A stretch of 64,000 bases of DNA from Rebecca billardiae RCC1528 (lineage: Eukaryota > Protista > Haptophyta). The stretch's first letter is position 1; each line of letters starts with the position of its first letter. This document shows, piece after piece, positions 1-64,000 of the stretch. Both the position numbers and the translations under genes were made by a program. The notes beneath the pieces were generated by a model. That model did not search any database. It was given only the letters and a program-made list of their open reading frames with translations, and was not told where the DNA came from. The stretch lies in contig OZ251235.1 of the NCBI GenBank assembly GCA_965240325.2, forward strand, positions 248,001 to 312,000. The letters run 5' to 3'.

Positions 1-7
1 GTCGCAG

Positions 8-334
8 GACGGCAACAACGAGACAGCATTCAAGGTGAAGGTATCCACGGACCTAAAGAAGCTCATGGACGCATACTGCAAGCGCCAGGTGAGTGCGACC
101 GCCATGCTCGCCTGCGTCGCGCCGCGCCCCGTGGGCGCGCAGCTGCCACTCATTGGCTGCGCACAACGACTGGGCGCGTCCGCCGCACGCGCGACGCAGG
201 GCATGACTCGCGACGCTGTCCGCTTCATTTTTGATGGTGAGCGGATCAGCGATGGCGACACTCCAAAGAGCCTGCAGATGGAGGACGATGACGTCATCGA
301 CGCCGTGCTTCAGCAGGTTGGCGGCACCCGCTAG
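8..334 (+). CDS. SUMO: SUMO (small ubiquitin-like modifier), 3' portion; exons 8-88 and 200-334; 5' part lies upstream of the window
   Basis: Spliced product DGNNETAFKVKVSTDLKKLMDAYCKRQ|GMTRDAVRFIFDGERISDGDTPKSLQMEDDDVIDAVLQQVGG-TR. GT-AG intron 89-199. C-terminal QQxGG di-glycine plus a 2-aa propeptide. Confidence 0.93.
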   Translation, partial: DGNNETAFKVKVSTDLKKLMDAYCKRQVSATAMLACVAPRPVGAQLPLIGCAQRLGASAARATQGMTRDAVRFIFDGERISDGDTPKSLQMEDDDVIDAVLQQVGGTR

Positions 335-627
335 CCGTTCAGTCGGAGCCTCGCTCAGTCCCGGAACGGTTTGGGACAGAGGTCGTATTGCGCAGGCTCT
401 GCCGCGCACCGCACACAGTAGACGACGCCATTGGTCATCGTCCTACTGTATTTCAGATCTGCTGAACACGTAACTTAGTATAGCTGAGCAGCGCGCTGGC
501 TACTGACTTATTCAGGGGCTTGGCAGCCGCTCAGCAGACAGCATTTAGGACTCATTACTCACATTAGTCCGACTCAGACTGTCACTCAGAGTCAGTGCTC
601 ACCGATCCGCGATCCGGCCTCCGGGCA

Positions 628-751
628 TAAGAGAGAGACGACGCGACAGAGAGAGACGATCGAGAGATCGAGAGAGAGAGAGAGAGAGATCATCGAGCAG
701 AGATCGAGAGATCGAGAGATCGCCGAGATCGGGAGAGAGAGCCTGCTGAGC

Positions 752-785
<34 letters not shown>
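628..785. repeat. (GA)n-rich microsatellite interspersed with GATC
   Basis: Directly visible GAGAGA runs. Confidence 0.9.
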
Positions 786-787
<2 letters not shown>

Positions 788-894
788 AATAAATATCATA
801 TTGCGCCTGCTGATGCGCCTTATGGCAATCAGCTGCCGCAGCGTAGCAGCGCTCATCCATCATCGAGCTTCGTCGTCGCGCCGACTATACGTCG

Positions 895-3030
895 CTATAC
901 GTCGTCGCCGTCGGCGACGTCAGCATCTGCATTAAGCCCGGTACGGCCGGTACTTGTAGCTCCCATCGAGCTCGGACTGGCCTCCGCACCGTCGTGCTCG
1001 CGGCGGAGCTGGCGCTCCGCTGCGAGGAGCGCGCGGTAGCACGCGCACGCGCGCGCCTCTCCATCGGGCCCGGCGCCGAGCAGCTCGTCGTGCGTCCCCT
1101 CGCCGACAAGCCTCCCGCCGTCCATCACGAGGATGCGCTCGGCGCGCCTGGCCGCGCTCAGCCGGTGCGTGATGGCGACGATGGTCGTCTCGCCGAGCGC
1201 CGCGGAGAGAGCGTCGTACGCGCCGAGCTCGGACGCCGCGTCGAGCTGCGAGGTGGCCTCGTCGAGGATGAGCACGCGCGGCGTGCGCAGCAGCGCGCGC
1301 GCGAGCAGCACGCGCTGCCGCTGCCCGCCGGACAGCCGGCAGCCGCCCTCGCCCACGCGCGTCGAGTAGCCGCGCTCCAGCCGCGGCACGAACTCGTCGC
1401 AGCCCGCCGCGCGTGCGGCGGCGCGCACGGCCGCAGCGGTGGCGTTGGGCGCGTGGAAGCGGATGTTGCTCGCGACCGAGCGGTCGAGCAGCCGCGCGTC
1501 CTGCGTCACCACCCACACGCGCGCGCGCACCTGCTGCGGCTCGAGCGCGTCGAGTGGGCGGCCATCGAGCAGCACGCGCCCAGCGCTCGGCCGCACGGCG
1601 CGCGCCATCAGCGCCGCCAGCGTCGACTTGCCTGAGCCGGAGCGGCCGACAATCGCGAGCCGCTCGCCGGGGCGCACGGTGCAGCTCACTTCGCTCACGG
1701 CCTCGGCCGCCCTGCCCCCGCCGCCCGCCACGCCGCGCTGCGCGTACGCGAAGCTCACGCCCTCGAGGCGCAGCTCCGCCCCGCCGCCGCCAGTCGCGCT
1801 CGCGCCTCGCTCCAGAGCCGGCGCGGTCTCGTGCTCGGCTGGCGGCGAGGCCGGCGGCGCGGCCAGCGGTTCGGCCGGAGCGGCGGGTTCGACTGCGGGC
1901 GCGACCGCGTACGCCGGCGGGCTGTCGAGCAGCTGGAAGTACCGGCCGAGGCTCGTGCGCAGCTGCGCGGCGCGCGCGTACACGTCGAGCGCCTCCTCGA
2001 GCGCGCGGTCCCAGACGGCGAGGAAGCCGCGGAAGGCGACAAACTGGCCGATGCTGAACGTGCCCGCGCGCACGGCGCGCAGCCCGACCGCGGCGGTCGC
2101 CACCTCCTGCGCGCCGTCGAGGGCGAGGCGGACGAAGCGGAGCGCGGTCTCGGCGTCGACAGTGAAGTCGATCACGCGCAGCGCGCGCCGCCCGAGGCTC
2201 GCCGCGCCCTCGGCCTCCGCGCCCACCACGCCGCCCAGCTGCAGCGCGGACGACTGCTGCAGCAGCTCGCCCGTGCGCGCGTCGAGCGCGCCCAGCGCGT
2301 CCGACTGCACCGCGCCGTATAGCCCGACGCGCGCGGCGGCGGCGCGCGTGGCGGCGAGGGTGAGCGGCGAGCGGAGCAGCACGCCCAGCGCCGCGAGCCG
2401 CACGTCGATTCGCGCCATAGCGTGCAGCGCGACCACGGCGCTGACGGCGCTCGAGAGCAGCCGCTCCGCGCCCGTCACCGCCGTGTCTGAGAGCCGCTCC
2501 GTGTCGCGCTCACACCGGCCGAGCAGCTCGCCCGAGGGCGTGCCGCCGAGCGCGACGCCCTCCGCGCCGAGGAGGGCGCGCAGCAGCCGGTCGCGCCCGC
2601 CGAGGATCATCCGCCAGCGCGCGCGCGCGAAGAGCGTGCAGCTCGCCACCACGCACGCCCAGCCCGTGACGTGCAGCGCGGCCAGCCGCCACAGGAGCGG
2701 CGAGAGCGAGGGCGCGCCCCGCGCAGCGGCGAGGTCGAGCAGCGCGCCCTGCACGGCTGGGCGGACGAGATCGATCGCGCGCGCGCCGAGAGAGATGGCC
2801 GTGGCGGGGACGACGAGGCTGGCGGGTGCGCGCCTCAGCTCGCTGCCAATCCGCCTCCACGCCGCGACGCCGCCCTGGCCAGCCACCGTGTCGTCTTCGC
2901 GGACGAGGCGGCGCGCGCGCGCGACCAGCTTGGCGTGCTCGTCTGAGTAGCGCCGCAGCGGCAAGGGCAGCCCCCAGCCGCTCGCGCCGAGCGCGAGCAG
3001 CAGCAGCAGCACGCGTTCGCGCCGGCGCAT
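895..3030 (-). CDS. ABC transporter, ABCB-type half transporter (TMD-NBD) with N-terminal signal-like leader
   Basis: Intronless 711-aa ORF. Walker A GRSGSGKST, Q-loop VTQD, signature LSGGQRQR, Walker B ILDEATS, H-loop ITHRL. Hydrophobic N-terminus VLLLLLALGASG. Confidence 0.9.
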   Translation of the reverse strand: MRRRERVLLLLLALGASGWGLPLPLRRYSDEHAKLVARARRLVREDDTVAGQGGVAAWRRIGSELRRAPASLVVPATAISLGARAIDLVRPAVQGALLDLAAARGAPSLSPLLWRLAALHVTGWACVVASCTLFARARWRMILGGRDRLLRALLGAEGVALGGTPSGELLGRCERDTERLSDTAVTGAERLLSSAVSAVVALHAMARIDVRLAALGVLLRSPLTLAATRAAAARVGLYGAVQSDALGALDARTGELLQQSSALQLGGVVGAEAEGAASLGRRALRVIDFTVDAETALRFVRLALDGAQEVATAAVGLRAVRAGTFSIGQFVAFRGFLAVWDRALEEALDVYARAAQLRTSLGRYFQLLDSPPAYAVAPAVEPAAPAEPLAAPPASPPAEHETAPALERGASATGGGGAELRLEGVSFAYAQRGVAGGGGRAAEAVSEVSCTVRPGERLAIVGRSGSGKSTLAALMARAVRPSAGRVLLDGRPLDALEPQQVRARVWVVTQDARLLDRSVASNIRFHAPNATAAAVRAAARAAGCDEFVPRLERGYSTRVGEGGCRLSGGQRQRVLLARALLRTPRVLILDEATSQLDAASELGAYDALSAALGETTIVAITHRLSAARRAERILVMDGGRLVGEGTHDELLGAGPDGEARACACYRALLAAERQLRREHDGAEASPSSMGATSTGRTGLNADADVADGDDV

Positions 3031-3171
3031 GGCTGTTCGGCACGGCCGTGTCGATCAGACGCGGGCCACCGCCATGTGTGTCGTCAACCCGCCTTGATGA
3101 CCGGCCGCGAATCGGCGTCCGGTGTCTCTCGATCCTTCTGTGGCCGTGCGGGCGTCGCCGATTACGCCGCA

Positions 3172-4315
3172 ATGCTCGTCAAGCACGCCGCGCTCGCGCT
3201 GGCCCTGTGCCACAGCGCCAATGCGTACACCGCCGTGGCTCGCGTCGGTGCGCGCATCGGAGCGATCTTCTGCGGACCCACAGCTCCGCGAGTCGGCTGG
3301 ACCCTTGCCGTCCATCGCGCGTCGCACATGCGTTGCTGACGCGCTCGCCTGCCATGCGCGCGCTCGCGCAGGCGCGCCAGCTCGGATCACCGCGTCGCGT
3401 GCCCACGGCGCCAGGCCGTTGGCTGCGTCACGAAGTGCGCTCGTGCGCATGGGCGACGACGCCGATGCCCTGAAGGTGCGTGTCCGTATGGCGCGCGCGC
3501 CGTCTCGCGCCGCGCTCAGCGATCCGCATGGCGCGCGCACACACCGATCCGACACGGCACGCGAGCGCACCGACGGACAACAGCGCACCTGCGGACAAGG
3601 CGGTCTTCCCGCGCGTCCGCTCACCCTCCGCCCGGCGCGCGCTCCCGCCACGGCCGCGCAGACGGTGCCGTTTGAGGTGCGCGGCTTCTCGTACGCGACC
3701 GTCACGCTCGGCGCCGCGACCGTGCTCACGCTGTACAGCTTCTTCCAGTTCTTCCTGAACGACGGCGAGGCGTCGTCGTCGCTCGGCTTCGTGTACGGCT
3801 TCCCCGGCCTGCTGCTCGGCTGCGCGCTGAAGTACGCGGAGGTGCCGCCGGCGCCGATCGAGACCGGACCTGGCGCGGAGGAGGCGCGCACAAGCGTCGC
3901 CAACGTGAACCTGCAAAAGATCTTTGCCGACGTGACGCGCTTCCGGTACGCGGACGAGCACATGGGCGACGCGCTCAAGATCCTCGGGCTGCAGCCGCGC
4001 GGTGAGGGCCCGCCGGAGCTGCTCAAGGTGACCGAGCGCGTCACGAATGACGGGCAGTACTCGATGGAGATGCAGTTCAAGTGCGCGGGCACGCCGTACA
4101 CGTCGTGGCTCAAGTCGGCGCACCGGTATGCCAACTTCTTCGGGCCCAACGTGCGCGCGACGGTGAAAAAAGTGTCGGCGGAGCAGCGGATTGTCGCGCT
4201 GACGCTCATCTCGGTGCCGCCGGGCGGCGACGAGACGCCGCGCGAGGTGCAGGAGGACGGCACGGAGGTGCCGATCGCGCTGGACGGCAGTGTTGAGACC
4301 GTCGCGGCTGCGTGA
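3172..4315 (+). CDS. APE1: APE1 / DUF2854 thylakoid membrane protein, plastid-targeted; exons 3172-3247, 3372-3475, 3662-4315
   Basis: Signal peptide MLVKHAALALALCHSANA followed by an Arg/Ala transit-like stretch. Core VPFEVRGFS...SLGFVYGFPGLLLGCALKYAEVPP...DVTRFRY..EH...FFGPNV is typical of DUF2854. Both GT-AG introns keep the frame. Confidence 0.85.
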
Positions 4316-4780
4316 ACGGCCGTTGTGTTGACAGTGTTGAGTGTCCACAGTCCAGCAGGTGCTGCCGCCCCATTCTAGTCTGTTCGTAGTGACAGCGAGG
4401 TCGATCATCGCAACGCGTGCCCTATCATTCTACGGCCCTTGCCATTGTATCGTCACATCAGAATCCTCACAATCGCGTACCACAAGTTCCGACGCGTCCT
4501 AAGGTGCCAGCCCACACTGGCGCACGCCCCACGCGCCGCCGCCGGCCGGGCCGGCAGCCCTGCTGACAATGGGCAGCCTCTGATAAAAGGCCGTCGGCTG
4601 TGATTCAATGACTGATGAACTGTAATAGTCGATATGACTTGCGTTACCCACGTATGTGTTTAAGACCCGCGCAAATAATGATGCGCCGCCCTTTTGCGGT
4701 CGTCATCAGTACTCATCACTGCTCACCAAGGCCGCCCGCCCTCGCCAGAAACAGGCAGTCCCTCGCGGGCAGGGGTGACG

Positions 4781-5534
4781 ATGTTTCGCAGCAAGGCGGC
4801 GGGCAACGACGGCGACCGATCCGGCTCAGCACCACAGATCCGGCTGTATGCGCCGCCCGCGCGGCCCCGCTGCCGTGCCCGCGCGCACTCGCACGCGCCA
4901 CCCCCATTGCGCGAAGCGCGTGGCATATGTGCCAGCGCACGTGTGCGTTTGCTTAAGCCTGCCGGGCGCGCATGCGGCGCGTGGCGCGCGCAGGGGCAAG
5001 ATGTCGATCGGAGGGCGCAGTTCACCATCAGCAGATAGTGCGCAACAGACGCCACCAGCCGACGGGAAGCGCCCTCCGGCGCTGAACAGGCCAAAGCTCG
5101 GCCTGCCCGGTTCACGGCCCGCACGGCAGTCAGACACAGCAGCCATCGCAGCGTCAGCCACGGCGAAGGACCTCGCGCCAACGACGAAGAAGGCGGAGAC
5201 TACGGGCGAGATGACGCAGGGCGATTTCCTCATGGCCGCGAAGGCCAGGCGTCGCCAGCAGGCGGAGGCCGGCGGCGACGGCAGCCCGGTCAACACGTCG
5301 AGTGGCACCTCGGCCTCTGCACTCGACGACTCGCAGGTCCATGCGCCCATCGCTCCGAGCGGCGGCACGCCGCCGCCGCCGCAGCGGCGGCGACCCGGCG
5401 GATCGGAGCCTTCGGGAGCAGGCGCTGGAGCCCCGCCGAAAGGCGGCTCCCTTCTCGGTGACATCGACATACCAACCAAACTTCCCGGCCAGGAGTCGCC
5501 GACGAAGCTGGGCAGAGAGCGCACGTCGTGCTGA
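4781..5534 (+). CDS. Hypothetical low-complexity protein; probable exons 4781-4845 and 4994-5534
   Basis: A GT-AG intron at 4846-4993 joins MFRSKAAG...PQIRL in frame to GKMSIGGRSSP...; coding-like sequence but no recognisable domain. Confidence 0.5.
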
Positions 5535-6396
5535 CGGATAGGTGTGCGCGCCCCTGAGCATGGCTTGGAGGTTCCACTGGGCAGCGCTCGCACACTCCTC
5601 CGCAACCTCACACACCTCGCGAACATCGGGGCGGATGTCCACGCGTCGCGCGCGAGACAGCACGGCCACCGGCGCGGACAGACGACAGTGCTCATCACTT
5701 CATCAGTCTCATCATGTCGGATCAAGTCGGACCGACGACCGTGTCCGTGTCCGTGACGGCGTCCCACGGCCACCGTCACAGACAGGGCCGACGGATGCAT
5801 CAGCACTCGAAGTTCATGACTCGAATGCTGCCAGTAAAAGCCGACGACACTTAATAGTATGGGTGCGCAGATCTTCGTACTCAAGATGCGCGCGTTGGCA
5901 CAGCTGATTCAGCTGCGAACGACTCTGACCAGATCCGGCTCGGCGCTCACTCCGTGCGACTCGCCAGTCGCAGTCGCGGCAGCTCTGTGAGCTCACCGTG
6001 CCGTCACTCGTCATCATGGCAGTCTCCGCGCGGCTTCTCACGGCAAAGTCACTGCATATGACGCCCGCCCATCCGCGACGAAGACGTGAGACGGAAGGAG
6101 GCCGCAACAGAACGCGTCCTAGCTGCCCGAAGGCGACGTGGCTGCGACTCCTGGACCAGGCACCACCAGCCAAGCTGGCCCACGGCCAGGAATCAGCCAG
6201 CCAGCCGGCAGGCAGCGGCGCGCGCTCCGTGCACCTGCCAGCTGCTCGCCCGTCGCAGCAGAGAGCGCGCACAGGGGCGAGGTCTGCTGGCCATGGCGGG
6301 GCTGGTAGCGGAGACGTGGAGTTCCGCGTCGGCATTAGCCGCCTGCGCTGCCCTGCGCGCGCGGTGGACGGCGCGCACCACCGCCACCCGTGCCGC

Positions 6397-6714
6397 TCAG
6401 CTGCTGTAGTAGGCGGCTTCGAACAGCAGCTGCTTTGTGCGGCACTCTTCTGGTTTTAGCGTGTTCCACGCGAGGCAGTCGGCGTACGTCCTGAACTCAC
6501 GCGGCGCCTTCTTCTCGATCTCTAGCAGCGTCGCGTGGACGCACGCCTGCACCTCCTTGCCCTCCTCGATGCACTTGGACGGGTGCGGCGTCGAGTCCTT
6601 GCACTTGTAGAACGCAAGGTTTTGGTCAAAGCAACGGTCGCCGATGACCTTCGCTGCGGCGTAGAGCTCGTGTGATTTGGGGGGCGCCTCGGCGCTGTAG
6701 CTCCGTGGGGACAT
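6397..6714 (-). CDS. NDUFA8: NADH:ubiquinone oxidoreductase subunit A8 (19 kDa, CX9C family)
   Basis: LYAAAKVIGDRCFDQNLAFYKCK...PSKCIEEGKEVQAC...FRTYADCL...CRTKQLLFE; CX9C cysteine spacing. Confidence 0.85.
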   Translation of the reverse strand: MSPRSYSAEAPPKSHELYAAAKVIGDRCFDQNLAFYKCKDSTPHPSKCIEEGKEVQACVHATLLEIEKKAPREFRTYADCLAWNTLKPEECRTKQLLFEAAYYSS

Positions 6715-6920
6715 CGCCGCAGCCTAGCCCGTGCACCACCGCCTCGCGCCGCCACGGCCGGTGCGCCCGTGGCCCGAGATCGCCTCGGCCTGGCTGGGCG
6801 ATCCTTCGTTCGGCGAACCACGATGGGCGCTCGCAAGCTTGCGAGAGCGTCCGGCTTGCAAAAACTCGCGTGCCTCCGCTTCGCCGGACTCGCGTGGGCG
6901 CCCGCTTGCCGCCGCCGGCG

Positions 6921-9900
6921 ATGAAGGGCAGCATGGCCAAGGCCCTCGTGGCGGCGCTCGCCGCGCTGCTGCCCGCAGCGCACGCGCTCTTCGAGGATCA
7001 GGCGGGTGTGGTGGACTGGTGCGCGCGCGCGCGCACGCGCGCGCCCCCGGCCACTCGCGCGCCCTCGCCCTGGCTCACACACGCGCGTCTGCCCGCATTG
7101 CCGCGCAACACTCGCGCCTGCGCGCAGGTTCCGTGCCAACATCGGCACCGTGCTCCACGCGGACTTTCACACAGTCGAGTCGCGCCGGCTGCTCCTCGTG
7201 AGCACCGACGCGTCGATTGTCGCCGCTGTTGACGCCGCGACCAACCAGACGGCCTGGCGCCACGTGCTGCCGGGCGGCGAGCGCGTTGTGAGCCAGGTGC
7301 TGCACACGCGCGCCGGCCAGCTGCTCGTCGGATCGGTGACGCCCGAGGGCGCGCTGATGGCGCGGCTCTGGACGGTGGGCGGCGCGCTCCTCTGGGACGC
7401 CCACGTGCCCGCGCCCCCGCCGTCGGCGGCCGTGCACAAGCCCACCGCCTCGTTTGTCGGCGACTCGGCGGATGTGCTCGCGCTGTGCGGCGCGCGCGTG
7501 CACGTGCTGCGCGGGCGCTCGGGCGAGCTGGTGTGGAGCTGGGAGCACGCGCCCGCGACGACGGGTGGGTCTGTGATCACATGGCAGGCCTCCTCCCTCT
7601 CCGCCGACCAGCGCACCCTCGCCATCCACGGGCTCGCGACCGGCGCGCGCGATGAGGCGCGCGGCCCGTCGCAGCTCGCGCGGGCGGACCTTGAAGTCAC
7701 GAACGGGGCGCTGGTCGGCGGTGTGAAGCTGGTGGCGGCGGGCGGCGGGATCGACGCGGAGCAGGGCCTGCTGCTCACGCTCGAGCCGCGCTTCGCCGTC
7801 GCTGTCTCCAAGGCCGGCGATCGCCTCCTCTTCGCCGCCGCGCCGGACGACGGCTCGGCGACCGCAGGCGCCGCCTCGAGCTTTGCGGTGCCGCACTCAC
7901 GCCAGGGCGGCGGCGACGGGCGCGCGCGGCTGCTGCCGGTGGCGCTGCCGGGCGCGGTGGTCGTCGCGCCGTCGCCGGCGCAGCACGTCCTCCTCGACCT
8001 CTCGCAGGCCGCGCCCGAGCCGCACGTCGCGTGGGAGCGCACGTGGAGCGCGCCGGGCGCGTGCGGGGGCCTGCGCAGCGGCGCGCAGGCGATACTCGCG
8101 TGCGCCGCGCCGAGTGCCTCCGGCGATGCGCTCGAGCAGGCGACGATGCTCGTGACGGCGGGGAGCGTGGAGAGCCTTCCCAGCCCACCCGCCGCGCGCG
8201 TCGACTTCGCGAGCCACGGCGCCCCCGCCGCGCTCTTCCTCGGCTCGTACGCCAAGCGCGACAGCGCGATCGCGCAGCGCGCGCTGCTCGTGAGCGCGAC
8301 AGGCGCCGCGCACTACGCGGTGGACGGCGCGTGCGCGTGGACGCGCGACGAGGCGCTGGCGCACGTCGAGCAGCTCGAGTTCGTGGACCTGCCGCGCGTG
8401 CGCGACGTGGCCGCGCTCGAGCAGGGCCCGCAGTACGGCTCGCTCTTCCGCGCCCTCGGCAGCCTCGCCGGCGGCGGCGCGGCCGCGCTCGCGGCCGCGT
8501 CTGGCCTGGGCGCGCGCCGCCACTCTCCCGAGCTCACCTCCGACGCTTTTGGCTTCAACAAGCTGATGGTCGTGCGCACGCGCTCGTCCAAGATCGTCGC
8601 GCTGAGCTCGCTCGACGGCTCGCCCGTGTGGGGCACGCTGCCCACGCTCGACGGCGCGCCGGTCACCGTGCACACGCTCACCGTCGTGCCCGCGCCCACG
8701 AGCCAGCCCACAGACATTGCGCTCGTCGTGAGCGCTCGCGGTGCCGACGGCGCCGACGAGCGCTATGCGCTCATCACCATCGACGCGCTCAAGGGCGAGC
8801 AGCGCGGCGATGCGCACCCGCTGCCGCAGCGCGTGCTCTGGACGATCTCCGTCGGCACGCCCGACGCCGCCGCGCCCGGCGCGCCGCCCCTCCCCCTCCT
8901 GGCGCTCGTGCACGCCGACTTCTCCGTCTCGCTCTTCCCGGAAACTTCCGAGGCGGCGCGCGCGTTTGAGGCGTCGGCGCGCGGCGCGATGCACTTCTTC
9001 CTGCTCGACCGCGCGGAGGGGGTGATCAAGGGGTACGGGCTCGCGGCGCGGCGCGAGGGCGGCGGCGCGGCGTTCGCCGCCGTGCACCGCTGGTCCTTTG
9101 CCCCGCCGCCCAACGCGCGCGGGCTGAGCGTCTGCACGCTCGACTCGGCCGAGGCGGTGCACTCGCCCGTGCGCGTGCTCGGCGACCGCGGCGTGCTGCA
9201 CAAGTACCTCAACCCCAACCTGCTCGCGGTGGGGTACACGCAGACGGGGCGGGGCGGCGCGGCGGGCTCGAGCTCGGAGCTCAGCGTCCACGTCACCGTG
9301 CTGGACGGCGTGAGCGGCGCCGCCGTGCACGACTTTGTCACCCCGCGCGCCGCGGGCCCCCTCCGGCTCGCGCTCTCGGAGAACACGCTCGTCGCGTACG
9401 CGCGCTCGGCCGCGACGGGCGCGCCGTTCGTCTCGGTCACCGAGCTGTACGAGAACGCGACCGCGCCCAACTACATGCGCATGCTCCTCTCCGGTGCGCG
9501 CCCGCCCCGCGCGCACACCGGCGCGCCTACCCGAGGCGTGCTCGCCCGCACCGCGGCCGAGCGGCGCGCCATCGCACAATCCGCGCCCTCCGCCCTCGGC
9601 CCTCCGCCCTCGGCGTGCGCTGCGCTGCGCTGCGCTGCTGCGCGCAGGCTCAGACCCGGACGCAGAGTCTGCGCGCTCCGCGTTCGAGCCGCGCGCGCCC
9701 TTCGCGCTCTCGGCCGCGTACTACCTGCCCGCGGACGTGGCGGCGGTGGGCATCACGCAGACCACCAAGGGCATCACGCCGCGCCACGTCATGTTCGCGC
9801 TCCACAGCGGACAGCTGCTGGCCCTGGTGAGCGCGCGCGCGCAACCCGCCGCACGCGCTCGGCCGCACGAGCGCGCGCGCGCCTGTGGTGCCGCCGCCGA

Positions 9901-10363
9901 GCCGACCGGTCGGCCCAGCGCGGCGCACCCGAGCCGTAACCGCGCCCGCGCTCACCTCCGCGCGCGCCTCCGCCGCCCCTCCCTCGCGCCGCAGGACAAG
10001 CGCATCTTCGACCCGCGCCGGCCCAAGGCCCCGCCCTCGCAGGCGGACAAGGAGGAGGGGCTGATGCAGTACTCGCCCTCGGTCGGCCACCCGCCGCCCA
10101 CCGCGCTCGTCACGCACGGGCACGAGGTGGCCAACGTGAAGGGCATGCGCTTCGCGCCGACCGTGCTCGAGTCGACCAGCGTCGTCGCGCTGTACGGCAC
10201 CGACCTCTTCGTCGCGCGCTACTGCCCCGCCAAGGAGTTCGACAAGCTCGGAGACTCGTTCAACCACGTCGCGCTCGTCGGCGCGCTCGTCGGGCTGGGC
10301 GCGGCGACGGTGCTGAGCACGTTCGCGCGGCGGCGGAAGGAAGTGAACCGGTTGTGGCGCTAA
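6921..10363 (+). CDS. EMC1: ER membrane protein complex subunit 1; introns 7019-7127, 9494-9647, 9827-9994
   Basis: Signal peptide then ALFEDQAGVVDW. C-terminal EMC1 motifs VHSPVRVLGDRGVLHKYLNPN, TQTTKGIT, DPRRP...EEGLMQY, LESTS...GTDLF...KEFDKL, a TM helix and NRLWR. Divergent from NDUFA8 across about 200 bp. Confidence 0.95.
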
Positions 10364-10872
10364 TCGGCCGGGGAGTGCGTGGTGGCGACGGCGCCCCGGC
10401 CGCATGCGCCGTGCCGCCTCGGCGCGCGCGCCCCCAACCCTCAACGCAGACGCAGCCTGTGTGCTGATGAAAGTGCTGCGCCGTGACGGACGCACGGATG
10501 TCTGAGTCAGGGGCGAGGCAGCGGCCGACGTTGATGACTTGATCTGACACGCCGTGCCAGGCGGCAGTTCATCACGTCCTTACGACGACCCTTGCGCGGA
10601 CCCTTCAACGGTCATCAGTAGACTGACAGTAGAGTCGACAGTCGGCAAGTAGGGTCTGCTGCGCGCCTGGCAAGAAGATGATCGTCGTCATGATATGGCA
10701 TATCATCATCATCATGATGCGCACTCGATCGTAGTCGTCGTATCATCATCATCGTCGTATCCGTAATTATGGCCATGCAGCGATGATAGGCATAGCCCGC
10801 CGCCGATATATGACAGATATCGACAGTCAGATCGACTATACCGAGCTATATCGTCTTAATATCTAGCTGCGC

Positions 10873-10873
<1 letters not shown>

Positions 10874-10906
<33 letters not shown>

Positions 10907-11010
10907 GCTAGAGAGCAGAGTCAGAGAGAGAGCAGAGCAGAGAGAGAGCGCCGAGTCGGGCTGCGCCGAGACTCAGTCTACGGAGCGAGAGAGAGAGAGA
11001 GAGACGAGCA
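10874..11010. repeat. (GA)n microsatellite region
   Basis: Directly visible GA runs. Confidence 0.85.
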
Positions 11011-11171
11011 GAGTTAAGGGCCTAGCTACTGCTATAGTATTATTTGCCGCCGCGTTAGGGTACAGTACGCCGGCGGCGTTAGACTTGGAGTGTGACTGAG
11101 AGTAAATACGGTAATTTAATACGGAGATCATCATGACTTGGTAGTCATCTGGCCGCGCAGGGGACCCCTCA

Positions 11172-14100
11172 TCAACTGGCGTCCGCTTTGACCGGCTTGC
11201 GAAAAGTCACCTCGTACAGCCGCTCAACCGGCTTGGCCTCCGTGTCTGCGAGGTTGATGATTTCGTTGTACTGCATACGCGCGCGCGCGCACACGGTGCG
11301 GGCGGCTACAGGCGTGAGCAGCGCATGCGCACGCGCGCGCGACGCGGCGCGAGACTCCGGCGCGCACCTTTGCCTTGAGCTTCTTGGTGGCGAAGAGCGC
11401 GAACTCCTTGGCGTCCTCAACCCAGCGCTCGATCAATGGGGCGAGAATGCCATTCGCGTCATCGCGCCAGTCGAAGTATCCCTCTGCGTCGGCGCGGCGG
11501 GTGCGGGCATGCGCGCACGGTCAGCGCACCCCGCCAGCTTAGCTGCGCGCACGACCGCCGAGGCCGTCGCGCGCGCGGGCGAGGGCGCACGCACCTGCGT
11601 AGCTGTAGATGGCTTCCCACAGCTCGGGCATCTCGTCGGCGAGCACGGCGCCGCGACTGCGCTGCAGCGACACCGCCTTCTCGAGCTGCTCCCTGAACGT
11701 CTTGAGCGCTGCCTTCTCCTCCTTCACCCACGCGCGCATCGCGGCCACGTCGCGCAGCATCTGCTCGCGCTGGTCGATGCCCGCGCGCATCACCTTGATG
11801 CGCGCCGCCTCGACGTCCGTGCGGAGCTTGGTCGGGCGCGGGACGTGCGAGCCAGCCCTGCCGCCGCGCGAGCGCAGGATCGCCAGGACCACCTTCCCCT
11901 CGTCCGTCCCGTCGCGCAGCGCGTCGTCGTACGCCGTGTTGCCGAACGCGTCCTCGAGGTTGACGTCGATGCCCTCGACGTCGACGAGGAACTGCAGGCA
12001 GTTCACGTTGCGCGAGGCGGCGGCGAGGTGGATGGGCGCGCGGCCGAACTCGTCCTGCTGGTTCACCGAGCAGGCGAACGTGATGATCCGCTTGAGGTTC
12101 TGCACGTCGCTCTCCGTCGCCGCAGCGTTCACGTGCCGCGCGATGTCGAACTCGCCGAGCTTGGCGCCGTGCTTGACGAGCAGCGCGCACGCCTCGTCCT
12201 GGTGGCCGAGTAGAGCGTCCTGCAGCGGGGTCGCGCCGCGGAGGTCGCGGCTGTTCACATCAGCTCTGTTCTCGATGAGCAGCGCCAAGTTTTCCGTGCG
12301 GCCCTCCGCCGCCGCCACGTGCGTCGCCGAGCGCTTCTCGAGCGTGCCCGCGTTCACGTTGCCGCCGAACGAGCAGAAGCGCTGCAGCACCGCCGTGCCG
12401 CCCGGCACGGCGCCGGCCGCGCACATCTCCTCGGACACGTTGCGCGTGCCGTGGAGGCCGCCGTGGCTCGCGAGCAGCGCGGCGGTCTCGAAGTGGTCGG
12501 ACAGCAGCGCGTCGTCGAGCGCGGTGTGCCCGATCTTGTCCTCGGCGTTCACGTCCGCGCGCGCGGCGAGCAGTAGCTCGATCAGCTTCTTGTGCCCGCC
12601 GCACGCGGCGAGCTGCAGCGGGCGTCGGCCGTGCGAGTCGGCGTGGTCGACGTCCATCGAACGTGCAGAGATCAGCCGGCGAACCTTCTCGAACTCGCCC
12701 TTGACGCACGCCATGCAGACCTTTGCATGCATCTGCTCATCGCGCTTGGCCTTGGCGTTGGCGAGCGTCTGCGTCGCGGCGGCGCGCAAGCGCGCGAGGG
12801 GCGTGGGGCGGGACTCGGCTCAGCTCTGGGCACGCGCGGGGCCCGCAAAGTAGCGACGCCGGCGCACCGCCGGCATCCGGCGCACCTGCTGCAGCGAGAT
12901 GATGTCGCTGGCCCCACCACCACTCGCTTCCGACGCGGAGCGGCCATCCTGCGAGGGGGCGCTCTCGCTGCTCGCATCAATGGAGGTCGAGCCGCCCGAG
13001 CCCGAGCCCGCGCTGTGGCTGCTGTGCTGGCTGTGCGTGCCGGAGGAGGCCGAGGCCTTGGAGCGGCCAGAGCGCGCAGAGCCCATGGCTGCGCAATAGG
13101 GTCACGCGATGGCGCGCGAGGGCGCCGCAGGCGCGTGCAGTCAGCCGTGATGCCAGCCGCGCCGCACGCGTGCGGGCGCAGCGCGCGTACTCAGGCCTTC
13201 GTACTGGCGCACGGCGTTGTCCATGAGCAGATCCTCCTGCGACGGGAACGACTTGAGCAGCTCGCGGTACAGCTCCTGGTTGAGAACAAACGTGGTCGCC
13301 TTGTCGTTGCGGCTGACGCGCGCCGTCTTGAAGTGGCGGATGCCAAAGATGAACGCGACCTCGCCGAGGAACTCGCCCGGCCCGACCGATGCGTTCTTGT
13401 CGTCGCTCTGCTCGGCGTCGTCCCCATCGCTCATGTCCACGCTGCCCGTGGCGAGCAGGATCAGCTCCTTGCACTGGTCACCCGCGCGGAAGATGACCGT
13501 CTCCGCCTCGATCTCGCGCTCGGTGAGCACGGCCGAGAGCCGGTCGATGAAGCCCTCGTCGCAGCCCTTCAGTAGCGTGGTGTCCGCCATGAGCTTCCGG
13601 TTGGTGCACGCTGAGACCTCCATCTGGATCGGCACGGGCAGCCCCGAGTAGATCTGCTCCGAGTCGATGTTGGAGAAGGAGGCGTGCTGCATCTTGTCGA
13701 TAAAGAACTTGGTCATCCGCTCCTTGAGTTCGGCCGGCACGTTCACGTGGCGCACGTACGCGTGCACGAGCTCGAGGTGTGCGCGCTTGCCCACGATCTC
13801 GTCGTCCATCTTCATCACCATGCCCGAGATGCCGCCAACGCAGTACGCGTCTGCGGCGCGCAGGCAGCGCGCGGGCGCCAGGCGTGGGCGCGGGGGCCGT
13901 GCCGTGAGCACTCGCGCGCTCGCGATCGAGGCGGCGGTCCGCTCGCGGCGCGCGAGGCGCGCACAGATTGTCATGTTGATCACGCAGAAGAAGACGAACA
14001 TGGAGAACTCGACGAAGTTGGCCGGGAGCTGCACGACGCCGAGCGCGGAGACGAGCGAGAGGATGAAGAAGACCGCGGTGACGTAGTGATCCATCAGCCG

Positions 14101-17100
14101 CTCCTCCGCCGACATCAAGACGCTGAGCCCGTCGTCGCCGCCCACGGCGATGCGCTGCCTCAGGTAGTAGGTCGCCCACGTGTTGTCCCAGCGGCTCAGC
14201 GCCACCTGCGAGAAGCCGAGCACGTTCCAGATGCCCGCGCCGAAGTGGATGATCAGGATGAGCGGCAGCGCGTTCTTGAGCAGCCCCTTGCCCATCTCGC
14301 GCTCGGTGAGCCCCGCCTTCCACACCTTGAACGCGCCGAGCAGGTAGCGCGCGTTGAGCATGCGCAGGTGGCGCACGCCGAACCGGATCATCGGGTCGAC
14401 GCCGAGCGCCCAAAGCACCTGGTCGTGCGGCCAGCACGCGAACGCGTCGAGCGCAAAGTCGTTCGAGAGGTAGTGCGCGGCCACCTCGGCGGGCGCGAAC
14501 ACCTCGACCGACTTGTCGTTGATGAACGTCGTGTTGAAGCGCAGCAGAATGCGCAGCATGTAGAGCACGTCGCACACGAGGTTGACGTACGGCACCCAGC
14601 GCATCAGCACCACCTCCTCGAAGAAGCACAGCTGCATCGGCACGGTGAGCACGTCCCACAGCACGGTGATGTAAAAGAGCCACACGCTCAGCTTGTTCAT
14701 ACGAGAGTGGACCGAGACGATGTACCACGGCCACACCGTCGTCGTGCTCGCGCCGTTCTCGACGCCCGCCTCGGCAGATACGATCTCGCGCGAGCCAATG
14801 TGGATGTCCAACTTCTCGAGCAGCTGCACGACGCCCTTCTTCTGCGAGCGCTTCGAGCCGGTGAGCGGGTCGACGCCGCCCGCCGCGCGGATCGTCGCGA
14901 CGCGCTCGCGCAGCTTGGCCACCAGCTTCTCCCACGTGATCTTCCGCTGCTCCGCCTCCTCCGCCTCGAGCTCGGCCGCGCTGAGCAGCAGCGAGCGCGT
15001 GACCGCGCCGTTGTGCTCGGTGCCGTCGTCCTCCTCGGCGTGCGTGTCGCCCTCCGTGCCCGCGGCGCCCTCCTCGGCGGCCACCACCGGCTCGCCCTGC
15101 TGCGGGAGGCTGAGCTCGAGCTCCTCCTCCACCCAGCTGCGGACGTGCGCCGCCGTCGTCTCGACAGGGATGGCGACGGCGTGCTTGACCGCGCCCAGCA
15201 GCGTGGCCGCGTCCACCGGCTCCGCCTCGCCCAGCCGGCCGACGTCGATGCGCAGCTGCAGGTTGTCCGCGAGCAGCGCGCACGCGGTCGCGCTGCTGAG
15301 CGCCGTCTTGAGCTCGGCGACGATGGACGCCTCGACCGCGGCGACGCGCACCGCCTCCGCCCTGGCCGCCTTGGCCTTGGCCTGCGCCGCCTTGGACATG
15401 AGCTTGACACCCGCCGTGCCCAGCTCGTCCGCCCTCTGCAGCTTTGGGATGAAGACACCAGACGAGTTGTCCGCGATGCCCATGGCGCTCGCGCCCGCGC
15501 CCGCGTCCTCCGAGGCGGCCAGCAGGATCCACGAGGAGACGCCGATGAAGAACTGCGACTCGGACATGGACTGCGCCGGCCGCGTGCTCCTCCCCTTGGC
15601 GCGCAGCTGCAGCACCTGGTTGCCGCCCGAGTAGATCGCGCGAGCCTGCGCGCCGCTCGGCGGCGCGGAGCCTGACGGCGCCTCTGCTCGCGGCGCCTGC
15701 TGCACCTCGGCGGTGGTGGACTCGACGACCGCGGTAGAGACGGCCTGCTCTGCCGCCTCCTCCACGCTCAATCCGGCCGTCTCCCTCGCCGCATCGGGGC
15801 CCTCCTCCTGCGCCGGCGCCGACGCGTCCGCGCCCGCCGCGGCCAAGTCGGCGAGCGCCTGCGCTGGCGCCACGTTGGGCCGCTTCGGGTCATCATCGGC
15901 AGTGGCGGGAGCGTGGGTAGCGGCGATGGCGGAGACGACGGCGGCGGTCCCGCCGTAGCCGCCGTCAGCAGCGGCAACTGCAGCATCGCCTCCGCTGTCG
16001 GCGGTGCCGTCGTCCGCGTCGGCGGCGACTGCAGCGAGGAGGCGCTCGAGCTCCTCGTCGACGGCGCTGCCCTCGGCGGCCTGGCCGACGACAAGCGTGG
16101 TGCGTCGCGAGCCGGTGCGCCCTGACTCGGCCGTGCGCGAGTTCCGGCGCCGCCCACCCGCCACGACGCCGCCCAGCTCGGCCTCGCCCTGCTCGGGGTC
16201 TACCGTGAGCTCCTCCGGCGGCGCGGTCAGGTTGCGCGACGCCGCCATCAGGTAGCTGAGCAGCGACTTGATCTCCTCCGAGCCGAACTCGCCCAGCTCG
16301 CCCTGCAGCTTGCGCACGTCGCGCATCCGGATCTCGCCGCTGTGCGACGCGTCGAAGACGCGGAAGAGCCGCGTGATGACGAAGCACGCCTCCTCGATGG
16401 CGAGGGTCCCACCCGCCTCGGCCGCGCCGTCCGGAGCGGCGCCCGAGCCGCGCGGAGAGCCTTCGCTGGCTCTCGTCGCCTCGCCCTTGGCCACCGCGCC
16501 GCTGTCGCGCTCGTCGGCGTTGAAGCTCGCGCGAAGCCGGCTGGTGATGCCGCTGAGCCGGCTCTTGCGCTTGGGCGAGCCGGTCTCATCCTCCTCGGCC
16601 GCCTCGGCCGAGTCGCCCTTCTTGTGCGCGCTCCGCGGCGCCGTGCCGGCCAGCTCGGGGGCCTCGAGCGCGGCTGCCGCCTTGGTCAAGAGCGCCTTGT
16701 TCTTCCGCCGCCGCATGGCGTAGCGCTCGTCGAGGATGTCGATGAAGCGGCGCGAGCAGAAGAGCGTCACGTGGCCGAGGTCGGAGAGGTAGAAGGGGCC
16801 GTCGCCGCCGTCCGCATCCCCCAGCATGCCGTACGCCGGCTGCGCGCCCAGCTCTGCGCTCGCCTTCGCCTCGTTGATCTGCTTCGAGAGCTCGATCAGC
16901 ACCGAGCCAGTCTTCGAGCCGCGGCGCAGCGTGTCCTTGAATGAGCCGTCGCCCTTGGGCTTGGCGGCCTCGCTGAGCGAGTTCCGCCGGCCGTACAGCG
17001 AGCTGCTGCCAGGCGCTCGCTGCTGCGCGAGCTGCTCCATCCTGTCCGCGGCCGCCATCTCCGCGCCCGCCGCGCTCCTGGGCGACATCGGCGCCGACGG

Positions 17101-20100
17101 GCCGAGGATCGACTGCAGCTCCGTGTACACGTCGTCGAGCACCTCGCCCACGCGCTCCGAGTCGAGCTCGAACACGTCCTGCAGCATCGCGCGCAGCTGC
17201 GAGTCCTCCTGCGCGCACCGCTCGGCGGCGTTGAGGTGCGCGTAGCGGTGCGCGGGGAGCACGGTGGCGAAGCGGTCGCGGATCTCGATGAGGCCGGCCT
17301 CGGCGGAGGGCAGCTGCAGCACCAGCTTGATGAACTGCTTCGACGCGCCACGCGAGTCGTGCTGGTCGAACGAGCCGTGCTGCTCGGTCAGAGCGCCGCC
17401 CGCTGCCTGCGCGCCGCCGCCGTCGTCGCTGTCATCGTCATCCTGGTGGTCATCGTCGGGGTCAGAGTCGGTGTCCGAGTCGAGCTCCTCGCCGTACTCG
17501 TTGATCCAGAGGTCGGCCCACTTGCCCATCGTGCGGAAGGTGTTGCGCTGCGAGCGATGCAGGTGGCTCAGGTCGGAGGCGAGCTTCATCAGCGACATCT
17601 CGACCTCGCGCGCCTTGTCGACCATCCCGAGCGCATGGTGCTCGTGCAGCTCGGCGAGCTTCGCCACGCTGCGGGTGACCTCGTACAGGTTGAGGCTCCG
17701 AGCCTTGCGCAGCTTGGCCTGGATCCGCGCGTCGTCGGCCCACTGCTCTGGCACGGTCCCGCCCGCCGAGATGAGGATGCTCGCGATCTTGAGGTCGACG
17801 TCGAGCGCGTCCATCAGCGGCGGGCGCGACCACCGGTCAGCGCAGTTCACGTCCGCCATCGCCTTCACGAGCAGGTACACGCTCGAGATCGAGCCGGACA
17901 TGACGGCGAAGTGGAGCGGGGTGCGCCCGTCGTAGTCGGGCAGGTCGACCTTCGCGCCCACCGTGAACAGGAAGCGCAGCCGCTCCACGTCGCCCCGCGT
18001 CGCCGCCTGCCGCACCATGTTGGCGATGTGCTCGCCCTCGGGCCGAGCGGACGCGCGCACGAGCAGCGCCGCGACCATCTCGTGCTGGAGGAGGATGGCG
18101 TCGTCGAGCGCCGAGCGGCCGTGTCGATCGCGCACGTGGACGTCGCACATGTTCGCGATCAGGTACTCGGCAACGCGCACGTTGCCCTCGGTCGCAGCGA
18201 CGTGCAGCGCGGTGCGGCCGTCGTAGTTCTTCGAGTCGAGCGCGATGCCGTGCTCGACCAGCATAGTCATCAGCGGCATGTCGCCCTGCTTGGCCGCCTG
18301 GTGCGTCCACGCGTGCGGCAGGTCGAGCTCGAGCTGCGCACCCGCCTTGACCAGCGCGTCCGCCACCGCCGAGTGCTTGCCCTTCATCGCGTTCTCGAAT
18401 GGCGACGCGCCGAAGCGGTCCTTCGCGGCCGTGTTGGCGCCGAGCTCGCACAGCAGCTTGACGACGGTGGCGTGGCCCTCGACGCACGCGAGGTGGAGTG
18501 GGGTGCGCTTGTCGTGCGAGACGGCCTGGATGTCGAAGCCGCGCGCGATGAGACCCTTGACCGTCTCAACATCGCCCTGCCGCACTGCGATCGCCATCTG
18601 CGAGAACAGCTCCTCGTTGCGGTCGAGGATGGCCGTGCGGATCGTGTTGCGCAGCGCCTCGTACTCGCGCTTCTCGTCCTCGTCCATCTGCTCGGCAAAG
18701 CCGCCGGTCGCGAGGTCGGCGCCCTGCTTGTCGAGGCCGTACTTGCGCAGCACGTTCTGCAGGATGAGGTCGGTCTGCTCGGGGTACTGCGCGATGATTT
18801 GCAGGAACGTCGTCGCGGTGAGCACGCTGAGCGTCACCTCGCCCTTGGAGGACGCGATCGCCGTGTACGGGTGCGGCAGGCCGATGAAGAAGGCGACCTC
18901 GCCCACCACCTGGCCTGGGCCCAGCTCGGAGCGGACGGTGGCGACGAGCGTATCGCCCCGCCAGACGTGCAGCGTGCCGCCCACGCACCAGAGCAGCTCG
19001 GCCGCGCCGTCGCCGCGCTTGAAGACCACCTCGCTCGGCTGTGGGCGGCGGCGGCGGCGGCGGTGGCGCCGGCGGCAACGGGGGGTGGCAGTGCAACGCG
19101 GGTGGCGGGGCCGGCAGGGGCGGCGCCGAGCCGTGAGGAGGCGACCCGCGCCGTGCGCGCGCGCGCGGCGAGAGGTGATCACTGCACGGCGCGTCGCGCG
19201 CGTCACGTCGCGCGCGCACCATCATGTACCGCTCACGCAGGTACATCGTGACGTAGGTGAGGAACTGGTGGTTGCACGACCAGAAGACCCACGTCTGCTC
19301 CATCTGCCGCATGTGCTGCGAGGACGCGACCTCGACGCGCAGCGAGAGCGGCATCTGGCTGTTGATCAGGTCGGAGCCCGCGGCGAGCTTGCGGTGCTGG
19401 AACTGGAAGTGCCCGCGGATGCGCATGGCGAGCTCCTTGGGCAGCTTGCGCTCGGTGACGTAGTCGTCCACCGCCTTCATCAGCTCGTTGTAGTGCACGG
19501 TGCTCTGGTCGGTGCGCACGAGGTACTGGAAGAGCGTGCCGAGCACGTACGCGTAGAAGACCATCTGTACCGCCGCGACGAAGGCGGCGAAGAGCACCTC
19601 GAGCTTCTTGGTGAGGATGATCGTGCCGTACCCCATCGACGTGAGCCCCATCCACGCCATGTACAGGCTGAAGAGGTACTTCTCCGCAAGCGTCGCATCT
19701 GCTGGGTCCAGGTCCGCGTTCTCCGTGAGCAGCGGCACCTGAGCGGGCCACGAGGGCAGCTCAAGCGGCCGATTGGACCAGGGGCCGCCGAGGCCCCACC
19801 AGATGCACGCGATCTGCGCAACGGCGCCGCGCGCGCGCGCCGCCGCGTGTCGGCGTGGCGCGTGAGCCCGCGTGAGCAGACGCGAGCGGGCGAGGGTCAC
19901 TTGCTCCGCGCGCGGTTCGCCGTGCGCGCCGCCGCGACTCGCTGGCTCGTGGGCGCACGCAAGATAAGAGCGCGCGCGCGCCGCGCCGCGCGCGCACCCA
20001 GTGGGGGACGGAGATGATGACGATGGAGAACTTGTAGGTGGCGAGGAACTTAACGTTGACGGTCAGATCGGTGTTGATCTCCTGCACGTACATGATGAGC

Positions 20101-20891
20101 TCGCGTACGCGCAACGAGCGGAGGAGCTGGACGATCGCCCACAGCCAGTCGGTGCCGGTCAGGATGAACACGGCGCGCGCGATGTGCAGCGCGAGGCTCG
20201 TGCCGATGTCGCGCGCGGCGTCCTTGGCGGTGTAGAGGCTGTGCCCGCTCGAGTCGTCATCGATGCTGCTGCTCGCCGCCTCAAGCAGCTTCTGCTTCTC
20301 CTCACCCGTCGGCTGCTCCATGATCGTCTTGCAGATCCAGCACAGCTCGAAGAGGTCGCCCAGCACGTCGATCACGATCGCGACGCCGCTGTGCGCGAGC
20401 TCGTACGGGAAGGCGAGGCGGAGCGGGATCATGAGCTCCTCGATCGTAAAGATAGGCACGCGCGCCAACCTCGCGATCGCCTTGAAACGGTCGCGCCTCT
20501 CGCGCTCCTCCGTTGCGATTTGCTGGCGCGCGCGCTCGGCGTCGAGCGTCGCCTCCTCGCCCGCCAGCACCGGGCGCCACGTCACGCGGTGGTCGACGGG
20601 CTTCCGCCGGCCATGGTCGTGACTGGGCTTGAGGATGCCCTTGATGACCTTGGCTTCCTTCGTCCGGCCCTTCTTGAGATCACCCGCCTCCTCCTCCTCC
20701 GAGTCCTCCTCAGTGCGCCCGAGGGCGCGGTCAAAGAGCTTGCGAGCGCGCGCGCCGGCGCCCAGCGCCGCGGCCGCGAAGCGGCCGCGGGCCGCGTCGC
20801 GTGGGGAGGCGTCGTTGCCGCCAGCGCTCGTCACCGATGTCTCGTCGGCGTCCGCTGCGGTCTCGTCGTTCAGGGGCGTCACCTTGCCCAT
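11172..20891 (-). CDS. Tandem two-module cation channel, ~2937 aa: [6TM-pore, CNBD, ankyrin]-linker with EF-hand-like motif-[6TM-pore, CNBD, ankyrin]. Exons 20891-19998, 19813-19220, 19038-13965, 13850-13191, 13088-12886, 12768-11595, 11483-11368, 11270-11172
   Basis: Seven GT-AG introns give a continuous 8814-nt frame. Module 1: S4 LLRSLRVRE, S5 PHW|IACIWW, pore LTSMGYGTI, CNBD VVGEVAFF, ankyrins (DYDGRTPLH). Module 2: S2-S3 FNTTF...HYL...FALD, S4 RHLRMLNAR, pore VSALGVVQLP, CNBD FLGEVAFIFG, ankyrins (DLRGATPLQDA). Confidence 0.88.
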
Positions 20892-21600
20892 CTCGGCACT
20901 TGCGGTGGTTTGCGTCGTCGTCGGAAGTCCAGACAGCGCGGTTTTTGGTCGAGTCGGCTCTGGGGTGCAACCCCACTGGTTCCGTCGTCAATCGATGAGT
21001 AGTACTAGAACGACATTTCGACCATGTGAGAAACGTTATCAACAGCTCAAAGTCCATAAGTCATCTTATTGGAGAAGTCCGGTTGCGATTCCCCACGAGG
21101 CGTTTTTGTATCTGGCAACAATATGCGATTTTTTTCGTTCGCAGATGAAGCAAGGGAGGTGATGAAGGGCAATTTCATCGACGAAATCAGTCTGCTGATC
21201 ATGACCCGGTGGCGGCAAGTCGGCAGTTTGTCGAGCGGAGGGGTTGATGATCCATCAATGACTGGCGTTTTATGAGAATCACACCGGATTTATTTCGCTC
21301 TGTGAATTCGCGGGTCTTATTCATGGTAGATAACCGGACCACTGAGTGACCGAGACTGAGTGCAGAGTAGTGTACACAACATGTAAGCTTAGTACTAGTA
21401 GACTAGTAGTTCGGACGATATCGGTACCGCGGACTGACGTGACAGTACCGTAGAAGTAGTTAGCGGCAGATCGCCGCCCGCATGGCGCACCGCGATCGTC
21501 ATCGAGCAGCTACGGCAGTGCCAGCACAGCCGGCAGAGCCGCGTGGCAGGCCAGCGGCGCCAGCACGACACATTCAGCATGGCCGCTGATCACCTGATCG

Positions 21601-21601
<1 letters not shown>

Positions 21602-21632
<31 letters not shown>
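21602..21632. repeat. Poly-G homopolymer (31 nt)
   Basis: Directly visible. Confidence 0.9.
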
Positions 21633-22082
21633 CGAAGCCGGAGCCAGTTCAATTCGCATCCTCGATTTCACTTGTCAAGCTACATAGTGAGTCAGACTAG
21701 TGGGCACCCGAATCCTCGGTCGGAGTCGGTGACTCCGTTGGCCGAACACTCGTCGAGTCGCGGGTAAGTTTTAGTTTAACTACTACGCTTCTACTACCCG
21801 CACGTACCGGCGGAGGCACGACCGCCTACTGGCACTATCTCGGCCAGCAGTTCGGAGCCCCGGCCACTAAACCCTGGGTTTGGGACTGCCGACGCATCCA
21901 TCCGTCATCATGTGACAGCCTCAGTCCGCTCGCCCTCCGCCCGCTCCGACGACGGACGAGCAGTCCGGGGCCGGTCTGCAGCCGCAGGCCTTAGCCCCGC
22001 GCCTGGTCGCTTTTTATGGCGGTGGACCCGTATCGCCCATACGCGCGGTATAGGGAGCACCGCCCACGCTTCTTCTTCAGTC

Positions 22083-22085
<3 letters not shown>

Positions 22086-22147
<62 letters not shown>
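22086..22147. repeat. Compound (CA)n(TA)n microsatellite
   Basis: Directly visible. Confidence 0.95.
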
Positions 22148-22833
22148 GTCTAGCCGTCCTCGCGAACGCCGACGCCAACTGCTGGCCGAAGGTGGGCACG
22201 CCGCCTGGCATGTCGATGCCGAGGCGGCTGCCTGTGTTCCTACTCAGTGGGATTTACGTGTCCTCATGCAAAGGCGAGCGGCAGCAGATGCGGTGGGCAT
22301 GCCGCTCGCCGTCGACGAGACGCGGTGCGTGAGAGATCCCGTTTCATGGTGTGTTGGGGAGCACCGCGTGACGCGATGTTGGTCGGTGCACGCGACGCGC
22401 CACCCGCGTGCGAGCCGCAGCCGCCGGCGACGCAGGACGCGACATGGCTGGATGCCCGCGCCACGGCTGCAGAGCCCGAGAAGCCGATGATGGCGATCGG
22501 AGATCTTTGGCCGGTAACAGAAAATGCCGGACGGACTGTTTGTCCGGGAGCAGCTCGTTGAGGCCATGGTCCGGTAGAGGGCGATGGAGCTGATGAGCGG
22601 CGCTTGCGCCTGGCGTCCGTGTCGTCCTCTTAGACAATCAGTTATTGTACCAATAACCCCACATATAGCTTCACGTACTGTCACGCAGCGGCGCTGTAAA
22701 GTCTCTCGTCAGTACTACTGACTAAGCGCGCTGTTATTCATTCACCGCTGCCGCGGCGCAACGCCGTCGCGCCACGTATTGCCCACCTCGTGCTGAGGCC
22801 GTGCGACGCGCCTGCTCTCGCCTTCCGGCCGCG

Positions 22834-24243
22834 TCACAACTCCTTCTTGGCGCGCACCCGGCGCACGCCCGCGCCGTCCATACGCGGCACGAGCAGCCAC
22901 AGTGTCACGTCACTCAGCCGGTGGCCGAGCAGCTCGCGCGCGTTGGCGACGAAGCCGAGCGCGTTGTCGGGCGGGCGGAAGTGCTTCACCGTCTCAAGGT
23001 ACGTCACGCCCCGCGCGAGGTTGCGCAGCTGCACGAACGTGAGCATGCCGGTGAAGGCGAGCACGGGCAGCGAGATGTCGACGAGCGCAATCGCGCACAC
23101 ACCCGCCAGCCCGTCGCCCTCTGCGTAGTACTGGGGGTGGTGCATGAGCAGCAGGAAGGAGGTGGGGAAGAAGAGGGTCATGAGCAGCGCGGCCTGCTCG
23201 ATCGGAATCGTCGGCGCTGCACCCGCACCGCCGTCAAGCTGCCTGTGGGCGTGCGCGCCGTGCCCGTGCCCGTGGCCGTGCTGCACCTCCCCGCGCAGCC
23301 GCAGCCCGGGCGCGCCCATCAGCTGCATCGGCTGCAGCAGCCTGCCGAGGGCGACGCGCGTCTGCGGCGCGACGTACGCGAGCACGTGGTCGTGCAGGTA
23401 CGCGTCGTTCCGCCCGATCCGCGCGTGCAGCGCGTGCAGGCACATCACGAGGATGTACACCGTCGCCAGCAGCATGTAGAGCACGAAGAGCAGGAAGTGG
23501 CGGTGGTTGGCGGCGCCGATGCACGCGTTGAAGAACATGCAGTGGTGGTCCATGCGCAGCACGCAGCGGCGGCACGTGCGGCAGTGGTGCGAGCGCGGCG
23601 GCGCGATGGGCGGGTGGCCCAGCCGCGCGCACTCCGCGCAGTAGTACCACCCGTCGAGCGGGCGGACGCTCGGCCCGCCCGCGGGCACCAGACCTCCGCC
23701 CGATCCCGCGGTGCCCGTGGCCGCGGACGCGCCATCGCCGTGCGCGTGGCCGCCGTGCCCGAGCTCCTCGGCACCGGGCGCGCTGCCGTTCGCCCCGCGC
23801 GTCGTCTCGATGCGCTCCGCGAGCAGCGTGCTCACCGTCGGCGCGTGGTCCTCGCCGTTGTAATTCTGGCGCGCGGTGAGCATCCCAAACGCAAAGTGCA
23901 GCACGACATTCGCCGTGAGCAGCAGCGAGAAGCACAGGTGGAAGACGGCCCAGGCCGACCACTCGCCGATCGGGCGGTCGAATGGGATAAAGTACCGCGG
24001 CAGCAGCACGCCGAACCCCGCGACGAGCACGAGCGCGATCAGCAGGAGCGAGCCGAGCGCAATCAGCCAGCCATTGCGCGAGAGCGTGCGGCAGCAAGGC
24101 CGGAAGCAGCAGCCGGTGAACTGCGCGTTGACGAGCGTGTCCTGGCCATTGAGCGCGCCGCACGTGGTGCACCCTCCGCGCGCCCACGGGAATGGGGCGG
24201 CACACGCCCAGCACACGCCCTCGCGCGGTGGCCCGAAGCGCAT
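22834..24243 (-). CDS. DHHC-type protein S-acyltransferase with N-terminal CxxC...CxxC motif (plant PAT11-like layout)
   Basis: CAEC...[36 protein letters not shown], four TM segments, TYLE (TTxE motif), N-terminal CWAC...CTTC. First ATG at 24243; the track start at 24285 is GTG. Confidence 0.92.
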
Positions 24244-25155
24244 GCCGAGCGCTGTGGCAGCAGGGCCGTGGCGACCCCGATCCACCTGCCGCTGCCAGTG
24301 CAGCGCGAATCAGCGATCAATGCCTGCTTATTCAATGCGATGTCACAGAAACTAGAAAGCATGGCGGCCCGTCGTGACCGTCGTCACTCGTCCAGGCCTT
24401 GCTCTCGATTCCAATGATAGAATCGTGCCCGCCTTCCTCGTCCTCGCCTGTTGCGCGCCGGGTAGCAGCGGCACACACACTATTCTAACTCACGTGGCGC
24501 GCGCGACTCGGCTGTCTGGCGTGTTCACTCCGCTGTCCCCGTGGCGCGCCGAGCTGCTGCAGCAGTATGTCACAGCGCCGCGCGCCAACTGGAGCCTGCG
24601 CATGTGACCGGCCAGTCTTCACGCTCTGGAGCTCATGCGCGTTCACTCTGAAATAGCCTCCAATATTGGCAGCGAATGCGATCTGGCGCCGCCGCCACTA
24701 TCGCGGGCAATCGTGATGATGACTCCGCGCCCTCGGGAGTGACGGTCCGAGTTGGGGACCGCGCCGCCGCGCCTGACAGTCTTGTCTCTAGTGACTGTCT
24801 TGAGTCCGAGTTCTCGAGAAAGTTAAGCCTGTTCACGTTGGTGGTGACTGCTTCAGACTACTGGCGGTCTGGCCGGGCGGCCGATTACACGACTCTCAGA
24901 GTCACGTGCGCACGCAGGCTGTGAGTCAGTGAGTAGTAGTGACCGGTCACGGTGTAGTCGCGTCGACGCCAGCCGCGAATCATCGATGATGATGATCTAT
25001 CATCGATGCGGATTGCGGTCGCGCAGAGCTTCATGCGAATACATTCTTGAAAGCGTGCGCTTCTCGTGTGCGTGACGGTGAGTCGGAGACAGGAGTGCAG
25101 CCGCGCTGGGCGGCGCTGGCTCATGCAGCAGTCACCGCCGCCACCGCGCAGAGCC

Positions 25156-28100
25156 TCAGCAGCCCGACGCGGCGGCTGCCTTGGCGCGCTTCGCGGGCGG
25201 CGGCGCGAGCTCGGACGGCGAGGGCGGCGGCCCGACGAGCCGCTCCTCGAGTAGCGAGAGCATCGCGTCAACGGTCGCGCGGTCGGGCGCCTCGCGCGCG
25301 ATCACCTCCGGCAGGTGGCGCAGCAGGTAGTAGAGGCACGCCTCGGTGAGGCGCGTGCAGCCGAGCTGCGTGGATGTGTGCAGGACGGAGAAGACGTTGT
25401 CGCTGCCGATGCCGCGCGAGATCCACGCCTCGGCCGTCTGCGTGAGCGAGCGGATCTGATACCGCACCGCCGCCATCAGCACTGGCTGCGCGTTCTGGTC
25501 GGAGAGCGCGATCTCGCCCGTGTACAGGAAGGTGATCACGGCACGCATCACGGCGGGGTCGACGTCGGTGACGCGGACCTCCATCTGCCTCGCCTCCTGC
25601 ATGCCCGCGCGGAACATGGCCTTCCAGTACTCGCTCTGCGAGTAGAGCACAAACCAGTGCACCGGGATGCGCTCGGCGCCGAGCACGAGCGTGCAGTCGG
25701 CGAGGTCGTTGTTGTTGAGCATCGACGCGGTCGCGCCGCTGGAGACCGCGTTGGGCGAGGGCGGGGGCACGGCGCAGCGGTCGGGGATGCGCGCGTGCGC
25801 GAGGCAGCACACAGCCTCCGCCGCCTCCGCCGCCTCCCACGTCCGGCCCGAGGCGAGTGCGCCGCGCAGGCAGTCGATCAGCCCGAAGCGCACCAGCCGC
25901 TCGTGTGCCGTGTCCTGACGCGGCCGGACGGGCGGCGAGCGGCGGCGCGGCGCAGCGAGAGCGGCGGGGGCATGGCGAAGGTGAGTCGTGTACCCACGCA
26001 CACACATAGACATGCGCACACACACGCACTCACGCACACACATGCACGCGCGGCGGTCGCGGTGCTGTGGCCGCGGTGCTGTGGCCGCGGTGCCGTGGCC
26101 GCGCTCACCGGCAGCAGGTGAGCAAGCGCGAGCAGCACGGCGCAGCGCGCCTCTGTCGCCACGTAGCCCTGCGGCATCTGTAGCAGCCCGCAGAGGGAGT
26201 CGAGGAGGGCGGTGCCGCTCGCGCAGCCGCCCGGCGGGACGAGGCTCGCAGGCGGCGAGCCGAGCGCGCCCGGCGGCGCGCCAAAAGGAAGCGCCCCGCC
26301 GCCCGCACCGAGCCCGCCGCCGCCGCCGCCGCCGCCGGCCGCGGCCGGCTGGGCGGCAGCCCCGGCCGGCTGCGGTGGCACCGCGGCGGCGGCGGCGCGG
26401 CCGGCCGCGGCCGCGTCGACCGGCGGCGGCACGCGCGCGGGCAGCGCGGGGGCCGCGGGCAGCGGCGCTGCCCACGCCGCGCGGTCGAGCGCGCAGCCCG
26501 GACCGAGGTGCGCCTCGGCGGCGCTGAGCGGCGCGGCGCCCGCGCCCGCGCCGAGCGCCGCGCCGACCCAGCCCGAGGCCGCGGCCGAGCCGGCGCGCGC
26601 TCGGCCGTGCGCGCGGCCGTGCGCGCGCACCGTGTGCAGCAGCATCGCGAGCGCCGCGCGCGACTCGGCGGGCATGCGCATGCGGCGCAGCAGCACCATG
26701 CACGCCGAGAGCCCGCCGAGCATCACGAACTGCAGGCACGAGCCGACTGAGCGGCAGAGGCTGTCGAGGAGCGCAAGCGCCGCGCGCAGCGCCACGCCCG
26801 ACTCGGAGCGCAGCGGGTGCTCGTCGAGCAGAGAGGGCGCGGCGCGCGGGCCCGGGGTGCCGGCTGCGCCGCTGTGCGCCAGCAGCGTGCCGCCGCCGGG
26901 GCCGCTGACGCTCGCGCCCGCGGCGCCGCCGCCCGACGCGGCGCGCGCGAGGGCGGCGGGGACAAGCCCTTGCGCGTCCGCCGCAGCGGCCGCCGCGGCG
27001 ACGACGGCGGCCGACGGCGGCGGCGCGAGTGGCGGCGAGCCCGCTGGGGCGCGTGCCGCTACCGCCGCCGCCGCCGCGGCGGCGGCGGCAGCGGCAGCCG
27101 CGGCAGCCGCCTCCGCCGAGGTGGCCTGAGAGCCCCCTGCAGACGGCGCCATCTCGGCGGCGCCGCCGCCACCGCCGCCACCGCCGCCACCGCCGCCACC
27201 AGCCGCCGCCGCCGCGCTCTCCTGCGCGGGCGGTGAGCCGATGGCCGTCTCAGCGGCGGCCGAGTGCGCGATCGGCGCGCCGCACGCCGCGTCGCGCCCG
27301 GCGCGGCGCGGCGCGTCGCGCGGCGCGGCGTCGTCACTCGGCGGCGCGCTCGCGGCCGCCGTGGCGGCGAGCGGCGCGACGCGCGCGCTGTATGGCCGCA
27401 CAAGCCGCGTGAGCGCCTCGACTGCGCCCTCGGCGGCGATCAGCTCACACCGCCGCTCGCAGTCCGCGAGCAGCGTGAGCGTGACGGCGGCGCCGGACTG
27501 CGTGCCGGACTGCGAGGAGCGGAGCAGCGAGACCAGCGTCGGGATGCAGCCCTCCGCCTCGAGCGCCTCGCGGATCGGCCGCTCGTGCGCGAGCCAAGAG
27601 AGCGCCGCGGCCGCCTGCGCCTGTACGCGCACGTCGTGTGAGCGCAGCAGCACGGCGAGCGCTGACACGCCGCCCTCGCGGCTGATGAGGCTCCTGTTGG
27701 CCTCGTCGTCGGAGAGCCAGCCGATGCCAGCGGCCGCGAGCCGCTGCACCACCGGGTCCTTCGCCTTGAGCAGGGAGACCATGATGGCGACGCCGCCCTC
27801 CTGCGCGCGCACGCGCAAGCGCGCACCCACCACGCCGGAGCGCCGCGCGTGAGCGAGCGATCGCGCCGAGCGGACCGCCGCTGCCGCCGCCCGCCCCACG
27901 CGGCGACGGGCACAGCGCGCGAAGCGATGGCCGGCGCGCGGCGGGCGCGCCGCGTCGCGCGCGCGGCTCGGCGCCCCGCGCGCACCTTGCCGAGCAGCTG
28001 TCGGATCTGCTCGTTGTGCGCGCGCCAGGAGAGCTCGGAGAGCGGCTGCGCGTGCCCCGCGCGCTGCGGGTCCAGTGGCTCGCCCGGCGCGCTCACGCGG

Positions 28101-29373
28101 CAGGCGTGCAGCCGAGCCGCGTCCACCGTCTCGGCCGAGAGCTCTCCGAACGCGCTGCTCATCGCGGCGGCCGCGGCCGCGGCGCTGTCGACGCCCGGCA
28201 GCGCGGCGGGCGCGGGCGCGAGCTGCGCGATGGCCGCGGCCGCGCGCGCCGCCTCCTCCCGCACCGAGATGTCTGCAGAGGCGCTCAGCGCGCTCAGCGC
28301 CACGAGCGCGCCCTCCTGCGCGGCGCGGTGCGCGGTGCGCGGGGCGGCGCGGCGCGCGGCGGGACGTGCACTCAGCCGGCGAGTCATCTCCGCGCGCGCC
28401 CGCCCGCGGGGGCCGAGACGTGCCATGCGCGCCGCAGCCGTGCGCGCGTGCGCGTGCGGCCCCGCCCGTCGCGAGCCCGCGAGCGCGCGCGCACCTGCGC
28501 GACCAGGGGGCGGATCTCGGGGTCTGCGGCGAGCTGGGTGATGGTCGACGCGGCCTCACGCTGCACGCCCACCGACTCGGACTTGAGCAGGCGCACGAGC
28601 TTGCCGATGCCGCCCTGCTCCACGAGCGAGCGGCGCACGCGCGCGTCCTCGACAATCCAGTTGAGGGCGAGCGCGGTCAGCATCTGCGTCTGCGTGTCGG
28701 TGGCGTCGAGGAGGTCGAGGAGGGCGGGCACGCCGCCCTCGTGCACGATGCGCGCGCGGATGTGCTGGTCCGCCGCGAGCTGGCGCAGCCCCAGCGCCGC
28801 CTCGCGCTGCACGCTCGCAGAGCCCGTGTTGAGCAGCTCCATCATCGCCGGCACCGCGCCCTCCGCCGCGATCAGCGTGCGGATGTGCTCGTCGCCGGCG
28901 AGCCACGAGAGCGCGGCGGCGGAGAGGCGCTGCACGGCGGGGTCGGGCGACTTGAGGCAGGAGACGAGCACGGTGACGGAGCCCTCGGGCACGGTCTCCT
29001 TGGCCAGCTGGCTCAGCGGCAGCGCGCTGTGCGGCTGCGGCGGCTGCTCGGCGTGTGGCGCGCGCAGCTGCTGCTCGTGCGGCGGCTCAAGCTGGCGAGA
29101 GCGCATGGGAGCGTGCGCGGGCGACGGCGCCAGCCCCTCGTGCGCGCGTGGCGGCAGGTGCTCCTGCTGCTGCGCGGCAGCGCTGGTGGCGCCGTGCGCG
29201 TCGCCGCGATTGGTCAGCATCGCGACGAGTTCGCCCACCGACTGCACGGCCGGCTGGTGCGGCTGCGAGAGGCTCTGCGTGAGCCATTGGAGGGCCTGCG
29301 GCAGCGAAGGCCGCACGCGACCCCACTCGATCGCCGGCGAGCCCTCCTGCGCGGGCGGGCCGGGCCGGTGCAT
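25156..29373 (-). CDS. Armadillo-repeat + BTB/POZ protein (ARIA/ABAP1-like); exons ~29373-28495, 28315-27986, 27800-26109, 25914-25156
   Basis: Repeated EGG(V/I)xxLVxLL...VQR.AA.AL.WLA ARM units. C-terminal BTB ADCTLVLGAERIPVHWFVLYSQSEYWKAMF..GMQEA...FLYTG. All introns are GT-AG phase 0. Start codon uncertain. Confidence 0.85.
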
Positions 29374-29562
29374 CGCGCGACGATGCTCCACGGCCGTGCA
29401 GTGCAGCGCGTGCAAGCGGTGCGCGCTCAACGAATCCTGAGCGCGAATGAGAGTCCTGGGCCAAAAGAGCGCAGCTGTCGGACTAGCCCTTGACGAAACG
29501 CCACAGTGTGTGCAGCGTGCGTGCAGTCAGTCGCCTTTGGTCCTTCCACGTTGCCGTCCACG

Positions 29563-31554
29563 ATGCCGCGCACACCGCCGGCGGCGCTCTGCGCGCTCTG
29601 CGCGCTCGTCGCGCTAGCGAGCGGCTCGACGCTGCCGCGCACGCCTCACCGCACCCCTGTCGCCATCGGCATCGACCTCGGCACGACCAACTCGGCGGCG
29701 TGCGTCTTCGACCCGTCGACGCGCGACGCCACGATGGTGCGCAATTCGCGCGGGGACGTGCTCACGCCGTCGGTCGTGTGCTTCCTGCCGGACGGGCGCG
29801 CGCTGGTGGGCGCCGACGCGCTCGATGCGGCGGCTGGGCACCCACTCTCCACGTTCCGCTCGATCAAGCGGCTTCTCGGCCGCGACTTGCTCGAGGATGA
29901 CGAGGTGGCGATGGCCAGCGCGCTGCTGCCCGCACCGAGCACGCTGCGCCGAGCAGAGGACGGCGCGCCGACGCTGCACTGCCCGACGCTCGGGCGCGAG
30001 GTCCGGATGGAGGAGATCTCCGCGGCAGTCCTCTCCTCGCTCGTCGCCGACGTCCTCGCGCACCTCGACGCGCGCGCGGGGGCCGGACGTGGCGGCGACG
30101 CAGAGGGGGCGCTAGGCCCAGAGCTGTCGGCGGCCGATTCGACGGCCGAAGGCCTGGCGCAGTCCGACGGCCTGGGCGGGCGCGACGGCCGACGACCCAG
30201 CGCGCGTGCGAGCGGCGCTGGCGGCGACGGCCAGCCCGCCGGCGAGGACGAGGACTCCGACCTCGACGATGACGACGACGCCGCCGCCGACGCCGACACC
30301 CACCTGCGCGCGGCTGACCACCTGCGCGCCGTCATCACGGTGCCGGCCGAGTTCTCCGACGCGCAGCGCGAGGCGACGGAGCTGGCAGCGCGGCTCGCGG
30401 GCCTGCGGCACGTGCGGCTGATGCGCGAGCCCGTCGCGGCCGCCCTCGCGTACGGCGTCGCGGACACGCGCGACGACGCGCCGCCGGCGAGCGCGCCGCA
30501 GGGCCGCGCGCCGCCCGAGCGCGCGCCCTCGCAGACTGTTCTGGTGCTGGACGTGGGCGCGGGCACGACGGACGTGAGCGTGCTCGACGTGACGGACGGG
30601 CTGGTGGAGGTGCTCGCTAGCGCGGCGGACGGGCGGCTGGGCGGCGACGACGTGGACGACGCGCTCGAGGCGTGGCTCGGCGAGACGCTGCGCGCGCAGC
30701 ACCCGCGCGCTGCGCAGCGCGTCGCCGCCGACGCGGCCGCTCGCTTTGAGGCGCGCCGCGCGCTCGAGCGAGCCAAGGTGGCTCTGTCTGTCCGGCGCGA
30801 GGCGGAGGTGCGGCTCCCCGTGAGCGCCGAGGGCGAGCCGTGCCCGCCCGCCGCGCCGCCGCTCGCCCTCACCCTCCGCCGCGCCGATCTCGACGCGGCC
30901 GCGGAGCGCGTGCTCGCGCGCCTCAAGGTGCCCGTGTACGGGGCGGCTCTGAACGCGGGCGTGGCGCTGCGTGGGGAGCGCTTTGGCGGCGGCAGGGACG
31001 GCGGGGCGGAGCCGCGGGGCAAGGGGCGGCGCGGGGCGAAGCGACGAGGCGGCGGCGGCGGCGGCGCCAAGCCCGCCGCCGCCGGCCCGCAGCCGGGCGA
31101 GCTGGTCGTCGCCTCCGACGGCTCGACCGAGCGCTCCCGCGCGCTGCCGCAGGGCGGGCGCGCGGTCGATCAGCTCGTGCTGGTCGGAGGGGCGACGCAC
31201 ATGGTCGGGGTGAGGCGGCTCGCGGCCAACCTCGTCGGGGTCGAGGCGCGGCGCACGGTCGACCCGCTCGAGGCGGTCGCGCGCGGCGCTGCGCTGCAGA
31301 GCGCCGTCTCGGAGGGCCTGCTCGACGGCGTCGGCGTGACCGACGCGTGGCAAGCCCAGCTGCGCGCCGCCTTTGCCCAGCTCGAGCGCGAGCTCGCGCA
31401 GCGCGCAGCGCGCGACGCCGCGGGCGCGGACGGCGCGGACGGAGGCGGAGATGCTGACGACGATGACGACGACTGGGCGGCTCTGGATGCCTTCTTGGAA
31501 GAGGGGGACGACATCGTCGAGTACATCGAGATCGTCGGAGACGAGGACAGTTGA
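29563..31554 (+). CDS. Atypical Hsp70-family protein: signal peptide plus ATPase (NBD) domain only, acidic C-tail
   Basis: AIGIDLGTTNS, AVITVPAEFSDAQREAT, EPVAAALAYG, LDVGAGTTDVS, LGGDDVD, LVLVGGATH, DPLEAVARGAALQ. The ORF ends about 80 aa later with no substrate-binding domain. Confidence 0.88.
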   Translation: MPRTPPAALCALCALVALASGSTLPRTPHRTPVAIGIDLGTTNSAACVFDPSTRDATMVRNSRGDVLTPSVVCFLPDGRALVGADALDAAAGHPLSTFRSIKRLLGRDLLEDDEVAMASALLPAPSTLRRAEDGAPTLHCPTLGREVRMEEISAAVLSSLVADVLAHLDARAGAGRGGDAEGALGPELSAADSTAEGLAQSDGLGGRDGRRPSARASGAGGDGQPAGEDEDSDLDDDDDAAADADTHLRAADHLRAVITVPAEFSDAQREATELAARLAGLRHVRLMREPVAAALAYGVADTRDDAPPASAPQGRAPPERAPSQTVLVLDVGAGTTDVSVLDVTDGLVEVLASAADGRLGGDDVDDALEAWLGETLRAQHPRAAQRVAADAAARFEARRALERAKVALSVRREAEVRLPVSAEGEPCPPAAPPLALTLRRADLDAAAERVLARLKVPVYGAALNAGVALRGERFGGGRDGGAEPRGKGRRGAKRRGGGGGGAKPAAAGPQPGELVVASDGSTERSRALPQGGRAVDQLVLVGGATHMVGVRRLAANLVGVEARRTVDPLEAVARGAALQSAVSEGLLDGVGVTDAWQAQLRAAFAQLERELAQRAARDAAGADGADGGGDADDDDDDWAALDAFLEEGDDIVEYIEIVGDEDS

Positions 31555-31920
31555 CGAGAAAGAAGTGCGTCCGTGCGACTGCGGACTGAGTGACTGAGTG
31601 ACTAGCTGACGCGCGCACACTGTGCCCTGATGCGCAGGCGGAATGAATTGGACCCTTGGTTACCCATGCGCTACCCGCACACGGTACGTGAGGAAGTCCG
31701 CCTCGGCACTGCCCAGAGTGCTGAGTGCAGGGCGTGCAGGCCATATTCTGCGCGAATCACCAGGATCGAAATGGATGAATCGTCACTATAACACTTATTA
31801 TCATATTATATATATATTATCGTCATCAATAACGACTGCCGAGAACTAGTCACCCGCCAGTCCCGCCACCGCCGCGGGCGGATTTCGTCATCTGCGTTTG
31901 CGCGATCCGCTGCGCGCGAC

Positions 31921-32845
31921 GAATAATGTACTATGTAGCAGTCGTAGCCGCCGCCATTTGTCGCGTCGTAGGTTACTCGGTGCATGTCCGGTGACGATCA
32001 CTACTCATCACTGCTACTCACTGTGACGATGACGATGCCGGCAACCAGTGAACCGCACTCCGCAGCCGGCGAGTCTCCGCGAAACTGTCACTGTCAGCCC
32101 GACAGTCAGTGGCGGGGGCCCACTCGGGCGCGCGGCGCCGGCGGGAATGAGGCGGGCCCCCAGTACTGAGTCCGGTGCCGGTGTCCAGCGGGGCGGGGGC
32201 GCGGGGCCCCGCTCGCGATCCAGCGACCAGAGTCTTTGATGACTGCTTTGAGTTTGAGGCTCTACTATAATACTACTCGTCCGCCGCGGTCGGGTCGAAT
32301 GGCGCGAAGCGCTGCTTGAGCTCGTCCGTCTCGCGCGCCTCGAGCTGCTGCACGCTCAAGCCGACAAGCGGCCTGTCCGACAAGCCGTCGCTGCGAATAT
32401 AATGTAGCAGTCGTAGCCGCCGCCATTTGTCGTCGCGTCGTAGGTTACTCGGTGCATGTCCGGTGACGATCACTACTCATCACTACTCACTGTGACGATG
32501 ACGATGCCGGCAACCAGTGAACCGCACTCCGCAGAGCCGGCGAGTCTCCGCGAAACTGTCACTGTCAGCCCGACTTATAGTTATTGGCGGGCCGGCCCAC
32601 TGGCAGCGCGCGGCGCCGGGAATGAGGCGGGCCCCCAGTACTGAGTCCGGTGCCGGTGTCCAGCGGGGCGGGGGCGCGGGGCCCCGCTCGCGATCCAGCG
32701 ACCAGAGTCTTTGATGACTGCTTTGAGTTTGAGGCTCTACTATAATACTACTCGTCCGCCGCGGTCGGGTCGAATGGCGCGAAGCGCTGCTTGAGCTCGT
32801 CCGTCTCGCGCGCCTCGAGCTGCTGCACGCTCAAGCCGTCGCTGC
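31921..32845. repeat. Tandem duplication (~470-bp unit) covering the CWF19L1 C-terminal codons and 3' flank
   Basis: 31921-32394 is near-identical to 32395-32845 with small indels; both copies encode SVQQLEARETDELKQRFAPFDPTAADE* on the minus strand. Confidence 0.92.
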
Positions 32846-35007
32846 CTGGCGCGGTCGGATCCGGGAGGCAGGCTTTCCAGTCCGCGCGCTCGGGCGTGCC
32901 CAACGCCTGCGCGAGCGCCTGCCGGGCGAACATCATCGGGTGCCTCCGTGGGTTGGAGCTCCTGCGGGCGCGGCAGCGGCCGCGGCGGCGGGAAGGTGCG
33001 CGGGGAGTGGCGGCAACGGGCGGCGCGGCGTGAGTCGAGGTGGCGCGCGGGGGCTCGGCCATCGGGGGGCGGCGCGCGCGGGGCACGGCGCCGCGCGCAC
33101 ATCCTGTGGAGCAGCACGCCGCCGTCCCCGGGGAGCTGCACCCACAGGTAGCCCTCGCCGTCCGCCACCCCGGCCGGCGGCCATTGTGCGGAGCGCACGT
33201 GCTCGAACGAGACGCCGGCCGCCTCGCCCGCGGCCTGCAGGGCGGCGCGGACGCCGGCGGCGCGCTCGCGCGGCACGGGCAGGAGCTGCAGGTGCAGGTG
33301 CGCGCGGCCGGCGTCCAGACCGCCGCCCCGCGTGCCCATCTGCCGCTCGAACACCACCGTCTCCGCGCCCTCCGCCGCGTAGCACTGCGCCAGCGCGTCG
33401 CGCAGGGCGAGCATCTCAGCCAGCACGGCGCGCTCGCACGCGTGCGCGCTCGCCGCGTGGCTCACGGGGAGGACGAGGGCGTTGTGCCGGACGAGCGGGC
33501 CCTTGGCCAGGGCGACGTACGCCTCGGTGCCCACCGCCACCACGAGGTGCGCCTCGAAGTGCTCGCTCGCCATGCAGAACCAGCACGCGCGGTTGGCCCA
33601 GCCGCGCACGGCCGCGCCGCGCCGGTGCTCTTGCGCCGACGCGACGCGCCACGTGCGCGCGCCGTCGTCGATGACGACGCCGTGCTTCTCGCGGAGCTCG
33701 GCGCGGAGCGCGTCCGCGGTGTCAAAGTTGCGCTCCGTCCGCGCCGCCTCGCGCCGCACCAGCAGCTCGCGCACCACCCCCTCGTCGACCGGCTCGGCGT
33801 CCTCCGGGTGGCGCGTCGGCAGCGGCGGCATCGCGCGCCGCTTGGCCGAGTCGCCGTTCGGCGCGCCGCCGGCGGCACGCGCGCGCTTGGCCGAGCCGCC
33901 GGGGGGCGGCGGCGGTGGCGGCGGCGGAGCGGCGGGAAGCATGGCCCCACCCGCGCCGGGCATGTGCGGCGGCGGCGGCGGCGGCAGCGGCGGCGGCGGA
34001 TGCCCGGGCCCGAGCTGCGGTGGCAGCGGCGGCAGCGGCGGCGGCGGGGGCTGCGGCAGCGTCGCGCCCGCACCCGGCTGCGGCGGCGGCTGCTGCGCCT
34101 CCGGCGGCGGCGGCGGCGGGTGCACGTGCACGCCGACGTACGGGTTCTGCGTCGTCCCATCTGGCTGCTCGAGCAGCTTGGCCGCGTCCATCCGGCCGAG
34201 GGGCACCACGCTGAGCGCGTGCAGCCACTTGCGCCGAGCATCCCCGACGCGGCCGAGGGCCACGAACCGCGTCACGTGCGACGGGCTCCCGTCTGCGCGC
34301 CAGTTGGCGTACGGCGGGCGCGCCCACGCGACGCCCGAGCCGCCGGCGAAGTGGTACCGCGGCAGCGCGGCGGCCGCCAGCCGCGCCGAGCGCACGGTGC
34401 CCACCTCGTCGAGCGGCTCGGAGCCGCCCAGCGCCGCGCTCGCGGCAGCGCGCGCGTCTGCCCCGAGCTGAGCGCACACGCCGCGCGGCCAGCTGGGTGT
34501 GAGCAGCAGGTCGACGCCGGCGAAGTTGCGCCGGGCGAAGTGCGCATCCAGGGCCTCCGTCTCCGCCTGGCCGTCCTCGCCCAGCGGGCCCACCGGCCCG
34601 GCGGCCGCAGGCACCGGCTCGAGCGGGGCCGAATCGTACGCCACGCGGAGCCCGTGCAGGGTCGTGAGCTCCGAGTTGGGGAGCAGGATGATGTTCGGCG
34701 CGATCTCGCCATTGGGATGGCCCTCGAGAAGGCTTCTCGCCACCGCGCACTCGAGCCGCGCGCTGAAGATGTACGTCGGCAGCGGGGCCTTCTTCTCGCC
34801 GTCCACGTACGGCCGCAGCCCACGCGCCGGCTCGTCTCCGTCGCCGAGGAAGTCCCCGACGCAGAAGAGGCACTTGAACGGGCCGTGCTTGCTGTCCGCG
34901 CCGACGACCTTGGTGAAAAGCGATGCAAAGTCGCCGCGCACGTCGCCCGCGACGAGCAGCTTGACCGGATCCGAGTTGACCTGCGCGCGGCCATAGCCCG
35001 AGGCCAT
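32748..35007 (-). CDS. CWF19L1: CWF19-like protein 1 (Drn1): pseudo-metallophosphoesterase + Pro-rich linker + CwfJ C1/C2; exons 35007-33101 and 32961-32748
   Basis: KLLVAGDVRG...GPFKCLFCVGDF, GVDLLLTPSWP, PRYHFAG...RPPY...TRFVALG...KWLHA; CWFC...HLVVAVG.EAYVALAKGPL; HLHLQLLPVP; spliced HPMMFARQ...ERADWKAC...FAPFD. Confidence 0.92.
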
Positions 35008-35679
35008 CGTCCTCGTGCTCGCCCTGCACGCACTGGCGGCAAGTCCGCAACGGTGTGCGTGAGGCGAGGCGCGCGAGCCGACGACCGGCTGCATCGGCAT
35101 CCCTCAAGGCCCCTGCGCCTCGCCCGTAGGCATCGGGGGTGGCATCTTGTACAGTACAGTAGGCAGGTTGGCGCGGTCGTACGAGCGCGTGAGCACGAGG
35201 GACAGCTTCCTCTCCGGCTTCTCGACCACTCTCACGTCCACGTCCACGTCCTCGTGCAAACGGCGCGCTTGAGGCTGCGCATGGGCAAGTCGCGGCTAAG
35301 ATCACCCTCGTGACGGCCATGCTGTCCTCTTTGGAATGCCGTACGACGGTGCAGACCTGCCCATCTTCCGCGCGACCCAACACGCCGTGAGCCTGACGAT
35401 CAAGGTTGGCTGCGTGTTAGTCGTGTGAACTCGTCACTGACGCCAGTGTCAGTCGGTTTGACGGGCACGCGGATGGCGGGGCCGTGACCGTCCGGTCGAA
35501 GCTGCAGCTGCAAATACGTGTGCGCGCCTGTCAACGGCGGGGCGAGCATCGATCGACATGGCTAGCGAGCTGATCAGGGCTGGTAGCAACCTTCTCTGGG
35601 ACACGCCACACGGTTGGACATGTTCTTCACTCGGAACGACCGTCAAGTGCGGATCAGACAGACATCATCCGATCAGCAG

Positions 35680-36147
35680 CAGGGCTGGGATAGGGTCGAG
35701 TTCGTGATCACGTGAACGTGATATCACGGCGTGATCACGTCACGTGATCCGTCACGTGACGTCACGCCGGCCATGGGCTTCGTCACGTGACCGAGTCCGG
35801 TAGTCGGTAAGCTACTCAATACGTGCTGACCAGCTGCTCGGACCCGGACTGGCTTCTGATGAGCGAGCAGAGAGTGAGAGATCATCGTCGCGACATTGTC
35901 AGCTGGTCGTAATTCGTCGTTGAAACAGTATTTGGCTCCAAATAGGCCCATATGCACAAAAAAACATAGATCTTCGCCTCTCCGCCCCGGGAGACCCCCG
36001 GACACCCCGGCCCCCCCCGGTGGGCCGGACTCGTTACGTGATCACTCACGGTGATGGCACATGATCACGGCTGTTGCCGGGCGGACACGACACACGTGAC
36101 AACACGTGACGGTCTGATAACGACACGACGAATTCCCATAAGCCCTG
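35680..36147. mobile_element. Probable hAT-like MITE with subterminal CACGTG/GTGATCAC repeats
   Basis: Termini CAGGGCT...AGCCCTG. Inverted pair CACGTGACCGAGTCCGG (~35785) and CCGGACTCGTTACGTG (~36025). CACGTG clusters at both ends. Flanks similar but not identical (ATCAGCAG vs TCAGTCAG). Confidence 0.5.
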
Positions 36148-36440
36148 TCAGTCAGCAAGCCACTGTGTGCTCGGCTCGGCGACTACCCGGAGCGCCGGCA
36201 GCCTGAGCCTCGGCTTCTGAGTGAGTGAGTGAGTCTGACATGAGCCTCAAGTGATGAGCCGCGGCCGACGGTCGGCACATTGATATTGACGATGTCTGAT
36301 CTTGCGCTGACGAGATTTGAGCTGCTAGTAACAGTGAGTTCACGTGCTCGGACCGCACCGGCTTCGGAACTATAAGAAGTGTCAAACTTCACTCGCGGAC
36401 GAGCCGCGCCCATGACCTGCGCGGCGGCCAGCATCACTAA

Positions 36441-39400
36441 TTATGGCCCGCGGTGCAGGGCGGAGCGCGCAGCGTGGAGCCCGCACCAGCGGGCCCGAAC
36501 AACGTTTCAAAAAGATCTTTGATCAAGAAAAAAGGGACGGGGGACGATTTTCATGGCTGGAGGAGACCGAGTTTCGAATTTTGAGACCCTCTCTAACATG
36601 CATCACGGCCGAAAAAGGTCGCGCCCACGGCAAGTTCATAGTAAAGCGTGGAGTGACGCCCGTCCAAAAAACTTCACGCCCTTTAGGATCCCTAACGTAA
36701 CGAACCGTTACAAGCGATTTTTCCGGCCAATGAGATTGCAGCAAGGTCCAAGGAGCGATGACGTATCTAGATGGAGATTGCCGCGAACCGATGTGACCAT
36801 GTACGTCCCTTGAATCAGTTGAATCAACTATTCAATCGCGCCGTGTCTGTATCAGGAGCCGACGAGGCAAGGGTCAGTAGCCGATGGGCCAACCTCGGCG
36901 AATCTCAATACTATCTGACACGAGTGGAGCCGGCTGCCCAGCAAAGCCAAACCTTGGTTGCCGCGGCTGCGGCGAGACTCACTGGCTCCGCGAGAGGGGG
37001 CGAGCCGCACGAGCGACCGACGGGTGAGGACGGCGATGGGCACGTGCGCGCGGCGAGTTGCGCCTGGAGCGCGCGGCTGCGGCGGGTCCCGACTGCCGTC
37101 GACATCGCGTTCGTGCCCCCGCTCACTCCGCGCGCCCCCGCCGCCCCGTGTCGATGCCTGCGCGCGGCCGCGCGCCGGTCGGCGCCGGATGCCTGCGCGC
37201 GGCCGCGCGCCGGTCGGCGCCGGGGCGCCCCGGCCGCGCCGCGGCAGCCGCCCTGTATTCGGGCTCTCGCAAGCTCGGGGGCAGCGGCGCCTGATGCCGG
37301 ACTGATCGATCTCTGAGTCTTCGACTTCACCACGCGCCGCCCTTGCCATGCCTTTCCGGGGAGCGCCGACGATCCGAGTCCATCGTCGACGGTCGACTCT
37401 GAGCGAGGGCTACGCCTCGGAACTGAACGGTACTCTACGAGGAGGACGAGCTGCGCGGGCGACGGTGGTGCGTGACGTCCCCAGAGCTGGCTGTGCCTCT
37501 GCAACGCGTGCCGAGCCTGATCGAGGTGTGTCAGCCCGTGCACGCGCGGCGTGCGCGAACGATCCGTGACTGGTGCCCAGTCGCACCTCCGACCTCGGCA
37601 CCGTGCTCCCTCGGGCTGTCAGCTCCGCGTGGCCTGGCGTGCACGTCGAGTTGCGCTCATGCGTCGATCACGCCTCGCGCCCGCCTGTCGGCCGTCGCGC
37701 AGGCGCTGGTCGAACCCTACTCGGACCAGTGCAAATCATCTAACTATCCTGGCGCTCGGCCGGTGCGCGGTGACCCGCGGCGGGACAGCGGTCAGTCAGC
37801 AGCAGCGGCCCGAACGAATCCGCGGCCCCGCACCGTGCTCCCTGGCTGTCAGCTTCGCGTGGCCTGGCGTGCACGTGGAGTCGCGCTCATGCGTCGATCA
37901 CGCCTCGTCGCATCCGCCTGTACACAATCGGCGCCGCGCCGGCGGCTGCGAAGTGCGCCGATGGGCCCGCGCCCCGGGCGCGGCGGGCGGCGGCGCGCCG
38001 CTGGAGTCTAGTTGTACGGGCATGCAACTCCGGGTCTGTCAATAGACGACTGCGATGGAGGGTGCACCGCCACCGCGGGCCCTGAACTACGTTCGTTCTA
38101 CGGAAAAGGACCGCGGAACGCGGTCATATATGTTTACCCGTATATGCGGCCATCACCGTCTGACACTGTGATAGTCGGCCCCGCGTTGCGCCTTCAAACG
38201 GTCAGCAGGCACTCAGGCAAGTCTGACAACTCACTCATGCAGCTAGCCTCTCCGAGACGCGGCTCGCGCCACCCGTGACTCGCGGCGGTGCCTCCTATAG
38301 GCCGCCGGTTTGAGGGACTATACTATTTACGAATAATGACCGCGTTCCGCGGTCCTTTTCCGTAGAACGAACGTAGTTCGGGGCCCGCGGTGGCGGTGCA
38401 CCCTCCGTCGCAGTCGTCCCGTACGTAACTAGACTCCATCCAGCGGCGCGCCGCCCAGCGCCGCGCCGCCGCCGGCCCGGCCCGGGCCGGCCGGGCGCGG
38501 GCGCGTCGGCGGCTGGCGTGCGCCGAGTGTGGATGTCGGTCGTCGGCCGAGCTGCCCTCATCACAGACGGCCCTTACCTGACCCCCTGCGCGTGCGCGAC
38601 GGCCGACAGGCGGATGCGACTCGGCGTGATCGACGCACGAGCGCGACTCTTGCACGCCAGGCCACCGGCGGAGGGGCGGGACCGCGCATTCGACCGTTCG
38701 TTCGGGCCTGCCGCTGACCGTCGTCGCCGCGACGCCAGCAGCGCAGGAGTAGATGATCTGCAGGTCAGTAGGGTTCGACCTGCGCGCCTGCGCGACGGCC
38801 GACAGGCGGGCGCGAGGCGTGAGCGACGCATGAGCGCGACTCTACGTGCACACCAGGCCCGCACGCGGCCTGAGCTGACTGACCGAGCCAGGGAGCACGG
38901 TGCGAGCAGCCATGCAGCACCGGTGCTTGCGCGCGCCGCGCGTGCACGGGGTGACACACCTCGGTCAGGCTCGGCACGCGTCGCAGAGGCACGGCCAGCT
39001 CTGGGCACGCCAGGCGCCCAGGCCACGCGGAGCTGACAGCCACGGGGAGCCGACGGCGCCGGGGTCGCGGCCAGTTCGACTTGCGCCTGCTCTGAAGAAG
39101 AGTTCTGGGAGACCCTGGCGGAGAGGCATGGCAAGGGGGGCGTGTGGTGAAGTCGGAGACTCAGAGATCGATCAGTCCGGCATCATGCGCCGCTGCCCCC
39201 GAGCTTGCGAGAGCCCGAACACAGGGCGGCGGCTGCGGCGGCGGCGGCGCGGCCGCGCGGCCGCGGCCGCGCAGGCATCGACAGGGCGCGGCAGGGGCGT
39301 GCGGAGTGACTAGTGAGCGGGCACGAACGCGATGTCGACGGCCGTCGGGACCCGCCGCAGACGCGCGCTCCAGGCGCCACTCGGCACTCGCCACGCGCAC

Positions 39401-39931
39401 CTGCCCATCGAGCGCCCCCTAGTGGACCAAGAGTCGTCGCGGCTCGCTCGCCACCCCCGAAGAAACCTGCGCACGTGCTTGCGACGGCGGCAGGTTTTGA
39501 GCTCGCCAGCTCGGTAAGTCAGTGACTATGGAATGGGCTGGCAACGAATAGCTGCGCGGGTATTTTCAATAAGGCTTGCGGGTTTTAGACTCTAGATACC
39601 AACCGCCGCGAAGCCAAGTTCATATTCATCAAGGCGGAGGCAAACTATCACACATGAACGAGAGTCCGTACCCACAAAATTTACCCAGCCTGGCACACTT
39701 GGGCGTGGGTTTCGTTGATTCCTCTGTTCACTATTCAAGACGGCGGACGCGTCCTTTTTCGACGAGGATGCACCTGTAAGGGAGTCTCAAAATTCGAAAC
39801 TCGGTCTCCTCCAGCCCTGAAAATCGTCCCCCGTTCCTTTTTTCTTTGATCAAAGATCTTTTTGAAACGTGGTTCGGGCCCGCTGGTGCGGGCTCCACGC
39901 TGCGCGCTCCGCCCTGCACCGCGGGCCATAA
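36441..39931. mobile_element. 3.5-kb foldback structure of two related non-coding DNA-transposon-like arms in inverted orientation (PIF/Harbinger-like TAA/TTA flanks)
   Basis: ~200-bp near-identical outer inverted repeats (36441-36640 vs 39735-39931). Internal inverted homologies at 37030-37360 vs 39120-39410, 37480-37740 vs 38760-39010 and 37985-38126 vs 38337-38470. ~210-bp central spacer. TAA flanks both outer ends. Confidence 0.85.
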
Positions 39932-40119
39932 TAACGTACATGCGCTGCTCAGTTACCATCAGTCTGAGTCACGTAGTTCCCTCGCGCCGGCACGCGCGAA
40001 TCAGTCGAATCACACTCACACTCGGCGGCGGCGCCGCGCCGAGCCCACTAGCGGGGCGGCCGCCGCAGCTGAAACCTGGCACCGGGCTGTCAGACCAGTC
40101 GAACATCATTGTCAAACAT

Positions 40120-41193
40120 TCAAACATAACACTGCGCGTAGGGTAGCTGCGCATAGGGTAGCAATCGCGCGATCATGTCGTCACTGAGCAGCATCTCGTT
40201 GCAGAAGTCGTCACTTCTGACCGCCGTCGAGTCGCTCCCAAAGTACTCCGCCAAGGGCTGCCACGCATCATGCGAGGCGGGAATAGCCGCTTGCTCAGAG
40301 AACGAGGGAGCTGGGTCAGGGCCTCTCATCATCTTGGCACAAGGGTGAAGCTGTGGTGGTGGCGACGGCGGCGGTGGCGGCGCAGCCGCATGCCCCGCAG
40401 ATGTCGATGCCAGGTTGGCGGCGGACGCGTAGCCGCCCGGCAGGCTGGGGTGAGAGGAGCGCGAGAGCGCGTTCGCGAGTGCCAATGGCAGCGGATCGGC
40501 GATGCAAGAAGGAAGAAGGGCCGTGTGCACCAGAGCGCCAGTGCCTGCGTACGCGGCCGACGCACCGAGGATGCGGATCAGCTCGGCCTCGTGCGCGCGC
40601 AGGAGATCGAAGTGCGCCATCGTGCCGGCCTGATGATGCCAGTCAGGCATGGTCGGCGACGCGCCCATGAGCAGGGCGCCGGGTACGGCCTGCCGCGCCA
40701 TGGATGCCTGCGGCGCGCTGGGCACATACACCTTCGGCGTTGGCGGCGGTGGTGCGAGCGGGACGATCAAGCCCGAAGGGGTGTTTGTGGACGGGTCCGC
40801 GGCTGTGGTGGGCGTCGATGCGGGAGTGGCCAGCTGGGCATGCGGTGGTCTGGTCTCGGAGAGCGTCTGCATCGCGAGCAGCGATGGCGTCTGCATCGCG
40901 AGCAGCGATGGCAACTCCGCCGAGATGGTGCCCTCGAGCGTGCGATTCGGCACGGCGTCTGCTCCGTGCCGCTTGCGCATGCGCTGGCGCTTGTTCTGGA
41001 ACCAGATCCGCGCCTGTCGCGGATGGATGTTGAGCGAGTTGGCGAGCGCCTCGACGGTGAGGCGGTTCGGCAGGCTGGAGACGGAGAACACGGTCTCAAG
41101 GATCTGCCTCTCGGACGCGTTCGGCTTCCACCGGCGGCGCTTGCCGTCCTCCGAGCCTTCGGCGGAGTGCGCGTGTTCGTCCCTCGGGTGCAT
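40120..41193 (-). CDS. Homeodomain transcription factor (non-TALE, Q50)
   Basis: KRRRWKPNASERQILETVFSVSSLPNRLTVEALANSLNIHPRQARIWFQNKRQRMRKR followed by a Pro/Ser/Ala-rich low-complexity region; intronless. Confidence 0.9.
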   Translation of the reverse strand: MHPRDEHAHSAEGSEDGKRRRWKPNASERQILETVFSVSSLPNRLTVEALANSLNIHPRQARIWFQNKRQRMRKRHGADAVPNRTLEGTISAELPSLLAMQTPSLLAMQTLSETRPPHAQLATPASTPTTAADPSTNTPSGLIVPLAPPPPTPKVYVPSAPQASMARQAVPGALLMGASPTMPDWHHQAGTMAHFDLLRAHEAELIRILGASAAYAGTGALVHTALLPSCIADPLPLALANALSRSSHPSLPGGYASAANLASTSAGHAAAPPPPPSPPPQLHPCAKMMRGPDPAPSFSEQAAIPASHDAWQPLAEYFGSDSTAVRSDDFCNEMLLSDDMIARLLPYAQLPYAQCYV

Positions 41194-41732
41194 AGCCGGG
41201 CGCTGATTTGGTGGCGGACAAGCAGAGAAGAGAGCGCCCGCAAAGGTTGCTGTCAGCTCGACGACGAATCGTGGGGTGAGGAACTACCCCTCGCCCCGCT
41301 CGGAACTTCGATCGGGGTCTCATCATTGTGATTCTCGGCGTTTCCGCCCGTGATTGTCATGGAACGACATTATGCGACATCCAATCATATCACGTGAAAC
41401 CTGCTCATGTTAAGGATCATATGATGTTGGAATTAAACATCGATCCCGGAGCCCGTTATAAAGGGGAGTTTTAAAACCAACATCAATTATGGAATCGCCG
41501 TTTGATAAAGGTTGATAAGTGATCGAATCTTCCAGAATGTTGCGCATTATTTTGAATACTGCCGGTGGAAGTTAAAAAACGGCGATCCGTCTGTCGTATA
41601 TTTAAGCAACAAACTTTGGTGCACTTACAACTCATCGTTGATAAATTGGGAGACCAAGGCTGCACACCCATTAAGGAGATTATTTCCAGATATCCAGATA
41701 TGATATCTCCATCACATCTCGTCGAAAACACG

Positions 41733-42701
41733 ATGGCGCCACCTCGGGCACGCTCGCAGGTGCTGCTGGCGCTCCTGGCGGTGGCCTCGCCTGCGGTTGC
41801 TCGTCGCATCGAGCTGCGCACCACCTGCCGCATCGTCGGTACCTCTTGCAGCTCGCTCACGCAGTTCTTGGCCACGCCGGCCAACTGGCCGCGCATCGTC
41901 GCGTCCTCATGGGCTGTTGAGGGGGACGCTGTTGGCAAGCCCATGCGCCGAGGGGCGCGCGTCGATGAGATCTTCGGCGCCCCGCCCATCCTGCCGCTGC
42001 GAGTGGCCTGGCAGTGTGAGCGCATGGACGCTGCGCGAGGAGAGCTGGACGTGCGCAGCTCTGCCGGCCTGGCCGGTGTCGCAGAGGACTGCCGCATGCG
42101 CTTTGTCGTACAGCCGACGCCGGCAGCCGTGATGAGGGCTGGCAACGTTGGCGCGGCTCAGCCGGGCGCCACCGTGGATCTGCGCATGAGCTACACCCCG
42201 ACATCTCCGCTGGCCGTCCTGGCCATCCCCATCCTCGCAGCGGACAACTGGCTGGCGCTCAACGTCCTCCTGCCCATGGCGGTTGGCCCGCCCCTCGTCC
42301 GATTCCGCCTACTCATGGGCTCACTGTATCTCGTGGCTGGGCTGAGCCATTTGGCGGATTGCCTGCTCGGAGAGAGCGCGTTGCTTCGCGCCGCTGGTGC
42401 TCCTGCCTTCGCTGAGCTCGGACCGGCTGGCCAGGCGGTGGCCTTGGCATGGTGTGCCGCAGGTCCATTGTCGTTTGCCCTGGCGATCGCGGGCGAGGCA
42501 TTCGCGGATGCAGGCCTCGTCGCGTACGGTGTCATCGAGGTAGCAGCCGCCGCGCTGGCGTCAGGCACGGCGGCGGCATCATCTGCGGCAGCCACTGCGA
42601 CAGCCTCCGAGCAGGACATGTCCACTCTCATCGCAGCTGTCGGTGTGCAGGCGTTGGTGGCCAGCTCGTGGGCATACGCTGCTGGCAGTAACGAGCAGTG
42701 A
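41733..42701 (+). CDS. Signal-peptide protein with SRPBCC/polyketide-cyclase-like domain and C-terminal multi-TM region
   Basis: Leader VLLALLAVASPAVA. FLATPANWPRIV...GARVDEIFG...VAWQC resembles the START/SRPBCC fold. About four hydrophobic helices follow. Family call by eye. Confidence 0.6.
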   Translation: MAPPRARSQVLLALLAVASPAVARRIELRTTCRIVGTSCSSLTQFLATPANWPRIVASSWAVEGDAVGKPMRRGARVDEIFGAPPILPLRVAWQCERMDAARGELDVRSSAGLAGVAEDCRMRFVVQPTPAAVMRAGNVGAAQPGATVDLRMSYTPTSPLAVLAIPILAADNWLALNVLLPMAVGPPLVRFRLLMGSLYLVAGLSHLADCLLGESALLRAAGAPAFAELGPAGQAVALAWCAAGPLSFALAIAGEAFADAGLVAYGVIEVAAAALASGTAAASSAAATATASEQDMSTLIAAVGVQALVASSWAYAAGSNEQ

Positions 42702-44081
42702 TGACTCGTACGTGTCACCTGACTCGTGAACCGGCGCCATGACGAATCATACAGACGACCGATGACGAAGTCGGGTTATTAGACTGCTTGATGCGCGATC
42801 TTCAATAAATAAGCAGTAGCTGCGACGAGGCGGCCGTAGCGAGTGTGACCCTGATCCGTCGAGCCGTGCCCCGTCCGAGGCTGGCCGAGTGGCACGCCTG
42901 TCGGATTCGAGTGCCGCGCCATGTGCTGCCTCTGCTGACTCTACTCTGCTGAGTGCTGTGAGCTATCAGAGTCGTCGTAACCGGACTGACCCGTGACCGC
43001 CGCGGTCCGGAGACGATGGATCGAGAGCCACTGTGCCTGTGACGCAGAGAGACTGAGACTCACTGAGAGAGATCGAGTGTAGTCAATAAGCAGTTAGCAG
43101 AGCTAGACGGTTGAGAGAGACAGACTCAGAGAGAGAGAGTCACGGAGGGTCTGACTAGCAGAGATGTGAGACCGAGGGAGAGACTAGACTCATTCTATGA
43201 TTTAACGACACAGGTAGGACGACGCGGGTCTCCTGATTCGTCGGTGGCAGTGCCCGATCGTCGACACGAAGTCGGCGTTGGTGGCAGAGCATAGCCTGCA
43301 CCGCGATCGGATTGCTTGAGACTATAGAGAGTTAACAGTAGTCGCGTATTTTTCGTAACGACCCACGTAGTTACAGCTGATAATGCCGGCACCAGCTACT
43401 GTGCGAGCGAGCTGTAGCTATGGCCAGCGCCTCTTGCCTGCCGCCGGGGCTCGGGGCGCTAGCGCGGCTAGGCTGCCTCCCGGCGGAGTGGCCCGATCTC
43501 GGCGAGCCCCGTGCCCCCGTGCCTGCCACCGTCATCAATCGTCATGGATTGAGTCATGCGGCACGGCGGGCGACAGTTAAGTCTGAATTAGTCTTACAGT
43601 TCGACTGTCTTTTGTCATCAATCAGCGCGGATGTGACCTCATCTGAATTTAATCAGCCTCAGGGCGCGGCTCATTAGATCACCGTACAGACTGCCGACTC
43701 GGCTACTGGCCTACTGTATCACAGGGACGGCAGCACTTGCTTATAAAAATAGTTGCTGTGTCAGGCCTCGGTCCTCAGACTGAGACCCAGAGCGGAGAGC
43801 CTTGAGCCAATGATTATTGATTAGGACCATATCACGATTCACGCTAACGCTTGAAGGGCGGCGGCGCCGGTTCAGATGTCAATGTGACACTTGAATCCTT
43901 GATGTGACAACAGACAAATGACAATCTAAATTGACTTAGGAGTTAGGATGCATTACATGGACACCTACTCGCCTACGCGGCTACGGGGCGGGCTACGCCT
44001 GTGTAACGGCCCTTGTGGCTGTGCCAGCCTGTGCCTGTGGTGCACCACTTTGCACTACCTAACAGCATCACCGCTACCTCA

Positions 44082-44164
44082 CAGTCTGCAGCCAAGCCGT
44101 TACACGGCACCCTCCGCCTCCCGCGGAGGCGGAGGGTGCCGTGTAACGGCTTGGCTGCAGACTG
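44082..44164. repeat. Perfect 40-bp inverted repeat with 3-nt loop
   Basis: CAGTCTGCAGCCAAGCCGTTACACGGCACCCTCCGCCTCC-CGC-exact reverse complement. Confidence 0.95.
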
Positions 44165-44484
44165 CGCTACAGTTTACTATGTTTTAACGTGCACACTTGG
44201 TTAAGGCGTGATTGACGCCATCCAACACTGCAGTAGGCCTCATATACCGTGGAAGTTGGAGTCTTGGAGATCGAGAAGGCTGAAGGAGATTGGCATCTCG
44301 CTGCCAATAAGATATCGAGATTCGAGTTGCTCGCGCGACTGAATAATGACTGAAACCGCCGCGGGCCCAACCGGGGGCATGCTGACCAGTGCGGTTCGCG
44401 CCTTCCGCGGCTCCCAAGGTCCTCGAACAGGGCACCTCACGTCCACCGCGCGCGGCGCGCCCCAGTGAACGGTTACTGCGCTCG

Positions 44485-46398
44485 ATGCGGACGAGCGACG
44501 CGCTCGCGCCCATCTGGGCGGAGATCGAGGCGACATGGCCAACTCGAGGCGAGTTCGAGCTTCTGCAGGTGCTCGCTCACATCGACGAGCTCCACGCCAC
44601 CGGCGGCATCACGACGGACCAGTTTGGCGAGCTGTCGGCGCGCGCGCGATCTGCGTTCGTGCCCGTGCACCCGCAGGCTAAGCGTGGGAGCCGGGGGCCG
44701 ACGCTGGTGGCTTCGCGTATGCACGCGGCCGCGCGCACGGACAGCAGGCATCAGGCCAATGAGCGTGCGCGCGCAAAGCTCGGACAAATCCGCCGCCAGC
44801 TCGCGGCGCGGCAGGTGCAGCGCCGCGCCTCGCTGTGGCTTCGGCGCCGGACGGCGGCCGCGACGTGCATCCAGCAAGCGTTACGCGGGCACCTAGTGCG
44901 CCTCGCCATCGTGCGTGAGGCCACGCTCGTCGCTGCGACACAGGTGCAGCGTGCCCTGCGCGAGCGGCGCACAGCCGCACGTGTCGCCGCAGCAACCGCA
45001 CTGCAGGCCCGGTGGCGCGCCGCGCGCACGAGGACGATGCTGGCTCGCCTCGCGCGCGCGCACGCGGCCACGCGCGTGCAGGTCACATGGCGCGGCGTGA
45101 TGGCACGCGCGTGCGTTGCTCAGATGCACGCTTGGCGTCTGACTGCAGCCACTGTGCTCGTTCGGGCGGCGCGTCGATGGCAGCGCGTGCGCGCAGAGGC
45201 GGCGCGGCACGCCGCTGCCGCTGCCGCGGCTGCGGCAGTGGCCGCTGCAGCGGCTGAGGCGGCATCACGGCGGCACAGTGCTGCCGGCACGCTGCAGCGC
45301 GGAGCACGCGCGCGTGCCGCGCGCGCGCTCCTCGCAAGCCTCAGCTCGGCGCGCGAGCTGCCAGAGGCGGAGCCCGCGCACGCCGCGGCCACAGCTGGCC
45401 ACGCTCAGTCCGCGGACGTGGCCATGCGCCCCCGACACCCGCAGGCAGCGGCGGCTTGGGCCGATGCGCCCGCGATCGTGGCGGCAGCTCCAACGGGCGC
45501 GCCCAAGGCCGTATGTGCCGCCGCGACGTACGACGATGCCGCCGTCACGCCGCCTCGGACCATGCACACAGTCCAGTCGTTCTCGCCGCTCGCCTGCGCC
45601 GCGAGCCCGCTCAACACGTCGCCGCGGCAACCGGGACAACCCCAGCCACCGCGCGCACGCAAGGCCGCCCTCTCCGCTCCTTCCAGCCACCGCGCCCTGG
45701 CCCTCCCAGCATTGCCGCCCAGCTCGCCACCGCGCGCTCGGCCCGACAGTCGCGAGCTGCTCGCCCCCAACAGCGAGCGTCGGCGCTCGTCCGCAGGCTC
45801 CGCTCGGCCCGGCACGCGGCAGCTCTCTCGCGCGCGCTCCGTGCCGCCGCCGCCGGTAGCCGTGCGACCAACGACCACGCCGAGCACGCTCCCCGCGCCG
45901 TCGCCGCCGGCGGGCGCTGCGGCGAACGCGGTGTCTGCGATGCGCGCGCGCTCCTACTCGACCTACTCGGTCGGGGCGCCGGCGCCGGCGTCTGCGCGGC
46001 CGCAGGCGGCTGCCATGATGGCGGTCGAGGAGGCGGCGCGTGCGGTCCAGGAGCTGCTCGAGCGCGCGGCCGCGCGCGAGGCCTCGAAGGCCGACCTCGA
46101 CGCCGGCGCGAGGACGACGGGCGCCTACGCGCACGCTCCGATCGAGCCGAGCAGCTCGTCAAGCGCGAAGTCCGCGCATCGGCCGGGCAGCGCGTACGCT
46201 GAGCATCCGCCCAGGGCGGGGCGCGGTCGCGTGCCCTCGGCGCGGCGCCACCTGGCGCTGCCGTCGCTCGGCGGCGGCAGCAGCGGCGCTCACTCAGCAG
46301 GGCGTGGGCGCACCGACCGGCTGCAGGTCGCGGGAACGCACGCGTACCGGCAGCAGCAGCACGACCGAGCCTTCTCATCGGTGTCATCCAGCGGCTGA
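44485..46398 (+). CDS. IQ calmodulin-binding motif repeat protein with Ser/Pro-rich tail
   Basis: About seven IQ-like units, including AATCIQQALRGHLVR, AATQVQRALR, AATALQARWRAARTR, AATRVQVTWRGVMAR and AAGTLQRGARARAAR. First ATG at 44485. Confidence 0.75.
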   Translation: MRTSDALAPIWAEIEATWPTRGEFELLQVLAHIDELHATGGITTDQFGELSARARSAFVPVHPQAKRGSRGPTLVASRMHAAARTDSRHQANERARAKLGQIRRQLAARQVQRRASLWLRRRTAAATCIQQALRGHLVRLAIVREATLVAATQVQRALRERRTAARVAAATALQARWRAARTRTMLARLARAHAATRVQVTWRGVMARACVAQMHAWRLTAATVLVRAARRWQRVRAEAARHAAAAAAAAAVAAAAAEAASRRHSAAGTLQRGARARAARALLASLSSARELPEAEPAHAAATAGHAQSADVAMRPRHPQAAAAWADAPAIVAAAPTGAPKAVCAAATYDDAAVTPPRTMHTVQSFSPLACAASPLNTSPRQPGQPQPPRARKAALSAPSSHRALALPALPPSSPPRARPDSRELLAPNSERRRSSAGSARPGTRQLSRARSVPPPPVAVRPTTTPSTLPAPSPPAGAAANAVSAMRARSYSTYSVGAPAPASARPQAAAMMAVEEAARAVQELLERAAAREASKADLDAGARTTGAYAHAPIEPSSSSSAKSAHRPGSAYAEHPPRAGRGRVPSARRHLALPSLGGGSSGAHSAGRGRTDRLQVAGTHAYRQQQHDRAFSSVSSSG

Positions 46399-46930
46399 CG
46401 ATGGCCCGTACGAGTACTGGACTGTCGACTCTATCTACGGCTACGTGACTCGGCAGAGAGAGAGACGGCAGACCGTTGGCGTTGACAAACTAGTATTACT
46501 ACATGTAGTACATGCTGTCGTCGTCTCGCAAGTGCTGATGACTACGACGATCACGGATGACTACGTTCAGATTTATTCATGAATCGCGCAATAACTGCCC
46601 GTTATAACTGCCTGCTTAGCTCATTAATATATCACGATGATATATATATGTCGATCACTCGATGCCGCGATATGGCGCACCGCACGTAGCCACAGCAGTG
46701 CTCAGAGCCTCAGGCCCTCAGTGCTCAGCGAGCCTCACGCCGCCGCACAGCCACACCGGCACACGCTCACGCACTACGCAGCACTCATTCCGTCGCCGCA
46801 CTCAGAGTGGCTGCCACGGATGGCCGCGGCGAGGCGCGAGTCTCCGGGTCACATCTCCGATCTCGGACTCCGGACGACAATCGGCGCTTGTGGGCGACAC
46901 GGCCATGCAGGTTCGGCGGGCTGACGACGC

Positions 46931-48976
46931 CTACTGCTTCTTTGACTGTGGCAGCGCAGCAAGGAGCTGCGCAGCTCCGCCGATCGACGCGACGAGCTCG
47001 TCCGCCGAGCCCGCCTTCCCCATCGCGTCCTGCAGCGCCTTTTCGCGCCCGAGCGTGAGCAGCACGTCGTACGCGATCGCCATGAACTCGTCGATGGACA
47101 CGTTGCCGTCCTGCCGGGCAGTGGGGCGCGCGCGCGACGAGCCGGCGGAGGTTGGGCGGCGGTTGGGCGGCCCGTGAGTTCAAGCGGACCCCACGCGGCG
47201 CGCGGGGCGCTCGCGCAGCGCAGTACCTGGTCCGAGTCAGCGGCTGAGAAGAGCGCATTGACCTGCGGGTTTGTCAGGCCGAGGTCGGCGTTGCGGAGGC
47301 ATTTGGCGAAGTCCGCCTTGGACAGCTTGCCCGCGCCGCCCGAGTCGTACTCGTCGAAGACGGCGCGGAGCTTCGTCTCCAGCTCCTCCTTCTCCACGCC
47401 GCCGAGCACGGCGACCGGCGTGAGCAGCGCGCGCTTGGCCGCCTGTTGCCGCTGCGAGTTGAGGACCGGCGCGATCATCGTCGAGATGAGCGGGACTGCC
47501 CTGAGGAGGAACGCGCCGTACTCGACCATCCCGTCCTCATCCTCCTCCGCCTCCGCGAGCACGGCGTACACCTGCGCCCGGCGAAGCACGGGGCGCGCGG
47601 TGAGTGCGTCGCACCGGAGTGCGCGAGGCGGCGGCCCGCGCGACGCCCGCGCCGAGCGGCGACGGCGCGCGGACGGAGGGGCGAGGGCGCGCGCGTGCCT
47701 GCACGGGCGTCAGCCGGATGCGGTCCGTCTCCAGCATCACCGCCTTGAGCGCGTCGCGGCTCAGCCTGCCCAGCTTCGCCTCGACCGTGACGGCGGGAGG
47801 CGCAGACTCGCCGCCGCCATCCGCCGTCGCGTCCGCCGCCGCCGCCTCCGCGCCTGCGTCGTCGCCGTCCGCGCCGCCGCCGTCCACGGTGTCCGTGGGC
47901 GCGCGCGCGCCCGTGTCCGCCGCGACGCACAGGTCGCGCAGGTACTCGTACAACTCGCCCTGGCTGCTCGCCAGGTAGTTCGACTTGAGCGTCTCGACGA
48001 GCAGGTCCCACATGACCGGCACGAACGCCTCGTACGAGATGCGCCCGGACTCGTCCAGCTCGACCACGGCCTGGAAGTAGCGGATCTCGCGCTTGGAGAG
48101 GCGCGTGGGGCCGAGGCGGACGTTCTCGAGGCACGCGGAGAACTCGGCGCGCGAGAGCATCCCGTCGCCGTTCACGTCCGCCGTGGTGAACGCGTCCTGC
48201 ATCATCGCCTCCAGCTCATCGCGCTCGAGGCCGTACAGCGTCGTCACCGCCTCGTCCGTCGCCGCCTCCTCCTGCTCGGCGAGCGCCTCGGCGGTCTGCT
48301 CGCGCAGCCGGAGGGACTGGATGACGTCGACGGCGATGGGCACGAACTCGTTGTACTGCACCACGCCGTCGCCGGACACGTCCGCCTCGGACAGCAGGAA
48401 CTCGACCTCGCGCTGCGAGAGGCCGAGGTCGGCCGTCTGGAAGAGCGAGAAGAACTCCTCCACGTCGAGCACGCCGTTGCCGTCGGCGTCGGCGTCGCGG
48501 AAGAGCGTGATCAGCATCGTCTCGAGCTCCTCGTCCGTCTCGCCGATCACCTTGTCCGGCGCGACCGCGCCGGGCGAGGCGGGCGCGTCGACCGCGCCGG
48601 GCGAGTACGGCTGCGGCTTGGGCAGCCGGTCCGCGTTGTCGAGCTTCGCGAGCGTGGCGCGGACGGCGGCCTTGTCGGCGATGTGCCGGTCGAGCTGCTG
48701 CTCCTGTCTTCGCAGCGGCCCTGTGAACGCCACGTGCCCCGCGTCGAGCGTGTGCTTGACCTCGGGCGTGTCGCCCGTCATGTCCACCGTCACGGTCGCG
48801 ACCGCGCAGAACTCGGAGATGGGCTTCTCCTGGGTGGGCTTCGACCAGATCGTGCGGAAGGAGAAGATCCCCACGGACTCGCCGAGCAGCTGCGTGTGGT
48901 GCATGTACGAAGGGGCCCAGTCCTTCACATACGCCTCGCAGTGGCGGAAGGCCTCCCGCTCGTTGGCGGACAGCAT
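46931..48976 (-). CDS. Multi-EF-hand calcium-binding protein with N-terminal AKAP28/AKAP14-like domain; exons 48976-47699, 47571-47227, 47110-46931
   Basis: EF loops DADGNGVLDVEE, DVSGDGVVQYNE, DVNGDGMLSRAE, ELDESGRISYEA, EEDEDGMVEYGA, DSGGAGKLSKAD, DSDQ|DGNVSIDE. First intron GC-AG (47698-47572), second GT-AG. Confidence 0.85.
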
Positions 48977-49220
48977 GGCGCACGTCCTCGGCGCGACCGG
49001 TGAGCGAGGGAAATAAAGCCAGTCTCGAAACCGATTGGTGAGTCGTAGCAAAGTCGTAGCTTGGGCAAAAGGCGCGGGTCTCGCTTTGTACTACTTCCCG
49101 GGTTCAGCCGTTCAGATGATGATCTCGTCAACTAGATCGTTAGGACGCTCGCTCGATACAATAAGCAACCGGATCCGTTGTGAACTGACGGCCGGAGCGG
49201 AGTCAGCGGACCGGAACGGG

Positions 49221-52200
49221 CTACGGCGACGGCGACACCGACTGCATGTGCGTCGCGGCCGGCGCAGGCTTGTCCTCGTCCGCCGCCCGCGCTCCGGCCC
49301 CACAGCACGGCCTCGACGCCCACGCGAGGAGCACTGGCAGCAGCACGCAACCATGCAGCACGCCGAGCACGACGACGGAGACGAGCATCTTGAAGAAGAT
49401 GCGGAACGCGGAGGAGGAGGTGAAGGCAATCACAAAGATGCCTGCGCCAAGCGCGCCGCGTGCGACGCACGGACAGGTGTCCCTCGACGCCCCGTCAGCG
49501 CGCGCGCGAGACGGAGGAGGGAATGCACGCGGGTGCGCGCGCGCGAGCAGGCGCACCGAGGATGGTCGTCCAGCCGCCCTTGAGCACCGAGACGCCCATC
49601 ATGCCGAGAGCGCGCACGACCGCATCGCGCGGACGCGTCTCGATGGGCGAGCCGCTCCGCGCGAGATCGGTCATCGCCGCGTCGTACGTGTGCGCGATGT
49701 GCACGCAGTAGTCGACCGACAGGCCGACGGACATCACGATGTTGACAAAGGCCACGGGGTTGAGGGCGACGCCCGTGAGCCACATCATGCCGAAGAGGTC
49801 GATGTTGATCGACGTCACGCACACCACCACCCAGAAGGCCACCGCCGGCGGGTTGAAGAGCAGCATGATCACAAAGATCGCGCCGATCGCGCCGATCAGG
49901 TTGGTGAGCACGAGCTCCCAGATGATCACGTCCGTCTCCTGCACGAGGAAGGTGAAGTGGAAGACGAACGCGTTGAGCAGGCCGCGGCGGTGCAGCGAGC
50001 TCTCGAGGTAGTCCCGCCGCGCGAGGCTGTCCACGGCCTTGCCCGAGAGCGGCTTTGAGTACGACATGTAGTACCGCGCGGAGAGCGGGTCCTCGCACTT
50101 GTCCGGCTCGTCGCACACGACGTCCTCGAGCCACATCGTGTTGTCGTCCAGCCACGCGCCCAGCCCCTTGGTGAACTTGTTCTTGTCGTACGAGTCGTCG
50201 CTCGGGTCGCGCCGGTCGTTCGCCTCGAGGTGCTTCTTGTACAGCACGTGCCACCGGTCCCAGCCGAACGTGACAAAGTCGCGGCCCTGCATCTCGTCCA
50301 GCGCGTCGTCGATCCTGTCGCGCACCTCGAGCTGCTTGAAGGTCTCGTTGTGCACCACCACGCTCGCGCGCAGCCGCTGCCCGCCGAACGTGTCGTCCTG
50401 GATGCGCAGGACGTCCTGCACGTACGAGTCGTCCGGGAGGATGTCGGCCTGCGCGCCGCGCGCCGCGGGGCGAGGCGGGGGCCGCGCGCGTGGGCGCGCG
50501 GAGCGCAGCGCGCACGTCGCCGCGCCGCGGCCGCGCGCGCGGGGGCGCACGGGGCGCAGCGCGCACGTCGCCGAGGCCGAGCTCGAGGCCGGGGATGGCC
50601 GCCGCGGAGAGCGCGCAGACGATGACGAAGACGAGCACCACGACGGCTGACACGGCGGGCTTGAGCAGCACCGGCGCATACGTGTCGCGCACGAAGCGCG
50701 AGATCGGGCCGATGGCGCCCGCAGCGGGCGCCGCCTTGTCATCCGCCTCGCCCTCGGCGGCGGCACCCTCGGCGGCCGCAGCCCGCGGCTTGGGCGGCAC
50801 TGCCGGCTGCTCGCCGACGGTCGCGCCCGCCACCTTGACGCACGGGAAGAAGGAGACGCGCCCCGCCTGCAGCCGCCGCTCGTCGAGCACGAGCAGCGCG
50901 AGGAAGAAGGTGAACATCGCGAGCGCGGAGACGAGGAAGCTGCACAGGGCGTACACGCAGAAGGCGCGCACGGCGGGCATGTCCACGTTCGAGCCGACGC
51001 CAAACGCCGCGACGGTCGTGAGTGTGGTGATGAAGATGGCCGGGCCGGTCTCGCGGAAGGAGCGGCCGACGCGCGCCTCGACCGTGTCCGCCGGGTCCTG
51101 AGCGTTCAGGTAGTCCACCATGATGATCACGCCGTCCACCTGCACGCCCAGCACGATCAGCGGCAGCAGCGGCGCGATCGGCGTGAGCACCACGCCCGCC
51201 GCGGCCGCGAGCCCGAAGCCGCCGCCGAGCGCAAAGAGCATGTTCGTCATGCTCGCCATGCCGAGGAGCACGCGCGACTTGACGCGCGAGGTGATCGGGC
51301 CCAGCGTGAGCACCAGGTACACCAGGATGATCACCAGCCCGAGGAAGAAGAGCGGCAGATCGCCCGTGACCGTGCGCGACGTCTCGTCGTCATACGAGCG
51401 CGGCGACACGGTGGCGATGGTCAGCTTGGACGGGTTGACCTGCTCGCGCACGCCCTGCAGCCAGGCGTTCTCGAACTCGTACGGGTCGCCGTCCACGCCC
51501 TCCAGCTCGTACGTCAGCACCACGCCCTCCGCCCCCTCGACCTCCTCGTCGTCGCCGGAGCCCTTGAACTGGCGCGGCCGGCGGCGAATCAGCGGCAGCG
51601 CGGTCGCGCGCGCGCGAGCGATGCGAGGGCGTGCGGAGTCAGCGGAGGGTGCTGTGCTACGCAGCGCGCACGCACGCGGCGCCCACGACCGCGCGGCGCA
51701 GCACCTCGGGCTTGCCCGTGAACAGCTCTATCGTGCTAACGTGCTGGTGGAACCACGTGACGTCGGCGAGCAGCTGCGACTCCTTCTTGCGCGCCTCGAG
51801 CTTCTCGCGGTCGTAGTCCCAGATCGCGAGGAAGTTGGGCGAGGCGCACTCGCCGTCTGAGTACTTGTACTTGTGGCACACGTGCTTCCACCTGACCCAG
51901 CCGCTCCCGTCGAGCTTGTGCGCGTGGCACTGGGTGGTCGTCCACTCGTGCATCTTCATCAGCTCGTCCAGCGCGTCGTAGTCGAAGATGTTGCCGCGGT
52001 TGGGCCGCACGGCGTACACCACCATGGTGCTGCGCTCGCCGTAGTGCTCCTTCATGTACTCCCACGCCGCGTACGCCTTTGACTGCGTGGGCGGCCTGAG
52101 CGCACGCGCGCGCGGGCGCGCCGCGAGTCAGCGAGCACGGCTGCGCTCGGCGAGGGGTTGGGATCTTCTGCGCGCACCAGAGGTAGTTCGCGCGGGGCTC

Positions 52201-52362
52201 TTGCACGGCGAACATGTTGCCAGAGATCAGGACGAAGAAGAGCACGGCCGATACGGCAATGGTCTTGAGCGGGTTGCGCGCGATGAGCCGGCCCCAGCGC
52301 TCAAATGCATCGCCCATGCTGTCGTGCAGCTTGTGGCGCAGGTTTGCGAGGCACTCCGCCAT
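49221..52362 (-). CDS. Patched/NPC1-like (PTCHD3-type) sterol-sensing RND membrane protein; exons 52362-52178, 52095-51705, 51568-50567, 50448-49557, 49441-49221
   Basis: GRLIARNP, LW|PPTQS.A, sterol-sensing domain with LGVQVDG and GPAIFITTLT...PAVRAFC, LPDDSY, VMSVGLSVDYCVH, FRIFFKM...GVLHGCVLLPVLL. Four GT-AG introns keep the frame. Confidence 0.92.
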
Positions 52363-52922
52363 GGCGAGACGCGCCTGCGGCGGCTGGGAGGGGGCGGTGG
52401 AAGGGCGTGCATGGCATACGCGGACTGGGTGGATGAAAGCCGCTGTAGGCGCGCCGAGCCCGCGACCCGCGTGCTGGGGGCGCGCACGCACCTTTGAGAA
52501 AGGAGAGCGCGTCGCCGGTGCTTCTGCCCACCAAACGTAGATTCGAAAGTTTTGATGAATCTTGAGGCCCATGTCACCATAATATCTCCGTATGTATCTT
52601 CACCTCCACATGCTCGATTTCGTCGTCCGCCTTTGAAGTTTGAGCGAGGATGAACGCCGAAATAAGCCCAAACTCGCAATCATTGGCTGCGGGTCTTTCG
52701 GCAACCGTTCTCGGGATGAAACTCGGCAAGTACAAATACTGCACCCCCCAAAGTACAAGTATGCACAGCTTTTAAAAGTAATTAAGTACGAGCAGGGACA
52801 AGAGCCAAGTCGGAGATCGCCATACCGTACTTAACGTCCGGGAATACGTGTAGGTACCGGACTTCGACTCAGCCCTGTCCGGCCCTCTCCACGTGCCTTG
52901 CTCGAGCACACGCAGCGCAAGC

Positions 52923-53985
52923 ATGACGGAGGCTCTCACGCTCCGCGGCCAGCTCAAGGGCCACAGCGGCTGGGTGACATGCATCGCCAGCACGATTGAG
53001 GAGACGGGTATGCTCCTTTCGGGCAGCCGCGACAAGTCCGTCATCGTCTGGACCCTCTCGCGCGATGAGGAGGACGACACGTCGTGCGGCCGCGCGAAGC
53101 GCGCGCTGCGTGGGCACTCGCACTACGTGCAGGACGTGACGATCTCGTCGGACGGGCAGTTCGCGCTGTCGGGCAGCTGGGATGGCACGCTTCGCCTCTG
53201 GGACATCAACTCGGGCGCGACCACCCGCCGCTTCGTCTCGCACGAGAAGGACGTGCTCGCGGTCGCCTTCTCGGCTGACAACCGCCAGATCGTGTCAGGC
53301 TCGCGCGACCGCACGATCAAGCTGTGGAACACGCTCGGTGAGTGCAAGTACACGATCCAGGAGGACGGCCACACCGAGTGGGTCTCGTGCGTCCGCTTCT
53401 CGCCCTCTGCGAGCAACCCGCTCATCGTCTCGTGCGGCTGGGACAAGATTGTGAAGGTGTGGAATCTGACCAACTGCAAGCTGCGCACCAACCTGGTCGG
53501 GCACTCGGGCTACCTGAACACGGTGACGGTCTCGCCCGACGGCTCGCTCTGCGCCTCGGGCGGCAAGGACGGCACGGCCATGCTGTGGGACCTGGTACGC
53601 CCCGCGGCATCGCCCTCATCGCATTGCCCGCGCTCGCTGCACCCAGCACCGTCGCTCACGCCTGCGCCCCGCGCCCACCGCCCGGCGACTTGGCGCGCAG
53701 AACGAGGGCAAGCACCTGTACTCGCTCGAGGCGTCGGCGACGATCAACGCGCTGGTGTTCAGCCCGAACCGCTACTGGCTCTGCGCCGCGACGGACGCGA
53801 ACATCAAGATCTGGGACCTCGAGTCGAAGTCGATCGTCGACGAGCTCAAGCCGGACTTCCCGCCGCTCGGCAAGAAGGCGATGGAGCCGTACTGCATCTC
53901 GCTCTGCTGGTCGCCGGACGGTAGCACGCTTTACTCGGGCTACACGGACGGCATCATCCGCGTGTGGCAGGTCGGGCTCGTCTAA
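52923..53985 (+). CDS. RACK1: Receptor for activated C kinase 1 (WD40, 40S-associated); intron 53595-53700
   Basis: [59 protein letters not shown]|[21 protein letters not shown]. Confidence 0.98.
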
Positions 53986-54296
53986 GCGCGCGCGGGCAGT
54001 GCCGCGAAGGACTCCCAGCGACCGTCCGCCAACTCACAGATGGAGCAAAATGCAAGGGCGGGCCGCGGAGTCAGTGACGAGTGGGCGAGACGCCAGCTTC
54101 GGGCGATAAGGCCTAAGGGGGAGCCGGACGTCCGGGACGTGGTGCCGCCGCCCGAGTGTCAGTGAGTGAGTCAGCGTTCCGAGTCGGATCGGGGCCGTTT
54201 AAGACCCGGTTCAGACCGAGTGGCACTGACACTTGACAGTTGAAGTGCCCTGAGTCCCGGCGGAGTACGTCCGCCCCGGCGGCTAAGACTGTTAGT

Positions 54297-56012
54297 AGGG
54301 GGGCCAAACCGCTCATTAAAAAAAGAAAATCAAAGCCGCGGCGCATTTTCGCTCCTCCCTCGGCCTTTTAGGGTGGCGCGGAGCCTTTTTCTCGGACCCC
54401 GCTCGAAAATCGAGCTCCGACGCGTTCGGGCGCTCAGAGCTCGGTTCCGCTCGAGCACGAGCGGCCGGAGGCAGTGGACCGCCGCGCGCTCGCGTCCCAT
54501 GAGACGCCGATATGGTCTCGGGAGCGCGCGCGCGTGACGCTGGTGGGCGCTTCTGACCCTTGTCTTTGCGCCACCAGCGGCTCACCACCCGGTTCTTGGC
54601 CACCTCGCGCCGTGCGCGGCGCGCGTCGGCCGGCTTGAATTGGTGCGCTGCGTACGCCCGTCACGCTACCGCTCCTTGTGGCTCAAGATCAACTCGCCCC
54701 GGGGAGATCGATGCTCGCCCCGAGTGTTCATGTGTATCCGTGGATGCCCAGCTCGCCTAACCTGCCCTGCTGCGCCGGAATCGCCGTCAGCAGACCTGCG
54801 CGAGCTCGCGCGCAACACCTCCGCGGAGCCCGCAACTGTCATGTTCCGCTCGTAGGGCCCGTGTTTGCACCTGCCGTGGCACTGGCGATGGTCAGCACGT
54901 TGGGTATGGGTCATGCGTGCCCCCAGATGGCGTCGGGGCGCCTCCCATTCGCCTCTCAGGACGTTGCGGACGTGCTCGCAGGCAGCGGTTGGCTCATTCG
55001 ACAGGCCTCCGACGTGCACTCGACCGTGCCTACAAGCGCGCCCCTGTGACGCGCATGCCTGCAGAAGCAGACGCAGATGGGCCTCCATGCACGTGGTGCG
55101 CCCAAGACCGGCGGGAGCGTCAGAGATCGTCTCAATCTTGACACCTTGCACACGCCGGCGCTTGCCATTGGGCTCCGCGCAGCCAGCCAGGAGCGCCGAA
55201 CAGCGCCGGATCAGCCTCTGTAGGCCGAATATCCGCCCCAACGCCCAGAAATAGCGCGGAACAGGGTAGGGCGTACATATATGGACCGATCCCATCCGGC
55301 CTGGTTTGGTGCAGAGACGCCAGCCACCACCTGGAGCAGGCGTTTGCTGCCGAATCGCATGCTCGGCACTGTGCCGCACTGCGATGACGACAGATTTGAC
55401 CTGCCTCGTAGGTCTCGGCCATGGAGCGGTGACGGTTGGCTCGAGTGACTTTAAACCTTGATTATGACCGAGAGTACTCCCGGGCTGAGGACATGGGGCC
55501 GGTGCTTTGGGTCTACTATGTCTGCAATACGCCGTACGCGTGGCCGTATACACAGTCTGAAAACGTATCTCGCGGCTCGAGATCAGACGAGACTGTATTC
55601 ATCAGCATGGCGTCTATATACACGGTGGGTATGTAACGACCAGTGGCTTCCGGGAAACTACGTGTTTGACAGCCTGCCAGTACACAGCTTATATCGCATG
55701 TTGGGACCTGCTGCTGCTGGGGACTCAGAACGATCTCGCCGAGATGCTCTATCAAAGTGAAGTCGACATGGTCTATATGTCACCTATAAGACAGCCGTTA
55801 CATGCCGTTTCCAATAAGTTCAGGCTCATTCTAATAAGTAAATATGCTAGCCGTTACGCCCTATATTCAGGGTATGTGCACCTGCTTTTTTTACTTGGCT
55901 GGCCCAGACCCCTCCAGAGGGCATATGATCCAGCCCCAATTCAGCGCTAAACACTCGCTAGGACCAGCGCTCGTAGCCGTCAGTCACGTCACAGTGCCAC
56001 TTTGGCCCCCCT
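54297..56012. mobile_element. Non-autonomous DNA transposon with short TIRs (AGGGGGGCCAAA) and target-site duplication ACTGTTAGT
   Basis: ACTGTTAGT|AGGGGGGCCAAA ... TTTGGCCCCCCT|ACTGTTAGT, with TSD copies at 54288-54296 and 56013-56021. No intact transposase ORF. Confidence 0.8.
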
Positions 56013-56092
56013 ACTGTTAGTGTTAAGACTTAAGCACTAGCAGAGTAAGTGGTCGATGTTACTGTAGCTAAGTCTAGATTAGTAGATAGTTA

Positions 56093-57008
56093 TATTGGGA
56101 TTACCGCAAGCTCCGAGCGTCTCGAGCCCTGCTAAAAGCTCACCGCGCACGACAGGACGGACGCCACCGCGAGGATCACATGCCTCGCGATCTCATCAGC
56201 TCTCAAGCCTCTGAACCTGGCCCTTATTTCCGGCGCTCTTGCGCCGGGCCAAAACAGCGATCCGGAGCTCCGATCGCTCCTGGGCTCGGGGCGGTAGTAT
56301 CATCGCCGTGCCGACTTACCCAGATTTTGCCGCGATCAGCCAATCGGCGATCGCACCGTCCGTCCTGTTGCCGCTCAACTTTGTACCACTGCTTCTCGTC
56401 CATGTCCGGTGCTGCTCACCTGCTTTCCTTGGACAAATCCAGTGTACCAGCATGACGCCCGCGCTGCTCCGCGCTGCTCCGCGCTGCTCCGCGCTGCTCC
56501 GCGCTGCTCCGCGCTGCTCCGCGCTGCTCCGCGCTGCTCCGCGCTGCTCCGCGCTGCTCCGCGCTGCTCCGCGCTGCTCCGCGCGCTCCGCGCTGCTCCG
56601 CGCTGCTCCGCGCTGCTCCGCGCTGCTCCGCGCGCTCCGCGCTGCTCCGCGCGCCCCGCGCTGCTCCGCGCTCCCGCGCCGCTGCGCCCGCGCTGCTCCG
56701 CGCCCGCGCCGCTGCGCCCGCGCTGCTCCGCGCTCGCGCGTCTGCTGCCGCGCGCGTCCTGGACGCGCGCGCTGCCAGCCACTGCTCCGCAGCAGCTGCT
56801 GCCGCCGGCCCGCCTGATGCGGCGCCAGCCCTGACACCCCAGCGGCAACGCCATCTGCTGAGATGCGTGCCCCAGACTGTGCCAGTTCATCCGCACTGCT
56901 GCTCTGCAGCAGCTGCGCCGCCGGTCTGCCTGCTGCAGCACCGGCCCTGACTCACCGCCGGCGACGCCATCTGCTGAGATGCGCGCCCCTGGCCTCGTCA
57001 GCTCAACA
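56093..57008 (-). repeat. 3' LTR (contains a GCGCTGCTCC 10-mer tandem array)
   Basis: Direct repeat of 60119-61034; minus-strand ends TGTTG...CAATA. Confidence 0.93.
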
Positions 57009-57074
57009 CCCCCCCTCGACAGCCATAGCCGCGAGCGAGTAGCGCCGCTCATCGCGCGCGCGTCGGGTGTCGCA

Positions 57075-57345
57075 CACCATGATGGCGTCGACGTGCCACT
57101 CAAACGTAGCAGCGTCGTCCGTCGCCTTCGTCATGATGTCGGCGTGGTACATTGACCTCACGCCACGTACTCCGCCTCCGTCGAGCTCAGCTGGGCCATA
57201 ACCTGCAGCCCGCTGCTGTGCCACGACACCGGCGATCCATTGTAGAAGACAATGATGCAGCCACCCGTCGACCTCCACCCGGATTCCCCTGGGTTGTTAG
57301 ACCAAACAGAGTCACCCAAAGTGAGCAAGTCGTCGAGCTCGTCAA
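57075..57345 (-). pseudogene. Ty1/copia RNase H remnant, internally deleted
   Basis: GDSVWS...RSTGGCIIVFYNGSPVSWHS..Q.MAQLSSTEAEYVA, then a stop/frame change to ADIMTKA. Confidence 0.85.
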
Positions 57346-57679
57346 TCTCCGCGCGCTGGACCAACGCCTTGTCCGCGTCGGTCAGCCTCGCGCGCGCCGC
57401 TGCCTCTGGCAGCCGTATCCGCGTGCTCGCGTTCGTGCCGAATCGCTCGAGCCCGCCATCGATCGCCTCTGCGACCCGCGGCAACCCGCCCGCATCTGCG
57501 CGGCGGTCCCGCGCCAAAGTTGCGCCGGTGGTATCTCATACCACCAGTGCGACTGCGCCCATGGCGCGCCCGCACCGCCCCGATCGCCGGCCTGCGGCAT
57601 CGGCGGCTGTGCGCCCGTGCGCCCGCGCTGCTGCGCCCGCGCTGACCCGCGCCCGCGCTGCTGCGCCCGCGCACCTGTG

Positions 57680-58590
57680 CTACGCGGCGGCCCGCCAGCA
57701 TCTGCTGCGGCCCCGCGCCGGGATTCCGTCGGCGGGATCCGACCCTGCCGACCCAGGCTGTGTCGCTGACGCGCCTGCTCCGCCACGCCCGCCCTGCGGC
57801 GTCGGCGTCGACGGCTGTGCGCACGCGCTGCTGCGCCCGCGCGCTGTTCCGCGCCTGCGCTGCCGCGCCCGTGCGCTGTTCCGCACCTGCGCTGCCGCGC
57901 CTGCGCGCTCCGCGCCCGCGCTGCTGCGCTCGCGCGCTGTTCCGCGCCCGCGCTGCTGCGCCCGCGCGCTGTTCCGCGCCCGCGCTGCCGCGCCCGCGCG
58001 CTGTTCCGCGCCCGCGCTGCCGCGCTCGCGCGCCGACGCCGACGCATCTGCGTCGCCGTCGTTCCCGACGTCGAACTCCGTCGCGTCGTCGTCACCGGCG
58101 TCGGCCGGCGGCTCGCCGCCGTCGCCGTCATCGTCCTGCGCCGCGCGGCGGCCCGCCAGCATCTGCTGCGGCCCCGCGCCGTGATTCCGCCGGCGGTATC
58201 TGACCCTGCCGACCCGGCTGCGTCATCGACGCGCCTGTCCCGCCACGCCCGCCCTGCGGCGTCGGCGTCGACGGCTGTGCGCCCGCGCTGCTGCACCCGC
58301 GCTGTCCCGCGTCCACGCTGCTGCGCCCGCGCCCCGACGTTGACGCATCTGCGTCGTCGTCGTACCCGACGTCGAACTCTGTCGCGTCGTCATTCCCGGC
58401 GTCGGCTGGCTGCTCGCCGCCGTCGCCGTCATCCGCGCCCGCGCTGCTGCACCCGCGCTGTCCCGCGTCCACGCTGCTGCGCCCGCGCCCCGACGTTGAC
58501 GCATCTGCGTCGTCGTCGTACCCGACGTCGAACTCTGTCGCGTCGTCATTCCCGGCGTCGGCTGGCTGCTCGCCGCCGTCGCCGTCCTCG
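57680..58590. repeat. Internal tandem duplications within the LTR element (~460-bp and ~155-bp units)
   Basis: GCGGCCCGCCAGCATCTGCTGCGGCCCCGCGCCG occurs at ~57688 and ~58148. 58280-58434 is repeated at 58435-58587; the minus strand encodes DDATEFDVGYDDDADAS twice. Confidence 0.85.
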
Positions 58591-60118
58591 TCCTCACCGT
58601 CGGCGTCACCGCCGACCGGACGATGTCCGCCGCTTACCGCGGCGCCGTCACCATCACCCACGTACGCGCCACCGTCAGGTGCGCCCAGCGACGAGTGCCC
58701 CCCCTCGACCAGGTCGGTCTCGTCGATGCGTACGTCACGCAAGTGAAGAGACGTCCGTCGTCTACACGACATACGTACCAGAGTACGTTGAAGCCACGGA
58801 GCTGCTCCGCGCGCGGCGCGCGCTGATCGCCGCCGCCGCTGCCTCCTCCGCCCTCGCAGCCAGTCGGTATCTCTCCGCCGTCTTGGCCGCCGCCACGATC
58901 CCCGCCGTCGCCACCGCCGCCTGAGCCAGGCGATGAGCTTCGTGCGTGGACGTGTGGGTGCCGCCGCCACCACCGGGCGTACGACCACCTGGTTCGGTGC
59001 GCCCAGCGCCGCCGAGCCACTGCCGCGCGCTGCTGCGCGCACACACGCCGCACCGGCGTCCTGCGCCGTGCGTGTGCTTCCGACGCCTCAGCGTCGGGTC
59101 CCCACCTGCCGCCGAATGATCTCGGCCCGCAGCATGGAATCGAGCTGAACCTCCCGGCGTGGGCCGAGTGCCATGCACTGCCCCGCCGTCACCCCGCACT
59201 CGCGCCTTGCGCGCGCGCGGATACCGCGACTCAAAGATCGCGCCAGCGCCGCCGTCTCGGCGGCACTGCCAGCTGCGCCTCGCGTCAGCTGCAGACGTAG
59301 TCTCGGCACCGCTGCGCCGCCCCGTCATGATCCCGCGCTCGCGCCTCGCGCGCGCGCGATTCCCGCGACTCAACAGTCGCGCCAGCGCCGCCATCTCGGT
59401 GGCACTGCCAGCTGCGCCTCGCGTCAGCTGCCGGCGTAGGACCAGTGCCAAGCACTGCCCGCCGCCGTAACGGCGCTCGTGTCGCCAGATTCCACCCGGA
59501 CGATTCCGATAGATCCGGGTGTGCCAACCGCCGGACCTGTGTCCAGTCCGGTCGTGCCAGCCGTGCCAGCCGGACCGCAAAACCCAGTCCAGCTGCCAGC
59601 CGCCATCCGGTGCCCTAGACCACCGGACAGGTTGATGAGCCAGCCCCTCCGAGTAGATCGCCGAGCCCGCCGTCGCCGCCGTCAGCTGCCGTGCAGCCAC
59701 CCGGCGCTCGGGGTGCGTGCTCGCGCCGATCGTGCCAGTAGCGCTGCTCAGTCATCCGCCGCTGCACGCAGTAGTTCTCCTGCACCAGCTGCATCCGCTC
59801 AGATCCAATCGTGAGCTTCCGGGAGGCTGTCGTGTCGGGCTCATCACCGACAGGTACTGTTCCTCCCAATCGACGCGAAGTTCCGCGTCCGGGCCATGCG
59901 CGGAGATGATGCCGATGATCCCTGGCATCGTAGCGCCATGCCCCATCGAGAGCGTCGCCAGTTTGCCCGCGCTCTCGGCCAGGAACCTCTGCTGCATTCC
60001 ATGCGACGCCAGAGTTCCTCGTTCCGCCCATCCTGCAACCGCGGCCGCTCGTGCCCATCAGCCCAATCGATGAGAAAGGACAGTGCGGACAACTCCCTCC
60101 CTGGGGTTGCTGCGCGCA

Positions 60119-61034
60119 TATTGGGATTACCGCAAGCTCCGAGCGTCTCGAGCCCTGCTAAAAGCTCACCGCGCACGACAGGACGGACGCCACCGCGAGG
60201 ATCACATGCCTCGCGATCTCATCAGCTCTCAAGCCTCTGAACCTGGCCCTTATTTCCGGCGCTCTTGCGCCGGGCCAAAACAGCGATCCGGAGCTCCGAT
60301 CGCTCCTGGGCTCGGGGCGGTAGTATCATCGCCGTGCCGACTTACCCAGATTTTGCCGCGATCAGCCAATCGGCGATCGCACCGTCCGTCCTGTTGCCGC
60401 TCAACTTTGTACCACTGCTTCTCGTCCATGTCCGGTGCTGCTCACCTGCTTTCCTTGGACAAATCCAGTGTACCAGCATGACGCCCGCGCTGCTCCGCGC
60501 TGCTCCGCGCTGCTCCGCGCTGCTCCGCGCTGCTCCGCGCTGCTCCGCGCTGCTCCGCGCTGCTCCGCGCTGCTCCGCGCTGCTCCGCGCTGCTCCGCGC
60601 TGCTCCGCGCGCTCCGCGCTGCTCCGCGCTGCTCCGCGCTGCTCCGCGCTGCTCCGCGCGCTCCGCGCTGCTCCGCGCGCCCCGCGCTGCTCCGCGCTCC
60701 CGCGCCGCTGCGCCCGCGCTGCTCCGCGCCCGCGCCGCTGCGCCCGCGCTGCTCCGCGCTCGCGCGTCTGCTGCCGCGCGCGTCCTGGACGCGCGCGCTG
60801 CCAGCCACTGCTCCGCAGCAGCTGCTGCCGCCGGCCCGCCTGATGCGGCGCCAGCCCTGACACCCCAGCGGCAACGCCATCTGCTGAGATGCGTGCCCCA
60901 GACTGTGCCAGTTCATCCGCACTGCTGCTCTGCAGCAGCTGCGCCGCCGGTCTGCCTGCTGCAGCACCGGCCCTGACTCACCGCCGGCGACGCCATCTGC
61001 TGAGATGCGCGCCCCTGGCCTCGTCAGCTCAACA
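60119..61034 (-). repeat. 5' LTR
   Basis: Direct repeat of 56093-57008 at a constant offset of 4026; internal ORF translations are identical. Confidence 0.93.
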
Positions 61035-63089
61035 AGTTACACTCGTCACGTAAGTAAACCGCACCTCAGTCAGTCAGTGTCCTCACTCACTCACCCAATG
61101 TCGCGGGACCGTCTCACAGTCACGACACGCGTCCGATGACAGTGCAACGAGTTGTAACAATTACGACATATATTTGCAATTCATTACTCATCAGTTGAAT
61201 AAATACAAGGTGGCACTACTGATAGCAGTGACTATACTCTGAGTCTTAGAATTTACTATAAATATACATATATAGTACGAATAATAAGTTATTACTAATT
61301 GCTGCCGATTAATCAGATTGACATCCGGACTATCGGCCCATGCCGCATGCGCGGGCCATGCGCCCCAGGTCATCGGCAGTCATATCCGGTCCAAGGGCAA
61401 GGACTGCCTGGGGTCGGGTGTATGCAGTGTATTGTGTACTAAGCTAAAGCTATGCTCTGCCACAAGATCATTAATCAATAACGCCGACCGTTCAAGTGTC
61501 GACGGGTCGTCCGGGGCACTAGACTGAGTTAGTCTACTGCCGAGACAGCCGACGCCCGAATCAGGAGACCTGCGCCGTCCTACTACTCTGACCTGTGGGC
61601 GTATATTCTTCATGATCGAAATCATGCATGCATAGAATATATGTGTGTGTGTATATATATGGATCTACGGAAGCTATATTCATAATATTGTAGATCATCC
61701 GGATCAATCAGACTCAGAGGCGGGGATCCCGCCGGCGGATTATACTTTCCGTAGCTACCGACGGCGTCCCCGCGCCGACGGCGTACCGGTCTGTCACCGG
61801 AGACGATATATCAGTATATGTACATATATATGTGTGTGTGTGTGTGTAGTTAATCAGTAGCTTATACCCTTGGCAGTGACCGCGGACAGGGGGGGGGGGC
61901 AACCGAAGCCGCCGTCGGAGCCGATTTTGATGAAACTTTGCTGCAGAACTATTCGGGCTCATCAGTAAGTCGTATCGAGTACGACGACTGCAGCAGAGTA
62001 CAGCTGTGAGTTGTGACACTGCCTGAGTTGGGCAGCAGAGTTGATGGCGGGGCCGCCCGCGGGTCGTAACGTCCGCGACGTCGCGGGCCGGGGGCTCGTG
62101 GCAGGCGCCGCGGGCATACGGTTAGTTTATAGTTAGGGCTTAGGGGCCAGTTGTCGGCCGCTAAGGGGGCCGAGGGCGTTATTGCTGCGTCGTAGTGGGG
62201 TCAGAGCTCCGACCGTTACACTCCCGAGTGACACAATCTCCCGAAATCTCGAAATGATGTGATCCAATATCTCCTCTATTTATAACTGTTTGAGTCCGTT
62301 TAAGTTCGTTTAGGCCTAATTCCAGGGTGTAGAATCCGCCTGTGCCAATTTCAGAATGCCAAAATGTGATCTAGCCGGTGCGATTCTGGTATGCAAATAG
62401 CGAGAGCACTGTGGAGATCGTGTATCTCCCCTACTATAACTATTACTAACAACTGATGTTGCCGAGATCGCGTCGCGAGATTGAGGTCGTATGACGACAT
62501 TTTTTCGCAATAAAACTTATCATCAGCGTGACCCCAGGTCATTTCAGGCGAATATTGACATCCCGAAGTTTGAGAGCCTCATCTCAAGACGACAGAAAGT
62601 TGGATTTTGGGCCACACACCCCGCACAGTGGGGCTCTGACCCGGCTCCGCGTACCGCGTATTGCTGCGGCGCCATCGTCGTATAACGTCGTCAGTCATCA
62701 GTCAGGAATCAGGGCCCACTCATAAAGTCTTGGCTTGGCATGAAGTCATCAGTCAGAGTGAGTCACGCCGGGGCCGGGCAGGCCGGCGGCTAGCTCTCCG
62801 AAGAGCCTTGCGGACCGCGGCCGCGGCGGACCGCCGCGTCACGCGTGCAGCGGGACGGCTGAAGCCACGCTGCAACTCCTACAACTTGGCATTGATGCGC
62901 TGCAAATGGTTATTCAGTCCATGCGTGATGGTTGCGAAACGTGCCGCACAGAGAGCGCCCAGGGGAACTGCGGCAAACGATGGCATACATGGCATGTGCA
63001 TGCATGGGATGTTGGTCGCTTGACTCGGTGATGTGAAGAACGGGCTCGAGATGCGAGGAAAATTTTTTTAACCCAGGAGCTGGCCGGTT

Positions 63090-63584
63090 TTACTCATCCG
63101 CGCCGCTGGGCGGTGCCTGTAGCTGGCCCTTCTTCTTCATTCGCGCCTGCTTGCGCGTGAGCGGCACATTCCATTCCTGATCCCACACAAAATACGAGCC
63201 GCCCTTGAAGCCCCTGTAGTCCTCCTCTGCGTTCGCAGATCGCGGGTCGGCTTTCTTCATCTCGTCCTTGTTGCCGTAGAAGTTGCTCTTGCGCTTGCCG
63301 TAGAAGTTTGCGCCGTTGCCCAGCTTACGGTCCATGGCATCGTCCACGAGGTCGTCCAGGCCTTGCAGCATGCGGCCGAAGAAGCCAGGCTTCTCCTCCA
63401 TGACGATGGGCGCACGAGCCCTCCTCTGCCCCCTCGCGGTGACGCCACAGCAGGGCAGCGCACCAGTGCCACGCGAAGTGGTCGTGTGGACCATCTGCCT
63501 GCCGAGCACCGTGCTTGCAGGCACCACGGAGGCCCCGGCTCCGGCCGCGAGCAGCAACCCCGCTGCGAGCATCTTCATCGTCAT
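63090..63584 (-). CDS. Hypothetical, probably plastid-targeted small protein
   Basis: Signal MKMLAAGLLLAAGAGA plus a transit-like stretch ending RAPIVM. Mature part has a conserved-looking LDDLVDDAMDRKLGNGANFYGKRKSNFYG...EEDYRG..GGSYF motif. Confidence 0.75.
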   Translation of the reverse strand: MTMKMLAAGLLLAAGAGASVVPASTVLGRQMVHTTTSRGTGALPCCGVTARGQRRARAPIVMEEKPGFFGRMLQGLDDLVDDAMDRKLGNGANFYGKRKSNFYGNKDEMKKADPRSANAEEDYRGFKGGSYFVWDQEWNVPLTRKQARMKKKGQLQAPPSGADE

Positions 63585-64000
63585 GATTCTTCCGCGCGAT
63601 GGGCAGTGCGGGCGTGCGGCGAAAGTTCCAATCCGGCCGGTGGCCCGCGGCTTGTGACTCAAACCCCTGAAGGGCGGCACCGTGCCCCCGGTGCCGCTGC
63701 GAGCGGACCTCGCGAGCGTCCCCACTCCCCGCGGTGGCGCTACTCCCACCGCGCCGCGGCCGCAGGCTCCGCAGTCCGGGCGTGAGTGGCGTGAGTCCGC
63801 ACGGCCACGCGGTCGCGGGGGGCGCCGCGCCGCCCGCACTCCGGCAGCCGGCCGTGCCGACGACGGCATCCGCGCCGATTAATGAGCAGTTATACGACGA
63901 GTGACACTTTATTATGAACTCGAACTTGATGTGTAAATATTATTACAGTATAGTTATGGCGCTATAAGCTATATATATACTACTGTGAACGAATATTCCG

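Follow-up and report, generated by a model that had tools for sequence, protein, structure and literature searches.

Asymmetric pores have repeatedly arisen by concatenation of channel subunits, as in K2P, TPC, Nav/Cav and CNGK channels. TPC1 and TPC2 possess two 6TM repeats per chain and form dimeric channels with non-identical filters, and in plant TPC1 the linker between the repeats contains EF-hands. Two-repeat tandem CNBD channels have been reported in silico from dinoflagellates and oomycetes (Pozdnyakov 2020, PMC7576140); they are devoid of ankyrins and display a TVGYG-like filter in both repeats. In concatenated P-loop channels the repeats are placed within one pore (PMC7576140). For the plant channels GORK and SKOR, dimerisation of the ankyrin (ANK) domains reversibly lowers the symmetry from C4 to C2 (PMC12742848).

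We herein analysed a stretch of 64,000 nt from the haptophyte Rebecca billardiae, in the following called the window, in which one gene carries the succession of 6TM, pore, C-linker, CNBD and ankyrins twice. This doubling, put forward in an earlier note on the same DNA, is borne out by Pfam, PDB matches and colinearity with relatives, the two modules A and B being different from each other. Taken as a whole, the data are best explained, with a probability of roughly 0.7, by a single two-module channel of 2937 aa, two chains of which would form an A-B-A-B pore. The earlier note did not recognise such an architecture as characterised, which has to be amended, since two-repeat tandem CNBD channels had already been described in silico (PMC7576140) and the identical layout is present in public databases among hypothetical proteins. 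A literature search found no paper describing the ankyrin-bearing tandem CNBD family, and none of the proteins with the doubled CNBD-ankyrin layout is experimentally characterised.

Gene structure and continuity of the reading frame

The splice model rebuilt from the window sequence places a minus-strand gene between 20891 and 11172, with eight exons and seven introns. Its CDS of 8814 nt runs in one frame and yields exactly 2937 aa plus stop, in agreement with the exon number and length proposed earlier.

11172..20891, minus strand: complete coding region of the doubled channel gene, introns included (rebuilt splice model)
19998..20891, minus strand: exon 1, N-terminal cytosolic region and S1 to S5 (first part) of repeat A
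19220..19813, minus strand: exon 2, remaining S5, pore helix, filter, S6 and C-linker of repeat A (SKOR/GORK match, splice sites)
13965..19038, minus strand: exon 3 (5074 nt), CNBD-A, ANK-A, linker of ~1000 aa, S1 to mid-S6 of repeat B
13191..13850, minus strand: exon 4 (rebuilt splice model)
12886..13088, minus strand: exon 5 (rebuilt splice model)
11595..12768, minus strand: exon 6 (rebuilt splice model)
11368..11483, minus strand: exon 7 (rebuilt splice model)
11172..11270, minus strand: exon 8 (rebuilt splice model)

Exon 1 begins with an ATG at 20891, upstream of which an in-frame stop is found. The introns are short (97–184 nt) and GC-rich (0.76–0.84), all seven are bounded by GT...AG, and the donor GTGCGCGC occurs in four of them. 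Intron 3 (13964–13851) is in-frame and lies inside the membrane domain of repeat B. Each splice restores residues found in relatives, as in TI/YAYCVGG compared to TIYAWCVGG and RYMM/PSEV compared to RYMMPAET (slash marking the junction). The Ion_trans, cNMP_binding and Ank profiles of Pfam all matched, with two cNMP_binding domains, Ion_trans and two ankyrin blocks on the unspliced pieces. A tRNA scan of the window found none.

The fusion of A and B is real and far beyond chance, since GC3 stays at 0.91–0.97 per 300-codon block along the entire coding sequence, including the linker of ~1000 residues. Codon periodicity, absent from the introns, runs unbroken through the linker, and the chance of 1691 codons staying open amounts to 3e-15 for exon 3's own base composition. 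The window protein is colinear over its full length with P0005 (43% identity) and P0001 (44%). Overall, the locus represents a single, intact nuclear gene from an alga with high GC.

Among named relatives, the pavlovophyte haptophyte Diacronema lutheri is the closest, and in its L001 a single open frame (5977–14022, 2682 codons) covers S1 of module A through the CNBD of module B. The complete layout is also encoded by two intron-less contigs from relatives, namely the transcript contig L005 (8395 nt, its 2704-aa ORF being preceded by an in-frame stop and followed by a 3'UTR) and L004 (8108 nt, also an MMETSP transcript, 2647 aa). The order ANK-A, linker, module B was seen in L002, a genomic contig, and in L003, a transcript contig. 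The D. lutheri paralogues prove to be incompletely annotated at present. A tblastx comparison of the L001 flanks with the window for synteny returned low-complexity noise only. The uninterrupted exon, the long D. lutheri ORF and the full-length transcript contigs of relatives agree with the earlier view that the fusion is no splicing guess. The accompanying statement that one 5-kb exon connects both TM regions holds from CNBD-A and ANK-A up to mid-S6 of repeat B, but the membrane domain of repeat A resides in exons 1 and 2 and is joined through introns 1 and 2.

It is very unlikely that the locus represents two neighbouring genes, or mainly separate messages, one for A and a second, started at an internal promoter, for linker and B, with the long frame being incidental. 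Such an arrangement would fit the division of L002 and L003 into two genes each by gene callers, a one-base frame change between ANK-A and linker in L003, and the MMETSP ORF P0002, which is labelled 'complete' and starts within the linker (equivalent to about window 17060). However, P0002 is a sub-fragment of the longer P0004 (same 90% cluster), whose ORF continues upstream, and was rejected as a B-only transcript, while the split of L002 coincides with GT-AG introns. Moreover, no in-frame stop occurs from ANK-A to S1 of repeat B in the window, D. lutheri, L005 or L004, and both the continuous coding periodicity of the linker and the full-length transcript contigs from two relatives argue for a single gene encoding both modules.

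The two modules, the linker and the C-terminal domain

Both repeats contain the features of the CNBD-channel superfamily (HCN/CNG/KCNH/plant Shaker), a 6TM Ion_trans domain and a C-linker plus CNBD after S6, and modules A and B share 25% identity over 768 columns.

19508..20474, minus strand: membrane domain of repeat A (aa 140–400, spans intron 1; AF2 model of the P0005 counterpart, Foldseek)
20085–20141, minus strand: S4 of repeat A, LLRSLRVRE
19622..19642, minus strand: selectivity filter of repeat A, TSMGYGT (alignment of repeats)
18742..19507, minus strand: C-linker and CNBD of repeat A (aa 401–595, spans intron 2; Pfam cNMP_binding, comparison of the phosphate-binding cassette)
17752..18609, minus strand: ankyrin block of repeat A (aa 640–925; Pfam Ank_2/Ank_4/Ank)
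14752..17751, minus strand: inter-repeat linker (aa 926–1925), mostly of low complexity, with five conserved islands
17290–17343, 16738–16794, 16246–16377, 15520–15567 and 15232–15276, minus strand: linker islands, recurring in P0001, P0004, P0005, P0006, P0010 and P0179
16246..16377, minus strand: EF-hand-like island with loop DASHSGEIRMRD (Pfam EF-hand_7 E=0.1, below threshold)
13813..14736, minus strand: membrane domain of repeat B (aa 1931–2200, spans intron 3; Pfam Ion_trans, PDB phmmer, AF2 model of the P0005 part)
14317–14388, minus strand: S4 of repeat B
14023..14049, minus strand: pore loop of repeat B, SALGVVQLP (alignment of repeats; no GYG, one residue shorter)
13198..13812, minus strand: C-linker and CNBD of repeat B (aa 2201–2405; Pfam, PDB phmmer, motif comparison)
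11869..12741, minus strand: ankyrin block of repeat B (aa 2485–2775; Pfam)
11175..11796, minus strand: conserved helical C-terminal domain (aa 2800–2937, spans introns 6 and 7), ending in ...ERLYEVTFRKPVK

Structure prediction by AF2 was carried out on P0005, the closest full-length transcript-derived relative, with alignments that left out P0180; its cores are 65% and 58% identical to the window modules, and structural statements refer to this orthologue rather than to the window protein itself. The P0005 models reached pLDDT values of 80 (repeat A part) and 85 (repeat B part) with S1–S6 seen in both, and Pfam located Ion_trans in two stretches of this orthologue. Foldseek aligned the models over ~480 columns to GORK, AKT1, HCN1 and CNGA with E-values of 1e-19 to 1e-22. 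The listed top PDB matches of every sequence and fold search were CNBD channels, not TPCs.

Repeat A is nearest to GORK/SKOR in both sequence similarity to PDB entries and fold of the P0005 model, at ~20% identity. The exon encoding its pore and C-linker matches SKOR/GORK at 5e-14 (phmmer against the PDB), and the top Foldseek matches of the repeat A model are GORK/SKOR/AKT1, with a GORK/SKOR fold match of 2e-19. Its filter TSMGYGT retains the GYG of the plant Shaker motif T-x-G-Y-G-D, a K+-channel signature, while the Asp is absent; its S1 is barely hydrophobic. Repeat B, for which phmmer against the PDB returned KCNH2/HCN1/GORK, is a generic CNBD-type repeat. Its pore loop is kept across species as SALG[VI]xQ[LV]P, and GYG is missing from repeat B throughout the family. 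The designation 'Shaker-like', initially given to both modules, can thus be kept as far as both belong to the CNBD superfamily and A is closest to GORK/SKOR, but it claims too much in view of the low identity of A, the generic B without GYG and the lack of a KHA match. For the latter, Pfam searches at E<=0.1 to 1 covered the linker, aa 2732–2866 and full-length P0005/P0006 without a match, the last 71 aa being covered via the orthologues only.

The canonical cNMP-binding Arg of the superfamily is absent from both repeats, as it is from plant Shaker and KCNH members: the phosphate-binding cassette of repeat A (18853–18903) features Tyr in the position where cNMP binders have Arg, and that of repeat B (13315–13365) reads ...RHFKTARV, with Lys replacing the Arg. 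With this phosphate-binding residue missing from both, the CNBDs probably do not sense cNMPs but serve in coupling or regulation, as is also the case in plant Shaker and KCNH channels. With only three to four basic residues in S4 of each repeat, the sequence furthermore suggests a weak voltage dependence.

Besides the sub-threshold EF-hand, Pfam scans matched no other family in the linker and tail, including the C-terminal domain, which is conserved in P0001, P0004, P0005, P0006, P0010 and P0179. The relative P0181 displays bona fide EF-hands in the equivalent inter-repeat linker. A duplicated helical tail, with the segment following ANK-A resembling the C-terminal one, was considered and dropped, as BLAST gave nothing significant.

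Distribution and phylogeny of the doubled layout

With sequences clustered at 50% identity, the full doubled layout was found in more than 12 clusters. Carriers comprise D. lutheri (at least 3 paralogues), Rhodelphis marinus (3), Cymbomonas, Bryopsis and MMETSP samples, so that the layout spreads over Pavlovales-type haptophytes, Rhodelphis, Cymbomonas and Bryopsis. In trees that contained neither plant sequences nor the dinoflagellate and oomycete tandem channels of PMC7576140, first repeats form one clade (SH-aLRT 99–100) and second repeats group on the opposite side (94–95), with mirrored branching. Since first and second repeats make up two separate deep clades, the doubling goes back to a single old fusion whose halves have specialised. 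Among the matches examined, A-type repeats were met only within tandem proteins, and a word-index search with module A of P0005 found no stand-alone A-type channel beyond P0185, a fragment limited by its contig, and a D. lutheri paralogue that is mis-modelled. Single-module relatives of B-type appear to exist (P0093, P0106).

Four-repeat relatives (P0029, P0055, P0068, P0091) constitute a clade of their own, and together with bacterial-like relatives they retain R-[ST]-A in the cassette. Two-repeat proteins without ankyrins, from a bicosoecid, Diphylleia and two Logan assemblies, branch apart from the ankyrin-bearing tandems. For P0127 and P0094, whose placement is reliable, the repeats of each protein are sisters, which points to independent origins of the ankyrin-less two-repeat proteins tested. 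Within the doubled family, the filter of repeat A is degenerate in Rhodelphis and green-algal members, and function may therefore differ across the family.

Assembly, function and comparison with known channels

We propose a model in which the 2937-aa chain comprises two non-identical modules, each with 6TM, pore, C-linker, CNBD and ~280 aa of ankyrins, joined by a cytosolic linker of ~1000 aa with conserved islands (one of them EF-hand-like) and terminated by the conserved helical tail. By analogy to known concatenated P-loop channels, two such chains would assemble to a two-fold-symmetric A-B-A-B pseudo-tetramer. This dimer pore is the best reading that we can reasonably infer, although it is not forced by the ~1000-aa linker. 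Since the shared pore would be lined in alternation by two GYG-type loops (A) and two non-GYG loops (B), a classical, strictly K+-selective filter is unlikely from sequence. ANK-A and ANK-B may associate like the ANK domains of neighbouring GORK/SKOR subunits, which would make permanent the C2 arrangement that the plant homotetramers adopt reversibly.

Alternatively, the repeats of one polypeptide could sit in separate pores, with four chains giving A4 and B4 tethered by their linkers, or paralogues could co-assemble in other stoichiometries. The linker is long enough to let the repeats reach different pores, each repeat owns a complete cytosolic set of C-linker, CNBD and ANK stack, the putative single-module B-type relatives suggest that B homotetramers may form, and the D. 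lutheri paralogues offer partners for co-assembly. We nevertheless consider this unlikely: to our knowledge, all concatenated P-loop channels characterised so far (K2P, TPC, CNGK, Nav/Cav) place their repeats in one pore, the confinement of A-type repeats to tandem proteins among the matches examined and the mirrored trees of co-diverged A and B argue against separate pores, and the drift of the A filter from GYG in several lineages is hard to square with an independent K+ pore.

Even less probable, in our view, is a doubled channel-like scaffold serving mainly as sensor or anchor, in which one repeat does not conduct, be it B for its non-GYG loop or A for its weak S1. The shortened loop of B, the poorly hydrophobic S1 of A, two non-canonical CNBDs and the large extent of the ankyrin and linker regions would be compatible with this, but in both repeats S5, pore helix and S6 show good conservation, with confident folds in the P0005 models, and the loop motif of repeat B has likewise been preserved between species, indicating selection on the pore.

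Beyond the A-B-A-B pore as such, and with somewhat less than even odds, the family could be an ancient separate two-repeat invention with an obligate C2 hetero-pore, a selectivity unlike that of K+ or CNG channels, a permanent ANK-A/ANK-B heterodimer and Ca2+ control through the EF-hand linker. If true, this would provide a living example of the one-to-two step in concatenated-channel evolution within the CNBD branch, common to haptophytes, Rhodelphis and green algae. The doubled family is widespread in marine algae, a group in which little is known of the ion channels that underlie motility, calcification and nutrient signalling, and its putative fixed-stoichiometry heteromer would be a natural object for structural and electrophysiological work.

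In comparison with TPC1/TPC2, two 6TM repeats with differing filters and an EF-hand-like linker island recur here, but TPCs lack CNBD and ankyrins and their linker is short, while both repeats of the present protein carry CNBDs; the resemblance is one of design and not of membership. CNGK (tetraKCNG) sperm channels likewise concatenate 6TM-CNBD repeats in one polypeptide to a pseudo-tetramer, however with four repeats instead of two, without ankyrins and with the canonical GYG and R-T-A motifs in their repeats. With GORK/SKOR/AKT1 the protein shares the order 6TM, C-linker, CNBD-homology domain, ankyrins and a CNBD without the cNMP-binding Arg, whereas the plant channels are homotetramers with one module per chain and differ in the ~20% identity, the KHA and the pore loop of repeat B. 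Ankyrins on both halves link the family to the ANK-driven C4-to-C2 switch of GORK/SKOR, which is reversible (PMC12742848), while the two-fold symmetry would here be encoded in the chain. Closest in plan are the tandems of PMC7576140, with two 6TM-CNBD repeats per chain that are at most 30% identical (25% here), first and second repeats in separate clades, indicating co-evolution and specialisation, and a dimer as presumed functional unit. Two-repeat CNBD channels are so far known only as sequences, and their plan itself is not new. What is new compared to these tandems are the ankyrins (~280 aa per repeat, accompanied by the ~1000-aa linker with its islands and the conserved C-terminal domain), the lineages (haptophytes, Rhodelphis and green algae in contrast to SAR) and a repeat B without GYG-type filter, by which the doubled family adds a pair of pore loops whose asymmetry is conserved.

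Gene structure and coding signal at the channel locus

The DNA of the window is GC-rich (60–81% G+C) and long frames are frequent in it, several on both strands staying open over 600–800 codons. A raw, unspliced minus-strand frame of 2021 codons (13141–19206) encodes the end of a CNBD followed by an ankyrin block, ~1000 mostly low-complexity residues, a 6TM Ion_trans domain and finally a second CNBD. ORFs upstream of it encode a further membrane domain whose pore carries the signature TSMGYGT, and an ORF downstream encodes a second ankyrin block. Introns were placed by junction reading and by aligning relatives back to the DNA, and the model was then assembled by script.

Exons of the channel gene in the splice model
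20891–19998, minus strand, exon 1
19813–19220, minus strand, exon 2
19038–13965, minus strand, exon 3 (5074 nt)
13850–13191, minus strand, exon 4
13088–12886, minus strand, exon 5
12768–11595, minus strand, exon 6
11483–11368, minus strand, exon 7
11270–11172, minus strand, exon 8

The resulting coding sequence of 8814 nt translates into exactly 2937 residues, in agreement with the eight exons in one ~2937-aa frame proposed in an earlier note made from the sequence alone. All seven introns are GT...AG introns of 97–184 nt with 76–84% GC, four of the seven share the donor GTGCGCGC, and the relatives' sequence is regained at every junction (RYMM/PSEV, TI/YAYCVGG, QYEGL/TMGSARSGRSK and YA/EGYFDW, the slash marking the junction). 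Since intron 3 (13851–13964, 114 nt) is in frame and free of stops, the raw frame could reach 2021 codons; if retained, this intron would add 38 residues within S6 of repeat B, the second of the two channel repeats.

Because long open frames are common in high-GC DNA, the odds were tested directly and amount to 3e-15 for 1691 codons staying open, using the base composition of exon 3 itself. GC3 is 0.91–0.97 in all 300-codon blocks of the coding sequence, the linker between the repeats (aa 901–1800) included, with GC2 at 0.35–0.58, whereas codon periodicity is absent from the pooled channel introns (0.80/0.84/0.79). The linker is therefore translated sequence and not a spacer separating two genes. 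It contains five islands conserved among Pavlovales-type members, of which the one at 16246–16377 is EF-hand-like (loop DASHSGEIRMRD; Pfam E=0.1 only); no Pfam family other than EF-hand was matched in the linker. Significant EF-hands lie within the inter-repeat linker of the related protein P0181, and from these motifs Ca2+ input via the linker is possible in some members.

High-GC3 ORFs elsewhere in the window
898–3054, ABC transporter ATPase
22837–24309, DHHC palmitoyltransferase
28387–29526, armadillo-repeat protein
29494–31551, Hsp70-like protein
47540–49090, EF-hand protein

No synteny was found between the channel's neighbours in the window and the Diacronema lutheri locus. An AG microsatellite (10874–10957) lies directly downstream of the channel stop codon, a CA/TA dinucleotide run (22060–22150, translating as THTHTH...IYIYIY) upstream of the DHHC gene, and a tandem repeat (31933–32838; unit 475 nt, 1.9 copies, 95% matches) directly 3' of the Hsp70-like ORF. 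A 917-nt direct repeat, 100% identical between 56092–57008 and 60118–61034 (spacing 4026 nt), holds a 10-nt array in each copy (CCGCGCTGCT, ~28 copies) and may represent an LTR-like pair, a recently duplicated segment or an artefact of the assembly; GC skew is strongly negative at 56–62 kb.

The fused unit in relatives

Among named proteins, D. lutheri KFE25_007711 (P0001) is the closest. On its genomic contig (JAGTXO010000003.1), 2682 codons (5977–14022) lie in one uninterrupted frame, which begins ahead of S1 in repeat A and reaches the end of the CNBD in repeat B. The annotated protein lacks part of S5 and the pore in repeat A, together with the whole second ankyrin block, ANK-B, although the genomic DNA contains all of them (locus coordinates 5977–15476). 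The third D. lutheri paralogue, KFE25_012280 (P0007), likewise appears mis-modelled. Two transcript contigs, nearly all ORF and intron-less, each encode the complete doubled layout, namely P0005 (2704 aa on 8395 nt) and P0006 (2647 aa on 8108 nt). The P0005 contig (L005) displays an in-frame stop 5' of the ATG and a 3'UTR, P0006 is also found as an MMETSP transcript ORF, and the window model is colinear end to end with both (43% and 35% identity, respectively). The statement of the earlier note that the fusion is not a splicing guess is thus borne out by the D. lutheri frame and these full-length contigs. In a third genome, on a genomic Logan contig (L002), ANK-A is separated by an intron from a linker frame of 1028 codons, and a further intron precedes module B.

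A rival explanation would be that A and B are made from separate messages. One apparent transcript start within 14800–17500, P0002, is an MMETSP ORF labelled 'complete' that starts at the equivalent of ~17060; it was rejected as a fragment, since the same ORF runs 204 residues further upstream in P0004 of the same 90% cluster. A relative's transcript contig (L003) joins ANK-A with the linker and module B in a single molecule, with a frame shift of one base between ANK-A and the linker ORF (745–776, near 750): the first frame reaches its stop at 774–776, and the second starts from an ATG at 764. Either an error of assembly or a genuine split may explain the shift. Overall, one predicted chain carries two different complete CNBD-ankyrin modules, and the unit is conserved and transcribed in relatives.

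Distribution and origin of the two repeats

An exhaustive HMMER search with the repeat B core recovered 2007 proteins at E<=1e-3, and the layout was read by probing the listed matches with segments of the window protein. Among the matches listed, the full order is TM-A, CNBD-A, ANK-A, linker, TM-B, CNBD-B, ANK-B and a C-terminal domain. The doubled architecture was recovered in full in the second D. lutheri paralogue (P0031), Rhodelphis marinus (P0035, P0036, P0039), Cymbomonas tetramitiformis (P0037), a Gymnodinium smaydae transcriptome (P0088), MMETSP entries (P0048/P0154) and P0010, P0074, P0179 and P0181 besides P0005 and P0006, and partially in Bryopsis sp. (P0054). NCBI and UniRef label the doubled proteins 'hypothetical protein' or 'cyclic nucleotide-binding domain-containing protein'. 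A-type repeats occur solely within tandem proteins among the matches listed; for B-type repeats, apparently single-module relatives with ankyrins exist (P0093, P0106). P0003, P0012, P0017 and P0008 were rejected as 'single' B-type proteins, being gene-caller fragments or N-terminally incomplete, as demonstrated for P0003 on its own contig.

In a maximum-likelihood tree of S5-to-CNBD cores (65 rows, later 77), every first repeat belongs to one clade (SH-aLRT 99–100) and every second repeat lies across a branch from it (SH-aLRT 94–95), both sets being jointly set apart from canonical CNG/CNGK-like channels (support 96). The branching order of Pavlovales-type, Rhodelphis and green-algal members is mirrored between the two sets. 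Separate clades with mirrored order are the signature of a single old duplication and fusion with later co-evolution. The ankyrin-less two-repeat proteins P0127 (bicosoecid), P0094, P0086 and P0139 (Diphylleia; in the tree by one repeat only) sit among canonical channels. The two repeats are sisters in P0127 and P0094 (support 99) and also pair in P0086, where the tree tool flagged the join as a possibly false long-branch meeting; such proteins appear to stem from duplications that were recent and independent. Within the repeat B clade we additionally observed ankyrin-less 6TM-CNBD proteins of 465–640 aa from ENA/JGI metagenome contigs (P0107 cluster, P0098, P0115).

Predicted assembly and comparison with known channels

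AlphaFold2 models of the two P0005 cores, built with family alignments, reached a mean pLDDT of 80 (repeat A) and 85 (repeat B), both featuring S1–S6, pore helix, C-linker and CNBD beta-roll. In Foldseek searches against the PDB, GORK, SKOR and AKT1 ranked top for repeat A (2e-19), while CNGA, GORK, AKT1 and HCN1 were about level for repeat B (1e-21 to 1e-22). Sequence searches agree, matching the repeat A pore and C-linker to SKOR/GORK (5e-14) and repeat B to KCNH2 (3e-17).

Within the clade of the window, the repeat A filter retains T-[SA]-x-G-Y-G, with GYA in D. lutheri P0001; it has drifted to GNL, GYQ, GYD or GYI in Rhodelphis and green-algal members. In the repeat alignment no member has GYG in repeat B, where the loop is SALG[VI]xQ[LV]P, one residue shorter, in the window's clade and a G-x-[VI]-G variant in other members. 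Canonical binders carry R-[ST]-A, which 4-repeat and bacterial-like matches of the same alignment retain; at this site the CNBD of repeat A reads ...P-[YF]-[TS] and that of repeat B ...RHF-[KRT]-[TN]-A-R. The S4 segment of repeat A, LLRSLRVRE, holds three arginines, and that of repeat B holds four together with lysines. In repeat A, S1 is unusually polar and includes a conserved EE.

By analogy with all known concatenated P-loop channels, we propose that two chains would assemble into an A-B-A-B pseudo-tetramer. Judging from the motifs, its pore would be asymmetric and unlikely to be strictly K+-selective, both CNBDs would be homology domains rather than cNMP sensors, and voltage sensitivity would be modest. 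Rival explanations are that A and B repeats reside in separate A4 and B4 pores, or that one half of the doubled channel is non-conducting. In GORK/SKOR, ankyrin domains of neighbouring subunits dimerise, lowering the symmetry from C4 to C2 and keeping the channel autoinhibited (PMC12742848); by analogy, ANK-A and ANK-B of the A-B-A-B assembly may form a fixed heterodimer. To a specialist, the asymmetric filters and doubled ankyrin domains are worth experiment.

The earlier note's observation was confirmed and its interpretation stands in part only. It had not recognised the architecture as characterised; the ankyrin-bearing form is indeed absent from the literature searched, but the tandem CNBD channel as such has been published, and proteins of the exact layout already stand, unremarked, in databases. 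Two-repeat tandem CNBD-channels were first reported, from sequences, in Prorocentrum, Aphanomyces and Phytophthora (Pozdnyakov et al. 2020, PMC7576140), with repeats <=30% identical and separate first-repeat and second-repeat clades; that paper reports no haptophyte tandem channel and the word 'ankyrin' is absent from it. A full-text literature search returned no further paper on two-repeat CNBD channels, nor any on a version with ankyrins. In outline, then, the design was already known, whereas a description of the ankyrin-bearing family is new. In contrast to the published channels, which display TVGYG-like filters in both repeats, repeat B here lacks GYG; the family combines a predicted asymmetric pore with a long structured linker and occurs in haptophytes, Rhodelphis and green algae.

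What the first reader, a model, noticed from the sequence alone, without database searches (positions are those of the whole stretch)
14020..19650. Asymmetric selectivity filter: module 1 has TSMGYG, module 2 has SALGVVQ
Seen: the module 1 pore loop (~19620-19650) is WMGLTSMGYGTII, while the equivalent module 2 loop (~14020-14065) is ILSLVSALGVVQLPAN with no GYG. Known: TxGYG confers K+ selectivity, and CNG channels lacking YG are non-selective and Ca2+-permeable. Inference: a pore built from two GYG and two non-GYG loops could have unusual selectivity, or module 2 may act as a built-in regulatory subunit.
Basis: partly seen in the sequence, partly recalled or inferred. Interest (0 to 1): 0.75.

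Follow-up and report, generated by a model that had tools for sequence, protein, structure and literature searches.

The report
Two-module algal channel with mismatched pore loops
One 2,937-residue algal protein carries two different plant-Shaker-like channel units, only the first with a potassium-type pore loop, and relatives in other algae keep this mismatch, so it is a real design whose ion preference has never been measured.

Summary
On the minus strand, module 1 reads TSMGYG (19643-19626) and module 2 reads SALGVVQ (14049-14029) at the aligned pore-loop position.

Both lie in one 8-exon gene (20891-11172, 2,937 aa). Its layout is 6TM-pore-C-linker-CNBD-ankyrin, a roughly 1,000-aa linker, then the same unit again. 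It is colinear end to end with a 2,704-aa public sequence (P0001).

The mismatch is a family trait:
- None of 20 strong module-2 relatives has G[YF]G.
- Their loop is T-x-L-G-x-x-Q-h-P-x-N-x-x-E, one residue shorter than a K+ loop, with Pro and Glu invariant in 21/21.
- Module 1 keeps Gly-Tyr in 12 of 13 sequences. Its last Gly varies; the closest orthologue, from Diacronema lutheri, has GYA.
- Module-1 and module-2 sequences form separate, mirrored clades.
- The module-2 model is a confident, intact 6TM fold resembling hERG, GORK and HCN.

Function is inferred, not shown. Most likely two chains build one two-fold-symmetric pore that cannot form four K+ sites and is poorly K+-selective. Two separate pores, or a silent module 2, remain possible.

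I found no paper on this lineage. The scan's own unchecked notes report the same mismatch in paralogues elsewhere in this genome.

The parts
11172..20891 (-). Whole gene, 8 exons, 2,937 aa. Exons: 20891-19998, 19813-19220, 19038-13965, 13850-13191, 13088-12886, 12768-11595, 11483-11368, 11270-11172 (stop TGA 11174-11172).
   Evidence: Read from the sequence with GTGCGC...CAG introns. Every junction is bridged by colinear alignment to P0001 and other homologues.
19998..20460 (-). Module 1 S1-S5 region. The voltage-sensor-like part is atypical: S1 is polar and S4 has few charges.
   Evidence: Aligns with the N-termini of P0001, P0013, P0033 and P0056 (A1). Pfam Ion_trans does not detect it.
19626..19643 (-). 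Module 1 selectivity-filter motif TSMGYG.
   Evidence: Family comparison.
19220..19813 (-). Exon 2: end of module 1 S5, pore helix, filter, S6 and C-linker.
   Evidence: Best PDB sequence matches are SKOR and GORK at 5e-14. E = 2e-78 to P0001 residues 278-476.
18784..19041 (-). CNBD 1 (Pfam cNMP_binding). Its phosphate-binding cassette reads ...GLPHPYTA, with Tyr where the phosphate-binding Arg normally sits.
17764..18591 (-). Ankyrin repeat block 1.
   Evidence: Pfam Ank families, E = 1e-37. 42% identity to P0001 across this region.
14704..17763 (-). Inter-module linker of about 1,000 aa. It is conserved coding sequence, with a weak EF-hand-like loop at 16255-16377.
   Evidence: BLASTP against P0001 is colinear over exon-3 residues 1-773 and 1149-1690. 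The EF-hand match is E = 0.09, below threshold.
13966..14703 (-). Module 2 S1 to mid-S6.
   Evidence: Pfam Ion_trans. AF2 pLDDT 86.3, pTM 0.80. Foldseek matches hERG, GORK, HCN1, CNG and AKT1 at TM 0.61-0.70.
14047..14109 (-). Module 2 pore helix.
   Evidence: Helix at residues 231-251 of the model.
14029..14049 (-). Module 2 non-GYG filter-position motif SALGVVQ. The full loop ALGVVQLPAN is at 14046-14017.
   Evidence: Conservation counts.
13851..13964 (-). In-frame intron inside module 2 S6. It splits a Tyr codon, giving ...NMTI-Y-AYCVGG.
   Evidence: Sequence. Homologues read NMT[IV]YAW.VG.ISxxVMKQDDE without this insert.
13192..13848 (-). Module 2 end of S6, C-linker and CNBD 2. Its cassette reads ...GIRHFKTA, with Lys at the Arg position.
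   Evidence: SthK at 7e-11, with the alignment shown. 55% identity to P0001.
11596..12768 (-). Ankyrin repeat block 2 and the C-terminal helical region.
   Evidence: Pfam Ank. 47% identity to the P0001 C-terminus, E = 3e-121.

Best explanation
Shown: a single 2,937-aa polypeptide carries two old, very divergent plant-Shaker/CNBD-type channel units, each 6TM-pore-C-linker-CNBD-like domain-ankyrin repeats, joined by a conserved linker of about 1,000 aa. Module 1 has a K+-type loop (TSMGYG). Module 2 has a conserved non-K+ loop (SALGVVQLPAN; family pattern T-x-L-G-x-x-Q-h-P-x-N-x-x-E). That loop is one residue shorter, lacks Tyr-Gly, and in this gene also lacks the Thr/Ser that would form site S4. 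The mismatch is kept across a family seen in Diacronema lutheri and in MMETSP and metatranscriptome sequences.

Inferred: two chains assemble so that modules alternate around one pore, as in TPC and K2P channels and in 2:2 AKT1-AtKC1 heteromers. Only two of the four strands could supply the upper carbonyl cages (S1/S2) and the S4 hydroxyls. The filter therefore cannot form four contiguous four-fold K+ sites. It should behave as a two-fold-symmetric, weakly selective cation pore of the NaK/HCN/CNG type rather than a strict K+ channel. Gating is probably by voltage and/or the cytosolic C-linker/CNBD-like/ankyrin ring rather than classical cyclic-nucleotide binding, because both CNBDs lack the phosphate-binding Arg.
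For: One gene: a 2,021-codon open frame spans CNBD1 to CNBD2. Alignment to P0001 is colinear from N-terminus to C-terminus, including the linker. P0013, with both modules, is an MMETSP transcript, and two-module D. lutheri proteins exist: P0010, P0056 and P0155 named, modules located.

Conserved mismatch: 0 of 21 module-2 loops have G[YF]G, with P259 and E264 invariant, G254 17/21 and T/S251 18/21. Module 1 keeps Gly-Tyr in 12 of 13.

Module orthology: module-1 and module-2 sequences form separate clades with mirrored branching (100/97 and 95/85).

Module 2 is intact: AF2 pLDDT 86.3, and it resembles the hERG/GORK/HCN/CNG folds. S6 and the start of the C-linker are highly conserved.

Selectivity rule: K+-selective permeation needs four contiguous sites; NaK has 2 and CNG 3; a Thr-to-Ala change at S4 abolishes selectivity; weaver G156S heteromers pass Na+ (review PMC12658365).

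CNBDs: Tyr (CNBD1) and Lys (CNBD2) replace the Arg; P0001 has Thr-Asn there.
Against: There is no functional, expression or oligomer data. No RNA run was listed for this genome. Nothing here shows that modules 1 and 2 share a pore, and a linker of more than 1,000 aa does not force that. Trk/Ktr/HKT-type pores (my own knowledge) remain K+-permeable with a single conserved Gly per loop, so the loss of selectivity is an expectation and not a certainty. The two residues at the Tyr-Gly positions of module 2 vary freely, which also fits a loop that no longer lines a filter. The tree's outgroup sampling was limited to hits of one query.
Confidence: 0.55

Rival explanations
1. Twin-pore assembly. Four chains come together; the four module-1 units form a K+-type pore and the four module-2 units form a second, CNG-like non-selective pore. 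The fusion then serves only to keep the two conductances together in fixed 1:1 amounts.
For: The modules are separated by more than 1,000 residues plus CNBD and ankyrin domains. Same-genome notes describe paralogues with far longer linkers (unchecked). Each module has its own complete C-linker/CNBD/ankyrin set, as a self-sufficient subunit would. The modules are too diverged for pairwise BLAST.
Against: All characterised two-repeat channels (TPC, K2P, TOK) use both repeats in one pore (my own knowledge; Pozdnyakov 2020 discussion). Module 1's last filter Gly is relaxed in orthologues (GYA, GYS, GYI), which would be odd for a homotetrameric K+ pore. Long-term fusion with mirrored trees fits obligate partners better.
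Confidence: 0.2
2. Module 2 is a built-in silent or regulatory subunit. It shares the pore with module 1, but the channel stays essentially K+-selective. The function of module 2 is then to tune gating, trafficking or conductance, as AtKC1 does for AKT1 or KvS subunits do for Kv2.
For: 2:2 AKT1-KAT3(AtKC1) heteromers are among the related PDB matches (7xuf, 7wm1). The T-x-L-G half of the loop is conserved and could keep the lower sites. Single-Gly loops support K+ transport in Trk/HKT (my own knowledge).
Against: Known silent subunits keep GYG. Module 2 here lacks Tyr-Gly, is one residue shorter and has Ala at the S4 Thr position. The four-site rule predicts that selectivity is lost.
Confidence: 0.18
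3. Artefact: two neighbouring genes, or a decaying second copy, read through only because stop codons are rare in DNA of about 70% G+C.
For: Other frames of this GC-rich region also show open frames of 600-680 codons. No RNA data could be obtained.
Against: The linker is conserved with P0001 at 33-42% identity and is colinear. Transcript-derived homologues (P0013, P0152) carry both modules in one ORF. Module 2 matches relatives at E = 5e-56 and folds confidently. The only AT-richer flanks lie outside 11172-20891.
Confidence: 0.02

Closest known systems
[quoted passage not shown] 2020, PMC7576140)
   Same: Two 6TM-CNBD repeats sit in one chain. First and second repeats form separate, mirrored clades, which implies co-evolving, specialised halves.
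   Different: Those are reported with TVGYG-like filters in both repeats, and the paper does not mention ankyrin repeats at all. In my tree, tandem channels with GYG/GFG in both repeats fall in other clades. That survey found no tandem channels in haptophytes.
Plant Shaker channels SKOR, GORK and AKT1, and the 2:2 AKT1-AtKC1 heteromer
   Same: Each module has the non-swapped 6TM, C-linker, CNBD-like domain and ankyrin layout. These are the best PDB sequence matches for module 1. By my reading of the sequences against remembered KAT1/AKT1 motifs, not by a tool alignment, the phosphate-binding cassette has the plant length, and it has no Arg. The 2:2 heteromer is the non-covalent analogue of this design.
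   Different: Plant subunits are separate genes, and all of them, including AtKC1, keep GYG. No KHA domain was detected here.
Two-pore channels (TPC1-3) and K2P channels
   Same: Two pore-forming repeats per chain, a dimer forming one pore, and a two-fold-symmetric filter built from two different loops. TPC1 has EF-hands in the inter-repeat linker; there is a weak EF-hand-like loop here.
   Different: There is no sequence or fold match to TPC or K2P in any search. K2P loops both keep G-x-G. TPCs are domain-swapped and lack CNBD and ankyrin domains.
Metazoan CNG channels (filter TIGET, no YG) and CNGA/CNGB heteromers
   Same: A pore loop of the CNBD-channel family that has lost Tyr-Gly and gives a non-selective cation pore. 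The subunits of one pore carry different loops.
   Different: CNG loops are two residues shorter and carry the Ca2+-binding Glu. Module 2 is one residue shorter, has no acidic residue, and has a conserved Gln-h-Pro instead.
Sperm CNGK (tetraKCNG), four repeats in one chain
   Same: A concatenated CNBD-channel repeat architecture, with repeats that have specialised.
   Different: It has four repeats rather than two, is K+-selective and lacks ankyrin blocks.

Membership tests
Two-repeat tandem CNBD channels (Pozdnyakov 2020) | Two 6TM + C-linker + CNBD repeats in one polypeptide | tested here: met
   Pfam finds Ion_trans, two cNMP_binding domains and Ank. Colinearity with the 2,704-aa P0001 holds throughout.
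Two-repeat tandem CNBD channels (Pozdnyakov 2020) | First and second repeats form separate clades with parallel branching | tested here: met
   Module-1 clade 100/97, module-2 clade 95/85, same branching order.
Two-repeat tandem CNBD channels (Pozdnyakov 2020) | TVGYG or a close variant in both repeats | tested here: not met
   Module 2 reads SALGVV. 0 of 21 family module-2 loops have G[YF]G.
Two-repeat tandem CNBD channels (Pozdnyakov 2020) | Falls inside the described dinoflagellate or oomycete tandem clades | tested here: inconclusive
   It lies in a clade separate from the other tandem channels, but I could not tie those sequences to the published ones.
Plant Shaker (AKT1/SKOR/GORK) family | Non-swapped 6TM, C-linker, CNBD-like domain, ankyrin repeats | tested here: met
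   Holds for each module.
Plant Shaker (AKT1/SKOR/GORK) family | TxGYG filter in every pore-forming subunit | tested here: not met
   Module 1 has TSMGYG; module 2 has SALGVV.
Plant Shaker (AKT1/SKOR/GORK) family | Single-module subunit with a C-terminal KHA domain | tested here: not met
   The chain is tandem. No KHA hit appeared in Pfam scans of the pieces. The last two small exons were not scanned.
Canonical K+-selective channel | Four TxGYG strands giving four contiguous K+ sites | tested here: not met
   At most two such strands per pseudo-tetramer. The module-2 loop is one residue shorter and has Ala at the S4 Thr position.
Canonical K+-selective channel | Measured K+ over Na+ selectivity | not testable with these tools
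   Needs electrophysiology.
TPC / K2P pseudo-tetramers | Sequence or fold homology to TPC or K2P | tested here: not met
   All top PDB sequence and fold matches are KCNH, HCN, CNG or plant Shaker.
TPC / K2P pseudo-tetramers | Dimer of two-repeat chains around one pore | not testable with these tools
   No multimer modelling or experimental data were available.
Cyclic-nucleotide-gated channel (functional sense) | Phosphate-binding cassette with the conserved Arg-Thr/Ser-Ala | tested here: not met
   CNBD1 has Tyr-Thr-Ala. CNBD2 has Lys-Thr-Ala, aligned to the SthK Arg. P0001 CNBD2 has Thr-Asn.

The most novel reading that the evidence does not exclude
This algal family is an obligate covalent 2:2 pseudo-heterotetramer. 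Two Gly-Tyr strands alternate with two shorter T-x-L-G-x-x-Q-h-P strands. That would make a two-fold-symmetric, non-K+-selective (Na+- and/or Ca2+-permeable, depolarising) pore: a TPC-like cation channel built independently from Shaker/CNBD-ankyrin parts. Its long inter-module linker would serve as an insertion site for sensor domains. LOV/RGS arrays precede an M2-type module in the public relative P0005, and unchecked scan notes describe such arrays between the two channel halves in paralogues.
Probability: 0.35. Interest if true: 0.8.

Novelty: new variant of a known kind. Interest (0 to 1): 0.6.

Why it matters
Ion selectivity in the tetrameric cation-channel superfamily is usually studied with symmetric filters or engineered concatemers. 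Here nature has fixed a 1:1 covalent pairing of a K+-type loop and a non-K+-type loop in a Shaker/CNBD scaffold. It has kept that pairing across a family seen in Diacronema and marine transcript data, with deeper relatives in Rhodelphis, a cryptophyte and a dinoflagellate. If the two modules share a pore, this is a natural test of how many GYG strands a filter needs. It would also be a third independent route, after K2P and TPC, to a two-fold-symmetric pore. The family is uncharacterised: public names are 'hypothetical protein' or 'ankyrin repeat protein'. It may underlie membrane excitability or sensory signalling in haptophytes, which are ecologically major algae. Relatives with LOV/RGS arrays next to the same module-2 type make the scaffold interesting for natural light-regulated channels.

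Tried and rejected
- The word-index search over the module-2 region of exon 3 found nothing at E <= 1e-5. This was a sensitivity limit, not absence: the exhaustive search then found the family.
- No RNA run was listed for this stretch, so read laying was not used and expression and splicing in this organism remain unverified.
- A Pfam scan of the linker failed once because of a frame slip. Repeated in frame, it gave only sub-threshold EF-hand hits.
- I searched the supplement of PMC7576140 for the published tandem filters. It returned only alignment starts, so I rely on the paper's own text.
- Direct BLASTP of module 1 against module 2 gave no significant alignment. Loop equivalence therefore rests on alignments to hERG and SKOR and on the model.
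- I considered folding a two-module piece of the D. lutheri protein P0010 to see whether the two pore domains pack together. I rejected this because the tool returns no inter-domain confidence, the alignment would be shallow, and the N-terminus of P0010 looks mis-modelled. Any packing would reflect the predictor's priors.
- I rejected dN/dS because the available relatives are too diverged (40-60% identity).
- I rejected the reading that a new gene starts at ATG 13086 (MGSARS...). P0001 runs straight through the equivalent region (...HEGLMTSRSGKSKSS...).


Full report
**What is in the sequence.** The region is about 70% G+C and carries one long minus-strand gene. WMGLTSMGYGTII is at 19655-19617, with TSMGYG at 19643-19626. 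ILSLVSALGVVQLPAN is at 14064-14017, with SALGVVQ at 14049-14029.

**Domains.** Pfam finds Ion_trans, two cNMP_binding domains and many ankyrin repeats in the 2,021-codon open frame 19206-13141. It finds a weak Ion_trans_2 over the module-1 pore and a second ankyrin block at 12789-11539.

**Gene model.** Reading the DNA with its recurrent GTGCGC...CAG introns gives eight exons:
- 20891-19998
- 19813-19220
- 19038-13965
- 13850-13191
- 13088-12886
- 12768-11595
- 11483-11368
- 11270-11172

Together they encode 2,937 aa. Homologues bridge every junction:
- SVPHW|IACIWW matches P0001 SVPHWVACVWW.
- NMTI-Y-AYCVGGISGMVMK matches NM[ST].YAW.VGGISGVVMKQDDE.
- ...YEGL|T-MGSARSGRSKAS matches P0001 ...HEGLMTSRSGKSKSS.
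- The ankyrin-2 and C-terminal region is 47% identical and colinear.

**One protein, not two genes.** Exon 3 alone runs from CNBD1 through ankyrin block 1 and the linker into module 2. BLASTP of exon 3 against P0001 is colinear over residues 1-773 (42% identity) and 1149-1690 (33%). P0001 is 2,704 aa on an 8,395-nt contig almost filled by its ORF. The linker is therefore conserved coding sequence.

Other two-module relatives are:
- P0013, 2,647 aa, an MMETSP transcript
- P0033, 2,730 aa
- P0056, P0155 and P0156 from Diacronema lutheri
- P0158
- P0127/P0152, MMETSP
- P0076 from Rhodelphis marinus

Their modules were located; P0152 is a 90%-identity cluster mate of P0127. No RNA run was listed for this genome, so the evidence for a single transcript comes from these relatives.

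**Are the two loops equivalent?** Direct BLASTP of module 1 against module 2 is not significant (E = 0.29); the two units are very old paralogues. Equivalence comes from three sources:
- HMMER aligns module 2 to hERG without a gap. SLVSALGVVQLPAN pairs with SLTSVGFGNVSPN, so G-V-V occupies the G-F-G positions.
- HMMER aligns module 1 to SKOR and GORK, with LTSMGYGTI pairing with MATVGYGDI.
- The AF2 model of the module-2 transmembrane piece has S1-S6, a pore helix at 231-251, a 10-residue loop at 252-261 and S6 from 262. It used 21 sequences and scored pLDDT 86.3 and pTM 0.80.

Foldseek places that model with hERG, GORK, HCN1, CNG, EAG, AKT1 and SKOR at TM 0.61-0.70. Module 2 is thus an intact, non-swapped CNBD-family channel module.

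**Conservation of the mismatch.** The exhaustive search with the module-2 transmembrane piece gave 36 representatives at E <= 1e-10, the best at 5e-56 and 40-42% identity.

In a 21-sequence alignment of module-2 units (A2), the loop reads T/S251 (18/21), x, L253, G254 (17/21), two variable positions, Q257 (12/21), L/V258, P259 (21/21), x, N261 (15/21), x, x, E264 (21/21). No sequence has G[YF]G. The loop is one residue shorter than module 1's.

In the same search, 0 of 20 strong hits covering the filter carry G[YF]G, against 29 of 40 weaker hits. Most of the 11 exceptions are deeper members of the same family.

Module 1 keeps Gly-Tyr in 12 of 13 sequences:

| Sequence | Module 1 filter |
|---|---|
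| window, P0001 | TSMGYG |
| P0013 | TALGYG |
| P0033 | ATVGYG |
| P0056 | TRIGYG |
| P0161 | TAFGYG |
| P0155 (closest orthologue, 60% identical in CNBD1-ankyrin) | TSMGYA |
| P0158 | TSNGYA |
| P0010 | CGLGYS |
| P0127, P0221 | SSIGYI |
| P0156 | AGLGY-E |
| P0076 (Rhodelphis) | ANLGNL |

So the conserved contrast is an aromatic Gly-Tyr loop against a shorter loop with no aromatic residue. The last Gly of module 1 is itself relaxed.

**Tree.** An ML tree of the S5-to-C-linker segments puts the family in one clade (100/99). That clade splits into a module-1 clade (100/97) and a module-2 clade (95/85) with the same internal order. Tandem channels with GYG/GFG in both repeats (P0038, P0042-44, P0074, P0079, P0082) lie elsewhere.

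The deep members P0076 (SGVGYS) and P0127 (SATGVIG) suggest that Tyr-Gly was lost in module 2 at the base of the crown group that includes D. lutheri P0056.

**Mechanism (inferred).** Each module begins and ends in the cytosol, so both loops face the same side. The most economical reading is a dimer with modules alternating around one pore, as in TPC, K2P and 2:2 AKT1-AtKC1 channels.

In such a pore, only the two module-1 strands could give the S1/S2 carbonyls and the S4 hydroxyl. Module 2 of this gene has Ala at the position of the S4 Thr.

The review PMC12658365 summarises the relevant rule:
- K+-selective permeation needs four contiguous sites.
- NaK (two sites) and CNG (three sites) are non-selective.
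- Thr-to-Ala at S4 abolishes selectivity.
- Weaver G156S subunits pass Na+ even in heteromers.

I therefore expect a weakly selective cation pore, at about 55% confidence for the whole chain of inference.

The rivals are two separate homotetrameric pores (about 20%), a silent or regulatory module 2 in a pore that stays K+-selective (about 18%), and an annotation artefact (about 2%).

Both CNBDs lack the phosphate-binding Arg. CNBD1 has Tyr. CNBD2 has Lys, aligned to the SthK Arg with a two-residue insertion. P0001 has Thr-Asn. Classical cyclic-nucleotide gating is therefore doubtful, as it is in plant Shakers and KCNH channels.

**Comparison with what is known.** Pozdnyakov et al. 2020 (PMC7576140) first reported two-repeat tandem CNBD channels, in dinoflagellates and oomycetes. 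They state that the filters of these channels are TVGYG-like and that clade-wide deviations occur only in metazoan CNG channels. They found no tandem channels in the other SAR groups they checked; haptophytes appear in the paper only through a single-module HCN-like channel, and ankyrin repeats are not mentioned.

Full-text searches found no paper on an ankyrin-bearing tandem lineage with mismatched filters. Public names for the relatives are 'hypothetical protein', 'Cyclic nucleotide-binding domain-containing protein' or 'ankyrin repeat protein'. I rate this a new variant of a known kind.

**Earlier scan notes.** These are unchecked AI notes. They report the same gene as a 2,937-aa tandem channel, which agrees with my independent model. 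They also report several paralogues elsewhere in this genome with the same mismatch. One follow-up (s1-338787) reached a similar conclusion on a 3,064-aa paralogue. So the scan has found this before on other DNA.

Notes on paralogues with LOV/RGS arrays between the two halves fit a public relative that I scanned myself. P0005 has four PAS_9 (LOV-type) domains and an RGS domain upstream of a module-2-type unit.

**Limits.**
- There are no expression data for this organism and no oligomer or permeation data.
- The organism is inferred only as a haptophyte-type alga, from its closest relatives.
- The tree's outgroups came from one query.
- The joined spliced protein was not searched or folded.

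Noticed in passing
window 16255-16377 (-): There is an EF-hand-like loop (FRVFDASHSGEIRMRDVRKL) in the inter-module linker. Pfam EF-hand_7 and EF-hand_6 match only at E = 0.09-0.18, below threshold. Relatives P0161, P0213 and P0054 have clear EF-hand domains. This recalls the EF-hands in the TPC1 inter-repeat linker.
   Followed up: partly
window 18859-18885 (-) and 13321-13341 (-): Both CNBD phosphate-binding cassettes lack the canonical Arg, reading PHPYTA in CNBD1 and RHFKTA in CNBD2. By my own reading against remembered KAT1/AKT1 motifs, not a tool alignment, both have the plant-Shaker cassette length. They are probably CNBD-homology domains rather than cyclic-nucleotide sensors.
   Followed up: partly
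window 19998-20460 (-): The S1-S4 region of module 1 is atypical: S1 is polar (RLARVPIFTIEELMIPLRLAF) and S4 has only three Arg. Pfam Ion_trans does not detect it. It is nevertheless conserved among family members.
   Followed up: partly
P0005 (public relative, 2,567 aa): Four PAS_9 (LOV-type) domains and an RGS domain lie upstream of a module-2-type channel unit with CNBD and ankyrin repeats. This is independent public support for the LOV/RGS-channel fusions that the scan's notes describe in paralogues of this genome.
   Followed up: partly
window 11172-20891, introns: All seven introns are short (about 95-185 nt) and GC-rich. Six of the seven donors read GTGCG (five are GTGCGC); the seventh reads GTACGC. 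All acceptors read CAG, and several introns show CTCAC/CTGAC branch-like motifs. One intron (13964-13851) is in frame and open, so a naive ORF reading inserts 38 false residues into module-2 S6.
   Followed up: yes
window 11188-20017, other frames and the plus strand: Many open frames of 300-680 codons overlap the gene in other frames and on the opposite strand. They are the expected by-product of about 70% G+C and show no sign of being genes.
   Followed up: no
window 17400-17470 (-), approximate: There is an acidic low-complexity run (DSDTDSDPDDDHQDDDDSDD) just after a conserved helical block of the linker. P0001 has a similar acidic stretch at the same place.
   Followed up: no

Follow-up and report, generated by a model that had tools for sequence, protein, structure and literature searches.

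A CWF19L1/Drn1-type gene on the minus strand

The window analysed here is a stretch of 64,000 nucleotides from the haptophyte Rebecca billardiae RCC1528. By its sequence, the minus-strand gene at 32748-35007 encodes an orthologue of CWF19L1/Drn1. CWF19L1 is related to Dbr1 and belongs to the intron-lariat spliceosome. Its part as a cofactor in lariat debranching and in the disassembly of the spliceosome is poorly understood, and mutations in it occur in a human ataxia. Drn1, the orthologue in yeast, stimulates the debranching of lariats. The enclosing open frame extends from 32740 to 35100 on the minus strand, and the translation of exon 1 (33101-35007) was compared with the PDB sequences by using phmmer. 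Human 'CWF19-like protein 1' (8ro2, chain L1) was matched with an E value of 5e-49 and the CWF19L1 homologue in entry 8ro1 with 3e-46, whereas the match to CWF19L2 was far weaker (E = 1.6e-6). Since CWF19L1 far outscored CWF19L2 in this search, the gene was assigned to the CWF19L1/Drn1 type. The start codon is the ATG at 35007, the same start as that of the closest relative, which we call P0001 (both proteins begin with MASGYG), and exon 1 is closed by the split codon AT|G.

The N-terminal part of the protein is a Dbr1-like (pseudo-)metallophosphoesterase domain (34123-34980, minus strand; exon-1 residues about 10-295), of which residues 13-290 align to residues 4-266 of human CWF19L1 (8ro2, chain L1). 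When this domain was scanned alone with Pfam there was no match, so its identity comes from the PDB sequence search; in the AlphaFold2 model of the whole exon, its pLDDT is mostly 87-97. It is followed by a Pro-rich linker (33793-34122; residues 296-405) that is predicted to be disordered, with pLDDT values of 32-56 and no secondary structure. The linker is closed by a KRAR...KRR stretch (33835-33888), which might be taken for a bipartite nuclear localisation signal. Farther downstream lies a CwfJ_C_1 domain (33256-33591; Pfam PF04677, E = 7e-24), which together with the PDB match bears out the name CWF19L1 that had been given to the host protein in a preliminary description of this DNA. The CwfJ_C_1 domain holds an HLHLQ motif and the CWFC motif (C475, W476, F477 and C478), the latter being invariant in 42 relatives.

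The end of exon 1 (33101-33159) is the probable start of a CwfJ_C_2 domain, as its sequence GEGYLWVQLPGDGGVLLHR fits the consensus YFxxELPxGxxLxHR of the 42 relatives, a resemblance not significant by itself. CwfJ_C_2 is interrupted by an intron of 139 nt (32962-33100, GT..AG, phase 2), as read from the sequence: the GT at 33100 and the AG ending at 32962 join LLHRM in frame to SSNPRRHPMMFARQALAQALG...FAPFDPTAADE and the stop codon. Because the intron splits the domain, its two halves were assessed separately, exon by exon. Exon 2 (32748-32961), which encodes the second half of CwfJ_C_2 and includes the stop codon (32748-32750), aligned to positions 45-94 of the 96 positions of the Pfam model with an E value of 0.0084, under the cut-off for the exon alone, and it also matched the extreme C-terminus of the CWF19L1-like protein P0032 (BLASTP, E = 1e-10). 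In the orthologous contig L004 the donor and acceptor contexts are the same and the intron sequence has diverged, while the gene adjoining the orthologue differs from that in the window. From such conservation we infer both the exon-intron structure and the expression of the gene.

Only two genes with CwfJ_C_1 were detected in the genome, the one in the window and a CWF19L2-like one, so that the former appears to be the sole CWF19L1/Drn1-type gene detected there. The CWF19L2-like paralogue bears a KH domain.

The CysS_C-like module: sequence, fold and coding status

Between the Pro-rich linker and CwfJ_C_1, the protein contains a module of 51 residues (33640-33792, minus strand; residues 406-456), which begins after the linker and has its end some 20 residues short of the CWFC motif. 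A segment in this place had been pointed out in the preliminary description as resembling the C-terminal anticodon-binding pattern of cysteinyl-tRNA synthetase (CysRS), and we located it on the minus strand, where 33646-33777 encodes the 44-residue peptide VVRELLVRREAARTERNFDTADALRAELREKHGVVIDDGARTWR (residues 442-485 of the open frame). Reading the segment on the plus strand gave a meaningless translation.

The resemblance itself was upheld by profile searches. A 57-aa piece searched alone matched the Pfam family CysS_C (PF23493) with 26 bits (E = 1e-5; cut-off, 23 bits); the score was 19-21 bits, below the cut-off, after bias correction in the context of the full-length, compositionally biased protein, and 24.8 bits in a six-frame search of the genome. 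With the NCBIfam cysS equivalogs, the module aligned to the last ~45 positions, that is, to their extreme C-termini. The CysRS enzyme domains (the catalytic tRNA-synt_1e domain and the helical bundle) were absent from the protein in the Pfam scan. Comparisons of single sequences gave low scores: E. coli CysRS matched the module with 12 bits, and in a phmmer search of the PDB, CysRS C-termini took three of the top four places with E values of only about 0.2-0.4. A word-based protein search, in which 8000 candidates were scored, was dominated by low-complexity words and yielded one match.

We then used an alignment of related repeats (A1; 48 rows in full). A family profile built from 45 of the repeats, with the sequences of the window, P0001 and the second copy in the genome excluded, scored the window module at 77.7 bits, a value somewhat inflated by the choice of the repeats for their likeness to this module; the maximum in 2000 shuffled sequences was 11.7 bits. 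When the profile of A1 was searched against the PDB, only CysRS C-terminal domains were found at E < 0.001, five in number with E values from 3e-9 to 2e-4 (3tqo, 3e-9; 1li5/1u0b, 1e-7; 8qhp; 3sp1; and 6ujd). The invariant positions of A1 (R15, A27, D28, L34, V40, D44 and W49) are all present in residues 412-459 of E. coli CysRS.

The AlphaFold2 model based on A1 (pLDDT 91) consists of two helices (5-20 and 24-38) and a beta-hairpin (strands 40-43 and 48-51), so the module is an alpha/beta fold and not the purely helical domain of the preliminary description. In the whole-exon model, it stands out as an independently folded unit, with the same helices and hairpin, between the disordered residues 296-405 and CwfJ. 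Foldseek gave no match better than E = 3 when the PDB was searched with the 53-residue model. The relation to CysRS was nevertheless recovered in an all-against-all structural search, in which residues 427-480 of Borrelia CysRS (3sp1_B) ranked first among 48,161 PDB chains (Z = 7.4, rmsd 2.3 A over 50 residues, 30% identity), with the runner-up at Z = 5.5. The second-best matches (Z = 5.1-5.5) were two-helix hairpins, namely the C-terminal domain of UvrB and the LTM domains of HOIL-1L and SHARPIN. The nearest folds in the Atlas all bear CysS_C, with TM scores from 0.83 (a bacterial CysRS) to 0.93 (a diatom protein). Because profile, fold and structural matches agree, the homology of the module to the C-terminal anticodon-binding domain of CysRS is well supported.

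The module and the domains on either side of it are read in one continuous frame. At the three codon positions, the GC contents of the module are 0.83, 0.48 and 0.98, which agrees with the GC3 of 94% over the exon; the gene as a whole has a GC content of 78-80%, and Arg, Ala and Glu are abundant in its product. The orthologue P0001 (687 aa, from Logan run SRR29340329) is 68.5% identical in DNA over the gene and 59% identical in protein. The module is kept in P0001 in frame and at the same place with 58% identity, close to the 63% of the 110 residues that follow it and run into CwfJ_C_1; the substitutions between the two modules number 10, 16 and 21 at the first, second and third codon positions, respectively.

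Distribution, probable origin and possible role of the module

To place the module, we compared the protein with its CWF19L1-like relatives. Of about 52 CWF19L1-like sequences, only P0001 has the module. Among the 42 relatives examined for domains, eight have CCCH, five RRM_1, three CCHC and one a cold-shock domain, while CysS_C is found in two, which are the window protein and P0001. Wherever both motifs exist, all of the located CCCH, CCHC and RRM_1 domains fall between the N-terminal PRYHF motif and CWFC; the window protein has the same order, with PRYHF at 216, the module at 406-456 and CWFC at 475. The earlier remark that plant CWF19L1 proteins have CCCH fingers at about the equivalent site is thus supported, in that relatives bear such fingers there; for the Arabidopsis protein AT5G56900 the annotation is CwfJ-like/CCCH (PMC9175010), and it appears as AtC3H64 (PMC2267713).

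The sequences closest to the module itself were found in another kind of protein. In a search of 1.84 billion protein representatives, about 98 of the best 150 matches were multi-module proteins of 320-950 residues, in which query residues 5-65 were matched in four to nine separate stretches with E values down to 1e-36. Pfam recognised CysS_C in 81 of the 84 repeat proteins that were scanned, and 43 of the 84 also have a C-terminal SAP domain. In the Atlas clusters, this family belongs to Eukaryota, most often Bacillariophyta and Haptophyta. Some of the tandem-repeat proteins are automatically named 'cysteinyl-tRNA synthetase', and databases already label repeat proteins through Pfam. Stand-alone CysS_C proteins of 65-75 residues, from phages and bacteria, were also seen in the Atlas, which we mention as a lead only.

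Within the genome, module-like sequence was detected at only four places in three genes, and the notion of a module with many copies there was accordingly rejected. Besides the gene in the window, the module occurs at the N-terminus of a methyltransferase-like open reading frame of 700 residues on contig 1, for which no sequence relative was found in the PDB, and twice in a Gly-rich and RD-rich protein on contig 11, each of the two copies being split by an intron after ADRLR.

Our best reading of these data is that the module takes the place, in this lineage, of the accessory unit for RNA binding in CWF19L1, a proposal made by analogy with the other linker domains. That a CysS_C-like module was shuffled in and acts in this way we think somewhat more probable than the alternatives taken together. 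The module would be an accessory RNA-binding bead, tethered by the flexible linker, that helps to keep the CwfJ domains on elements of lariat introns or snRNAs and, by way of these domains, Dbr1 as well; in other lineages, the CCCH, CCHC, RRM or cold-shock domain presumably plays the equivalent role. Drn1 is known to bind branched RNAs and to stimulate Dbr1, and residues of its CwfJ domains are needed for function (PMC4105757). CWF19L1 co-purifies with disassembly factors and has been modelled in structures of the intron-lariat spliceosome (PMC11958768); 8RO2 and 8RO1 are such structures, human and C. elegans, with CWF19L1 as chain L1.

The strongest competing explanation is that the module is folded but binds protein, as an adaptor to Dbr1 or to a component of the spliceosome, for example, or is a neutral passenger in the linker. 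Hairpins of two helices and of such a length are often engaged in contacts between proteins, and the second-best structural matches are of that kind; moreover, because no more than two sequences were found to have the architecture, it may be a neutral, lineage-specific addition. We regard this explanation as possible but clearly the less probable one, since the sole characterised homologue, the C-terminal domain of E. coli CysRS that is named anticodon-binding in the complex with tRNACys (1U0B), binds RNA (PMC4519929), and RNA-binding domains of classical types occupy this linker in other lineages. The other hosts of the module, which are SAP-containing, Gly-rich/RD-rich and methyltransferase-like proteins, also speak against it, as does the conservation of the module, which between the two orthologues equals that of the neighbouring CwfJ region.

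Returning to RNA binding, a broader and distinctly tentative proposal is that CysS_C-like modules descend from the anticodon reader of CysRS and make up, in eukaryotes (algae), a class of RNA-binding repeats that has gone unrecognised. Exposed nucleotides of loops might then be read by tandem arrays (four to nine modules with SAP), and single copies might serve as plug-in RNA anchors; the copy in the present protein would tie CWF19L1 and Dbr1 to lariat introns or snRNAs, at a loop or at an element close to the branch.

The preliminary description had suggested that a tRNA-binding module of CysRS was co-opted. The homology on which this suggestion rests was substantiated, but the immediate source is probably another one. 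Single repeats of the tandem family matched the window module with up to 41.7 bits and 38-57% identity, as against 12 bits for E. coli CysRS, and by sequence the module is far closer to this eukaryotic family than to any CysRS examined; because of this difference, shuffling from the repeat family is the likelier origin, and the module probably came by domain shuffling from the eukaryotic tandem CysS_C-like family. It is less likely that the module was taken straight from a CysRS gene. Such a capture might have been from a host, organellar or bacterial CysRS, with the specificity for tRNA or the anticodon loop kept, so that CWF19L1 would be linked to tRNA (for example, to a tRNA intron or tRNA-like substrates). 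The homology to the CysRS C-terminus in sequence and fold, together with the family-invariant positions of A1 shared with E. coli CysRS, would accord with such an event, which we consider improbable in view of the scores above and of the CysRS genes of the genome itself. These two genes are located elsewhere, on C1 and C32, and score no more than 4-5 bits with the profile of the module, keeping a weak half-module as a remnant (CDALRD..LGVR.ED...W). P0001 also has a trace of the Y-x-R..DD lead-in that is typical of the repeat family, which was recognised by eye and is weak.

That the match reflects composition only, or that the segment is intronic or mis-assembled and so non-coding, as the GC-rich and Arg-, Ala- and Glu-rich gene and the borderline Pfam score in the full-length context might suggest, is close to excluded by the profile score far above those of the shuffled sequences, the confident predicted fold that matches CysRS, the frame kept in the orthologue at its level of DNA divergence, the GC3 of 98% in the module and the presence nearby of a true intron that is recognisable as such and conserved in position.

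Comparison with known systems

The inter-domain linker of CWF19L1 appears to be a slot that is filled differently by lineage, with CCCH, CCHC, RRM, probably cold-shock or CysS_C-like domains, and the variety of these modules suggests that extra RNA contacts matter for the function of the protein. The analysis further brings into view a large eukaryotic family, so far unstudied, whose members consist of repeated copies of an anticodon-binding domain known from a synthetase. If the repeat proteins bind RNA, they would be a further case of the reuse of parts of aminoacyl-tRNA synthetases outside translation. In the literature that we searched, the coverage of which was incomplete, we found nothing on CysS_C outside synthetases, on fused CysRS C-termini or on this variant of CWF19L1.

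The module resembles the C-terminal domain of CysRS of the bacterial type (PF23493; about residues 412-459 in 1U0B/1LI5, also 3SP1, 3TQO and 8QHP) in its length of about 50 residues, in the succession of helix, helix and beta-hairpin and in the common signature R..A(K/R)..(K/R)DF..AD.(I/L)R..L...G(V/I).(V/I).D....W. It differs in its place, as it lies in a splicing factor, neither at the end of a synthetase nor after a helical-bundle/DALR_2 domain, and in sequence it has little similarity to any one CysRS.

With CWF19L1/Drn1 (8RO2 and 8RO1, chain L1), the window protein shares the order of the Dbr1-like domain, CwfJ_C_1 with its CxxC and CwfJ_C_2. Descriptions of human CWF19L1 (538 aa) and of yeast Drn1 give those domains only (PMC4105757), whereas the window protein adds the Pro-rich linker of about 110 residues and the CysS_C-like module. 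The CWF19L1-like proteins with CCCH, CCHC or RRM, such as AT5G56900/AtC3H64, have a small nucleic-acid-binding module at the same site; the type of the module is what distinguishes the window protein from these and from the cold-shock relative.

The closest sequences to the module are those of the tandem CysS_C/SAP proteins, and the present genome has its own two-module, Gly-rich member. In contrast to the tandem proteins, with their arrays of at least four modules and SAP, the window protein has a single copy without SAP, in a different host protein.

Surroundings of the module and 3' end of the CWF19L1 gene

Immediately upstream of the CysS_C-like module of the CWF19L1 gene, on the minus strand, lies KRARAAGGAPNGDSAKRR (window 33835-33888), which by eye resembles a bipartite nuclear localisation signal. 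A KRAR...RR stretch, similar to KRARAAGGAPNGDSAKRR by eye, is found in P0001, the CWF19L1 orthologue with the module.

The 3' end of the CWF19L1 gene is tandemly duplicated (window 31933-32363 and 32402-32838; ~470 bp, 90-100% identity). The proximal duplicate holds the ~30 final codons and the stop of CWF19L1, and in the distal duplicate, downstream of the gene, the same coding tail (…GLSVQQLEARETDELKQRFAPFDPTAADE) is repeated together with its 3' flank.

Other CwfJ proteins

The second CwfJ gene in the genome is CWF19L2-like and is located on the minus strand of contig C3 (G000:C3:1281585-1281890; L017:1057-3306), with a KH_1 domain (E 3.9e-12) as well as Gly-rich stretches ahead of CwfJ_C_1 and CwfJ_C_2. 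Four CWF19L1-like proteins (P0107, P0109, P0115 and P0119), which come from metagenomes or Logan assemblies, have one or two RRM_1 domains N-terminal to CwfJ_C_1; wherever the N-terminal motif is present, RRM_1 is inside the linker between the pseudo-phosphoesterase domain and CwfJ_C_1.

Other proteins with CysS_C-like modules

Among the best 150 protein matches, P0003-P0150 include a large uncharacterised eukaryotic family with 4-9 CysS_C-like modules in tandem, with a period of ~75-85 residues. About half of its members also have a C-terminal SAP domain, and some carry the JGI automatic name 'cysteinyl-tRNA synthetase'.

In a 700-residue ORF of the R. billardiae genome, on the minus strand of contig C1 (G000:C1:489652-491751; L003:3652-5751), residues 47-91 form a CysS_C-like module (47 bits against A1, the 48-row module profile), and a weak SAM-methyltransferase signature was detected at residues 388-475 (Methyltransf_25, E 1.5e-3). 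Sequence relatives of this ORF were sought in the PDB, and none was found. A protein encoded on the plus strand of contig C11 (L009 ~4609-6164) is Gly-rich, has a tail of RD repeats and contains two CysS_C-like modules, both of which are split by an intron at the identical point, after ADRLR. Both modules follow a GHDY motif, a feature shared with the multi-repeat CysS_C-like family.
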